Below, one piece after another: positions 1 to 64,000 of a DNA stretch of 64,000 nucleotides (its first letter is position 1; the number at the start of each line of letters is the position of its first letter). This DNA comes from Mustelus asterias (lineage: Eukaryota): positions 3,782,001-3,846,000 of the forward strand of contig NC_135813.1 of the NCBI RefSeq assembly GCF_964213995.1, read 5' to 3'. The translations under genes and the position numbers were made by a program. The notes beneath the pieces are model-generated. The model had not been told where the DNA came from. It saw only the letters and a program-made list of their open reading frames with translations, and made no database searches.

Positions 1-99
1 ATTAAGCTTTCATCGGGTGAAGTGTGTAACTCATGCTCTTTAGCTCCATAGAAAGGGTCAGGTCTTCCTATCCAAGGCTTAGAAATCAATTGCACTCAC

Positions 100-400
100 C
101 TCCCCGATTGTCTCTGTCTGTGACAACAATTCGTGCATTTAGCTCCTGAAGCTCCCAGTGCAGTCGTTCCAACTTGCGATTTGAGGTTTTCAAAATGTTT
201 TCCACATGTGCCAGATTTTTTTTGTCCGTTGTCACCTTGCGCAAATTCTCTGTTCCTTCTTTGATTTTCAGCTCCTTTTGTATTTCACGTCGAATCAGCT
301 CTTTCACTCCATCGAGTTTCTGCTGCATATCTGGGTCCAACAGGTCAGTCCCCTCTGCCAGCTCCAGTCTCTGGCTGATCAACAGCTGGTAAGTATTGCT
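100..400 (-). CDS. PKN3: PKN kinase coding exon 2 (HR1a Rho-binding repeat); gene continues beyond the left edge
   Basis: Acceptor ttttttttag at 410-401 and donor gtgagt at 99-94 give a 301-nt exon encoding [93 protein letters not shown], a typical PKN HR1a. Confidence 0.9.
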
Positions 401-461
401 CTAAAAAAAAGTTATGGTTGTTCATTACTGCAAATTAAATTGTAACATTTGATAAGGTACT

Positions 462-803
462 TTTTAAAATTCATTCGTGGGACTTGGTGTCACTGGCTGG
501 CCAGCATTTATTGCCCATTCCTAATTGCCAGAGGGCAATTGAGAGTCAACCCCATTGCTATGGCTCTGGAGTCACTGTAGGCCAGACCAGGTAAGGACAG
601 CAGATTTCCTTCCCTAAAAAGGACATTAGTGAACCAGATGGGTTTTTTCCAACAATTGGCAACAGTTTTGTGGTCATCAGTAGATTCTTAATTCCAGATT
701 TTTTTTTTTAATGAATTCAAATTCCATTCTGCCATGGCAGGATTCAAACCCAGGTCCCCAGATCATTAGCTGAGTTTCTGGATTAATAGTCTAACGATAA
801 TAC
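462..803 (-). mobile_element. tRNA-derived SINE (family B)
   Basis: Reverse complement of the copies at 7160-7515 and 58730-59048 (ggtattatcgctagactattaatccagaaa... atgggcaataaatgctggccagccag tail). Confidence 0.75.
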
Positions 804-1357
804 CAAGGAGTTGAATGTCCTATTCTAGTCTCTCACGTTCCATATTCTTAATGTTACTGCCGTTTATTCCAATTTTAAAAGCAACATTCCAATTACTGTA
901 ACATCACATCATTCAGCTAAGTTGCATGGCAATTTACTATACAAATTGCTCCCGCATATTTGCAGCCTTCATCGAATGCTGTATTTTTGAGTTGTCTTTA
1001 GCTGTGAAGTTGCTTGGCCTTTTGGGTTGCTACACTTCAACCACCTTTCAAACTGAATCTAGTATTTTTCCTAGAGAACCAAACAGGAATTTACAGATGC
1101 CTGAAGTCACACACGCTTCTGATGATTATGAACCAGGACACCAGGAAACACTCCCCAACTTGGTTTTGAAAAATACATTCACCAGACACGAGCATAACTC
1201 TTCGGCCAGCATTCATGGCCCCTTGCAACAACAGCACAGCCTGCTTGGCCCTTGCAGAGGGTAGTTAAATCATTGTGGGTCTGGAGCAGGTATATGTCAC
1301 ACTGGGTGAGGAGGGAATATTTACTTCCATAGAGGACATTCGAAAAAAAATCTGTTT

Positions 1358-1977
1358 CTGACAGTGCCACGACCCCTCAGGACTGACCCTCCGACAGCAC
1401 GGCACTCCCTCAGCACTGACCCTCTGACAGTGCGATACTCCCTCAGTACTGACCCTCCGACAGTGCGGCACTCCCTCAGTGCTGACCCTCCGACAGTGCG
1501 GCACTCCCTCAGTGCTGACCCTCCGACAGTGCGGCACTCCCTCAGTGCTGACCCTCCGACAGTGCGGCACTCCCTCAGCGCTGACCCTCTGACAGTGCGG
1601 CACTCCCTCAGCGCTGACCCTCTGACAGTGCGGCACTCCCTCAGCGCTGACCCTCTGACAGTGCGGCACTCCCTCAGCGCTGACCCTCTGACAGTGCGGC
1701 ACTCCCTCAGCGCTGACCCTCTGACAGTGCGGCACTCCCTCAGCGCTGACCCTCTGACAGTGCGACACTCCCTCAGCGCTGACCCTCTGACAGTGCGGCA
1801 CTCCCTCAGCGCTGACCCTCTGACAGTGCGGCACTCCCTCAGCGCTGACCCTCTGACAGTGCGGCACTCCCTCAGCGCTGACCCTCTGACAGTGCAGCAC
1901 TCCCTCAGTACTGACCCTCTGACAGTGCAGCACTCCCTCAGTACTGACCCTCTGACAGTGCGGCACTCCCTCAGTAC
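1358..1977. repeat. 33-bp minisatellite, about 18-19 units, in PKN intron 1
   Basis: Tandem unit CTGACAGTGCGGCACTCCCTCAGCGCTGACCCT. It explains the repetitive ORFs 1265..2167 and 1364..2029. Confidence 0.97.
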
Positions 1978-1999
1978 ACAGTGGGGATGGCAACATGGA

Positions 2000-2520
2000 A
2001 TTTATGCGCTGGTGTCGGGGAGGAAGTGAGTGCTGCCCATTGAGCCACAGTTTATTTGGACAAGGCGGAGGCAGCACCGGGTGTTCGCGGACTATCCGCC
2101 GTCGCTGGCCGCCTCCCCCGGGACCCGCTTTCCACCCGGAGACGGTTCCTGACCTGCTGGCAATCACCCGCCATCCTCACTCAGCTCCTTTCTCTTGGTC
2201 TTCTCTCAGGGGACGGAGCAGCCGGTTATCCGCGCATTCCGGCTGGGCTCTGCAGCCGATTAGCGGGGGGAGGGGGTGGCGGGTAACGGACACCTTTTGA
2301 ATTTTTAAACCCGCCGCGCGCCCGCCCAGGCTCTGAACAGGGCGCTGCACGCCCTCCGCCCATTGGCCAGTTAGGGTCAGGCGGGCACGGTCAATCACCT
2401 CCGCTAGCCAATGGAATGAGAAAGGCGGGTCCCAGGGGCCGTTTACGTCACCGAGTCACCTTCTGCTGACGTCACCCGTTCAGTCTCCCAGTTTGATGTG
2501 ATGACGCCATTGGGTTAAGC
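2000..2520 (-). promoter_or_regulatory. CpG-island promoter of PKN gene
   Basis: CpG-rich stretch with CCAAT boxes (~2361, ~2408, ~2508), a palindromic CRE TGACGTCA at 2467-2474 and GC boxes, immediately upstream of exon 1. Confidence 0.7.
2154..2174 (-). CDS. PKN3: PKN kinase coding exon 1 (MAGDCQQ)
   Basis: Minus strand reads gtgaggATGGCGGGTGATTGCCAGCAG|gtcagg: good Kozak context, phase-0 donor matching exon 2, located in a CpG island. Resembles the 7-codon first exon of PKN1 (MASDAVQ). PKN3 is assigned by synteny with SET and WDR34. Confidence 0.7.
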
Positions 2521-2544
2521 CAGCTCCTTCTCCAAGATCAGTGA

Positions 2545-3015
2545 GTAGTCTCACAACACCGGGTTAAAGTCCAGCAGGATTATTTGGTAGCATGAGCTTT
2601 CGGAGTGCTGCTCCTTCAACAGGTGAGTGCAAGATTTGGTTCACAAACAGGGCATGTATATAGACACAAACTCAGTTACAAGATAACAGTTGGAATGTGA
2701 GTCTTAACAGGTAATCAAGTCTTTACAGGTGCAGACAATGCGAGTGGAGAGAGGGTTAAGCACAGGTTAAAGAGGTGTGAATTGTCTCAAGCCAGGACAG
2801 TTAGTGAGATTTTGCAAGCCCAGACAAGTCGTGGGGGTTACAGATAGTGTGACATGAACCCAAGATCCCAGTTGAGGCTGTCCTCATGCATGCAGAACTT
2901 GGCTATCAGTTTCTGCTCGGCGATTCTGCGTTGTCGTGTGTCTTGAAGGCCGCCTTGGAGAATACTTACCCGAAGATCAGAGGCTGAATGCCCTTGACTG
3001 CTGAAGTGTTTTCCA
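2545..3015 (-). mobile_element. Penelope-like element 3' fragment (GIY-YIG endonuclease C-terminus plus terminal repeat)
   Basis: ORF 2838..3086 contains LRVSILQGGLQDTRQRRIAEQKLIAKF...LNWDLGFMSHY. It ends in the caaataatcctgctggactttaac terminal motif and carries a degenerate hammerhead core. Confidence 0.75.
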
Positions 3016-3039
3016 GGATCAACAATGCCTTTTCTCGTA

Positions 3040-3245
3040 ATCCTTCTCCCCATGTCTGCATGGGTTTCCTCCCACAGTCCAAACACATGGGTGTTAGGTT
3101 GACTGGCTGTGCTAAGTTGCCCCTTAGTGTCGAGGAATTAGCAGTGTAAATGTGTGAGATTACAGGGATAGGGCCTCAATGGAATTGTTGTTAGTGGAGG
3201 CTTAATGGGCCAAATGGCCTCCTTCTACACTATAGGGATACTATG
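3040..3245 (+). mobile_element. HE1/V-SINE 3' part
   Basis: V-domain tgtctgcatgggtttcctcc and CR1-type tail gggccaaatggcctccttctacact. Confidence 0.7.
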
Positions 3246-3413
3246 AGTTAAACCACCAAAAACACACTGGGCTGCATTGTTGTGATCAAAAATACCCTTC
3301 TCAGGCCCGTAGCATAAGAGGTAAACAAAGCAAGTGCTCTGAAGAAGTCACACAGACTCAAAATGTTAACTCTTTCTTTCTCCACGAGATGCTGCCAGAC
3401 CTAGAGTCATAGA

Positions 3414-3839
3414 AGTCTCACAACGCCAGGTTAAAGTCCAACAGGTTTATTTGGAATCACGAGCTTTCGGAGCACTGCTTCTTCCTCGGGTGAGTGCGTA
3501 ATGAATTCGATGATCAGTCACAATCAAAATGAAAGGTGGAGCAGGCTCAAAGGGCTGAATGGCCTACTCCTGCTTCTAGTTTCTAAGTAGAAAATATTCT
3601 GCCAATCACAATAGCATAACCTAATTGTGCAGTAGGGAAAAACAAAATTAAATTTATAAATCTCAGCTAAGTACCACTATGGGTCAAGGATTGGTTTTAT
3701 TGGCAGCTCCATATTAATTTTTGCCATGGAACAGTGCTCCGAAAGCTCGTGATTCCAAATAAACCTGTTGGACTTTAACCTGGTATTGTGAGACTTCTTA
3801 CTGTGCCCACCCCATTCCAACGCCGGCATTTCCACCTCA
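3414..3839. mobile_element. Fold-back Penelope-terminus element with internal insert
   Basis: Inverted arms ~3412-3495 and ~3733-3800, flanked by the direct repeat tagagtcataga (3402-3413 and 3840-3851). Confidence 0.7.
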
Positions 3840-3842
3840 TAG

Positions 3843-4700
3843 AGTCATAGAGATATACAGCACGGAAACAGGCCATTTGGTCCAACTTGTCCATGCTGAC
3901 CAGGTTTCCTAAACTGAACTAGTCCCATTTGCCTGCGTTTGTCCCATATCTCTCTGAACCTTTCCCATCCATGTACCTGTCCAAATGTATTTTAAATGTT
4001 GTAATTGCACCCGCCTCTACCACCTCCTCTGGCAGCTCATTCCATACACGCACCACCCTCTGTGTGAAAAAGCTGCCCCTCAGGTCCTTTGTAAATCTTT
4101 CCCCTCTCACCTTAAGCCTATACCTTCTAGTTCTGGATGCCCCTACCCTGGGGAAAAGACCTTGGCTGTTCACTTTATCCAAGCCCCTCATGATTTTATA
4201 AATCTCTAGAAAGTCACCCCTCATCCTCCTTTACTCCAGGGAAAAACGTACCAGCCTATCCAGCCTCTCCTTATAATTCAAACCTTCCAGTTCTGGTAAC
4301 ATCCTTGTAAATCTTTTTTACACCCTTTCCAATCTAATAACGTCCTACCTTTCCAGAATTGTAAGCAGTACTCCAAATGTGGTCTTACCAATGTCTTGTA
4401 CAGTTGTAACATAACGTTCCAACTCCTGTACTCAATGCTCTGACGGATGCAGGCTGGTGTTCCAAACACCACCTTCACCACCCTGTCTATCTGTGACACC
4501 ATTTTCAAGGGACTATGTACCTGCACCCTTAGGTCTCTCTGTTCGACAACACTCCCCAGGGCCCTACCACTAACTGCGTAAATCCTGCCCTGGTTTGTCT
4601 TACTAAAATGCAAAACCTCACATTGATCTCAATTAAACTCCATCTGCTATTCTTTGGCCCAATCATGATCTTGTTGTAGTCTTAGATAATCTTCACTGTC
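3843..4700 (-). mobile_element. CR1 LINE 3' fragment
   Basis: ORFs 4278..4613 and 3919..4224 carry CR1 ORF2 C-terminal motifs (LYKTLVRPHLEYC, FFTQRVVRVWNELP). Confidence 0.9.
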
Positions 4701-4865
4701 CACCTGCTGAGTCTTTCCAGATTTTTCTGTTTCCATTGAAGCAAGTTTCCACAGCTACAGCTTGTGAGGTGCCGCTCTGCATCAAGCACGGCTGGTCAGG
4801 AGGCTATCCCACTCTTACTACCTGCCATAGGTGTATTGGAAGGATTTACAGGTTGATAAACAACC

Positions 4866-5312
4866 TGTTTGAGACTGAGCAGATTGGGTTTGTATTCGTT
4901 GGAATTTAGAAGGCTGAGGGGGGATCTTATAGAGACCTATAAGATAATGAAGGGGCTGGATAGGGTAGAGATGGAGAGATTCTTTCCACTTAGAAAGGAA
5001 ACTAGAACTAGAGGGCACAGCCTCAAAATAAAGGGGGGTCAGTTTAGGACAGAGTTGAGGAGGAACTTCTTCTCTCAGAGGATGGTGAATCTCTGGAATT
5101 CTCTGCCCACTGAAGTGGTGGAGGCTACCTCGTTGAATATGTTTAAATCACGGATAGATGGATTCCTGATCAGTAAGGGAATTAGGGGTTATAGGGATCA
5201 GGCGGGTAAGTGGAACTGATCCACTTCAGATCAGCCATGATCTTATTGAATGGCGGGGCAGGCTCGAGGGGCTAGATGGCCTACTCCTGCTCCTATTTCT
5301 TATGTTCTTATG
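4866..5312 (+). mobile_element. CR1 LINE 3' end
   Basis: LGLYSLEFRRLRGDLIETYKI...FFSQRMVNLWNSLP, followed by a (tcttatgt) tail. Confidence 0.9.
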
Positions 5313-5489
5313 TTCGTCTATGATATGAATGCACCTTCTGTGGCTATCAAGTTCTGGAGTGGGACCCCGGCCCAGAACTTCTGTCTCAGAGACAGGTACA
5401 CTACCCACTGTTCCACAAGATCTCTTCCCTTTTTTTAGAGAGATACAATTAGTTGAGAACCGAATCATAAATCAGTGGAAACTTTTTTT

Positions 5490-5895
5490 TATTTTTGATT
5501 TGATTTATTATTGTCACATGTACTAATATACAGTGAAAAGTATTGTTTCTTGCGCGCTATACAGACAAAACATACCGTTCATAGAGAAGGAAACGAGAGA
5601 GAGCAGAATGTAGTGTTACAGTCATAGCTAGGGTGTAGAGAAAGATCAACTTAATGCAAGGTAAATCCATTCAAAAGTCTGACAGCAGCAGGGAAGAAGT
5701 TGTTCTTGAGTCGGTTGGTACGTGACCTCAGACTTTTGTATCTTTTTCCCGAAGGAAGAAGGTGGAAGAGAGAATGTCCGGGGTGCGTGAGGTCCTTAAT
5801 TATGCTGGCTGCTTTGCCGAGGCAGCGGGAAGTGTAGACAGAGTCAATGGATGGGAGGCTGGTTTGCGTGATGGATTGGGCTACATTCACGACCT
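5490..5895 (-). mobile_element. Rex1/Babar LINE 3' end
   Basis: HPGHSLFHLLPSGKRYKSLRSRTNRLKNNFFP with an (atcaa)n tail. Same tail as 49786-50985. Confidence 0.8.
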
Positions 5896-6427
5896 TATAA
5901 AATTAAATAGCATCTGGCATCCAGTATGCCCCCTCTTCCCTGTAGTGACCACAGGGTTGCAGAAGTCCTTTGATGCACTGACAGACACCACATTGCTCCC
6001 ATGTGTCCGCAGACACATTCTCAATTCTCTCACTTGGGCTACTCCTTGACTCTTATTGTCTGTACCACCATTTTCTCTCACCACAGATGCTGTCAGACCT
6101 GCTGAGATTTTCCAACATTTTCTGTTCTCTCAGCATCTACCCTGCCAAGCCCCTGGGAAACCTATATGTCTCAATAAGGTAGCCCCTCATTCACCAGGCA
6201 CTCTGTTCATATCTTCTTGAACTCCCTGAGTAGTATCCTTTACTTACCTTCCTGCTTTCAAAAGGTGCCTGAAAACCTTATTTTTAACAATGCCTTCAAT
6301 CATCCCCAAAACTAACACCATCATTTACTTTTTGTCCCCGCCCTACTTGACATTCAGCATTTTCCAGCTTTAATGTAACAATCCTCAAGGCACCTTTCTG
6401 CAAATGAAGATTTTCATAGAAATGTAA

Positions 6428-6866
6428 GTTGATTTGATTTGATTGATTTGATTTATTATTGTCACATGTATTAGCATACAGTGAAAAGTATTTTTTTCTT
6501 GTGCGCTATACAGACAAAGCATACCTTTCATAGAGAAGGAAATGAGAGAGTGCAGAATGTAGTGTTACAGTCATAGCTAGAGAAAGATCAACTTAATGTG
6601 AGGTAGGTCCATTCAAAGGTTTGATGGCAGCAGGGAAAAAGCTGTTTTTGAGTCGGTTGGTACGTGACCTCAGACTTGTGTATCTTTTTCCTGAAGGTGG
6701 AAGAGAGAATGTCCAGGGTGCGTGGGGTCCTTAATTATGCTGGCTGCTTTTCTGAGGCAGCAGGAAGTGTCGACAGAGTCAATGGGTGGGAGGCTGGTTT
6801 GCGTGATGGATTGGGCTTCATTCACGATCCTTTGTAGTTTCTTGCGGTCTTGGGCAGAGCAGGAGC
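6428..6866 (-). mobile_element. Rex1/Babar LINE 3' end (second copy)
   Basis: Near-identical to 5490-5895. Confidence 0.8.
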
Positions 6867-7159
6867 TTTTAATTCACAGCAGTTTTCCATGACAGGTTTC
6901 AATTGTGGCAAATTGTTATGATCTGGAATGCATTGCCTGGAAGTGGATTGAATAGGAAGTTCTGTGTTGGCCATGGCCCTATGATAGTCCTCATCTCTAA
7001 GGTTGTAGATTCAAGTCCCCAATCCAGGGCTTGAGCACAAACTAGGCTGACACTCCAGCACAGTACTGAGGGAGGACTGCACTGTCAGAGATGTCTGTCT
7101 TTTAGATGAAACCCTGAGTTGAGGCCCCAGCTGTACTCTTAGGTGGAGGTAACTCTTAG

Positions 7160-7515
7160 GAGGAGGGGATGGCCTAGTGGTATTATCGCTAGACTATTAA
7201 TCCAGAAACCCAGCTAATGTTCTGGGGACTTGGGTTCAAATCCCGCCACGGCAGATGGTGGAATTTGAATTCAATAAAAAATATTTGGAATTAAGAATTA
7301 CAAAACCATTGTCAATTGTCGGAAAAACCCACCTGATTCATCAATGTCCTTCAAGGAAGGAAATCGGCTGTCCTTACCTGGTCTGGCCTACATGTGACTC
7401 CAGAGCCACAGCAATGTGGTTGACTCTCAACTGCCCTCTGTAATGGCCTTGCCAAGGGCAACTAGAGATGGGAACTAAATGCTGACCCAGCCCATGTCCC
7501 ATGAATTAAAAAAAA
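7160..7515 (+). mobile_element. tRNA-derived SINE (family B), full length
   Basis: A box tggcctagtgg, B box ggttcaaatcc, and a tail ending in cccatgaattaaaaaaaa. Confidence 0.8.
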
Positions 7516-7700
7516 GTAAACAATCCCATAACACAATGTCAAAGAAGAGCAGGACAATTCTCCTGGGATTCCTGACAATGCTTTGGTCAATAAACATCAT
7601 TGGGACAGATTATCTCATCATTATCGCATTGTTGTATGCAGGAGCTTGTTGTATGCAAATTGGCCGCTTTTTTTCCTGCAATATTGAATACACTTGAAAA

Positions 7701-8022
7701 GGGGCGGCATGGTGGCACAGTGTTTAGCACTGCTGCCTCACAGCGCCAGGGACTCTGGTTCGATTCTTGGCTTGGGTCACTGTCTATTTGGAGCTTGTAC
7801 ATTTTCCCCGTGTCTGCGTGGGTTTCCTCCGGGTGCTCCGGTTTCCTCCCACAGTCCAAAGATGTACGGGTTAGGTGAATTGGCCATGCTAAATTGCTCT
7901 TTAATGTCAGGGGGACTAGCTAGGGTAAATGCTTGGGGTTATGGGGACAGGGCCTGGGTGGGATTGTGGTCAGTGTAGACGCGATGGGCCAAATGGCTTC
8001 CTTCTGCACTGGAGGATTCTAT
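7701..8022 (+). mobile_element. HE1/V-SINE with CR1-type tail
   Basis: ggggcggcatggtggcacagtg...ggttcgattc tRNA head, V-domain, and gggccaaatggcttccttctgcact...ttctatg tail. Confidence 0.9.
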
Positions 8023-8619
8023 GCAAAACACTTTGTTGACTCTGAAACACTTTGGGATATCCCGAGGCAGGGGTGAGATGCGCTGCGGAAACGCAAGCTA
8101 TTGCTTGTTGTTTCCAAGAGATACATATTTGAAAAGGAAAACAGGGTAAAGGGCTTTGTGCAGTGAGCAGGGGAGGGAGTGAGACGAATTGGATAGCCCT
8201 TTCAAAGGACCAGCAGAGGCAAAATGGGCCGAATGGCCTCCCTCTGTGCCTCGTGAGTCTGCCCCCCCCCCTCGCACCATTAAGTGAATTGGAATCCTCC
8301 AGCCTGCAGGGGGGTGAAAATTGTCTGAAGAACTTCTAAGTGCGGCGAGATCCATCTTTCGCTCCCGTATGTATTTAAATATCAGCTGTAGGAAGGCTAC
8401 AGTTAAAAGGGGGGAAAGAAAACGATACATATCTGAGACAAAGTTCTCTGCAGTAACGTGGGAAAAGTTCGGATAAAACTCACTGTCGGAAGGCGTTTAT
8501 AATATTTAGTTTTAAAAAACATGAAATAGTTGGCGATTATTTTGGGGCAGCAAGTGACTTTTTAAAACATTTTGGAGAAGTTTGTTCCGAGGGGTGAATT
8601 AAGGGCAGCGGCCTGGAGG

Positions 8620-8980
8620 ATGTGGCGGCTCTCGGTGCCTCTGCTGCTGGGCTTGCTGTCCATGGTGAGCGGCCACAATGCCAGTCGGGGCTCCCCCGAC
8701 GAGCTCTTGCTCTGCCGGTCGTGCGGTTTCGAGGTGGCCGCCAGCCGGGATCTCCGGTTCGTGGCCAGCGCCCTGGCTCTGGCTCAGCGGAACGACACAG
8801 TGATCGGCGAGCGCAGGGTCCCGGTGCAGCTCTTCCAGAACCCGCAGGGACTCCGCTTCCAGGTGATCACCTTCAAAAAAGCCGCTGTCCACAGGCACTG
8901 GCCGGCCGATGAGCAGTTCTCCTGGTTCCCCGGGCACTCGTGGACAGTGGCAACTTGCCCCAGGTGTCACAGCCACTTAG
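8620..8980 (+). CDS. Cereblon-like (CULT/Yippee-Mis18 fold) protein with predicted signal peptide, exon 1
   Basis: ATG at 8620; MWRLSVPLLLGLLSMVSG hydrophobic leader; CRSC and CPRC zinc knuckles; FQNPQG and FSWFPGHSWTVATC match the cereblon thalidomide-binding domain; phase-1 donor G|gtttgt; GC-rich coding bias. Confidence 0.9.
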
Positions 8981-9114
8981 GTTTGTTTGTGTTAGTTTAA
9001 CTCAATGTTTATAGCGGTGCGGCAGTCCCTTCAGTGTCACTTATCTTCATATTTTGTTGTCACAATGAAATATCACCTCGCAGCTTAAACGTGCAGGCAG
9101 AAAGGAAAAATTAA

Positions 9115-9390
9115 TTAGTGGCACAAGTACGTTCACATTAACACTGCAATGAAGTTACTGTGAAAATCCCCTAGTCGCCACACTCCAGTGTCTGTTCGGG
9201 TACACTGAGGGAGAATTTAGCACAGCCAATGCACCTAACAGCACCTCTTTCAGACTGTGGGAGGAAACCGGAGCACCCAGAGGAAACCCACGCAGACACA
9301 GTGAGAACGTGCAGACTCCACACAGACAGTGGCCCAAGCCGGAATCGAACCCAGGTCCCTGGCGCTGTGAGGCAGCAGTGCTAACCACTG
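9115..9390 (-). mobile_element. HE1/V-SINE (alternative tail type)
   Basis: Reverse complement of tRNA head, V-domain and the ...gactaggggattttcacagtaacttcattgcagtgttaatgt tail. Confidence 0.85.
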
Positions 9391-9488
9391 CTGCCTGGCA
9401 AGGGTACTGATTGGGGAACCAGATTAAATGTGCCCACGAACTAATAGTATATACTTAAGGGCTGAATGACCCTACTGTTCCTAAATTA

Positions 9489-9648
9489 TGACGTGGAGAT
9501 GCTGGCAATGCATTGGGGTGGGTACAGAGCTTTCAGAGCACTGCTCCTTCATCATGTTAGTGGCTACTCACTTGATGAAGGAGCACTGCTCAACGCTCGT
9601 GATTCCAAATAAACCTGTTGGACTTTAACCTGGTGTTGTGAGACTTCT
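9489..9648. mobile_element. Fold-back Penelope-terminus element (internally deleted)
   Basis: gagctttcagagcactgctccttcatca / tgatgaaggagcactgctc inverted pair, flanked by the TSD tactgtt(c/t)ctaaatta at 9473-9488 and 9649-9664. Confidence 0.75.
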
Positions 9649-9675
9649 TACTGTTTCTAAATTAAGCATTATTTT

Positions 9676-9973
9676 AGGGTGGCACAGTGGTTAGCACTGC
9701 TGCATCACAGCGCCAGGGACTTGGGTTTGATTCCTGGCTTGGGTCACTGACTGTGCGGAGTTTGCACATTCTCCCTGTGTCTGCGTGGGTTTCCTCCGGG
9801 TGCTCCGGTTTCCTCCCACAGTCTAAAAGACGTGCTGGTTAGGTGCATTGGCCGTGCTAAATTATCCCTCTGTGTACCCGAACGGGCGCCGGGGTGTGGC
9901 GACTAAGGGATTTTCACAGTAACTTCATTGCAGTGTTAGTGTCAGCCTACTTGTGACTAATAAATAAAACTTT
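9676..9973 (+). mobile_element. HE1/V-SINE (alternative tail type)
   Basis: Full head, V-domain and tail ending aataaataaaacttt. Confidence 0.88.
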
Positions 9974-10563
9974 ACTGCAAACTGTTTTCTGACCTCTGAT
10001 TCTATCCCCTTCCCTGGGCAGTCTCATGAGAGTCAGATTGTTTGCAACCACATTGTCCTAGTTGACTTTGAGTGGAATTCTGATCCTTTTCATCACCAAG
10101 GCTGTCTACTTCATGTCTAACGCTCCCTGCCAAATTCACACCTTTATTCCCCCAAGACATGAGTATTTCAATACTCTCCTGGCCAACCTCCAGCTTTCAT
10201 CCTCTGAACTTGAGCTAAACAAATAAACTCTGTTGCCTGCACCCTAACTTGCACCAAGTCCCAATCACCAGACCGCTCTGCTCTCCTGAATTCTTTGTTG
10301 AGTTTATTAGCATTGGCTTACAGTCCATCAGTGGCGTGCCTCATTTTAAAATTCCTACCCCCATGTTCAAATCCCTCCACAGCTCATTTCTGTAACTGGC
10401 TCCACGCCTGCGATTGCGTTCACGTATCTCTAGCCTCTTGTACATCTCACCCCTTTTCTCATTCCTGCCATTTGTGGCTATGCCTAAGTTCTTGAAATTC
10501 AATTCCTAAATCTTTCCACTCCACTCCTCCTTTAAAACCTCCCAACTCTGACCAAGCATTTGG

Positions 10564-11190
10564 GTGGCATGGTGACACGCTGGTTAGCATTGCTGCCTCT
10601 GTGCCAGGGACCTGGGTTCAATTCCAGCCTTAGGTGTGTGGCATTTGCACATTCTCATAAAATCGCAACAGTGCAGAAGGAGACCATTTGGCCCATTTGA
10701 CCTGCACTGACAACAATCCCATCCAGGCCTTATCCCTGTAACCTCACGTATTTACCCCGCTAATCTCCCTGACATTAAAGGTTAATTTAGCATAGCCAAT
10801 TAACCTAACTTGCACCTCTTCAGGAGGAAACCAGAGCACCTGGAGGAAACCCACGCAGACACGAGGAGAATGTGCAAACTCCACACACTGACCCGAGGCC
10901 AGAATTAAACCTGGGTCCCTGGCGCTGTGAGGCAGCAGTGCTAACGACTGTGCCACCGTGCTGCCCTGTATCTGTGTGGGTTTCCTCTGGATGCTGTTTC
11001 CAAAAGATGTGTGGGTTAGGTGAATTGGCCATGGTAAATTGCTCCTTACTATCCAAAGATGTGTATATTTGGGGGATTAGCAGAGTAAATATGTGGGGTT
11101 ATGGGGACAGAGCCTGGGCAACATGCTCTTTGGAGAATCTAGGCAGACTCAATGGACCGAACGGTCTCCTTCTGCACTGTAGGACTCTAA
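10564..11190. mobile_element. Plus-strand HE1 SINE interrupted by a minus-strand HE1 SINE (~10655-10962)
   Basis: The head at 10564-10655 resumes at ~10965 (cctgtatctgtgtgggtttcc), with a complete antisense copy in between. Confidence 0.75.
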
Positions 11191-11385
11191 AATCTGTTCT
11201 AATGTTTCTTCCTTTGGCACGGAGTTATACTCTTTATGCAAAACACCTTTTGATGTTTAATGTTCACTATCAAAAATGCAAGTTGTTACTGTTATAAGAG
11301 ATTGTGTGTGTGTGATAACTAGTTGATAAATTTAGTTCCGTCTATATTCCGTTCATTTTATGTGGATCTTCTTGATGTTTAACAG

Positions 11386-11540
11386 GTTGGTCATTTCAGC
11401 CCAATGTCTGGCCTCAGCATGTTACAGATAAAGAACTTGAAGAATCAGAAGAAACATTTGTTGCATTGATTATAGACAGACTCCTCCAGGAGAATTTTGC
11501 TGCAACGCTTCTCATGGTGCCCAAGTCCTATCGAAGTTGA
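11386..11540 (+). CDS. Cereblon-like CULT protein, exon 2 (not in ORF track)
   Basis: Acceptor tttaacag at 11385. Continues in phase as (G)WSFQPNVWPQHVTDKELEESEETFVALIIDRLLQENFAATLLMVPKSYRS*, completing the HLGWSF motif. Total CDS 516 nt = 171 aa. Confidence 0.88.
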
Positions 11541-11567
11541 AATCAAGTTGTTTCATCTATTTTCATA

Positions 11568-11573
11568 AATAAA
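11568..11573 (+). terminator. Candidate polyadenylation signal of CULT gene
   Basis: AATAAA 28 nt after the stop codon, followed by T/GT-rich sequence. Confidence 0.5.
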
Positions 11574-11851
11574 TATTTATCATTATCTATAATTTTGTGT
11601 TACATATCCAAATATGAATTCAAGTTCTATCACAGCAGTTTTGGAATGAAGTTCAGTTAATCAAACAAAACAATCTATATGATGACAAGCCAACTGGTTC
11701 TTTAAGGGAGGAACCCATATCTGATCTGGCTGATTAATGACTTGATGCTGGTTCACTCTCCGTTGCCCCTGAGATAGCTGAGCAACCCACCAGTTGTAAA
11801 AACTGCAATGCAAAACTCAATAGGACAGGGCATTGATCTAGGTGCCAGACT

Positions 11852-12122
11852 CATAGAATCCCTATAGTGCAGGAGGAGGCCATTTGGCCCATCAAGCCTG
11901 CACCGACAACAATCCCACCTAGGCCCCACAACTCCACGCTAGTCCCCTTGACACCAAGGGCCAACTGAGCATAGCCAATCCACCTAACCGACGCATCTTT
12001 GGACTGTGGGAGAGAACCCACACAGCCACGGGAAGAACGTGCAAACTCTGCACAGACAGTCACCTGAGGCTGGAATTGAGGTGTGAGGCAGCAGTGCTAA
12101 CCATTCTGCCACCATGCGGCCC
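11852..12122 (-). mobile_element. HE1/V-SINE
   Basis: catagaatccctatagtgcagg tail through gcagcagtgctaaccatt head, reverse orientation. Confidence 0.8.
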
Positions 12123-12334
12123 ACAATGTCAGACATAAAACCATGATCATGCAAAGTGCTTATAAACATCTGGGGACCTATGCAAAAATTGGGAGAACTG
12201 TTCCACAAACTAGTCAAACAACATTCTGCTATAATTGTATTTACAGAATCAGCCAAAATCCCAGTTTCCTCCTCCACCATCTCAGGGTATATCCTGTCCC
12301 ACCAGTAGGGTCAACAGAGGTGGTGGTAGTGGTA

Positions 12335-12925
12335 TAGAACCCTAGAACAGTTGTGGTGCAGAAGGAGGACATTCAGCCCATCATGTCTGCACTGGCCAAA
12401 AAGGAGAAAAAAGAAACTAGCTGCTCATTTTAATCCCATTTTTCAGCACCTGGGCCATAGCCTTGCAGGTTACAGCACTTCTGATGCAGATTCAGGTACC
12501 TTCTTTAATTAGTTGAGTGTTTCAGCCTCAACCACAAACTTAGTGAATTTCAGACACCCACCACCGTCTGGGTGAAATAATTTTTCCTTATGTCTCCTCT
12601 AATCCTACCAATCACCTTAAATCTATGCTCCCTGGTAATTGACCGCTCAACTCAGGGAAACAATTTTGTACATTTCAATCAGGTCACCCCTTGGCCTCCC
12701 TGTTCGAAGGGAAACAGCCCTCCCCTATCCAATCTCTCTTCATAGCTGCATTTTTCAAGCCCTGGCAAGAATTGTAAATCTCTGTACTCTCCAGAGCAAT
12801 TATGTCCTTCCTGTAATGTGGCAACCAGAACTGTACACAAATCCAACTGTGGCCTCACCAGCATTTTATACAGTTCAATCATTACATCCCTGCTTTTGTA
12901 TTCAATACCCAATAAAGGAAAGCAT
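12335..12925 (-). mobile_element. Degraded CR1 LINE 3' fragment
   Basis: Minus-strand GIEYKSRDVMIELYKMLVRPQL; tail at ~12335. Confidence 0.75.
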
Positions 12926-12974
12926 TGCATATGCTTTCTTGATCCACACCTGTCTTGCCCTCAAGGATCTGTGG

Positions 12975-13966
12975 ACATGGCTTGCCCAAAGGAGGCAGAG
13001 AGTGGGTATAGATGGGTCTTTTTCTAAATGGAGGTCGGTCACCAGTGGTGTGCCCCAGGGATCTGTTCTGGGACCCTTGCTGTTCGTCATTTTCATCAAT
13101 GACCTGGATGAAGAAGCGGAGGGATGGGTTGGTAAGTTTGCCGACGACACGAAGGTTGGTGGGGTTGTGGATAGTCTGGACAGATGTCAGAAGTTACAGA
13201 GGGACATAGATAGGATGCAAGACTGGGCGGATAAGTGGCAGATGGACTTCAACCCAGATAAATGCATCGTGGTCCATTTTGGTAGGTCAAATGGGATGAA
13301 GGAGTACAATATAAAGGGAAAGACTCTTAGTACTGTAGAGGATCAGAAGGACCTTGGGGTCCGGGTCCATAGGACTCTGAAATCGGCCCCGCAGGTGGAG
13401 GAGGTGGTTAAGAAGGCGTATGGTGTGCTGGCCTTTATCAATCGAGGGATTGAGTTTAGGAGTCCGGGGATAATGATGCAGCTATATAAGACCCTCGTCA
13501 GACCCCACTTGGAGTACTGTGCTCAGTTCTGGTCACCTCACTATAGGAAGGATGTGGAAAAGATTGAAAGGATGCAGAGGAGATTTACAAGGATGTTGCC
13601 TGGATTGAGTGGCATGCCTTATGAGGATAGGCTGAGGGAGCTCGATCTTTTCTCCTTGGAGAGACGAAGGATGAGAGGAGACCTAATAGAGGTGTATAAG
13701 ATGTTGAGAGGCATAGATCGGGTGGACTCTCGGAGGCTTTTTCCCAGGGTGGAAATGTCTGCTACGAGAGGACACAGGTTTAAGGTGCTGGGGGGTAGGT
13801 ACAGAGGAGATGTTAGGGGTAAGTTTTTCACAGAGGGTGGTGGGCGAGTGGAATCGGCTGCCGTCAGTGATGGTGGAGGCGAACTCAATAGGGTCTTTTA
13901 AGAGACTCCTGGATGAGTACATGGAGCTTAATAGGATGGAGGGTTATAGGTAGGTCTAGAAGGTAG
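12975..13966 (+). mobile_element. Young CR1 LINE, 5'-truncated, reverse-transcriptase ORF largely open
   Basis: QRVGIDG...SGVPQGSVLGPLLFVIFINDLD...KFADDTK...LYKTLVRPHLEYC; about 275 codons without a stop. Confidence 0.93.
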
Positions 13967-14397
13967 CATTCGGCCTCTGATATTCGGGTAAGCGTTCTCC
14001 AAGGCGGCCTTCGCGACACACGACGGCGCAGAGCAGAAACTGATAGCCAAGTTCCGCACACACGAGGACGGCCTCAACCGGGATATTGGGTTCATGTCAC
14101 ACTATTTGTAACCCCCACAGTTTCACTGGCTGTCTTGTCTGGAGACAATACACATCTTTTTAGCCTGTCTTGATGCTCTCTCCACTCACGTTGTTTTGTT
14201 TCTTAGACTTGATTAGTTGTAAGTATTCGCATTCCAACCATTATTCATGTAAATTGAGTTTGTGTCTTTATATGCTCTGTTTGTGAACAGAATTCCCACT
14301 CACCTGAAGAAGGGGCTTGGAGCTCCGAAAGCTTGTGTGGCTTTTGCTACCAAATAAACCTGTTGGACTTTAACCTGGTGTTGTTAAACTTCTTACT
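13967..14397 (+). mobile_element. Penelope-like element 3' end
   Basis: Encodes ...EQKLIAKFRTHEDGLNRDIGFMSHYL*, then a UTR and the terminal caaataaacctgttggactttaacctggtgttgttaaacttctta. Same family as 2545-3015. Confidence 0.8.
14300..14337 (+). ncRNA. Minimal type I hammerhead-ribozyme motif (Penelope-associated)
   Basis: CAC-CTGAAGA-A-GGGGC(TTGGA)GCTCC-GAA-AGCT-T-GTG: helix I CAC/GTG, CUGANGA core, helix II, GAAA, palindromic AGCT in place of helix III, UH site. Activity untested. Confidence 0.6.
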
Positions 14398-14900
14398 TAT
14401 AGACCTCACCCTACATCACTATCAAGTCATGAGACCAACCAATCCTATAAGGGAGAGTAGAAGGGCATAGCATGAACAGTGCCATGTGGAACTAAACTGT
14501 AATCCCCAGCAATGGAATTCAACAATGGTATTGCCATTTATAAATTCAGCAATGTCAAGGCCATTGTATGTCAAGGGGAAAAGTTTAAATAGATTCTCTT
14601 GTTGGAGATGGTCATTGCCTGGCATTTAAGTGGCATAAATTTAACTTCAATCCAAGCCTGAATATTGTGCAAAAAATACTAATAGCTGAATTATAGTGAA
14701 GTGTTAGCTATCCAAACATCACAAATGTGAATATAGCAAAAAATATTAAGACAATGAAACATGAATTATGTTTTGGAAATTTGATAAATTAACTCGCCCT
14801 TTCATCACCCCAAGTAAACCCATTTGGAAGACAGATCAACCTTAGGTTTACAGAAAAGTTTAAGGAAGAAAATGTGTATCCAAAATTGAAAAGTCTCTCC

Positions 14901-15193
14901 TGTGAAGTGGCTACCCCAAAATTCTAATTACTCACCCAGTAGAAATGCCGCAGAGCCTGTCTTTTGTTATACAATTACCTGCTCTATGATGGATATGTAT
15001 ACACAATCCTAATATCAACTACATAAATTGTTCCCATAGCCTGGAACTCGAAACATTATTTGGATGTGTAATTGACACAAAATAATTTTTACCAGTTACG
15101 AGGCTTAACTTTGGCAATCCTCTGAATGCAGGTCTTTCTGGAAGTCTTAAGCTCGAATACTGTCGAAGGGAATTTTAGGGTAGCCACTTCACA
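14901..15193. repeat. 293-bp segment bounded by 24-bp inverted repeats (MITE-like or hairpin)
   Basis: TGTGAAGTGGCTACCCCAAAATTC (14901-14924) versus GAATTTTAGGGTAGCCACTTCACA (15170-15193): 23/24 complementary. Confidence 0.65.
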
Positions 15194-16252
15194 ATTGTTT
15201 GATGTGACAAAGTGAATGATTTTGCTTAAACTCGGTCTGAAATTTTATGATAGAAGGGGTTAAATTCTGCTTCGGTCAATTGCAGCATTGTTAATTTGAC
15301 AGTTGTCAGGCACAAATCCAAGGGAGGAGCTGAGCATTTTCAACTATAATCCAGTGGACTCCGTGCCTCCCATTTTGTTGCGGCCTGGGAAATCTGCCCC
15401 TCCTACTTCAGGTGTTGCACTTTTATATACTTGATCACCATGAATTTAATATATATATATTTTTTCAAAATCTACAACTACCTTAGACCACAGCAACATG
15501 CTGCAGAGATCTGAAAGAAAAATTGTATAAATTCAAGGAGACCCAACTACCACCAATTAAATAACCATGATCGGTACGAACTTTGATACCAAATCCACGT
15601 GTTAAATTTCCTCATGCCTTAAAGGAGCAGTCTTGGTGCTCAGCTTGCAACTCCGAGGAAAAAAGTCTCCTTCAGAAAAAGTTCATCAACTTTTACGCAT
15701 GTCTACCGTCGGGTCAGAAATTTCTCAACTTGAGTTGGGCCTGCTTTCTGGAAAAGTGGTGTAGACAATTCTGTAGATTAACAAATTATACTTATTAGCC
15801 AGAAATAAATATTCCATAATTTTAAAATGGGGGTATGACACCAAACGTAACCACACTTCCAAGAGTCAGTGGGTAGTATAATGGGTTAAACTGCCTCCTT
15901 CTGCACTGTAAATTGCTATGATCTAAGGCAGATGCCAATACCAACAAATGGTGAGCTCCCATGTATTTTCTGAGAAACTACACGTCGAGTTTTGCCAGAT
16001 AAAGGGTTATCTGAAATGACTTAATGGCATCGGATTTCACTGGTCTGAATAGTTAACTCACTTCTCTGAAAAACCACAAAAGATTCAAAGGCTCAGACTC
16101 CTGTAATGGCCATTGATAATAACCTGTTTACTTTTTAGATTATATTCCATTACATATTTGGTTATGGTTCATATGTATTGGTGATATTTCCAGATGTATA
16201 CAATGAGCAGTAAAGACAATACACAGCACTGTGGCAAAACATGTATACAAAC

Positions 16253-16258
16253 TTTATT
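16253..16258 (-). terminator. Candidate distal polyA signal of SET
   Basis: AATAAA on the minus strand at the end of a ~3-kb stretch downstream of the SET stop with no recognisable repeats. Confidence 0.45.
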
Positions 16259-18548
16259 GTAGATAACAGTAAAGACAGATTGATGAGAACCAATTTAATT
16301 TAAAAAAAACATGAAGTCAGGACACCTCAGGCTGCCATATCAAACAAAATCCCAGTACACATTTAAAGATCAGGTGTCTATAATCCAGTGGAACATTCTG
16401 AAATGTGGTTTATAGACATCATGCTCTCCAGAACATTGCTAAGCAAAGCAATGGCTTAGCCAGGTCCCATTATCAGGACAATTATGTAAGCAAAAACAAG
16501 AAATAAAACTAACTACAGCTCTGGTTATACTCATTAGGCTTCTTGTATGCCATCATTTCTTAGACGAAAGTGTTCAGGTCCATTATTACTAGTTGAAGGA
16601 ATCACATGCCTTACGCTTGCATTGCTGGTGGTAGAATTATTAGTCATTTCATCAATTTGCCAAAGGAAAAGTGGCATGGTTGGTAAGCTTTTTTTTTGCA
16701 TCCCAAGAGGGTTTTCCCACCTACAACTCAGTTTCTGCGTCTATACCGGAGTGGCAGAATGCATCAGACAGGAAGGACCTGCTCAGGGGAATCTATTTCT
16801 CAGAATGAAAAACATGCAAATGTACAACAACTCCCTCTTGTGAAGGCACACTAAAAAACACCAGGAGAAATTGGGATTAGATTTGTGAAATAACTGCAGT
16901 CGTTAGCTGCTCAGGTTGTGCTGCAGTCTAATACCAGGAAAGGGAATAATTAGATACAAAAATCTCCGTCTGCTGCAAATCAACCACCAGAGTTAACTAG
17001 CAGGACAAGTATACCAAGTCAGTTTAGGATACTATTCAGGCAAGGCTCAAGAACAAGCGGTCATGTATGTTGTAGTGATACATCATAATGGCCTACTTCA
17101 TCACTGGTAACACAAGTGAAATGGCACCATTTTCCACTGACAGCATCTCTTAACTTCCAATTATAAGTAGGAAAGGGTTAAAGCAAACTTACAATGAGGA
17201 ATCAAACTCAAAAGTTCTTAAATAGCATTATCAAGTCAGGGTTAATGGAATTGGGAGAAGTTCATAAATCAAGGAAAACAGTTATCAGGTCACCTTTTTT
17301 TCATTGTACAATAGCAATTCAAATGTCGTCACAGTTTAGTACAATCAGTACAAATTCTGGAAAGTCAAGAAAATTGACCAATTAAACAATGAAATAGGAA
17401 CAGAATAGGGTTAAATACTACAAGTGGCATTGATTTGGGATACCTGCACCCCACGTTTTTACAAAAGATGCAGCAACAGCTCCCATATATCCAAAACTAG
17501 TGATAATCATGTCATAACTACATTCCTAATAGGAGTTGGAATGGAATCAATTAGCACAAATAAACTCTTCTGCACCAGAGATATGAATTTGCAAGAGTTG
17601 CACCAAATCCATTGTACATTGCATACCAATAATTAAAATGTAATAATTATGCAAAAGTCTAATTTTCTGCAAAACTTTTGTGGCAGGCTCTTTAAAATGT
17701 CAATTGATTATATACACAGACATATCACAACTACATTTTGGTGCTAAATGGTGTAGCGCTCATGGGACTGGTCGCAAGAAAACTGAGTCATCGGTCCAAT
17801 GGATCTATTGCAACTACTGCCAGGACAATATATACATTATATACCAAATTACAGAATTTAGCTACTAGAGGCAAAAAAGATCAAGTGCAATTTGGTAGTA
17901 AAAGCAAGCCTAGAAAGTAACAAACTGTCCACAAAAAAAAAAGTGGGGCATTTAAATTCAAAACTGAAGCATTTACAATGCAGCACTGGACCCAGACCCA
18001 ACTGATCGAAGAGTTGCAATTTTCCCTTTGAAATTACAATCTCATTTCCAATGAACAGATTGACAAACATGTAGGCTTCTTGCACATCTCAGACACCAGG
18101 CTAGAAACACTACATGTTGGTATACAAAATGGGAAGCACTGACCAAGCCTCGTTGCACCCATGTTCCAATAAGAGTTAGATGACAATACAATTTTAATCA
18201 ATTAATTTCACAGGTGCAAATCTGCTCAATCCTCAAATTATACCCAGTGGATGTGGAAAAAAACTCAAAAGACCTGTCCATAACCTGATATTTGCAGCAC
18301 CTTTCATCTTTGCATGCATGTATATTAGGATTGTTATAATTTAGTCTTTAAATAGGCAAATAATGGAAATCTAATTTGGAGTCACCATTTTGAGATCAAT
18401 TTTGGTACTGTAGAATTTACCTCAGGCATGTACAATTTCCCCCAAGTATTTACTAAAAATAACCACTCAAGACCGATTGCAATCAAATCCTCAAAACATT
18501 CCAGGTTAAAAGCAAACTCACCACACACTTTTCGTGTACACATTTAGT

Positions 18549-18554
18549 TTTATT
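18549..18554 (-). terminator. Candidate proximal polyA signal of SET
   Basis: AATAAA on the minus strand within aaagtgtacaagttgctttgttacAATAAAactaaatgtgtaca, which I recall as similar to the mammalian SET 3'UTR. Confidence 0.6.
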
Positions 18555-19301
18555 GTAACAAAGCAACTTGTACACTTTAAACGTTTAAAACGGAGCAATT
18601 TTCCTTTCCAGTGAAACAAAAAATTACATTAGAGAATGTAGATTCCAATAAGATTCTACAGGTTGTCACTCCATCTGCTGTGGGGTTCAAATCGATTAAT
18701 ATTTAAAATTGTTGGCTTCGGTTGCATGGATGTTGTAAAAATATACAATGCATCAACATGCTAAGTACAGCCACGTCCTCAAAATACCCAACAAACCCAC
18801 CCATTAGAACCCAACCATCTGCATCTACCCCAGGTGCCTCAGTGACACCCCAATTTGTTACAAGAGAGAAGGAAACAAGGACTTGATGGTAACTGCTAAT
18901 TGTCCACATCACATGGAAACACAGTGTAATCTCTGGGCCATAACAGGTAGGAAAAAAGCCTATTCAAAATTATCTATAGTCACAGCACAATGGCAAATTA
19001 AGTTCTGGGCTTCTAGCAGAGGGATGGGTTGGAGGGGGTGGGGTTTAAAATAAAAAGTAAAAAAAAATACAATCACATTACTACAGAAAATGGTGTGCTG
19101 GCGCTAGGAGAATTCATATCAGTTCATGGAAATGGCAGAGAGAGATTGCCACTGTAGTTTGCGCATGTAACTCATCCCAATTGTGTATAATGGTTTAAGG
19201 ACCTCAGGAGAACAAGGAAACTGAGCACAAAAAGACAGCAACTTGCTCCCAGGGACTAAAGAAAAAAAAAGTAGAAGAGGTGAATATCAACAGCAACCAG
19301 A

Positions 19302-19325
19302 TCAGTCATCTTCGCCCTCCTCCTC
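19302..19325 (-). CDS. SET: SET exon 8 (EEEGEDD*)
   Basis: Acceptor ttctttatag; GAG GAG GAG GGC GAA GAT GAC TGA matches the SET C-terminus. Confidence 0.88.
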   Translation of the reverse strand, partial: EEEGEDD

Positions 19326-19945
19326 CTATAAAGAAAGGGGAAATAGTTAGTGCAAGGCAGCTAGTTGCAGATTTAAAAAAACAAATCAGAATCTTCAGAC
19401 ATTCCTCTAAAAGAAGGAACAACAGGTGCAACACTTGTAGACTCAACAAAAACAAATCGGAACTATTAGACTCTCATCTAAAAGAATCAACAGGTGCAAG
19501 ACTCTAGTTAAAGAATTTGCACCAAGTATTCCAAATTACTCAAACTGTTAAAATGAGATTTCTTGTGTGAAACTCAATTTAAGGAAGGAAGAAAAACAGA
19601 AAGCACATCTTACAAAGTATTCTCCCATTTAACAAAAAGTTACTGGCATTTCAGCATTTAACTAAAATATCAATTTTTCTACTGCATGCGCAGTCAAGCT
19701 AGATCCTCTTTCCTCGGGGTGTTCTGGTGTTAAAAAATATCAAGCATCACATTACACTTCATGACAAATATTTGGCCCAAATCTTAGGCCGGTAAGTGAT
19801 TGAATAATGGAAGACTTGTAAGAAAGGAGATTCCATTTGGATTGATTCAATGCTAGAAGCATGAGACAAATTTAGCCAGCTGCATCATTTTAAAATTTCC
19901 ACACAAATGTTACATTTGGGCCATGAATTTAAAGACAGCACTTGC

Positions 19946-20101
19946 CTCGGCTTCTTCCCCTTCTTCCTCCTCCTCTTCATCCTCTTCTTCTCCCTCTTCA
20001 TCCTCGTCTCCTTCTTCATCAATGTCCTCCAATCCCTCCTCTTCCTCCTCATCTTCATCTTCCTCTTCACCATCCCCTTCTTCGTCTTCCATATCGGGAA
20101 C
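19946..20101 (-). CDS. SET: SET exon 7 (acidic tail)
   Basis: [40 protein letters not shown]...EEAE, 156 nt. Acceptor ttggcag; GC donor GAG|gcaagt. Confidence 0.88.
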
Positions 20102-20650
20102 CTGCCAACACATCACATGAATTACATTTTTTGTCAAGGGACACATTTGTAAAACAAGTTCATCACAATGGTTGAGCTTTTGTACAGAAGGCACAGCTGG
20201 TCTTTAAATGATGTGGGATCGCAAGGATATAGAACAGGCTGTTGCACACACGAAATTAAGATTCCCCAATATTTGTTGCACTATGTCAAAACAGTAAATA
20301 ACTAGAAGATTGAACATACAAATCACTAAAGTAGATCAGCAATCTAGCTCTAGAAAAATCAACACTCACTACCCTAACCATCCTAATTATAAAGCAATTT
20401 TTAAAAAACTCCCAAAAGACAAGCAATTGATTTCATCCTCTCTTGGGTTTTAGCTTGACTGCTCTGTGGCTTTTAATTATTGACAATAGCTACCAAATAG
20501 GCCCGCTCTTTTGTGCAGGAACAAATGCTGAACTTCCCATGAAAAGAGATGCAATACTACTGGTGAAGTTGAATACCCACAGCCCTTATGCCAAATAATA
20601 ATTAATCACCCACCAAATAGTTTGCATGCTGAAGACAGTTTTCAAGTTCA

Positions 20651-20884
<234 letters not shown>

Positions 20885-20949
20885 TTATTTGCATTACAAC
20901 TGTTCAGAAGGTTCAGATACACAAGCAGGTGGAGCACAGCATTTTAAAG

Positions 20950-21240
20950 TAGTTTATTTATTAGTCACCAAGTAGGCTTACATTAACATTGCAATGAAGT
21001 TACCGTGAAAGTCACCACACTCCAGCACCTGTTTGGGTACACCAAGGGAGAATTTAGCATGGCTAATTCACCTAACCTGCACATCTTTGGACTGTGGGAG
21101 GAAACCGGAGCACCCGGAGGAGACCCATGCAGACACAGGGAGAATGTGCAAACTTTGCTCCACACAGACAGTGACCCAAGCCAGGAATTGAACCCAGGTC
21201 CCTGGCGCTGTGAGGCAGCAGTGCTAACCACTGTGCCACC
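20950..21240 (-). mobile_element. HE1/V-SINE in SET intron 5
   Basis: Complete reverse-complement copy with the alternative tail. Confidence 0.88.
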
Positions 21241-22338
21241 CCGGTTTAATTCAGGTTTAAAAAATAGATTAATTCACTTCAGCACAAAAGATGCAAAGAA
21301 GATGTGACAAAACATATGATGCAAAACTAAAGTGCTGAGAATAGCATGAACTATGGAATTAAGCATGTTTAATAGCAACCAGTGTAATTCTAAACTAATT
21401 GCAACAGTACCAAGTTGCTCAAGTAGCTTTTGTTATAACAAATTTCCCAAAATACCCTTCCTCCAGAACTGATAAAATTCAATTATAGAAGCCCATTACT
21501 TCCACAGAAGAGACAACTGAACTCAACAGAAATAGATTTGAAACATCAGGGCTGTACAGCTCAGTACCTGAGCAATTGAAACTAAATTGATGCAGAGAAA
21601 AAATACATTGAAGACTATTGTGAATGGCAGAGATGCTAACTCAAATGTTAACTCCTTTCCACACTAACTTACGAACTGAGATATGCAACTGATTTGTCAG
21701 TTGACGTTCCCCATTACCACCTGGCCATTTGTGAATGACTAAGATCAAAACACATCAATTCGGACATATTCGGCATGGAAACAAAAATCAGGCAAATACT
21801 TAAATCAATATGCCAAATACGCTCCAGTCCAACTGTACACATCAGCTGTGAAGTACTTGCCCAAAGGAAATGAAGCAGTCATCACAACATATTGCTTTTG
21901 GCCCCTCATGTTGAGGCTCTAAGAATATTAACAAACATCACCCTAGTATCCTTTTCCAACCTCAAGGTAGAAAAAATAATAAATTGCCAAGTCACAAGAT
22001 CAATGCAGTCTTTTCAGGCAGGATGAAGTTAGGAACGGAGTATGCCATCCAGTCCCTTGAGACTGTTGTCATTCAATTAGATCATGGCAGATTATCTCAA
22101 TTCCATGCACTTGCTTAGTTCTTAAACTTTATTACACTACCAAACCTGAACTAAACTTTCAAATCATTCCAAGTCTCAACAGCAATTTTAGGACATTTCC
22201 AGATGTATGCTACCCTTTGCATGAAAATCTTTCCTGATATCACCCCAGTAACTCAAATAAATTGGTTTTCTGAACATAATTATAGGTTTACATGCCTTTC
22301 AGAATCACCCATGAGATTAAATAAGAATCCAGTAGTTA

Positions 22339-22557
<219 letters not shown>

Positions 22558-23859
22558 TCAGTACATTTGAGTAACTACCTGACAGTGGTAGCAGTCCAAG
22601 CCCCACTGTTGATACTTCAATTACTTAAAGCAGTCATATAAAAAAAAACAATCTCAAATGTAGTATATTTATTGAAAGGTTGTAATAATAGATTGCACGA
22701 AGAATTAAAAGTGGAGCATTCACCAAGCAATTAAACACTTGGTAGTTAACCCAAATGTTTACTTGACAATACTGTTGGCATGCACGTGCATTAAAAAACG
22801 GAACTGCCCTACGAATACTAATTGCTAAACAGAGAACCGAAAATCATAGATGAGGTACATTATTCAAGATGCAGTGCCAAGGTTTCTGTACGTCAAACCA
22901 TTTACAACCTTTGCTCAATTATAGTGCATTTACTTGAAGCAGGGTGAATGGGTGACTTGAGTCCCTCTCCAGAGACCTCGACACAAAATGCAAACTGATT
23001 TGTCAATCTGACAAGAGGGAGTGTTTCACTGTCAGGGCTGTTTTTTTTGGATGAACCTTTTAATTATGGGCCCACCTGCCTGTATAGGAAGTTTCCTATA
23101 GTTTCCAGAGTAGCTGTTTGAGGTTAATCACCACAAGACAAGTCTTATAAAACAACCTCAATATCAGTCATTTGATGTGTAAGAAGTCAAAATGCCACCT
23201 TGACACATGAAGGTGCGTTAAGTGTAGTTAGTCAAGCAACAGGTCATCTTGACTGAAGGATGATTCACCTTTAGTGCAAAAGATTACAAAGAACAATAGA
23301 TAATTTGCTCGTGGGGGAACACAACAGCCAACCCCAAGAATATTGAGGCAAATTGACATTCTTCCCAACTCTGTTCAACTTCATGCCTGCAAACTTGCAG
23401 CAATTCAGAGATCTTCCCCACTATTTTTGTGCAGTTAATTGCATCAATCACCAAGACCACCGACTTGCAATAGATAAAATTCAAATTTAAGGTTTTAGGA
23501 ATTTGATATTTGAGTGGGTTAATAATTCTTCAATTACCTCATTTGTGAAAATTAGTGCATCTGCTGTTGCATCAGCAAAATAAAAATTCCATTATACTTC
23601 AAGACAGACTGGTAGTTTTAAAAATAGAGGTATTATTTCTCAAAACAAATTTGAAACCAGGATTTTAAAAAACAGCAATGGAAATAATTAACTCACCCTA
23701 CAAAAATGACATTATACTTAAAAAGAACAAGTGGAAACTTATCACTCCCATGGATCAAGGAATTTTAAAGACAAAATGAAATTTAGAGCTGCCGAATACA
23801 CATTTTCAATTGTTTAGCCCTGTAAAACAAATTTGCTTTTAATAGTCAATCCAAAATCA

Positions 23860-24009
<150 letters not shown>

Positions 24010-25848
24010 TTACATTTAACTGAATTGTTTGATAATTTCAGGCCAACAGTGATGTATCAAATATACTGGCCAAATCTTGTAGTGCAATATTCAAGCAGCT
24101 TCAGGTCCACAGTATTGATTTAAAATGTAAGATAGAGACAACAACACTGTAAATGATAAAATTGAAAATACAATCTTCTCATTAACAGAAGATTTCATGC
24201 CCTTTAAAATTCAAGGCCATTGCTAGTGAGACCTCCAAATTTACCAATAAGCAGCACCAAAATTACTACGTGCAAGACAACCTGGTAGAGCACTCCCTAA
24301 TTGTTGTATGTGGAGGAAGGAAGGAAATCAGAAGGCTCATATCGTGCATATACACTATAATGTCCCTTGCCTGGCTCTTTGTAAAACGTGGAAACAGATA
24401 CATCCACTGACCATTTTGCTACATTTTACATAATACATACCTAAACTATTTCTTCATTCAAAAGAGAAAATTAGAATACACACAATAGGCAAGATTTCAT
24501 GCCATAGCACGCTAATACAAGCACTTTCCAAGTTCCAAGCCTCACTGCCAAAACTTTCTCGTTGCTGTATATGGGATCATGCTGTGCATAAAATGATTAC
24601 TGCAATTTCCCTATATTACAATAGAGCTAAATGCACCTCAATAAAGGCACCATGAGCTTTCCATTCATTCACACTATTAGAAATGTTACAAGTTAAAATT
24701 TAAACTAACACCACTTAATTACTGTAAAACATCTTACACCATTTGCATTGAATTAAACAGCAAAATGTCCATCTGGAACATAATAGATGCAAGCACTTGT
24801 TACATTACTGCTTCTACAGTTACAACCCACTTCTTACATATTCAAAGTTGGGGGAGGGGGCACAATAATCGGCCTTAATGCACCAAGGCCTTTGGGAAAC
24901 GTAAAAGAGACCACAACGCCACTCTGGAATGTCAGGGATATAGGCCACGGAAGGATTGAGCACAGCTGTGACTTCCTCACATCGTCAGATAGCCTGACAC
25001 TCAGGTTAATGTATGGCACTTATAAAGAAAGAAAAGCAACTTGCTGCAGCAGAAATTTGCATTATCAAGAATCTGGGCTTCTACAAAAGGGAAAAACATT
25101 TAATGAATTCCTTTCCTACACCTCAAGATGGTACACACAACCAATGTTTAAAAGCACAGTGACCAACCTTTGCATCTAGTGAGCAACCAATTCTCTGTAC
25201 CCATTCCCAAAATACGGAGAACAAATAATTTGTTTTTGCCCAGATATTTTCCAATGTTTGGGAGCAAAAACATTCATTGGGACATTGGGTTATGCTATTA
25301 ACAGACAGACCATCCTAATTTCTGTTCAAAATGTAAAAACACGATAACAATCAAGTTATAATTTAAAACGGAGCACAACTTAAGCAAGCTTTATAATTTC
25401 TTCTAATCAAGCCAAAAGAGTTGCAAAGCAATATCGCAAAGGAAACTTCAAAACTTGCGGCAAGTTATTAATTACTATAAGCCAATGGTTTCAAACACAA
25501 CTTTAGCTTAGTAAACAGCCACATCAGCAAAAACAGAATGGCAACTATAACATTGGCTGCAGAAAAGAGCATAACCCAGTAAGACTAGCACAACACAAGA
25601 TTAAAAACAAGCTCTCAATGATCCAAATCGTCATGGCTGTGGTTTGCTGTAAAGTAATACCGACTTTTGATCAGTGCTGCAGTAAATAGCATGTGCCTCT
25701 AGGGGTCATTGTTAAAGGAAAGGCAACTAGTACTCATTACAATGGCAAGGAAGTTCATAGAAACTCAGCCAATACATTTTGACTATAACGCCATGCCCGA
25801 GAGTGTCTAAAATTGAGTCACGATTGCTTCAATTCCTTGAAGTTGAAT

Positions 25849-26026
25849 CACAGCACCAGATTAAAGTCCAACAGGTTTATTTGGAATCACGAGCTTTTGG
25901 AGCGCTGCTCCTTTATCGTTCACCCGATGAAAGAGCAGCGCTCTGAAAGCTCGTAATTCCAAATAAATCCGGTGTTGTGATACTTCTTACTGTGCCCACC
26001 CCAATCCAACGTCAGCATCTCCACAT
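25849..26026. mobile_element. Fold-back Penelope-terminus element in SET intron 3
   Basis: Palindromic arms around ~25920, flanked by the perfect 13-bp TSD cttgaagttgaat (25836-25848 and 26027-26039). Confidence 0.8.
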
Positions 26027-26210
26027 CTTGAAGTTGAATATGCTCCATATAATCAGATTCTACTGCAAACAAAGATAAAGCTCCCTTTCAATAAACTATC
26101 ACACAACAAATTTTTACACAGGCAACATAAGAAAAATCCCTGACATGTTCACATCAAAATTGTATCTCCCACACGTTCTGTTCTCCCAATTTATTTACAG
26201 CCATTCTTTA

Positions 26211-26405
<195 letters not shown>

Positions 26406-26789
26406 TTATTCACAGCCTGGTAAAATAGTACTTTTGAGTTTCAAAGCATATACAGACATATTTAATCTACACTCCTTTCAACTGCCAAACTGACCAAACA
26501 GGGCAAGAACACCTCTGCGTGCAAGGGGCAAGGAAAACAGCTGAAACCAGGACCGATAAATGCAAAGGTAATGTGGTTTATTCTAGAAGTGAAATTGTCC
26601 AAAAAACTCCACCTGCAAACAAAATGGTCTGGCAGTTGTACTTTTAAGGTTATAACAGAGATTTTAAAACAATCTGGCCCCGAGGCAGTACATTGTGCGC
26701 ACTAGCTCAAGGATCAATGTTTTCTTCTTCTTCCAATCGCTCATCCATTAAACTATGTGCATGTCACAACAATGGAGCTAGCAAATCAA

Positions 26790-27560
26790 TTGTAGTAAAA
26801 CTGCAACTTTTCTCCATTGGGCATTCAAAACTCCTAATTCAATCAGGGGTGGCATAACAGCAGGGAGACTGGATGCCTCCACTTCTTCAAAGATACATTG
26901 GGAAATATTTGTAAGCATATGCTAAATCAAAAGGGCCTTTTATCCAAAAGGCTAAAATACAGGGGGGGGGGGGGGGGGGGGGAATAAAATGTTATGATCA
27001 TACAAGGCCCTAGCTACATCACACCTTGAATGCTGTTTATAATTCTGGACACTGCATCTTAGACTGGCTAGAATATTGCCAGGGCTCTAAAGGGTAAAAT
27101 CAAGAGATTTCAGAAACTAGGCTTGAACTCTCAAAGGCATGGAAAGGTCAGTGAGAAAGGAAGAATATGACCAGGGCAGGCAGCTGCTGAGGACAAGCGT
27201 TGATACACCACGATGGACTGTACTTGTGCACAAGCAACACCTCAAAAGATGGAAAATACAGCATGATTAGGCTCTTAGATACCATCATGTTAGTTCAAAT
27301 AATTTAGACTCTTCTCCCACAACTTTTCAATCCCAAAAATTAAACACCCTCTGGGTGTAACTAGGACCTTGTATGATTTTATCCCCCCCCCCCCCCCGCA
27401 TTTTAGATAAAAGGCCCTTTTGATTTAGCATGCGCTTACAAATATTTCCCAATGTATCTTTGAAGAAGTGGAGGCAGCCAGTCTCCTTGCTGTTATGCCA
27501 CCCCTGATTGAATTAGGAGTTTTGAATGCCCAATGGAGAAAAGTTCCAGTTTTACTACAA
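26790..27560. repeat. Long inverted duplication in SET intron 2 (arms ~26790-27018 and ~27355-27560)
   Basis: ttgtagtaaaactgcaacttttctccattgggcattcaaaactcc...G-run is mirrored by C-run...ggagttttgaatgcccaatggagaaaagttccagttttactacaa, with few mismatches. Confidence 0.93.
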
Positions 27561-28012
27561 ATACAACCACCAATAAAGCTAGCTAGAATTGTGATCACCA
27601 AGAGACAACACCTCGCAAATGCACATACAGAACAATATTAAAAGACTCCATGTATTCTCTCTCGCATTATAAGCAGTTACCCCAATATGTGGAATAGTAT
27701 TTGAAAAATCACCCTGATATAAACAGACATTTTAGTTTTAATTAACTCTCATTTTTCACTAACCCCCATTCAATTTCACAGAAATTACGAACGTATATCA
27801 CTAAGTTTCAGGACCACATCAGCATATGGCTCAGAAGACAAGTGAAACAATGGAAACTTTCAAACCAAGGACCACTTCCGTCTGTTGCAACATCAAAATT
27901 ATTGCTGCACCAAATTTAAAAAATGTTGTTGGGGTTAAAACTTAAGGGTGAAGCTCAACCAACTTCCATGGAGTTAAACATGCAACTTAACATACCGCTT
28001 CCGTTACTTTAC

Positions 28013-28070
28013 CTGTCTATTTCATTCTGTACTTCATCAATGTGTTCAATGGCTTCCTGTTGCTCTTTTT
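28013..28070 (-). CDS. SET: SET exon 2
   Basis: (E)KEQQEAIEHIDEVQNEID(R), 58 nt, canonical splice sites. Confidence 0.95.
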
Positions 28071-29711
28071 CTGTAAAGAAAGTTTTACAAAGTCACAAAA
28101 TTGGAGGTGTTCGATCAGCACATATGCTATTTCTAAGACGTTTAAATGACACCTTCGACATTGCACTAAAACACTTTCCTTAAATCAAATCCACACTGGT
28201 AATTCTAAAATATTAAAACAGACGGATCAAATACGAGTTCAGTTTCAATACTTCCTATTTTGTCTTCTCAAACAGGCGATAAAGGCACAAAGAAAGTTGT
28301 GAACTCTTCATTTTACATAATTCCCCAAGGACGGATGCCCTCGGAAGAAACACTGCATTAAATGCTTAAAGGCAACGGGTAAACTTAGAGAACAAGTTAA
28401 CCTGGCAGAAGTTTAAAAAAAAACTCATCTGCAAAAGTAGATGTAGCGAAATCTGTCACAAAACCATCGTCCGGAAAAAAAAGCAACTCATTTCTTTCTG
28501 CTCACCTATTGCTTGGAACTGTGAAAATTAGACAGGGCATGCCAATCTCAAACAGCAGCCAGAAAGTCCCCTGTAATATATAGCGAATTTAAACCAAGAA
28601 ACGTCAACAATTCGCCTGCTACCCACGTTTCAGTGCCGCTTCCCTTTGTGTTGAATGAACCCCTGCTAAATTATAAGCCGCGTGGTTCCTCCCGAAAGGA
28701 AGTCGCTGCTTTAATATCGGCATTTCAAAATAGAATGAATTGTATCGAAAACAAACTTTTCAAAATCCGGCATTTATTAAAACTGGTCGGACATCTGCCT
28801 TCATTTTAAAGCATTTTCACAATTTTACTTAATGCAACCCATTTTCATTCATTTCCCCCTCTTTCACATCAAAAGCTGCAATTAAATTCTGCAAATGCGT
28901 TGGACTTTTCCCTCCAGATTTTACACTGCTTTGTTTTTTTTTTGTGTGTGGCAAGTCGCGGTCACACACATGCGGGATTCTCAGAAGAAAAACATTCCAG
29001 TTAAAATGACTCCAAAAATAAAAGGTGGGATCAAATGAGGGAGGGGGAATTGGTGTAGAGGAAAAAGGTTTGGGATAACATTGCCGGCCAGCGCAGTTTG
29101 AATCGCCTTAGCAGGCAGGAAAATAAAAAAAAAGAGGGATGCCTATAATCCCTTTAACACCAGGCCGCGTGGTTAGGCCTCTCTCTCTCTCCAAGTCGGC
29201 TGCCTCCAAGCCGCCCCGAGTATCGCTGCTAATAGCGGGAAGCCCATGTTGGGACCTGCCTCCCTGCACATTATCCGTGCCCGCTGTAGGTTTAATGTGG
29301 GTGGAGGGAAGGGGGGGATGAAATAGGGCATCTTCACCTCGGAGGGACGAGCAGGCCGCGGCGGCTCCATTTCTCTTTCCTGGTATCATGGCGGCCGCCT
29401 TACACAATGAGGGAGGAGGAGGAGGAGGTGGAGAGATTCTGTTCTTTTTTTTTCACTCTCTCTCTCTCTCTCTGTATGTGGCTTCATAAACATGGCGCCG
29501 GAGTGAATGGAGTTACCCTCCCGCGCTGCCTTTCAGCTCCTCTCCAGCCCGACCGAGAGGGGGAGCGTGGGGCCGCCATTCCGCGTACACACACACATAT
29601 ATATATATAGATATATATACACACTCACACAGCGGCCTTCACAAACACAAGCCTCTACTCACACGGATTTAACCATAACAAGGGGAAAAAAATCGCTGCA
29701 CAAAAAATTAC

Positions 29712-29784
29712 CTGAGGTCTCGTCTGCTCCATCATGGTTCGAGTTCACCTCTTTTTTACTCATCTTTGTCGCTGGGACCGACAT
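29712..29784 (-). CDS. SET: SET exon 1 (TAF-I beta type N-terminus)
   Basis: MSVPATKMSKKEVNSNHDGADETS|gtaatt, 73 nt. Joined CDS is 843 nt = 280 aa, NAP-family histone chaperone / PP2A inhibitor. Confidence 0.93.
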
Positions 29785-29789
29785 CTTGG

Positions 29790-30459
29790 AAGAAGGAAAA
29801 GGGGGAAATAAAAAAAAAGGAGGAAAAAAAATGATGAAAAGCCCTGATCTGCGCTTTCTCTTATTGATCTGCCTCTATTTCTCTTGCTGGCCCGCTCCCC
29901 TCGCTGCTCTCCTCTCTTTCCCCCTCGATGGCTCAGTGGGTCTCGCGCCTCTTACCACAGTGGGGAAGGGAAAAAAAAAACGCTCGCGCTCAGCCCGCTG
30001 CAACACGCACGCGCCTTGGCGGCCCTTCCACCGCCACCCCCCCCCCCCCCCCCCCCCCCAAAAAGCCCAACAACCAAAACCGCCCAGTGCGCGTGCGCAG
30101 TGCGCCGCCCTCGCGCCCAACGTACGCTCCGGCGTCGCCTCCCATTGGCCGCCCTGGGGCGGCGGCGGCAACGGCGCGAGGGCGACGGTGACGTCAGGCG
30201 GCGCGAGGGCACCAATCGGACCGGGTCGTCATGGTGACGGGGCGCCCTGATTGGGTCGCGTCGAGCGTTAGCTCATGCTGCGCGTTCGGTGTGTGCGATG
30301 AGGGGCGAATTTTTTTTTTCGGTTTTTGTTTTTAATCGAGTGTTAGGAGGTAGAGGAGCCCTCCACACTCCAACCCATCTTTATTGAAAAAATACATATA
30401 AGCTAGAGTCGGCTTCCAGTGTGGGGAGGGTTTTGGGGGCTTGATAAGCCGAACGGACC
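29790..30459. promoter_or_regulatory. Bidirectional CpG-island promoter for SET (minus) and DYNC2I2 (plus)
   Basis: Start codons are 675 bp apart, head to head. CRE TGACGTCA at 30189-30196, CCAAT boxes (~30142, ~30212, ~30249), NRF1-like TGCGCGTGCGCA (~30088), X-box-like GTCGTCATGGTGAC at 30225-30238. Confidence 0.8.
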
Positions 30460-30795
30460 ATGTTCAGCGACGAGGTGCGAGAGGCCGTGTCGATCGAGTC
30501 GCGCTGGAAGAAAGCTGCCGAGCTGTGTGACGCAGTTTGTCAGACGGCGGAGGTTCGACGCGCCGAAGCCTCAGTGCAGATCCGACGCAGCGCCAAGATC
30601 AGTACGCAGACGGAGCCAATCGAGTATCGAGAGCAGCCGGCCATTGATGGCAGCACGGAGCCTCGGATTGATTCCCCGCGTCTGCTTCACTTTCTCCGCC
30701 AGGTGGAGCCGATGGTGAGCAAGGAGTTAATGAAGAACACCAAGAGCCACGCCTTTGATGGATTTGAAGTCAACTGGATAGACCATCCACACACA
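30460..30795 (+). CDS. DYNC2I2: Dynein-2 intermediate chain DYNC2I2/WDR34, exon 1
   Basis: MFSDE...VCQT...STQTE (LC8-type TQT)...[32 protein letters not shown]; donor gtaagt at 30796. Confidence 0.92.
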
Positions 30796-31379
30796 GTAAG
30801 TCTTGCATCTGTAAAAGTGAAAACTTGCATCTGTTTCGATTTCTACAACATTATTTGTAAAATGGGATCTGAAATGAGAATGCAAACACATGCAGTTCAA
30901 TGCATTTGCGAAACGAACTCTTAATTTGGCCATCATGATTCACCATTATTTGGCTGGACCTTCCCCTTGAGTGCATGCCCCACAGAAAGAAGCAGGCGCT
31001 GTCTACATGGCAAAACCTGTAGCATGTCGCGCTCCTTGAATAAAGTTGATGGGAAGCCAACCGATGCCGGATAAAGTCAGAGGTTGGAAGTGCTCAGTTG
31101 TCAAAAAAGGAAGGTCGGGTTAATCTCGAACGCATGACCGACCATTCTGTAGAGCAGGGATCATTGATAGTATAATTAATCCTACCTTCACTGCTCCCTT
31201 CTGGGCATATTTTCTGTTCTTATTGCAAGTAATGTAAGAGTTGTCTGGGGAATTTTATAGAGTAAGAGTTTTAACAACACCAGGTTAAAGTTTATAGAAA
31301 CATTTGTTGAAATACACCCATGCTGTAGTTTTCAATATATTTCTATATATTTAATGCTGATCATTAGCGTTTTCATGTT

Positions 31380-31770
31380 TAAGTTTATTTATTAGTGTCA
31401 CAAGTAGACTTACATTAACACTGCAATGAAGTTGGGGTGGCACAGTTGTCAGCACTGCTGCCTCACAGTGGCAGGGACCCGGGTTCGATTCCTGGCTTGT
31501 GTCACTAACTTCATTGCAGTGTTAATGTAAGCCTACTTGTGATACAAATAAATAAACTTTACTGTGAAAATCCCCTAGTTGCCACACTCTGACACCTGTT
31601 CAGATACATTTGAGGGAGAATTTAGCATTGCCAATGCACCTAACCAGTATGTCTTTCGCACTGTGGGAGGACACGGGAGCACCAGGAGGAAACCCATGCA
31701 GACACAGGGGAAATGTGCACAGTCACCGAAGCCAGGAATCGAATCCGGGTCTCTGGCACTGTGAGGCTCC
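31380..31770 (-). mobile_element. HE1 SINE with an internally deleted plus-strand copy (31434-31560) nested in its tail
   Basis: The tail is split at gaagtt|actgtgaaaatccc by a head+tail mini-copy, creating ~53-bp inverted arms. Confidence 0.75.
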
Positions 31771-32789
31771 AGTGATTAGCTGAAATGCAAGAGTAATATC
31801 CATCTTTTTGATCAGATGTTAATCCAAGGTCCTGTCTGCTTTCTAATGCATGCAAAAGATCCCATTCCAAAACCAGATCCCTGGTTTTAGCAGGGAAATT
31901 AATAAATCAAATCTTTTAATGACATTTTAAAATAATATGAAGAAACTTAGCAAGAGACTTCTCTCTCTTGCAAGTGTATGAATACTTTTTAATTCTTGAT
32001 TTTGGTCGCTTCAATCCTAGATTTGAGTTTATTCTTTAGCCCAGAGGTCTGATGGTTGCTGTTTGCAGTCCCTGCAGTCTGAACATGTGCAGGGTGCTGA
32101 ATTTTGTAGTATTTGGTTAGCCCAGCTGGAAAATTATTTTCCCTTGGCCTCAAAACGCTGTGCAATGGTTGTCTGTGTATAGCAATAACAATTTATTTGT
32201 TGGAAATTATTCAAATATAAATGTAACAAATTTCTAAATCATTGCCAAGCTTAGAGAGACTGTTTCTGTTTATAATTTAAATTGAAAAAATAGGACGTGC
32301 TTTTCACAACCACGGGAAGACCTAAAGCACTTTGCAGTTAATGAAGTACTTTGAGGTGTAAGTCCCTAATAGTCCCAGATGACCATTGGCCTTGAGGCTC
32401 GTCTTTGAGGGGGAGAGCTGACTGGTGGTGATTTAACCTGAGGATCACCACACCTCAAGCGAGGGACAAGGTTGAGAAGGTGGGCCTTCATGAATAACCT
32501 TGGCTAGTACAGGAATTGAATCTGTGTTGTTGGCGGGCGTCACTCTGCATCACAAACCAACAGTCCAGCCAACTGAGCCCCAAGAATTTGCAGTGTAGTC
32601 ACTGTTGAAACATAATAAACAAAACCCAGAATTTAACTGTGTGGGTTCCTCAAACGTCTTGTGGAAATTGGCTATTGTGCCAAGGAGCGTAGAACAGTGA
32701 GAGAAAGATGGTGGAGGGAGTGGTTTGGAGTTGAGGTGATGGGGAAGGTGACCAGGAGCTTGTTGGGCTGGAGAAAATATTAATGCTCC

Positions 32790-33230
32790 CCTTGTCTGCA
32801 AATCACATTCCCCTATCACCCCCGCGCTTGCTAACCTAACTGGACTCCCAGTCAGGCAAAGTCTTGATTTTTAAATTCTCATGCTTGTTTTCTGATTCCT
32901 CCATGGCCTTATTTCTTATTTCTGTAATCTTCTTCAACCCCACAAACCCTCTTGAGGTATTTGTGCTCCTCTAATTCTGGCCTCTTGTGCACTCCAATTT
33001 ATAACTGCTTCACCATTAGTGGCAAATTCTTCAGCTCCTGAAGCCCCAAGATCTAGAATTTTCCCCTTCATCTCTGTACCTCACTTTACTCCTTTAAGAC
33101 ACTTCTTAAAATCTACCTGTTTGACCTGGCATTTGGTCATCTGACCCCTTATGTGGCTTTGTTTTATACTTTGGAATGTTCCAGTAAAAATGCCTTGGGG
33201 AGTTTCATCACATTAAAGGTGCTATGTGAA
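32790..33230 (+). mobile_element. Degraded L2-type LINE 3' end
   Basis: cccctatcacccccgcgcttgctaacctaactggactcc...tttaagacacttcttaaaatctacctgtttgac. Similar remnants at ~10080-10560, ~55780-56170 (minus) and ~63150-63370. Confidence 0.55.
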
Positions 33231-33289
33231 TTGTTATGGTAAATACTTTTAGTTGTTTGGTGGTACAGAACTTGAGTATTGCTTTAAAA

Positions 33290-34900
33290 AACATACTTTG
33301 TCAAAACTTTTCATTAATCCTATCACAAGAATACCAATGTCAGGGAAAACAATTTTATACTGTATGGAAAGAGAGTGCTGATCAGTTAGTAAGTGGACTC
33401 TGCGATTTGTAGAGGCATTGCCAAGGAGAATGCACCAGTTGATGGTGACTGACAGTTAACTGCCAAGCATTGTTTGAAATTTACACCTGGCATCTTGACT
33501 CACATTGACCAAGGCATTGTCCTGTGGAATGAGCCAGTGAATTTAGCTGAAACACATGCAGTGTGTGTACCTGTTCTGTCTGAAGAACAGGATCCTGTGT
33601 ATTAATAGAGCTTCCTGCACATGCAAATGCACCATACTGCGAACCCAACTGACAATTTTAAATTGGTTGTCAACATATTTTTAGCAAATGTTGTGGAATC
33701 TAATATTGGACGTTGTTTTGGGTTTTGCAAGCATGGGCTGGTCGAATATGGTCTGTATTTCGTATTTTGCGAACAGTGGAAGGGGCATATTGTTTGATAT
33801 GATCCCACCAGTCTTTGGGATGTATAGCCTACATACCTGGCATCACATTGGCATTGAAATTCATCTACCACCTTACTCATTTGTATGACAGGCAGTATGT
33901 CTTTGTGGGGCGGCACGGTAGCACAGTGGTTAGCACTGCTGCTTCACAGCTCCAGGGACCTGGGTTCGATTCCCGCTTGGGTCACTGTCTGTGTGGAGTT
34001 TGCACATTCTCCTCGTGTCTGCGTGGGTTTCCTCCGGGTGCTCCGGTTTCTTCCCACAGTCCAAAGATGTGTGGGTTAGGTTGATTGGCCATGCTAAAAT
34101 TGCCCCTTAGTGTCCTGGGATGTGTAGATTAGAGGGATTAGCAGGTAGGATATGGGTGTAGAGCCTGGGTGGGATTGTGGTCGGTGCAGACTCGATGGGC
34201 CGAATGGCCTCTTTCTGTACTGTAGGGTTTCTATGATTTCTTCTATGATTGGACAGCAGCATCTTCATGGCAAATGCTATTCGCTGCTACTGCATAGTAG
34301 CAGCATGAAACGGCTAGCTTCACCTCAAATTGTTGAGTTACTTCCCCTTCTGGGGAAGTCTGAGATAGCCTGGGCACTTTTCCAAACTAAAAGTGACAAC
34401 TTTAGGCCCATTCATGAGTTTCCGTGACACACAGAGTGGGATGATTTGATCAGGAGATCCATTATCCTGCAAGATGTCTTTGATGCATGTTATTTCAGCA
34501 TCAAGCCTGTATGGTGAGCAAATGGCTCGGACCTATTTACAAGGTTGCCGATAAGACCAATCTTTTAGCAGGTGGAACTGTAAGAATCTCAATGGGTGTA
34601 TTGACCAGTGAAGGTAGGCTTGTGATATATTGAGGTTGAGAACCAACTAGCAGATTTCTCAACCGATACGTGAAAGAAAGGAAGTTCATTTAACTGCTCC
34701 ATTTCAAAGGTGAATTTGAGTGCAGGATGGAGATCATGAAGACATGCAAGGAAAGTATTACATGCTGCTGTGGATTTAAATCTCGGCCCAGCTCGTGCAA
34801 ACCTCTTTGTTGGCAACCCCTATAACATGAGAAATGTATCTTTGATGGAATGACACTTAACCTCCTACCCCGTGTATATTTCAGATATGTGGATGAAACA
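33290..34900 (-). mobile_element. Degraded Penelope-like element (RT plus GIY-YIG), interrupted by an HE1 SINE
   Basis: LHPALKFTFEMEQLNELPFFHVSVEK...STSIYHKPTFTGQY (PLE RT thumb) and KVVDEFQCQCDARYVGYTSQRL (GIY-YIG-like). Confidence 0.75.
33907..34248 (+). mobile_element. HE1/V-SINE
   Basis: Near-consensus head, V-domain and CR1-type tail. Confidence 0.9.
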
Positions 34901-35004
34901 GTTGCTGTGTTTAAGTGTCTTTTTGAATATATGACAAAACGCTTCGACAGAATGTCTTTTCACAGTAAATACTTTCTGAATTCTATTTCTCAAAGTCTTG
35001 TCAT

Positions 35005-35912
35005 TCACAGAATCACAGAATAATAGTGCAGAAGAGGCCCTTCGGCCCATCAAGTCTGCACCGATGCATGAAATGCCCTGACCTACTCACCTAATCCCAC
35101 TTGCCAGCACTTGGCCCATAGCCTTGAATGTTATGACGTGCCAAGTACTCATCCAGGTACTTTTTAAAGGATGTGAGGCATACCGCCTCCACCACCCTCC
35201 CAAGCAGTGCATTCCACACCGTCACCACCCTCTGAGTAAAAAACGTTTTTTCTCAAAAGCCCCTAAACCTCCCACCCCTCACTTTTAACTTGTGTCCCCT
35301 CGTAACTGACCCTTCAACTAAGGGGAACAGCTGATTCCTATCTACCCTGTCCATGCCCCTCATAATTTTGAACACCTCAATCAGGTCGCCCCTCAGTCTT
35401 CTCTGCTCCAACGAAAACAACCCAAGCCTATCCAACCTCTCTTCATAACTTAAATGTTCCATCCCAGACAGCATCCTGGTGAATCTCCTCTGCACCCCCT
35501 CCAGTGTGTTCACGTCCTTCCTATAATGTGGCAACCAGAACTGCACACAGTGCTCCAGCTGTGGCCTCACCAAAGTTCTATACAACTCCATCATGACGTC
35601 TCTGCTTTTGTAATCTATACCCCGATTGATAAAGGCGAGTGTGCCATGTGCCTTTTTCACCACCCTATTTACCTGCCTTTCCGCCTTCAGAGACCTATGG
35701 ACAAACACGCCAAGGTCCCTTTGTTCTTCGGAACTTCCCAGTGTCAGACCTTTCATAGTATACTTCCTTGTCAAATTACTCCTTTCAAAGTGCATCACCT
35801 CACACTTTTCAGGGTTAAATTCCATCTGCCATTTATCTGACCATTTGACCATCTCGTCTATATCTTCCTGTAACCCAAGACACTCAACCTCACTGTTAAC
35901 CACCCAGCCAGT
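35005..35912 (-). mobile_element. CR1 LINE 3' fragment
   Basis: ORF 35253..36092: WQMEFNPEKCEVMHF...LYRTLVRPQLEHCVQFW. Confidence 0.92.
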
Positions 35913-36089
35913 CTTTGACAGAGTCCGCTCCATTCCTGTCCACTGACTTCCCAAGGGGTCAAAAGATTGACTGAATATTGTTAATTGAGAGTAAAGATAC
36001 ATTTTTATTATTCCAGCTATGTGTTTATGAATAGATATACTGAATCTGTATATTTGAGGGAGGCGATGGTATAGTGGTAATGTCATCAC

Positions 36090-37290
36090 CATTCCTCCAT
36101 CATAAAATCAGAAGTGGGGATGTTCACTGATGATAGCACAATGTTCAGTGCCATTCACAACTCCTCAGATTCTCAAGCAGTTCATGCAGTCCCTTATAAG
36201 AACTAGAAGCAGGAGTAGGCCTGTCCCTCGAGCCTGTACTGCCATTCAATAAGATTGTGGCTGATCTTTTCGTGGACTCAGCCCCACTTACCCGCCTGTT
36301 CACCATAACCATTAATTCCTTTACTGTTTAAAAATTCATCTCTCTTTGCCTTAAAAACATTCAACGAGGTAGCCTCAACTGCTTCACTGGGCAGGGAATT
36401 CCACAGATTCACAACCCGTTGAAGAAGTTCCTCCTCAACTCAGTCTTAAATCTGCGCCCCTTATTTTGAGGCTATGTCCCCTACTTCTGGTTTCACCAGC
36501 CAGTGGAAACAACCTTCCTGCTTCTATATTATCTACTCCCTTCTATATTATCTGCCCCCCCAGCCCCCCAGCCCCAGTCTACTTAGTCTTTCCTCATAAG
36601 CCAACCTGCTCAACTCAGGAATCAACCTAGTGCAGCAAGGCCTATGCAACATTCAGGCTTGGGCTGATAAGTAGCAAGTAACTTTCATGCCACACAAGTG
36701 TTGTGGAATGCCTTCAACAGAGAGAATTTGACCACCTTCCTGACATTCAATGGCATTACTGTTGCTGAATTCTCCTCTATCAGCAAGTGGTAAGTGGGAC
36801 TTACCATTGTCCAGAAACTGAACTGGACCAACCATACAAATGCTATGGCTACGAGAGCAGGTCAGGGGCTGGGAATTCTGCAAGTAACTCCCCACCTGAC
36901 TCTCTAAATCCTATCTACTGTCTACAAGGCATAAGTCAGCAGTGTGGTATATTCTCTACTTGTCTGGATGAGAGCAGCCCCAATAGCACTTAAGAAGTCC
37001 AAGCAGCCTGCTTTATTGGCACTTTATCCACCACCTTAAACATTCACTTCCTCCCCACTGACACAGAGGCTGCAGTGTATACCATATGCAAGACACACTG
37101 CAGCAACTCACCAAGGCTCTTTTGACAGCACCTTTCAAATCCATAACCTCTACTGCCTAGAAGGACAAGGCATAGGAACACGATCACCTCCAAGCCACGC
37201 ACAATCTTGACTTGGGTTCAAGAAGGCAGCTCACCACCACCTTCTCAACGACAATTAGGGATGGGCAACAAATGCTGCCCTAGCCAATGA
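36090..37290 (+). mobile_element. Old CR1/L2-clade LINE 3' part with an antisense CR1 3' end (~36198-36632) nested inside
   Basis: RT remnant (atgttcactgatgat; caggcttgggctgataagt...). The tail caattagggatgggcaacaaatgctg is shared with SINE family B. Confidence 0.6.
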
Positions 37291-40178
37291 TGTCCACATC
37301 CTATGTAAAGGAGATTGAAGCTATGTAGTATTCTAGTCTGAAATGCACTTCCTGGAAGTGTGGTGGAGGCAGGTTCAATCGAGGCATTCAAGAGGCCATT
37401 AGATGATTAGGAACAATGTGGAGGGGTAGGGGGTAATGGCAGGCAAATGGCACTAAGCCATAATGTTCATGTGGGGAACTGACGCAGGCATGATGGGCTG
37501 AAAGGCCGTCTTCTGCGCCATATCAATTCTGTGATTCATTTGCAAAATTCTTTCAACAATTATGAATATTTGCATTTGTATAATATCTTTAACATAGGAA
37601 AAATTCCACTGCACTTCACAGAAGTGTAATCTAAATAAAAGTAGACATATCCTAATTTATTGCTTTGCAATAACTTGGAAACTGGCAAATATTTGCTGCC
37701 AGACCTTAAACTCCTCACCTCAAATATAATCTATCCTGTTTCCTTTCCCACTCACTATTACTGGCAGACACCAGGAATATACTAGCGAGTCAAACCACAA
37801 ATTCTATCCACAGTTCTGGCACACCCTAATTTCTCCTCTGTATCACTTCCACATCCTAAAACCACGAACACCCAGTGTCCGAGGCAACATTTCACCCTCT
37901 ACCAACAACAGGTCAGTTGGAAATTTGTCTCTGTTTCTGCTCATGGGGTCTTTCTGTTTGTATGAAGATTAGCTGCTATATTTGTCTACATAATAGCAAG
38001 GTGCAGGTCTGTGCAGATACAATATTGTACTATGGTTTTTCTGCTCAGCCTATTATGAACTTTATAAAAACAATTTATGAATAATTGTGTTCCTTGTAAC
38101 ATTAGAAACACTTCCCCCACCCGTCCAAAAAATGTTTTTTGTCCCATGTTGATATGCCTCCAAGATTTCAATGGCTCATGCAATGCTCTCTGCCAAATCT
38201 GTCAAAATAGCACTATGTATTTGGTTTTTCAGTGTATTTCTATGAGCTGTTTTTATTTTTGGCAGTTCCAAAGAAAGCCCAGAGCAATTTGGAATATGTT
38301 TGAACTCCCTGTAAGCTATTTGACTGAGGCACCACTCCATTACCCAGTGCAACAGTTTGTGCAAAACAATGCAAGTGTCCTTTCGTCAGTATGCCCGTCA
38401 TTTATGTTGACTTTGGATTAGATAATAGATTTCATCCATAAAGTGTTCAATGCTTTCTTCATTTGTGCCTGAGCTTCATTATGCCTATTCTATTTAGCCT
38501 TGTAAATCGTAAAGCAAGTTCTGGCAGTTTGGGGTCCTGCGTTTTTAACAAGTTTATTTAAAAAGAAAGTTCACATTTGATAGTGCTTTTCATAACTCTG
38601 GGTGTCTCAAAGTGCTTTCCAGCCAGTGAATTACTTTTAAAAGTGTAGTTATTGTTGTAATGTAGGAAATGTGACAGTAAAGGTGTACACAGCAAGATCC
38701 CATAGCCAGGAATATGGTAATGACCAGATTATCTATATTTTAAAAATCCTTGTTGAGGGTTTATTATTTATAAGGACACTGAGGAGAAAGCAATGGGAAT
38801 GCGAAATGCGTTATATAAACGGGAGTTTTTTCCTATACTCTACAAGCCCAGGAACCAATAATTTGAGCTGTACGTACCACAAAATTCCACTAAAGGGCAT
38901 CGTGGAGGGTGTGGGATTTTTTTCATCAGTAGTGTATGTGTGCATTAAAATTGTGGTACTTTGTTTTTTGCAGCAATGAAGTGTTTTTTCAAAGAACAGA
39001 TTTAGCTATGAAAGTTCAGGTAAAAGTTGTTTCCAAATCCCTGGTTAGGCCTTCGATGAAGTATTATGTCCCGTTCTAAGCACACACAGGATGTCAAGGC
39101 TTTAAGGAGGGTGTAAAGGAGGTTTAGCAGAATTGATACCAAGGATGAGGCACTTTAGTAATGTGGGGAAACTAGAGAAACTGAGATTGTTCCATATGGA
39201 GCAGAGACGATCCAAGAGGACTTTTAATAGAGATGTACAGAATTATGAGGGGTTTGAAAGAATGTCTGCTTCCACGCAGTGGAAATATTGCTTGGGTTTG
39301 GCAGATGAATTGCACACAAGTAACTCTCTTCACTCATTTCCACCAAAAACATCGACACATTCTGATTAAGAAATTGATGGAATCCCAGATATCAACAGCT
39401 GCTTGCCAGAGCCATGGACTTTGGTTAAATAGATGTAAAGTATAAAACTATAATCGTATGTTGTTAGAGGAAAAGCCACAAGATGATGTTTCTATTGTAA
39501 CTTAGCATGGTAACAAATTATTTAATATACTGAATTTTAGCATCCAGTTGATTAAATTTACTTGAGCTTGCAGAGGTGGAAACGTTGTATTTTCATTTGA
39601 TGAACTTAATCCAGAGGCCGAACAGTGGCTGAAGTGTAGCTATATAAAAATTAAAAGAACAATAAAGAGCAGGTATAGACCACTCGCGGGTGATGGAGAG
39701 AACCTAATGTAGTGTTGGGGGGATCAGAGCAAATCAGCGGTGCTCCTGAAGGTACGGGTGCTATATTAAATATTTTGGCTTTGATTTTTGAAAATCTAAA
39801 ATGGTCAACAAAGACTTTTATTTATAGTCATAGCTTGACGGATTTGATGAGTCTTTTGAAGAGTTGCCTGGAAATATGCAAATGTAACTGGTATGGATTC
39901 AATAAGATGCCTTGCAAAAGGCTTAGTAGAAAAACAAATGAGTGTTTAGTTCAACAGGGAACATAGCAATGTGGATAGAGAGTTGAATGATAGACAGGAG
40001 TGTCCCATGTCCATCATATTAAATAGTGATCTCCTGTGGTTGAATCCTATAATTTCACAAACCAATAATTGTGATTCTACAGCTTTGATCTTGAGATTAA
40101 TTTTGCTGACTAAAATAAGAATGTGGCTGACTCCTATATAATTGTTTAATAACTTTCATTGTTTAAATACTGCTGTAG

Positions 40179-40288
40179 GTTTCGTGTTTGCACACGCTGC
40201 ATTATCCAGAAGCTCAGAAGCGACATCTGCATGTTACTGGCGTGTCCTGGAATGTGACTGGCTCTGTCATTGCATGTGCATACGGCAG
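40179..40288 (+). CDS. DYNC2I2: DYNC2I2 exon 2
   Basis: [36 protein letters not shown](R), 110 nt, tag/gtaaag. Confidence 0.92.
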
Positions 40289-40509
40289 GTAAAGTAACTA
40301 CAAATAATCAATATCATCCTCTCTATTTATTACTGATAGTATGACATGCTTGCCTTTCCAGATGTAACATTGAGTCTTAACAGAATCGGAAGGAAACCTT
40401 CAGCTTCTGTCTCTGATCAGGGAATGGTCATAAATGTAATTCCCCATGTGGTTGAACTTACAATTCCAGCAATATTGCTATGGCAAAGTATTAAGCAGAG
40501 GCATTCATA

Positions 40510-41315
40510 TCGATAAATGTAAGATTATCCACTTTGGTAGCAATAATAGGAAGACAGATTATTATTTGAATGGGTGTAAATTGAGAGAGGTGGATACTCA
40601 GCAAGACCTTGGTGTCCTCGTGCATCAGTTGCTGAAAGTAAGCGCGCAGGTACAACAGAGAGTAAAGAAGGCAAATGGTATATTGGCCTTCATAGCGAGA
40701 GGATTTGAGTATAGGGATAGGGATGTTTTGCTGCAATTGTATAGTGCATTGGTGAGGCCACACCTGGAGTATTGTGTGCAGTTTTGATCTCCTTATCTGA
40801 GGAAGGATGTCCTTGCTATAGAGGGAGTACAGCGAAGGTTTACCAGGCTGATTCCTGGGATGGCAGGTCTGTCATATGAGGAGTGACTAAGTCAGTTAGG
40901 ATTAAATTCACTGAAGTTTAGAAGAATGAGAGGGGGTCTCATAGAAACTTATAAAATTCTAACAGGGTTAGAGAGGGTAGATTCAGAAAGAATGTTCCCA
41001 ATGGTGGGGGAGTGCAGAACTAGGGGTCATAGTTTGAGGATAAGGGGTAAACCTTTTAGAACTGAGGTGAGGAGAAATTTCTTCACCCAGAGGGTGGTGA
41101 ATGTGTGGAATTCATTACCACAGAATATAGTTGAGGCCAAAATGTTGTCTGATTTCAAGAAGAAATTAGACATAGCTCTTGGGGCTAAAGGTATCAAGGA
41201 ATATGGGGGGGGAAGGGGATCAGGATATTGAATTCGATGATCAGCTATGATCAAAATGGATGGTGGCGCAAGCTCAAAGGGCTGAATGGCCTCCTCCTGC
41301 TTCTAGTTTCTATGA
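40510..41315 (+). mobile_element. CR1 LINE 3' fragment
   Basis: DKCKIIHFG...LYSALVRPHLEYCVQF and FFTQRVVNVWNSLP. Confidence 0.92.
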
Positions 41316-41543
41316 TTTAGACTATTGTTGCTAGACATTCAGTTCACACCAGAGCTACTGTGATAAATTCCATGTTATTTCTAAGCAAAGCTGGTGTTGG
41401 AAAAATATTTTCTTTTAAAATTTGGCAAAACATTGCATTATTTGGACAATTGGATACTGACCTGCAGTTGTTTTAAAGAAGGGCCTCAAGTTCACCTTTG
41501 GATTGGGCACAAATCTGCCTTTTTCCAAGAAATCACCTGACAG

Positions 41544-42593
41544 CATAGAACATAGAACATTACAGTGCAGTACAGGCCCTTCGGCCCTCGATGTTGCGCC
41601 AACCTGTGAAACGAATCTAAAGCCCATCTAACCTACACTATTCCAATATCATCCATATGTTTATCCAATGACCATTTAAATGCCCTTAATGTTGGCGAGT
41701 CCACTACTGTTGCAGGCAGGGCATTCCACGCCCTTACTACTCTCTGAGTAAAGAACCTACCTCTGACATCTGTCCTATATCTATCACCCCTCAATTTAAA
41801 GCTATGTCCCCTCGTGCTAGCTATCACCATCCGAGGAAAAAGGCTCTCACTGTCCACCCTATCTAATCCTCTGATCATCTTGTATGCCTCTATTAAGTCA
41901 CTTCTTAACCTTCTCTGTAACGAAAACAGCCTCAAGTCCCTCAGCCTTTCCTCATAAGACCTTCCCACCATACCAGGGAACATCCTGGTAAATCCCCTCT
42001 GCACCCTTTCCAATGCTTGCACATCCTTCCTATAATGCGGCGACCAGAACTGTACGCAATACTCCAAGTGCGGCTGCACCAGAGTTTTGTACAGCTGCAA
42101 CATGACCTCATGGCTCTGAAACTCAATCCCTCTACCAATAAAAGCTAACACACCGTACGCCTTCTTAACAACCCTATCAACCTGGGTGCCAACTTTCAGG
42201 GATCTATGCACATGGACACCGAGATCTCTCTGCTCATCCACACTACCAAGTGTCTTACCATTAGCCGAGTACTCTGTATTCCTGTTACTCCTTCCAAAGT
42301 GAATCACCTCACACTTTTCCGCATTAAACTCCATTTGCCACCTCTCAGCCCAGCTCTGCAGCTTATCTATGTCCCTCTGTAACCTGCAACATCTTTCCGC
42401 ACTGTCCACAACTCCACCGACTTTAGTGTCATCCGCAAATTTACTAACCCATCCTTCTACGCCCACATCCAGGTCATTTATAAAAATGACAAACAGCAGT
42501 GGCCCCAAAACAGATCCTTGCAGTACACCACTAGTAACTGAACTCCAGGATGAACATTTCCCATCAACCACCACCCTCTGTCTTCTTACAGCA
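41544..42593 (-). mobile_element. Young CR1 LINE 3' fragment
   Basis: 335-aa ORF with QGSVLGPLLF and FADDTK; (catagaa)n tail. Confidence 0.93.
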
Positions 42594-43816
42594 AGCATGG
42601 TACTTGAGCAGGAAGTGTGTTTGTTTGTTTTGAACTGCAATCACTTTAATTGATGAGGATAAACTGGCATAGGCTAGTGATTTACTGGAAATCACATAAC
42701 AGAGAGAAGCTTTAAGTTTTGGATCTGTTGTTTTTGAAATCAGTGTGTTTTGAGGTTTAAGCTAAGAAGGAAGGCTGCCCAAACTCGATGTCTTTCTGCC
42801 TTGCCTGAAGTTGTGTGTGTGGTTTTCAACTTGCAGCCATAGATTTCTTAAATGCGTATAACCTCTCTGCATTTGGAAACTTGAAAAGCTGAGACAAGAA
42901 GAATTGATCCAGCTCTATATTTATTCTCCTCTACATCAAAGCTCCATTGGTGAGAGCTTCCAGACATCTACTGGGACCAGTCGAGGTTTTCACATGAGGG
43001 AGCTCCAGATCAACAGCATCAAAATGCTGTGAACTTTATTTTATAAAGCTCAGTCTCCAAAGTCTGTCTCTGCAGAGATCCTGTATGTTTCTCCTTTTGT
43101 GTGTGTGTATGTGCTCACACATGTATGTGCTGGGATATTTTTAAAAAGGGATAGATAGTTATACTTCCAGAATACAATTATGGTGTTTCAGTTCTTGTAA
43201 CTTGTTTTTAAAAATAGGCTTTGTTTTATAATAAATCAGTCATTGAGTTTAAAGTCTCTTTCTTTCTGGGTCTGACAGCAGTTATGGTAAATAATTGGCC
43301 AATTTGGTCAGTGATTTAAACTAATGGGTCGACCTGTGGAATAGTGAAGCGAGATCAACTGCACATTCCTCCCACCCCAGTCATGACGGATAGAAGCAGA
43401 ACTAACTTGGTGCATAAATATATATTATATATGAATTTATTGTCCTGTATACTTCTAAGACCAAGGTCTGAGACGGTTGTATGTCTAACTTGTAGGAAAT
43501 AGGCTTGAGCCTGAGTGTGTTAATTAAATTAGGAAAATGTTGTTGGAGACCAACACTTGTGTATTTATTCAAATCAGAAATAGGACTGTCTGAGGAAATA
43601 TTAGGTAATTTCCAGTTTGCTCAAATGGATCATTTAAACCTGTGTTGTGGGAAATGAGTGAGAAAAACTGACAGTCTGACAAAAATATATGGGAACCAGG
43701 ATCATCCATGGTGGGCCTGCATCAAAATGGAATGTCAAAGTCTGTTATTGACAGTTAGTTCAAGAAATTCTCTGCTCCTAATTGCAGTGATTACAAAGTA
43801 TGGTTTTAAAAGCTTA

Positions 43817-43953
43817 AGGCTGGAATGTTACCACCATTCACTCTGGCGGGATTTTCCTATCCTGCTGCGGTGAACTCAGATTTGGCTTGGCGCTGAATTC
43901 TCCGATCTTGCTGCAACGGGAGCCTGGCATGAATAGCCGGTAAGATTGCGCCC
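43817..43953. mobile_element. Short non-autonomous DNA transposon (MITE-like)
   Basis: Imperfect termini ggctggaatgttacc / ggtaagattgcgccc flanked by taa. Similar ggg...ccc termini at ~15256-15400 and ~56832. Confidence 0.45.
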
Positions 43954-45799
43954 TAAGTTGTGTACTGTTGTGGTTTCTACAAAATGTTTGTGCTGCTGTG
44001 CTCTTTTCTAAATTTTACATTTTGTAATTTAATTGGATTCTGTGATCAGTTCGGATCGGTTTTGATCCCATTTTCTGGAGTGGTTTGAGAGAATTAAAGT
44101 GGATTGACAACTAGCAATCTTGGATAGTGTGAGTCTTAAGGTACTGGCAGGAGGAAGCAGGGCCCTTGTTTTTTGTCTACAGTGAACATGTGGTGAGATG
44201 GTTGGAACACATGACAGCTCATTAAATAAAATCCTGAACTTGCTTCATGGTAATTGCAGGGAATTGTGAGATTCATGTACATACATCAGGCACACTTCTT
44301 TTCCGTGACAAATACAGAATGAATGACCAAGAAATGAGTGACTCTGACACCCTGGGAGGACTTATAGCTCTCGACGGGGACGAGTTGAAGAGAAGGCACC
44401 TCCAACTTGGGGCACCCTCTCTCTTACCCGAAAATACACTAGTTTTCTCTTGTTGGCCCTCCAGTTTAGAGAACTTGCCCGTTATCATTAATTGGATGAC
44501 GAGTCTGCCCTCTAGCTATTAATTGGCCAGTTTGGGAAAATCACAGCCTGTTCCCAATGCAGTATGAACTTCTAACCTCCATTTGACCCTGACATTGGGG
44601 TCCATAAACCCATGGGGAAAATGCTGCCCCATGTTACTAAATTAAATGGGATTTATAAAGTTGAATTTGTTTTAATCAGTTACATATATATTGACCCAAA
44701 CCCTTGAGTTATCCTATTGGAATCAACTTACGGAAAGCTAACACTCATTTTTATTATCTCTATCATCCAAGATCTACAAGGATTATTTTAAAACATAGGT
44801 TAGTAGAACATAACATTAAAATAAAATTTAAAAATATTTTTCTGTAGCACCTTATTAGCACTTCGCAACTTAGGCATTATCTTTAAAGTGTAGTCACTTG
44901 TCACAGCCTACTTGTACACAGCATTGTGACAAATAATCGCAGGAGAATTACTGAATGAGAGAGGCTGTTTGACACATCCATCCAGGGACACCCTATTTCA
45001 TTATATTGTTTCTGAGATAACCCCTGAGTTTTTGCCTCCACGCTTCTTACTATGATCATTTTTTTGTGTGAAGATCATCATCCTGTGTTTCTAAATTTGT
45101 GCGTTGCTAGTTTGCAGCAAAACAGATCCACCATTTTCGGTAGTACCTCCTCCATTGGTACTTCCAAAGCAGCACCTTGGCACAGTACTGTTCTTCTGTA
45201 CCATGCCACTGTCACTTTTAAGTTTGGAGCCTGTTTCCCTTTAAAGGATGTAAGCTGCTGGCTCGAAATAAGATGTTCACTAATCATTTGTGTGCTTTGG
45301 ACATTGGAAAGTCATTTAAGTAAGCTGACTGCTTTATAGTTCAATGCAACAGGGATACACTAGAATTCAGTGCTTCTACATCCTTGCAGCATTACCGGCC
45401 TCTCTGTGCTTTTAATTTGTTACGACAAATTAAATTGCAGATTATTTACTAAATTGGATTTTCATCTGAGATTTGCACTACCTGAAACGCATATTAGTAA
45501 ATGCCTCCGCAACCATACATGGTCTAGCAAATTGCTTTTGAAATGTTGTTTCTTGTTTTGTGGGAAAACACAGCACCAATTTGCATCTCTCAAATAATGA
45601 GATGAATAACCAGTCTGATTTTGAGGGAGTGATGTTTGTACAGATGTTGGAGGAACGCCTCTTGAAGCAGTGTCAGAAGGATGCTTTTGCCTGCTTAGTT
45701 TGTTCCTTGCACTCTCTTCTAGGAGTTGCTATTTGTTAGTGAGTGGCATTGAGGACAGAGTCACAGTGCACAATTGCTTTCCTACTGTGTGGTCTGATT

Positions 45800-46200
45800 C
45801 ATTCCCAGTGGATCATCTTTGAATCTGTTGGTTTTGGGCTCAAGGTTCCCTGAAGAATGTGAGAATGTAGTTCAGGTTGACTCCCAAGTGCAGCTCTGAG
45901 AGAATGCAGCATTGTCAGAGCTGCTGTATCAAATGAAACATTTAACTGTCTGTCTGCCTGTTCAGGTGGGTGTAAAAGATCCTGTTGCAATATTTGGGGA
46001 AAAGGAGTGGATTGCCTCCTAGTGACCTGGCTGACGCACATGCTTCAACTAACATCATTAAATGATTAGTTGGTCATTTATCTTGCTGCTGTGTACAAAT
46101 TGGCCACTCTGTTTTCTTTATGATAGTGAGCACACATAATTTGTTGGCTGTGAAACTCTATGCTGAAGATCTGAAAATGTACTATATGACTAAGCATTTG
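45800..46200 (+). mobile_element. Old Deu-domain-type SINE
   Basis: caggtgggtgtaaaagatcc...gtgacctggctgac...tgtgtacaaattggc core. Related copies at ~22945-23090 and ~62320-62710. Confidence 0.55.
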
Positions 46201-46799
46201 TGTTTCATTCAATGCTAGTTGCAAAATGACAAGGGATTAAAATACTTTAAAGTTTCAGTTGTTTTTGATAGATTCTATCACCTTACAATAGCAAGAAATA
46301 CTTCAAAATATTGTATACATTACACTGGCAATAGTGTTGGCCTTCATCTGTCATACTATTTAGTCCACTCAGTTTAGGTGTTGTATTATGTCACTGCGAG
46401 CATGATATCTACTTTGTACCGGCCCTGTACCTTCCAAAGCTGCTGGGCCAAAGTGGACACATTTGCTGGATGATTATTTTTTGTGGATTTTCTTCTGGAG
46501 TTGATATTTGGAACAAAAGCAGTGAATTCTGTCGTATCACAAGCATCCTCTGCAGACGTGCATATGCTTCCTGATAGCCTCTGACTAACAAATCAATAAC
46601 ATATACAATTTCGTTGATCATTTTTCTTACTTGTTGAGTTGCAGCCTTGGTGAATCAAAATCACTAGTTGCCACTAAATCATTCCATCAAATGGAATAGT
46701 GTTTGACTGAAGGGGCCCTGTGCTCTACTTTTCAGTATAAAAGTTTGTTTTAGTGCGTGCACAGTAATTAGTAATGATTCTTACCAAATTTGATTTCAG

Positions 46800-46957
46800 G
46801 CTGGAGGATGGCGACTGGAGCACAGAAAAATCCTATGTGTGTTCCTGGAATCTGGATCGGAGAGGCTTGAACCCAATGCGACCAAATACTGTAATTGATG
46901 TTTCTAGTGCTGTCATGTGCCTGGCATTCCACCCAGTAGAACCCTCTTTGATTGCAG
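46800..46957 (+). CDS. DYNC2I2: DYNC2I2 exon 3
   Basis: [52 protein letters not shown], 158 nt. Confidence 0.93.
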
Positions 46958-48297
46958 GTATGAATTTAGGCTTTGATTTTAAAATCTGTATCTGCTATCA
47001 CAATGAAGGGGGTGAGAGGGAATGAGTTGAACCACTGGAGTAATTGAGTTTCTAATCTCACATGAGGCAGTTCCATTTTTATAGCCTCGGGTCATCCCAA
47101 AGTGCTTTGCAGCCCACGAAGTACTTTTGAGTTGTGGTCACTGTTGTAATGTAGGAACTTTGGTAGACAATTTACACACAGCAAACTCCCACCAACAGCA
47201 GTGAGGTATTAACCAGTTAATCTGTTTTGGCTATGTTGGCTGAGGAATAAATATTGTCCAGGAAAGCGAGGGGGGACGCCCCAGAATCTTTATCTCCAAG
47301 GGCAGATAGGGTCTCTGTTTAAAGGTTCATACGGAAGAAGGAAGAGTTGCAATGCAATATACATTGCCAGCAGGATTCAGTAAAGCAGAAAAATGACCAT
47401 CAGTGATTAGGTAGGATTGTTAATGTTGAGGGAACAAAAACAGAAAATGCTGGAAAATCTCAGCAAGTCTGACAGCATCTGTGGAGAGAGAATAGAGCCA
47501 ACGTCTCGAATCTGGATGACCCTTCGTCAGAGCTGAGAGAATGTTTAAATGAGCTTTTATACTGAGTTAAGGAGAATTCTCCTATTTTAGATTTGGCCAA
47601 TAAAACTTCAGCATCCTGCCACAATAAACAACCTGAGCTCTACTGCAGCAGCCATACATGCTGTACCAAAACTTATCAGTCAATCATCCCTCTAGTTTAT
47701 CTGGAGTACATGGTCCCTTTGACTTTTTTTATGCATGGTAGTCACGTTTAAAGCAGTGGATACCTTTACTTCAATTTGAGTCAGGATAATAAATTAATGA
47801 AAAGTAAAGTGAGTAGCTCCTTGCTAAATGAAAGAAAGAACTTGCAAATCTGTACTGTCTTTCATGAACTCAGCCAATTACGTACCTTTTGACGTGTCAC
47901 TGTTGTAATCTTGGGATTAAATCAATTAAAATCATTAAAGCCTCCGTCTATTTTAAACATTAGCGAAGTGAGGGAACGATATCAAATAAGATGTGTGCAT
48001 AATATATATTTTGATTTGGGGGGGTTAAAGATCCAATCGGAAGTTTTCTCTACTGTTCACAGTTGGGTGATTTGAGTTAAAGTCCTTGCAGTACATCATT
48101 ACTACCACTGGAGGATACTAGTGGTAGATAATCCTTGTTGCATGAGATAAAAGTCCATAGAGTTTTGTTTAACCGATCTATACATTTGGAATTCCCAAAT
48201 AAAAATGCTGCATTTTTAAAATATTGTGAGACCATTGCCAGTCGCTTAACAAGATTCGGAAAAAAAGATAAATCAAGCTAGTAATTTTAAAAAAAAA

Positions 48298-48635
48298 TAT
48301 GTGGAAGGCAAGAAGCTTTTTCCCAGGGTGGAAGAGTCAATTATTAGGGGGCATAGCTTTAAGGTGCAAGGGGCAAGGTTTAAAGGAGATGTATGAGGCA
48401 GGTTTTTTTACACAGAGGGTGGTGGGTGCCTGGAACTCGCTGTCGGGGGATGTAGTGGAAGCAGATACGATAGTGAGTTTTAAGGGGCGTCTGGACAAAC
48501 ACATGAATAGGATGGGAATAGAGGGATATGGTCCCAGGAAGAGTAGGGGGTTTTAGTTCAGTCGGGCAGCATGGTCGGTGCAGGCTTGGAGGGCCGAAGG
48601 GTCTGTTCCTGTGCTGTAATTTTCTTTGTTCTTTG
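48298..48635 (+). mobile_element. CR1 LINE 3' end
   Basis: FFTQRVVGAWNSL...; (tctttgt) tail. Confidence 0.88.
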
Positions 48636-49785
48636 TTGAGGTTCTGGGGGAAGTGAGGAGATCCAATGTTTTTTGTCATGAGAATAAATTTAAAAATCGG
48701 AGTCGATGCATTCTTGCTTTCAATATGTTAAGGATGAGAGAGGTGCAAAGAGCAAATTGGTTGATATCAATGCATCAAGTTGGATGAAGTATTGGAGTTT
48801 AGGAGGAAAGATCAGATATGAAATTACCATAGTTATAATGATAAAGAGAGAAAATGTGAATGGTAGAGGTAGGAGTAGGCCATTCAGCCCCTTGAGTCTG
48901 TACATTTCCAGTATTTTTCCATTTATTTACAGATTTGCAACATTCACAGCATTCACTTTGTCTCTATACATAGTCTTTGCTTCCAGTCTGTAATCTTCAG
49001 TTCTGTGGTGGTAATGAAGAAGGTTTTATCCAGTTAGCTTAGCTGTTTGCTACTTTTAAGGGATGAAGGCCCATGGAAGAGGGAGGCAGTTCCAAACGTG
49101 CATCAATAATGATATTTCATCACGCATTATTGAAAAAATGTAACCCTGCAGTGTGAATGCAGTCTGCAAGAATGGGACAAATACAGAGGTATTTGCCCCA
49201 TTCTTTCAAATGCATTCACAGTACAGGTTACTTTCTTATGTACCTGAAAGGCTGGCGATTATTGCATTATTTCTGGGTAAAACACTGCTTAAAAGAGAAA
49301 GACTTGCATTTATTTAGTGTTTAGGCGAAAAAGTGACAATGCACTTTGGGAGGGCAGACAAAGCAATGGAATACACAAAAATGGGAGGATATTGGGAGGA
49401 GCGAGCAAGTGAGAGGCTTTGCAGAACATGTCCATAGGTCCCCTGAATGTGACAGGAAAGCTAGATAAGATGGTAAAGAAAGCAAATAGAAAGCTTCCTT
49501 TCATTGGACGAAGTATAGAATACAAAATCAGGGATGTAATGCTGGAACTTTATAAAATGCCTAGTTGGGCCACAGCTGGAATTTTGTGTCCAGTTCTTTT
49601 TCCTTAGAACAGAGAAGGCTAAGGGGTGACCTAAGTAAGTGAAGTGTAGAAAATTATGAGAAGTCTAGGTTGAGTAGGCAGGTAAGACTTGTTTCCCCTA
49701 GTGGAGAAGTCAATTATCAGCAGGCACAGATTTAAGGTAATTTGTGGAAGGATTAGGGGGGATATTAGGAAAATTAAGGCTACAA

Positions 49786-50985
49786 GATGAACGCAGGTAA
49801 AATCGCTGGCAGCAATGCAATCCTCCTTGATGAGCTCAACGCATTCTATACCCGTTTTGAGCAAGAGGTCAGCGAGAGCACGCCTTCCACCCCAGAAGCC
49901 TCGGGTGAACCTGGATCCGAGGTTACCATCACAAACGTCAGGGCAGCCTTCACGAAAGTCAACCCACAGAAAGCAACTGGCTTGGATGGGGTACTTGGAT
50001 GAGAACTCCGATCCCGCGCAGGTCAGCTGGCGGGGGTATTCGCAGACATCTTTAACCTCTCTTTACACCAATCTGAGGCCCCAATCTGCTTCAAGAAGAT
50101 GACCGTTATCCCGGTACCAAAGAAAAGCCAGGTAGCGTGCCTTAATGATTATTGTCCGGTGGCTCCGATATCCATCATTATGACGTGCTTAGTCATGGCA
50201 CAAATCAATTCCAGCCTCCCAGATTGGATTCTCTACAATTTGCCTACCACCGCAAGAGGTCCACAGCAGATGCCATCTCCCTGGGCCTACACTCAACTCT
50301 GGAACACCTAGACAACAAAGATACCTATATCAGACTCCTATTTATTGACTACAGCTCAGCCTTCAACACCATTATTCCTACAAAACCCATCTCCAAACTC
50401 CATGGCTTGGGGCTTGCCTCCTCCCTCTACGACTGGATCCTAGTCTTCCTAACCCACAGACCGCAATCAGTAAGAATAGGCAACAACACCTCCTCCAAGA
50501 TCATCGTCAACACCTTTGCGCCACAAGACTGTGATCTCAGCCTCTTACTATACTCCTTATGCACCTATGACTGTGTGGCCAAATTCCCCTCCAACTCAAT
50601 TTTCAAGTTTGCTGATGATACCACCGTAGTGGATCAGATCTCAAACAATGTTGAGACGGAGTACAGGATAGCGATAGAGAATCTGATGAACTGATGTGAC
50701 GACAATCTCTTCCACCTTCTTCCGTCGGGAAAAAGATACAAAAGTCTAAGGATACGTATCAACCGACTCAAGAGCAGCTTCTTCCCTGCTGCCATCAGAC
50801 TTTTGAATGGACCTACCTCGTATTAAGTTGATCTTTCTCTACACCTTAGCTATGACTGTAACACATTCTGCATTCTTTCCTTTCCTTCTCTATGTACGGT
50901 ATGCTTTGTGTAGCGCGCAAGAAACAATACTTTTCACTGTAAGCTAATACATGTGCCAATAATAAATCAAATCAAATCAAAAAAC
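49786..50985 (+). mobile_element. Rex1/Babar LINE (RT region), inserted into an older CR1 (~49325-51200)
   Basis: [15 protein letters not shown]...[16 protein letters not shown]...KFADDTTV; (atcaa)n tail. CR1 sequence resumes at aactttctcaaccagaaggtggtagg. Confidence 0.85.
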
Positions 50986-51234
50986 TTTCTCAACCAGAAG
51001 GTGGTAGGTGTCTGGAATTCGTTGCCTAGATTGGTGGTTGAAGCAGAAATCCTCAACTCACTTAAAGGGTACCCTAAATCCGCACCTGAAGTTCTACGGA
51101 CCAGTTGCTGGAAGGTGGAATTATATTGGGTGACTAGTTTTTGCAGTCAGTGCAGACATGATGGGCTGAATGACCCCTTTCTGTGCAGTAACCTTTCTCG
51201 GGTTTTTCACTGCCTCAAGTACTCACAGAAATGT

Positions 51235-53530
51235 AGTCATTAATGTAGAAAATGTGACAGCCATTTTGTGTGACTAGTTGGCCTAACATCTGTATTTGAG
51301 AAATTATCATAGCCTATACTTAAGGATAAAGTAACTAAGCACCTTAAAAATTTGCAGCTAATCAGAGCGGGCAGGCATAGATTTACGAAGGGTTGGTTAC
51401 GTCTGATGAAGCTGTTTGAATTTTTTGAGGAGTTGTAGTGGGGAGGGGGATGTCTACAGAGGTTATTTCTATGAACCTCTGGAAGACATTTGATGATGTC
51501 CCTCATAAAGAGATTTTTAACTAAAGTTGAAACTTGTGGAATTGAAGGCAGGTTATTGGCCTGTTTAGGAAATGGACTGAGCAGCAAGATACAGACTAGA
51601 TACTCTAATTGGCAGGATGCAAATAGTGGCGTCCTTCAAGGATTTGTGTTGGGAACTCAATATTCACTATTTATTAAATGATGGGATAGAAAGTTTGCCA
51701 ATCACACAGGGATAGGCAGCATTGCAAAGCAGTCAAGATATAAAAATATACAGAGAAATATTAATACGAACATACCAGTTTGGAGTAGGTTAGCAATGGG
51801 CCATTCGGCCCCTCGAGTCTGCTTCACCATTCAATAAGATCACGGCTGATCTGTTTGTGTTTCAAATTCCACATTTCCACATAAATAGTGAATATTGAGT
51901 TCCCACCCCAGATAACCTTTGATTTACTTGCCTAACAAGAATCTATGTACCACCTCCTCAAAAATATTCAATGACTCCACCTCCACCACCACCTGAGCCA
52001 GAGAGTTCCAAAATCGAATAACCCTCTGAGAGAAAAGAATTCTCCTCATTTCTGTCCTAAAAGCGTGACCCCTATTTTAAAAATGTAAATTTTCTGATTT
52101 GTCCTGTTTCCCATTGTGCGCTCTTTGCTGAGCGAACAGACTAATCTGTAAAATAGATGTTTGCTGTGAGTCCTTATCTAAGTCCTCCTCTGCCTCCAAC
52201 TTGCTGGTGACAGTAGTATGGGTGGACATTTTGCAACTCCTTAGTAAATCAGGATTACATAGGAGCAGGAGTAGATCATACGTCTATACGGAGCCACTCA
52301 ACATGATCATGGCTGATCTTGAGTTTCAGCACCACTTTTTTGTCTATTCCCCCTCAGAGACCATATATCTGCCTATGCCAGCCTTAAATATAGTCAAGAT
52401 TGGTGCAGCTAAACCCCCTTTGGGTCGAGAATTCCAAAAATTCACAACCCTTTGAGTGAAGTAATTTCTCCTGGTCTCAGCCCTAAATGATCGTCCCATT
52501 ATCCTGAGACTGTTTCCCATATATTCTAGATTCTATAAAGTTTGAACTTGTCAGTGTTGATGTACAGAAATACAATACAAAGTTAGCCCGCAGGTACAGC
52601 ACGACCAGCATTTAGGAAGGCCAATGGCATGCTGGCCTTTATTCCAAGGGGATTGGAGAATCGGAATAAGAAGTCTTACTAACAACTATACAGGGCTTTA
52701 GTGAGACAATACTTGGGAGTACTATGTGCAGTTTTGGTCTCCATATTTAAGGAAGGATACAACTGAATTGGAAACACCTCTCTGTGTCTAACCTGTCAAG
52801 AATGAGATCACCTCTCATTCTTCTAAACTCCAGAGAATGTAGGCCCAATTTACTAAGTCTCTCACCCCAGGTACAAATCTAGTGAATTGTTGCTGTATTG
52901 CCTCCAATTCGGTTGTATCCTTCCTTAAATATGGAGACCAAAACTGCACGTAGTACTCCAGGTATTGTCTCACTAAAGCCCTGTACAGTTCTTAGTAAGA
53001 GTTCTTTATTCTTTGCTCCCTGTCTTTAACCATCTATCCATGCTAGTATATTACCCCCCCACTCCATGAGCTCTTGTCTATTTTAACCTTTGGCTTTGAC
53101 AACATATCGAATGTCTTTTGAAAATACAAGTGTGAGATAATCTACTGGTTCCCTTTATCTACCCTACTAGTTACATCCTCATAAAACACAATTTCCCTTT
53201 TGAAAAACCACACTGACTTTGATTGATCATGCTATGATTTTCCAAGTGCATTGTTAAGACTTCCTTAATAATGGATTCCAACACTTTCCCAATAATTGAT
53301 ATCAGGCTAACTGGTCTATAGTTACCTGTTTTCTCTCTCCCTTCTTTCTTAAAAAGCGATGTTACATTTGCTGCTCTTTATAGTCTGCTGGGATCATTCA
53401 ATAATAAAGGGAATTTTGGAAAATCATAACTGAAGCATCCCACTATCTCTGTATTTATCTCTTTAGAGGCCTGGGATGTAGGCCATCAAGTCCTGGGGAT
53501 TTGTCAGACTACAGACCCTTAAGTTTCTCC
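51235..53530. mobile_element. Cluster of degraded CR1 fragments in both orientations
   Basis: RT remnants (SGVLQGFVLG; gagtactatgtgcagttttggtctcc) on both strands. Confidence 0.7.
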
Positions 53531-53645
53531 ATACTTTTTTCTCTATTGATATTAATTTCCTCGCTCACTTTTATTTATGAATAAACTCTGTGTGAAAAGT
53601 ATAAAAAATTGCTTTCTACCTCAGTGAATGTGCTGTCCTCTATAG

Positions 53646-53755
53646 GTGGTCTTTACAATGGAGAAGTTTTAGTGTGGAACAGCAGTAAAAACGATGACCC
53701 TTTAATTGCTAGATCGGGAATGTCCGAGGATACCCACCGTGAGCCTGTTTATCAG
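53646..53755 (+). CDS. DYNC2I2: DYNC2I2 exon 4
   Basis: (G)[36 protein letters not shown], 110 nt. Confidence 0.92.
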
Positions 53756-53764
53756 GTAAAAAAG

Positions 53765-54068
53765 TTTAAAGTTTATTTATTAGTGTCACAAGTAGCCCTA
53801 CATTAACACTGCAATGAAGTTACTGTGAAAATCCCCTAGCGGCCACACTCCGGCGCCAGTTCAGGTACACTGGGGGAGAATTTAGCATGGCCAATGCACC
53901 TAACCAGCCCGTCTTTCAGACTGTGGGAGGAAACCGGAGCACCCAGAAGAAACCCCCACAGACACGAGGAGAACGTGCAGACTACGCACAGACAGTGACA
54001 CCAGGAACCAAACCAGGACCCATGGTGCTGTGAGGCAGCAGCGCTAAGCACTGTGCCACCGTGCCACC
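53765..54068 (-). mobile_element. HE1/V-SINE immediately after DYNC2I2 exon 4 donor
   Basis: Complete antisense copy starting about 10 nt into the intron. Confidence 0.88.
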
Positions 54069-57000
54069 CAAAGGTCTTAGCTTGGATTATTCAAATCCTT
54101 TTGTCCTTGCCTTGTTAACATCTTTTTTGCCTTGTGGATTCTGCAGGGAGATTGACACTGATGCAAGTTCTGTGTATCTCACATTCCTGTACCTCCTCCA
54201 CCCGTCAGTCTCCATTTACAATATCATCACTGTATGGCTATTGGAAGGCTATTTTGAAGGGACTCTATGTTGTACTGTAATTCATTTCCGGTACATAGAA
54301 CCAGGAGGGGTCCAGTCAACTGCTCGAGCCTCTCCTCAACATCAACATGTAATGACTGTGAACAGGGGGAAAATCTGGCAAGTTTCCGGCAGTGTAACAA
54401 TGACTGGTTGAAATTTTGGTCTAGTTTACTTCCATTCGTAACTATGCAATGAGGAAAAGCCCAACCTGTGCACACTCCTCCGACAACTAAATCAAAATGA
54501 AGGCACCTTTGTTTTTATTTTTTAGAATAACTCAGACTGGCCAATGGCAAACTGAACAGATGCTAACCCCAGATAAAGCCTAACTGAGACAGAGATCTTG
54601 TTGGAGAGTAGATGGAGTTAAGATGGAAGATTAGTCATGATCTAACTAGGTGGCAGAAGGCTTACCAGGCTGAATGACCTCTTGTTCTTATCGCCCTACT
54701 TATCTTAGAATCTGATAACATTTTGATCAGTCACTGAATGACTGTAAGAGTCAAATGGGATTTTGAGATTTAAAAAAAAAACTTGTTTTGTGAAATGCCT
54801 TCTGCAATTCTTTACCGCCGCCAGTGTCCTATCTGGTATTTGAGAGTTGTATTGAGGGTGCTGCAGTCTCTCCAGGCTTTCTTGAACACAGTGGCTGGGG
54901 ATTTCTCCTTTCATTTTGTTCCCTGCCTTACAATTCCATAGCTTGTCATTTTAATTCTCCACCTCCATTCTCACACTAGACGTTTTTTGTCTTCGATCTC
55001 CTTTACTGTTTTAATGAAGGTCAGTGGAAGTTAGAGGAACTGTATCTCCCCTTTTGAGTAGGTACTTTATAGTCTTCCAAAATCAATACTGAGTTCAACA
55101 ATTTCAGATCATAACTTCTGTTTTGGATGGCAGCTGCTAGCAATGATTCTGCTTTTGTCATTTTTTGGCTCCTCTAGACCCATCTTTTCTTTCTCTGTCT
55201 GATTATTGCTCCTTTTCGCCTTGCAAAATCATTCATTTTAACATTTGATCTCTCAGACCTTCTTCCCTTTGCTCTTTCCTTCCTTCCTCCCTCCGTTTCT
55301 CTATTTGCTTGAAGTCTCTTGCATGTTTTAACTGCTCCCAGATACGTTGACAGGTCATTGGCTTGAAACGTTAACTCTGCTCCCCACCCACAGATACTGC
55401 CTGGCCTGTTGAGTGTTTTCCAGAATTTTGTTTTTTTTAAAGATTTTCCATATCTGGGTATTTTATGCTTTTGCACAGTTCTGTCTTCATTCATTTTAAT
55501 GTGAGGCAACTTGGGCTGGAATTCTCAGCCCATGGCCCAAGCCAGAGTGTGGTTTCGTCTGCAGATCTTTGCCACATCACCCAAATGGTGATCCTGGGAT
55601 TGGGCCATTATTCAATCACTATTATCTAGTCAGACGTTGTGGGCACACCTCTTGCCTTATTATTCTTTTCCCAAACCGATCATTCCACTCCCATAATCTT
55701 AAAAACAGTATCATTGTGAGATATTGCGATAACTTTGGTCTCTAAAACTTCCCACAAGGCAGGGAGAGGTTAAGAGCGGGCATTGCATTAGACAGCTAAA
55801 GGCATGGCTGCCAGTGGTTGAACTAAAGGATGGGGGAGGCACAAGAATCCAGAATCGAAGAAACGGCAGGGACCTGGGAGGGTTGTGGGTCTGCAGAAGG
55901 TTATGGACAAAGGGAGGGGCACGGCCATGGGGAGATCTGAAAGCAAGGTGAGAATTTTAAAATCAAGGCTTTGTCCAATCATGATCCTGTGCAGGTCAGT
56001 GAGATTAGGGCTGAACAGAACTTGGGATGAGTTTGGAGATAAGCAGTGGATTGCATGTTCACGTATATAGAGGGTGCAACATGCAGGGATGCATTGGAAT
56101 AGCCTGAGCCTGGAGGTGCCAGAGAGGCACGGAGAGTTTCAGCAGCAGATGGGCTGAGGCAGAGTGGAGACCAGTGATCATTTTTAACAGAAAAGTAAAA
56201 TACTGTGGATGCTGGAATCCTGAAATAAAACCAAAAGGCATTTCTCTCAGGACGTTAGGCAACATCTGTGGAGTGAGAAAGAGTTGACATTTCAGGTTTG
56301 TGACCTTGTGATTTCCTTTATATTCCCCACCGCTCGCCAGCAACATAATCCGGTTCATACCCATCTGATTTTAATACATTTAAATATTATTAAGGGGTCT
56401 CCTCCTCCCTCATTAAATATTCATACCTCATTTACGTGGCTTCACATCAGTGCCAGGGGTGGGCCCTAGTGGGAGCCCCATTGGTGGGGGGGGGGGAGGG
56501 GGGCTTCATGTAGGTGTGGTGGTGGGAGAGAGCAGTTGGTTAGTGAGGGATTGAAGTGTCGGTGATGATTGTGTGCACGCGTGTGTTGGGGGGGGTCAGG
56601 GGGAGGTTATTTTTATTTATGATTGGGGAACCCTTTAAAGATTGCACCCTAAACTCTGTAGAGCCTCTTGCTGGCTCTAAGCATCCCGCCCCACTAGAGT
56701 GACGCTCACTCCTTTTTTTTTTCTTTAAAGTGGCTCAAAATCTGGAGAGAAGATTGGTCTGTGCAACTGCAGAGTTACACCCCAGTTTTCTGACTAAACC
56801 TGACACTTTGACAAATTCTGGTAAGATCACCCCCTCTTTTTCCAGTATTTCCAGCATTTTCTGTTCTTATAATTTTTAACACGTTGATTAACCCCCCCTT
56901 GACGCAGCAAATCCAATAAGTCTAATGCAGCAGCTTCTTCCTTTCCATCCTCCCCACCACTTCCACACTGTCTACATTTCTCACCGTGGGAGACCCTGCC

Positions 57001-57145
57001 AGCCTTCACTGTCTCAACCAGAGAACAATCAGCAGCAGGGCATATTGTGAACTTCGGTAGAAGGAAGGAAGGGACAAGTTGGACATTTTCTTTGCTTTCT
57101 TGAAATATTTGAGTTTTAAAACAAAACTCTTTTTTTTCAAATCAG

Positions 57146-57313
57146 GTGCAGTGGATCCCGAGTTTAAGCCGCAGTAACCGAATTCATGTTCTGAGTGCAA
57201 GCACTGATGGGAAGATTCTGATATGGCAGATGGATGGAAGAGGGCAGCTGGTTCTGCAGGATGGCTTCACCCTGATTGTACAGCAGATGCCGCGCAACAT
57301 CAAACTCCACAAG
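57146..57313 (+). CDS. DYNC2I2: DYNC2I2 exon 5
   Basis: VQWIPSLSRSNRIHVLSASTDGKILIWQMDGRGQLVLQDGFTLIVQQMPRNIKLHK, 168 nt. Confidence 0.92.
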
Positions 57314-57593
57314 GTGAATAGTCTCTGGAACAGGAGTGGGCTTGTCTATGGGAGGTTCAGACTCTAGTTAAAAGTATCCTATTGATGTTAATGAGATGTC
57401 TGAACTCCACAGTTACATAGAAGCTTGAACTTTAGAATATTTAAAGCGCCTTGTCTCAACGTCAGCTTGCATTTAATAAGGCTATAGGCTCTTGCGCCAT
57501 CATAATGGAGGATGTCTGTTGTATAACTGATGAGAGTTAAGACTGCAGCAGCTGGTAGGTGTTAGTGGTTGCATGTCTAAGATTTGGCATATG

Positions 57594-58052
57594 TTGGCAC
57601 CGTGGTTAGCACTGCTGCCACACAGTGCCAGGGACCCGGGTTCAATTCCCGGCTGGGTCACTGTCTGTGTGGAGTTTGCACATTCTCCCTGTTTCTGCAT
57701 GAGTTTCGTCTGGGTGCTCTGGTTTCCTCCTACAATCCAAAGATGTGCGGGTTAGGTGCATTGGCCATACTAAATTCTCCCTCAGTGTACCTGAACAGGC
57801 GCCGAAGTGTGGCGACTAGGGAATTTTCACAGTAACTTCATTACAGTTCCTGTACAGTACAGGCGCCTGTTCAGGTATGCTGAGGGAGAATTTAGTATGG
57901 CCAATCCACCTAACCTGCACTTCTTTGGAGTGTGGGAGGAAACCAGAGCACCCGGAGGAAACCCACGCAGACATGGGGAAAACATGCAAACTCCACACAA
58001 ATAGTAACCCAAGGCTGGAATTGAACCCGGGTCCCTGGCGCTGTGAGGCAGC
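57594..58052. mobile_element. Tail-to-tail pair of HE1 SINEs (plus 57594-57845, minus ~57857-58052)
   Basis: Two opposite copies, adjacent to each other. Confidence 0.85.
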
Positions 58053-58209
58053 ATTGTCGCCCCATGTTGACCATTTTCTTGGATGAAGGCAAACATAGGC
58101 AACGAAATTCATCAGCCCATCTAATGTTCCAATAGCCTTCAGTCAACTGAGGTCAAGAGTATTTGAGGACCAGGATTTCACAAATCTGAGACTTGGTCAT
58201 GGTTTGCTG

Positions 58210-58720
58210 GTCAATAATGACCTTCTATATACTTTGGAGACTTGGACAATTTGCGACAGGCACCTCAAAACTACAGTTATACCACCTGCTGTGCCTTATC
58301 ATGATCCTCTAAATCTGGGCACAGGACGGGTGGTCCAACAGCAATGGTTCTCCCAAGCCAATGTGCCTTAACATCTAGGTAGTAACCAGCTTTGTCGGAC
58401 GGGACAAGTCAAGACTGCTGTAGTCAGACCTTGGTCGCAGTAGGAAATTCTCAGGAGGACAACAGAAATACTTTAGGGATGTCCTCAAAGCGCCCCTGAA
58501 GAGGTCAAACATTGCTGCTGACTCATGGGAGTCCCTGGTCTGTGACTGATCAAAATGGAGGTTAATTGGGGAAGGTGCTGAACACATTGAGATACTTTGT
58601 CGGGAACATGCAGAGGTGAAGTCAAGGCATCAGAGAGAGTACAAACCTCTACATTTCATTTGCCCAATCCTTCAAGCACCAAGTGCCCTGCATATGACAA
58701 AGTCTGCAGATTGTGGATTG
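58210..58720 (+). mobile_element. Degraded RTE-clade LINE 3' fragment
   Basis: Translates to ...SGGQQKYFRDVLKAPLKRSNIAADSWESLVCD*SKWR, resembling the RTE ORF C-terminus. Confidence 0.55.
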
Positions 58721-58729
58721 GATTTATAA

Positions 58730-59048
58730 AGGAGATAATGGCCTAGTGGTATTATCGCTAGATTATTAATCCAGATACTCAGCTAATGGAATTTGAATTC
58801 AAGAAAAACTTCCGGGAATTAAGAATCTACTGATGACCATGAAATCATTGTCAATTGTCGGAAAAACCCATCTAGTTGACTAATGTCCTTTAGGGAAGGA
58901 AATCTGCCATCCTTACCCGGTCTGGCCTACATCTGATGCCAGAGCCACAGCAATGTGGTTGACTCTCAACTGCCCTCAGGCAACTGGGAATGGGTAATAA
59001 ATGCTGGCCAGCCAGCAACGCCCATGTCCCAGGAATGAATAAAAAAAA
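58730..59048 (+). mobile_element. tRNA-derived SINE (family B)
   Basis: Homologous to 7160-7515. Confidence 0.8.
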
Positions 59049-59649
59049 TTATCAGTCATCTCAGAACCCATCAAACTGGATGGAAGTGAATCATCCTCAA
59101 TCCCAAAGCACTGCCTATGGAATGGTGCTAACAAAACAAAACAAAATACTGCAGGTGCTGGAAATCTAAAGAACACAAAATACAAGAAGCACTCAGCAGG
59201 TTTGGCAGCATTTGTGAAGAGAGAAATGGAGTTAATGTTTCAGGTTGATGATTTTTCATCAGAACTTAGAGATTTAACAGGTCTTTGAGCATGTAGAGAC
59301 CTGAGGTGGGTGAAAGAACAAAGGGATGATCTGTAGTTCACAGATTCTGTAATTGGTAAGTGGAATGTCTCTCATATCTGATAAATAACTACCTTTAGTA
59401 GATTTATCTATAGCTTGCTTGGCGACTGTTCGGCGAGGCAATGGGCTTTTTGTATACAAGCATCTGACTATTCATCATATTGTCCATCTAGATGGTAGTG
59501 CTCGTGGGTTTGGAAGGTGCTGTCTAAGGAAGCTTGGTGAGTAGATGGTAGCCATGATGTGGCGATGCCGGCATTGGACTGGGGTAAACACAATAAGAAG
59601 TCTCTCAACGCCAGGTTAAAGTCCAACAGGTTTATTTGATAGCACAAGC

Positions 59650-59685
59650 CACTAGCTTTCGGAGCGCTTCCCCTTCATCAGGTGA
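59650..59685 (-). ncRNA. Minimal hammerhead-ribozyme motif (opposite strand)
   Basis: Minus strand reads CAC-CTGATGA-A-GGGG(AAGCG)CTCC-GAA-AGCT-A-GTG. Confidence 0.55.
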
Positions 59686-59694
59686 GTGACTGAC

Positions 59695-59730
59695 TCACCT
59701 GATGAAGGGGCAGCACTCCGAAAGCTAGTG
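59695..59730 (+). ncRNA. Minimal hammerhead-ribozyme motif
   Basis: CAC-CTGATGA-A-GGGG(CAGCA)CTCC-GAA-AGCT-A-GTG. Confidence 0.55.
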
Positions 59731-61612
59731 GCTTGTGCTACCAAATAAACCTGTTGGACTTTAACCTGGTGTTGTGAGACTTCTTACTGAGTAGATGGTA
59801 GACATGGCTGCCATTGGTGTAATTGGTGGAGGAAGTGAATGTTTGTGGAAGGGGTGCCAATCAAGCAGGCAGCTTTGTCTTGGATGGTGTTGAGCTTCTT
59901 GAGTGTTATTCAAGTTGCACTCATCCAGGCAAGGGAGAGTATTCCATCACACTCCTGACTTGTGCCTAATAGATGGTAGATAGGCTTTGGGGAGTCAGGA
60001 GGATTCCTAGCCTCTGACCTGATCTTGTGGCCGCAGTGTTTGTATGGCTAGTCCAGTTGAGTTTCTCATCGATAGTAACTCCCTAGGGTTTGTAGGGATT
60101 GAGTGATAATGCCATTGATTGTCAAGGGCTGATGGTTAGATTCTCTCATTGGAGATGGTGATTGACTGCACTTGTATGGCGCGAATATTACTTTACTGAT
60201 CAAGAGGAGATTGATGGGACAGTAATTGCCTGGGTTGAACTTGCCCTGTGCTTTGTGTACTGACATACCTGGGTTATTCTCCACATTGCTGGGTAGATGC
60301 CAGTATTGTAGCTGTGCTGGATCAACTTGGTTAGGGCTAATATCCTAGTTCTTCACTATTGTCCTTTTTGCAGAAGGAAATCTTCCATCCTTCCCTGGTC
60401 TGGCTTACATGTAATGGGATTGAATCTTCACTGCCCTATGAAATAGCCTAGCAAATTATTCAGTTCAAAGGTGGTTGGGAATGGGCAACAGATGCTGGCT
60501 TTGCCAGCAACACCCACATCCCATGAAAGGATAAAGATTATTTAATCACTTAGATAATGGGCTAGCCACCTACCCAGATTCGCTGATGTGGTTTCCTCCC
60601 ACAATCCAAAGATGTGCGGGTTAGGTTAATTGGCCATGCTAAATTGCCCATTAGTGTCCCGGGATGCATAGTTTAGAGGGATTAGTGGGTAATATATGTA
60701 GGGATGTGGGGATAGGGTCTGGGTGCAGTTGTGGTCGGTGCAGACTCGATGGGCCGAATGGCCTCTTTCTGCACTGTAGGGTTACTTCCTATGAAAAGGT
60801 AGACTGCATTGTAAGCAATGTAAATGGAAGCGTAAAATGAGTGACAAAACTGTGGCAGAAGAGTTTTAATGTAATCAAATGTGAGGCTATCCACCCTAGA
60901 TCTGAGAAGGATAGAATATATTTTCTAAATGGTGAAAGGCTAGAAACAGTAGTGCAAAGAGATAAAAAACAGAAAGTGCTGGAAAAACTCAGCAGGTCTG
61001 GCAGCACCTGTGGAGAGAGAAACAGAGTTAATCAGAACTGTTGTACACCTGGAGTGAGCAGTTAATGGAAGGATATATAGGTCTTGCTGGGAGTGCAGCA
61101 TTGATTAGCCAGATTGATGCCTGGATACCCCAGGTTAAATTACAAGAGATTGCACAAATTAGGGTTGTGTTCCTGAGATTTAGAAGGCTGGCGGGTGATT
61201 TGATCAAAGTTTTCAAGATTAGGAGAACAGATAGAATATCTTCTTCCAGTGATTGGAGAGTCTGGGATTAGGCGGCATTATTTAAAAAGAACCAAGTCTT
61301 TCAGCAGTGAAGGGTGTTAAAAGAACTTTTTTGTTGCAAACAGCAATTGATGCTAGATATATTATTGTTAAACTTGAGATAGATAGATTTTTGTTCGCCA
61401 ATAGGATTAAGAGCTATCAGGAAAAGATGGGTATAAGGAGTTAAGTTGCAGATTAATTCTGATCTCATCGAATGGTGGGGGAGCAGACTTGAGATACTTA
61501 AATACCCCTCTTAGTTCGCATGTTCCTACATCTTGTATAAGATGGACCCTGTTAGTTACACATGATATCCTTTTCTGTTCCATCCTTTTTATGCATCTTA
61601 AATCATCCACAG

Positions 61613-61839
61613 GCTCGTGAGGACACTTTGTTTGGTGTGACCTCTCTCTCTTTCTCTCATCTGGATAAGACTGTGTTTATTGCTGGTGTGGAAGGTGGTT
61701 ATGTGTTGAAGTGTTCAACAGAAGTTCTGGCACATGCAACACCAAGCTCTGGCTCTGTTCCATTGAAGGCTCCGGCTCAGTTCACCTTCTCTCCACATCG
61801 TGGTCCTGTTCATGCTGTTGATTGCTCGCCATTCCACAG
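61613..61839 (+). CDS. DYNC2I2: DYNC2I2 exon 6
   Basis: AREDTLFGVTSLSFSHLDKTVFIAGVEGGYVLKCS...PAQFTFSPHRGPVHAVDCSPFH(R), 227 nt, donor gtcagt. Confidence 0.92.
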
Positions 61840-62005
61840 GTCAGTACACAAAGCGACACAGGAAAAGAGCTGGGGTGGGCTTCTGTTTGGGGGGAGGAAA
61901 TAGGAAGCTCCCCCTTAGGTGATCAAAACTAGTCCAGGAAATCACGGTGACCTTCTTTACCGTACCTATCTTTTTGAAATGATCTCTCTGCCAGCCAGAA
62001 ACAGA

Positions 62006-62081
62006 AGGGGCTTGCAGCTTGTGTGGCTTTTGCTACCAAATAAACCTGTTGGACTTTAACCTGGTGTTGTTAAACTTCTTA
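62006..62081 (+). mobile_element. Short Penelope-terminus insertion
   Basis: 76-bp piece of the terminal repeat, flanked by the 14-bp TSD cagccagaaacaga (61992-62005 and 62082-62095). Confidence 0.75.
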
Positions 62082-62791
62082 CAGCCAGAAACAGACCCAG
62101 TTCTCCTTTGAAGGAATTCAACAAAACAGCATCCACCATCTCAGTAGCAGCCAAAGATCAACTCTTCCTTGGGATGGCAGAATGAGGGAACCACCTCATC
62201 ACATCTGGCTTTACATAACTCATGTGACCTTTTGTTCTCCCTAAACTATTCAGACAGAAGTGTACTTTTGTTTTTGTAAATTCACTGCCCAGAGGACATT
62301 CTTTGCAGAAATTAGGATGAGTGAACTCCAGTGCAGTGCTGAAGAAGTGCTGTTCTAATTGTGCTGTCTTTTGTCCCTCTTGGATAGATGTAAAAGCAAC
62401 ACTATCTGATCAGCCAAGATCAAGATGAATGGCGGAGCAGGCTTGAAGGGCCGAATGGCCTACTTCTGCTTCTAGTTTCTATTTTGAAAAGGAGCTGGGG
62501 AGTTCTTCCTGGTGTTGTGGGCCTGTGTTTATCCCTCAACTAACGTTGCAAACAGATTTCCCAGTCATTATCCCATTGTTGTTTGTGGGATCTTGCTGTG
62601 TACAAATTGACTTCCTATATTAATTAATGACTGCACTTCCAAAATACTTCATTGGCTGTAAAGAACTCTGGGGCATTTTAGTTGTGAAAGACATGACAAA
62701 AATACAAATCTTTTATAAACTGGGCCAATCTGCAAAGCTATGAACAAGTATGTGTATTGTCCACTGAGTGAATTGTCAATTGTTCACACAG

Positions 62792-62949
62792 GAACCTCTT
62801 CCTAACTGCTGGCACCGATGGGCATGTCCACCTTTATTCCATGTTGCAGGCTGAGCCAGTTCTTTCTCTTCAGTTATCTCAAAGTTATCTCTTCAGTGTT
62901 CGCTGGTCTTCTGTCCGACCTCTAGTTTTTGCTGCTGCTACAGGAGAAG
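62792..62949 (+). CDS. DYNC2I2: DYNC2I2 exon 7 (not in ORF track)
   Basis: [52 protein letters not shown], 158 nt, cag/gtaaga. Confidence 0.92.
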
Positions 62950-63613
62950 GTAAGATGTATTACTGGATCAAACTTGGAGGTGCTGGGTTTGGACTCAGTG
63001 GGTGAATTTCAGGGCAGAGAGCTCCAGATTTAGAGCTTCCAGGTGTGTAACATCTGGATTAATCCCACTACCACACGATGGACTGGTGCTATGTAAGTGC
63101 ATGTCTTTCTTTCGCACCAAGTCCCGTTTACCCTTTTGCCCTGTGCTCGCTGATATTAGCTCCTGATCTGGCAATGTCTCTAATGTTCGCCACTCTGTCG
63201 TTGACACCTGTGTCTACCTTCAGCTGCCTTAACACTCAATTCTGGAATTCCAGCCTAAACCTCCCCACCTTGGAGACACTTATTAAAATCTAACTTGCGC
63301 ACCAGGCTTTCTATCCCCTGTCCTTGTGGCCTGGTATCAAATTATGTTTGATGACAGACCTGTGGGACTATGCAATATGAATGTAGACTGTGCTTATAAT
63401 CAGATTAATATATTCCCATAAACCTGTTAAATCTGGGCTAACATCAGTAGCAATTTACATTCTATCTTGGTTTTTGAAATATTAAAATAATTAGGGATGA
63501 AACTTTTGTATTTGAAATTTCTTATACCTGAAATGGTTAATGGAATTTATTAATTTGTGTGGAGGGATTTTTACTGTTGAAGATTGAAATGAACTTTCCT
63601 TTTATTTCTATAG

Positions 63614-63852
63614 GAACCGTGTTGATTTTTGACCTTGGGCAGAGCTCTCTTTATCCGGCAGTTTCCATTGAGCAGAATATAGAAAAGAAACCAGTTTACT
63701 GTCTGGCATTTAACCCCAAGCAACCCGAGCTTCTTGCAGCTGGTAATGCAGAAGGAAGTGTGAAAGTCTGGCAGCTGAGTGCTGAACTGACAAAGCAAGG
63801 ACCAAGAGAAGTGACTGTCCTTGAGCAGCTTGCTAATGAAGTTGCAGATTGA
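63614..63852 (+). CDS. DYNC2I2: DYNC2I2 exon 8 (last coding)
   Basis: (G)TVLIFDLGQSSLYPAVSIEQNIEKKPVYCLAFNPKQPELLAAGNAEGSVKVWQLS...EVAD*. Joined CDS is 1506 nt = 501 aa. Confidence 0.93.
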
Positions 63853-64000
63853 CCAAAGACTGAGAGAGGTTGGCTGGTGAATTTTTGAAGTGTGGCTGGA
63901 GGATTTTACTTACCTTCAGTGTTGTACAGTATAGGTTGATTTAATGTACATAAAAACATGTTAATATTTCAATTAAGTCTGTTGAAAGTTTAATACTTGC

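Follow-up and report, generated by a model that had tools for sequence, protein, structure and literature searches.

In the EN+ Penelope-like elements (PLEs), as described by Craig et al. (2021, PMC8557442) and Arkhipova et al. (2013, PMC3846280), an insertion unit combines a head-to-head copy, a tail at one end, a palindromic junction, a short variable target duplication and a hammerhead ribozyme in the terminal repeat. Indeed, an inverted 5'-truncated copy with a 30-40-bp tail at one end is given as typical of PLEs (PMC8557442; likewise PMC8969392), and head-to-head palindromic junctions are called abundant and ascribed to self-priming (PMC3846280), with most of the published inverted structures lying around long copies (PMC8557442, PMC3846280). 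A biochemical comparison is offered by PAc, a Poseidon element of the anole (Frangieh et al. 2024, PMC11167929). Both strands of the target are cleaved and then extended by its protein; reverse transcription begins at two internal positions on the RNA, and these bound the tail, a hammerhead lying a short way upstream. The hammerheads of metazoan PLEs are of a minimal type I (Cervera and De la Pena 2014, PMC4209133), and pairs of them on opposite strands, 100-700 bp apart, were noted in Schistosoma in the same 2014 paper. A further set of relatives, the non-LTR retrozymes (PMC7229834, 10.64898/2026.07.22.740005), are non-coding, PLE-related elements with type I hammerheads and target duplications of more than 4 bp.

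The DNA that we analysed, a window of 64,000 nucleotides from the shark Mustelus asterias, holds at 59552-59787 a 236-bp insertion that is an EN+ PLE insertion unit of this already described architecture, namely the head-to-head inverted, 5'-truncated 3' end of a shark Neptune-type PLE with a tail on one arm. The original prediction of a palindrome of inverted Penelope ends, flanked by a 14-bp target-site duplication, is borne out, with the true start at 59552 rather than 59556; repeat comparison shows the duplication to be exact (59538-59551 on the left, 59788-59801 on the right). The unit had been put at about 190 bp, and while its inverted arms stand, this description missed the PLE tail of 41 nt (59552-59592, minus strand), which lies outside the palindrome on a single arm and has homologues at 9489-9526, 25991-26026 and 3802-3839. 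Next comes arm 1 (59593-59688, minus strand), recognised by the inverted repeat and by copy alignment as the PLE 3' end cut off at its 5' side just upstream of the hammerhead, and containing a pattern match to a minimal hammerhead core at 59653-59681 on the minus strand (helices I and II of 4 bp each). In the predicted fold the head-to-head junction falls at 59689-59692, within a 5-nt loop (59688-59692), and its letters are unlike the centres of the other loci. Arm 2 (59693-59787, plus strand) is the same PLE 3' end without a tail, stopping at the terminus common to the one-armed copies, and its own core (59699-59727, plus strand, again by pattern match) is sense to DYNC2I2, with a cut predicted after 59727 if positions are numbered by analogy with PMC4209133. 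Both arms sit in one target duplication; the common terminus closes one of them, and the other extends 41 nt beyond it. Compared over 59588-59687 and 59693-59792, they are 100 nt long and 93% complementary (7 of 100 positions differing, 5-nt spacer), and 59596-59787 has a predicted folding energy of -166.7 kcal/mol (z -25.6), which none of 200 shuffles equalled. The departures from the published EN+ units are that each shark half is cut down to about 95 nt and no ORF separates the two, and that the turns cluster at the 5' edge of the hammerhead.

Seven further copies lie in the window, giving four with two arms (59552, 25849, 9489, 3414) and four with one (62006, 31262 and the long copies at 13966-14397 and 2537-3050). 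The original prediction had grouped five of these as related, more decayed fold-backs, which holds for three of them: 25849-26026 (13-bp duplication, tail on the plus arm, decayed cores and a 15-nt deletion in the plus arm), 9489-9648 (16-bp duplication with one mismatch, tail on the minus arm) and 3414-3839 (12-bp duplication, tail on the plus arm), the last with 230 nt of filler between its arms (3498-3727) that is unrelated to them and in part matches another repeat. The other two are one-armed, 5'-truncated stubs, one of 76 bp at 62006-62081 on the plus strand (14-bp duplication, no tail, a broken core, and identity to the linear copy at 13966-14397 in 78 of 79 columns) and one of 29 bp at 31262-31290 on the minus strand (8-bp duplication, no hammerhead). 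The duplications at all five have the lengths that had been quoted, so that six of the eight loci show variable duplications of 14, 13, 16, 12, 14 and 8 bp; as a control for chance, a shared 12-mer occurred in 19 of 3000 random pairs of 40-nt windows 200-300 bp apart. For the two long linear copies no convincing target duplication was seen. A fixed 3' terminus with 5' truncation runs through all eight loci, at 29 to about 510 bp per arm, and an adjacent head-to-head inverted copy is present at four of the eight. The tail follows a simple rule, being found on exactly one arm in each of the four two-armed loci (41, 38, 36 and 38 nt, 82% mean column identity) and on none of the four one-armed copies. 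Centres differ at all four two-armed loci, and sizes run from 160 to 426 bp. The 59552 arms, 94% identical to each other, 83-92% to the linear copies and 76-90% to most other fold-back arms, share a subfamily indel that is absent from the other three two-armed loci; the six loci quoted in the original prediction are not one family, the arms coming from at least two subfamilies.

The parent element can be approached through the two longer copies, in which the arms are continuous with GIY-YIG coding sequence. That at 13966-14397 (plus strand) has a frameshifted GIY-YIG coding end followed by the 3' region, with an intact core at 14304-14334 and a 6-bp helix II, while that at 2537-3050 (minus strand) has the last 73 codons of the PLE protein followed by the same 3' end. 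A protein search with the coding frame of the window picked out 16 of its 20 candidates as relatives, those that carry names being reverse transcriptase proteins from sharks, and the window copies match the last 73 residues of the best relative, P0001, at 71-89% (71% for the copy at 2537-3050). P0001 has a reverse transcriptase domain (Pfam RVT_1); visual inspection adds a CX4CxxC linker and a segment of GIY-YIG type (VVY..C..C..YIG, with two inner cysteines), although Pfam gave no GIY-YIG match in this protein. A CX2-5CxxC linker between reverse transcriptase and nuclease marks the Neptune and Nematis clades (PMC8557442), and it is seen in the relatives P0001 and P0002, outside the window; we would accordingly label the parent an EN+ PLE of Neptune type, a label by linker motif that does not separate Neptune from Nematis. 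The shark protein with its Neptune-type linker is of a different clade from PAc (PMC11167929). These findings confirm the Penelope origin that had been claimed. No description of this shark family was found in the literature searched, exact-pattern scans of metagenome contigs and prokaryote genomes gave no loci, and a protein scan of metagenome contigs gave 66 candidates, none of them confirmed.

Contigs of four of the 23 listed public sequencing runs were aligned to 59380-59960 at 80% likeness (78,432, 62,912, 101,394 and 4,918 contigs, the last from X18). In run X1 the unique flank has a single-copy depth of 23.1. Depths summed over the contigs of this run reach about 22 million at the 3' end and 4 million on the tail, then drop to 2-3 million in each arm where the hammerhead lies and to about 23,000 at the centre. 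Such sums are not copy numbers, and at the centre the overhanging ends of linear copies are counted along with true fold-backs; we therefore use only the gradient, a crude but steep fall from 3' to 5'. In all four runs loose ends pile up at 59787-59789 with an agreement of 0.34-0.44, which means that the terminus is fixed and the flanks beyond it are many and varied. The four runs together gave 1180 joints, and among the 15 listed five skip the whole insert and ten lie inside it, all ten at different coordinates; none of these 15 has an exact empty site in related organisms. Inserted letters are known for 567 joints, and the 12 of these that are listed are all different, several removing the hammerhead entirely, while joints marked 'between: not known' may be places where the alignment breaks at subfamily indels. 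A few joints nevertheless recur in two or three runs, for example 59635 to 59754 with a depth of 863.6 against the single-copy 23.1 in X1, and these recurrent joints have 1-5 letters of microhomology. A centre one letter shorter than that of 59552 is present in contigs of X1, X3 and X9 (12, 20 and 6).

What, then, are the fold-backs? The original prediction offered two readings, an independent retrozyme- or MITE-like family mobilised by Penelope proteins, or recurrent truncation-inversion products of Penelope insertion, and it is the second that the varied centres, the subfamilies and the many turning points in the contigs support. We consider it very probable that the fold-backs are recurrent, dead-on-arrival products of PLE insertion, that at 59552 being a single insertion of a Neptune-type PLE. 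An independent non-autonomous family, in which a master hairpin would be transcribed and re-inserted by PLE proteins, is very improbable in our judgement. Non-autonomous PLE derivatives are certainly known (MRC1, PMC8557442; retrozymes, 10.64898/2026.07.22.740005), and the clustering of turns near the hammerhead's 5' edge, the near-identical centres in three runs and the joints that recur across runs far above single-copy depth all speak for such a family. However, the units are inverted with none head to tail, the duplications range over 8-16 bp, the sizes over 160-426 bp, and each locus has its own centre and subfamily, at least two subfamilies being involved, in addition to the many turning points among the contigs, and because of this the reading goes unsupported. 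Moreover, the outer ends fall on the two termini of the element, as priming sites would, whereas one ragged end would be expected of a re-copied hairpin; the RNA signals are predicted to be buried in the hairpin; and joints with 1-5 letters of microhomology could recur independently. The earlier text had also opposed shared structures to random lengths and junctions, and here the junctions are varied, which by that text's own measure counts against an independent family, with the reserve that the turns are non-random, lying no more than about 10 nt from the first base of the core at three of the four two-armed loci and in one arm of the fourth. A turning hot spot exists, and perhaps small amplified groups as well; since the turns cluster and near-identical centres appear in three runs, small amplified lineages are possible.

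Neither of the two more specific names fits. In retrozymes the repeats run head to tail and each unit has a hammerhead on the same strand, by which monomers are set free (PMC7229834, 10.64898/2026.07.22.740005), linear and circular monomer RNAs being abundant, whereas the shark units are head to head with one core per strand, and we reject this identity because the arms are inverted and each strand has a single core. The likeness to MITEs can be judged in the same manner. These elements have a target duplication of fixed length, set by the transposase, a uniform size and a shared internal sequence, and with duplications of 8-16 bp, sizes of 160-426 bp, four different centres and many contig joints the MITE identity is likewise rejected.

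If the fold-backs are insertion products, their making can be sketched as follows. The GIY-YIG nuclease of the element would make a staggered cut in the target, of 14 nt here and 8-16 nt elsewhere; each end of the target would then prime reverse transcription, with the two internal starts on the RNA (the common terminus and the tail end) in use; both cDNAs would stop after about 100-140 nt and be joined with a few extra letters. Each fold-back would in this way be made anew from ordinary PLE RNA. We give this double-priming route an even chance, and see in a lone cDNA that folds back and serves as its own template a somewhat less probable but serious competitor; the present data do not separate the two. 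Neither arms-only PLE fold-backs in sharks nor double priming in PLEs turned up in the literature searched, which is poor in subscription papers. A quite different origin would be recombination within a longer unit made up of inverted repeat, terminal repeat, ORF and a second terminal repeat, in which an exchange between the direct repeats removed the ORF and left a pair of short arms, a solo product, within the original duplication. Such a long arrangement is typical for PLEs and solo repeats are reported (PMC3846280), and the clustered turns would be accounted for if the terminal repeats of this family often begin at the hammerhead; but none of the eight window copies is a long two-armed unit, the steep depth gradient shows that very short products are the norm anyway, and the 230-nt filler at 3414 is left unexplained, all of which makes solo recombination quite unlikely, marginally more so even than an independent family.

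Turning to the ribozyme itself, the pattern CTGANGA-N12-20-GAAAGCTH has three matches in the window (59699-59727 plus, 59681-59653 minus and 14304-14334 plus) and none in each of 100 shuffles. The core pattern is kept in three of 11 arms tested, these being both 59552 arms and the linear copy at 14304, so the claim of hammerhead motifs on both strands stands for the 59552 locus and fails for the other fold-back loci. The minimal PLE type that had been proposed is borne out by the core pattern and by features listed in PMC4209133, which the shark motifs share: the CUGANGA and GAAA boxes, the extra base after A9 and before helix II, a G10.1-C11.1 first pair of helix II, a palindromic 15.2-16.2 and a short helix I; helix II has 4-6 bp in the shark against the 7-8 bp reported for Schistosoma (PMC4209133). 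Of 49 cells in helix II 89.8% are paired, and one of the five pairs has changed on both sides, a level of covariation that 123 of 500 shuffles attain and that is not significant; a one-sided A-U/G-U variant is common in contigs, helix I having been excluded from the covariation count because subfamily indels misalign it. An Rfam search of the window gave no hammerhead at E up to 10 (seven matches, to other families), and minimal hammerheads may lie outside the Rfam models. The best of these Rfam matches is a sub-threshold microRNA match on one PLE hairpin insertion.

Would such a motif act in the host RNA? Two isolated arms in silico could pair through the palindrome (-20.8 against -14.6 kcal/mol), but inside the whole insert the hammerhead fold costs 66.8 (plus strand) and 69.4 (minus strand) kcal/mol. 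The Schistosoma pairs are a useful contrast here, for the shark motifs start only about 20 nt apart, and each core is buried because the two motifs are each other's complement. Furthermore, the polymerase reaches the antisense arm first whichever strand of the insert is transcribed, and in predicted folding of every plus-strand prefix from 59706 onward the emerging core is already paired. The two 59552 cores lie one per strand and never together on one RNA, and a pattern search of the window found no same-strand partner core in DYNC2I2. Single minimal hammerheads did not cleave in vitro and dimers cleaved weakly (PMC4209133), while the anole PLE hammerhead needed protein and was dispensable for insertion in vitro (PMC11167929). 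Given core burial, separate RNAs and this weak published activity, cleavage of DYNC2I2 pre-mRNA would be unlikely; the 59552 motifs are in all likelihood trapped within the hairpin and without activity, and long double-stranded RNA would be a more plausible product. The core-intact hammerhead that had been placed in DYNC2I2 pre-mRNA is thus present as sequence but predicted to be buried in a hairpin during transcription. On the insertion reading the hammerheads would simply have come along with the PLE terminal repeat as passengers, and in host pre-mRNA, where pairing holds them in a long hairpin, no cleavage is expected of them.

The idea that a domesticated intronic ribozyme or hairpin regulates DYNC2I2 strikes us as extremely improbable. 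Both 59552 cores are intact where the pattern fails in eight of nine other arms, and the plus core is sense to the gene; yet the 7 differences per 100 arm positions, with one helix II pair broken per arm, are what neutral decay of a younger copy would leave, the core is sequestered by a predicted 67 kcal/mol or so, the gene has no same-strand partner core and single minimal hammerheads did not cleave in vitro (PMC4209133).

More speculatively, the fold-backs might record PLE integration together with hammerhead action in vivo, cleaved RNA having served as template, although we are doubtful that this is so. The basis is four loci, one deletion and two contig joints: the minus arm at 9489 passes from the hammerhead cut position directly into the start of the tail, and the two joints restart at 59728, the predicted cut, a weak pointer to a few breakpoints at the cleavage site. 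Taken in full, this reading would hold that, of the two target ends, one invariably uses the end of the tail as its priming site and the other the common terminus, that reverse transcription halts or runs out of template at the 5' edge of the hammerhead, and that some breakpoints fall exactly at the cut. The formation of inverted PLE structures is called undefined (PMC8557442), and the PAc paper (PMC11167929), in the portions open to us, describes no fold-back products, found no read ends at the cut site and saw no hammerhead cleavage in vivo, which is why a one-tail rule, a turning hot spot and an excess at the cut site would matter more. If true, the abundant shark copies would make both the inverted or tandem PLE structures and the role of the ribozyme testable by counting. 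For annotation, the lesson would be that short TSD-flanked hammerhead hairpins in shark genomes are ordinary Penelope-type insertion products, not to be named MITEs, retrozymes or microRNA precursors.

The insert at 59552-59787 is intronic in DYNC2I2 (WDR34), since plus-strand exons flank it: 57113-57364 upstream, and 62772-63002 and 63541-63849 downstream, match human WDR34 residues 270-327, 399-460 and 458-535 (the first two lie in exon-containing frames placed by protein match), and a further exon is likely at about 61600-61840 (plus strand) by translation alone. The claim of intronic copies in three host genes holds for DYNC2I2, while 25849 lies between two exons with a NAP domain (SET-like; 23860-24009 and 26211-26405) and beside 3414 and 9489 a Pfam scan of frames gave single exons only. 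That scan covered 364 frames, namely 363 of 864 stop-free frames (at least 48 codons, less than 30% repeat cover) and one PLE frame, so that short exons were missed; within its limits the first exon of an HR1 (PKN-like) gene was not found. Long hairpins in host pre-mRNA, also predicted at the outset, are accordingly supported by the predicted -166.7 kcal/mol hairpin in the DYNC2I2 intron, 3414 and 9489 being putative intronic copies. The intronic hairpins are candidate substrates for editing or small-RNA production. A>G differences stand at 38 places in the contigs of X18, where the three remaining runs have 25, 23 and 39; X18, however, comes from a different organism and is RNA by guess, and neither this count nor its 4,918 contigs inform on expression or editing. 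The target of the 59552 insert was itself a decayed repeat, LINE-like by reading, with a paralogue at 36665-37168 and a short local deletion that predates the insertion, and contigs of this target repeat skip the entire insert (joints 59542 to 59824). Lastly, a donor-like CAG-GTGAGT motif on both strands was considered as a selected splice signal and rejected, being largely the complement of hammerhead helix I and the core.

Two sets of breakpoints fall at or beside the position at which the hammerhead of these two-armed insertions is predicted to cut. In the insertion at 9489-9648, which is flanked by a 16-bp duplication and carries its tail on the minus-strand arm, that arm (9489-9562) retains the hammerhead as far as its predicted cut position, where the sequence switches directly to the tail's first base. 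A deletion meeting both landmarks to within one base has a probability of about 0.0012 under a uniform draw, a value calculated post hoc for one of several deletions. At the main locus, the 236-bp fold-back at 59552-59787, contigs from four public sequencing runs gave two joints from 59637-59638 to 59728 among the 12 listed with known inserted letters, and here the restart is the base after the predicted plus-strand cut site. These restarts at 59728 could be explained by a subfamily indel together with microhomology at the same spot. Each arm of this insert also holds, within the DYNC2I2 intron, a consensus-like candidate splice donor, CAG-GTGAGT, at 59679-59687 (+) and mirrored on the minus strand.

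Domain searches place an HR1 (PKN-like) exon at 89-400 (-) and NAP (SET-like) exons at 19913-26405 (-), and sequence matching places the DYNC2I2 exons at 57113-63849 (+), a neighbourhood that is presumably the same as in human. A CpG-rich stretch contains a further exon at 8620-8979 (+), about 500 bp upstream of the 9489 insertion. Its coding sequence combines an N-terminus that is hydrophobic with a cereblon-like domain of the thalidomide-binding type, which matches cereblon structures at E 2e-07.

The Penelope-like element (PLE) nuclease C-terminus is found inside the annotated shark isoforms P0009, P0014 and P0015 (PPP1R12A-like, FAM210B and septin 5a), representing either exonisation or an annotation artefact. 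Two reverse transcriptase (RVT_1) fragments, at 50149-50691 (+) and 53174-53377 (-), have no tblastn match to the PLE protein, and on this comparison we therefore assign them to other retroelements. The palindromes at 31370-31570 and 57610-58056 are unrelated to the PLE ends and consist of oppositely oriented fragments from a family of short tRNA-like repeats. An imperfect 104-bp palindrome at 49134-49237 has no second match anywhere in the window, and a tandem array of 33-bp period occupies 1258-2082.
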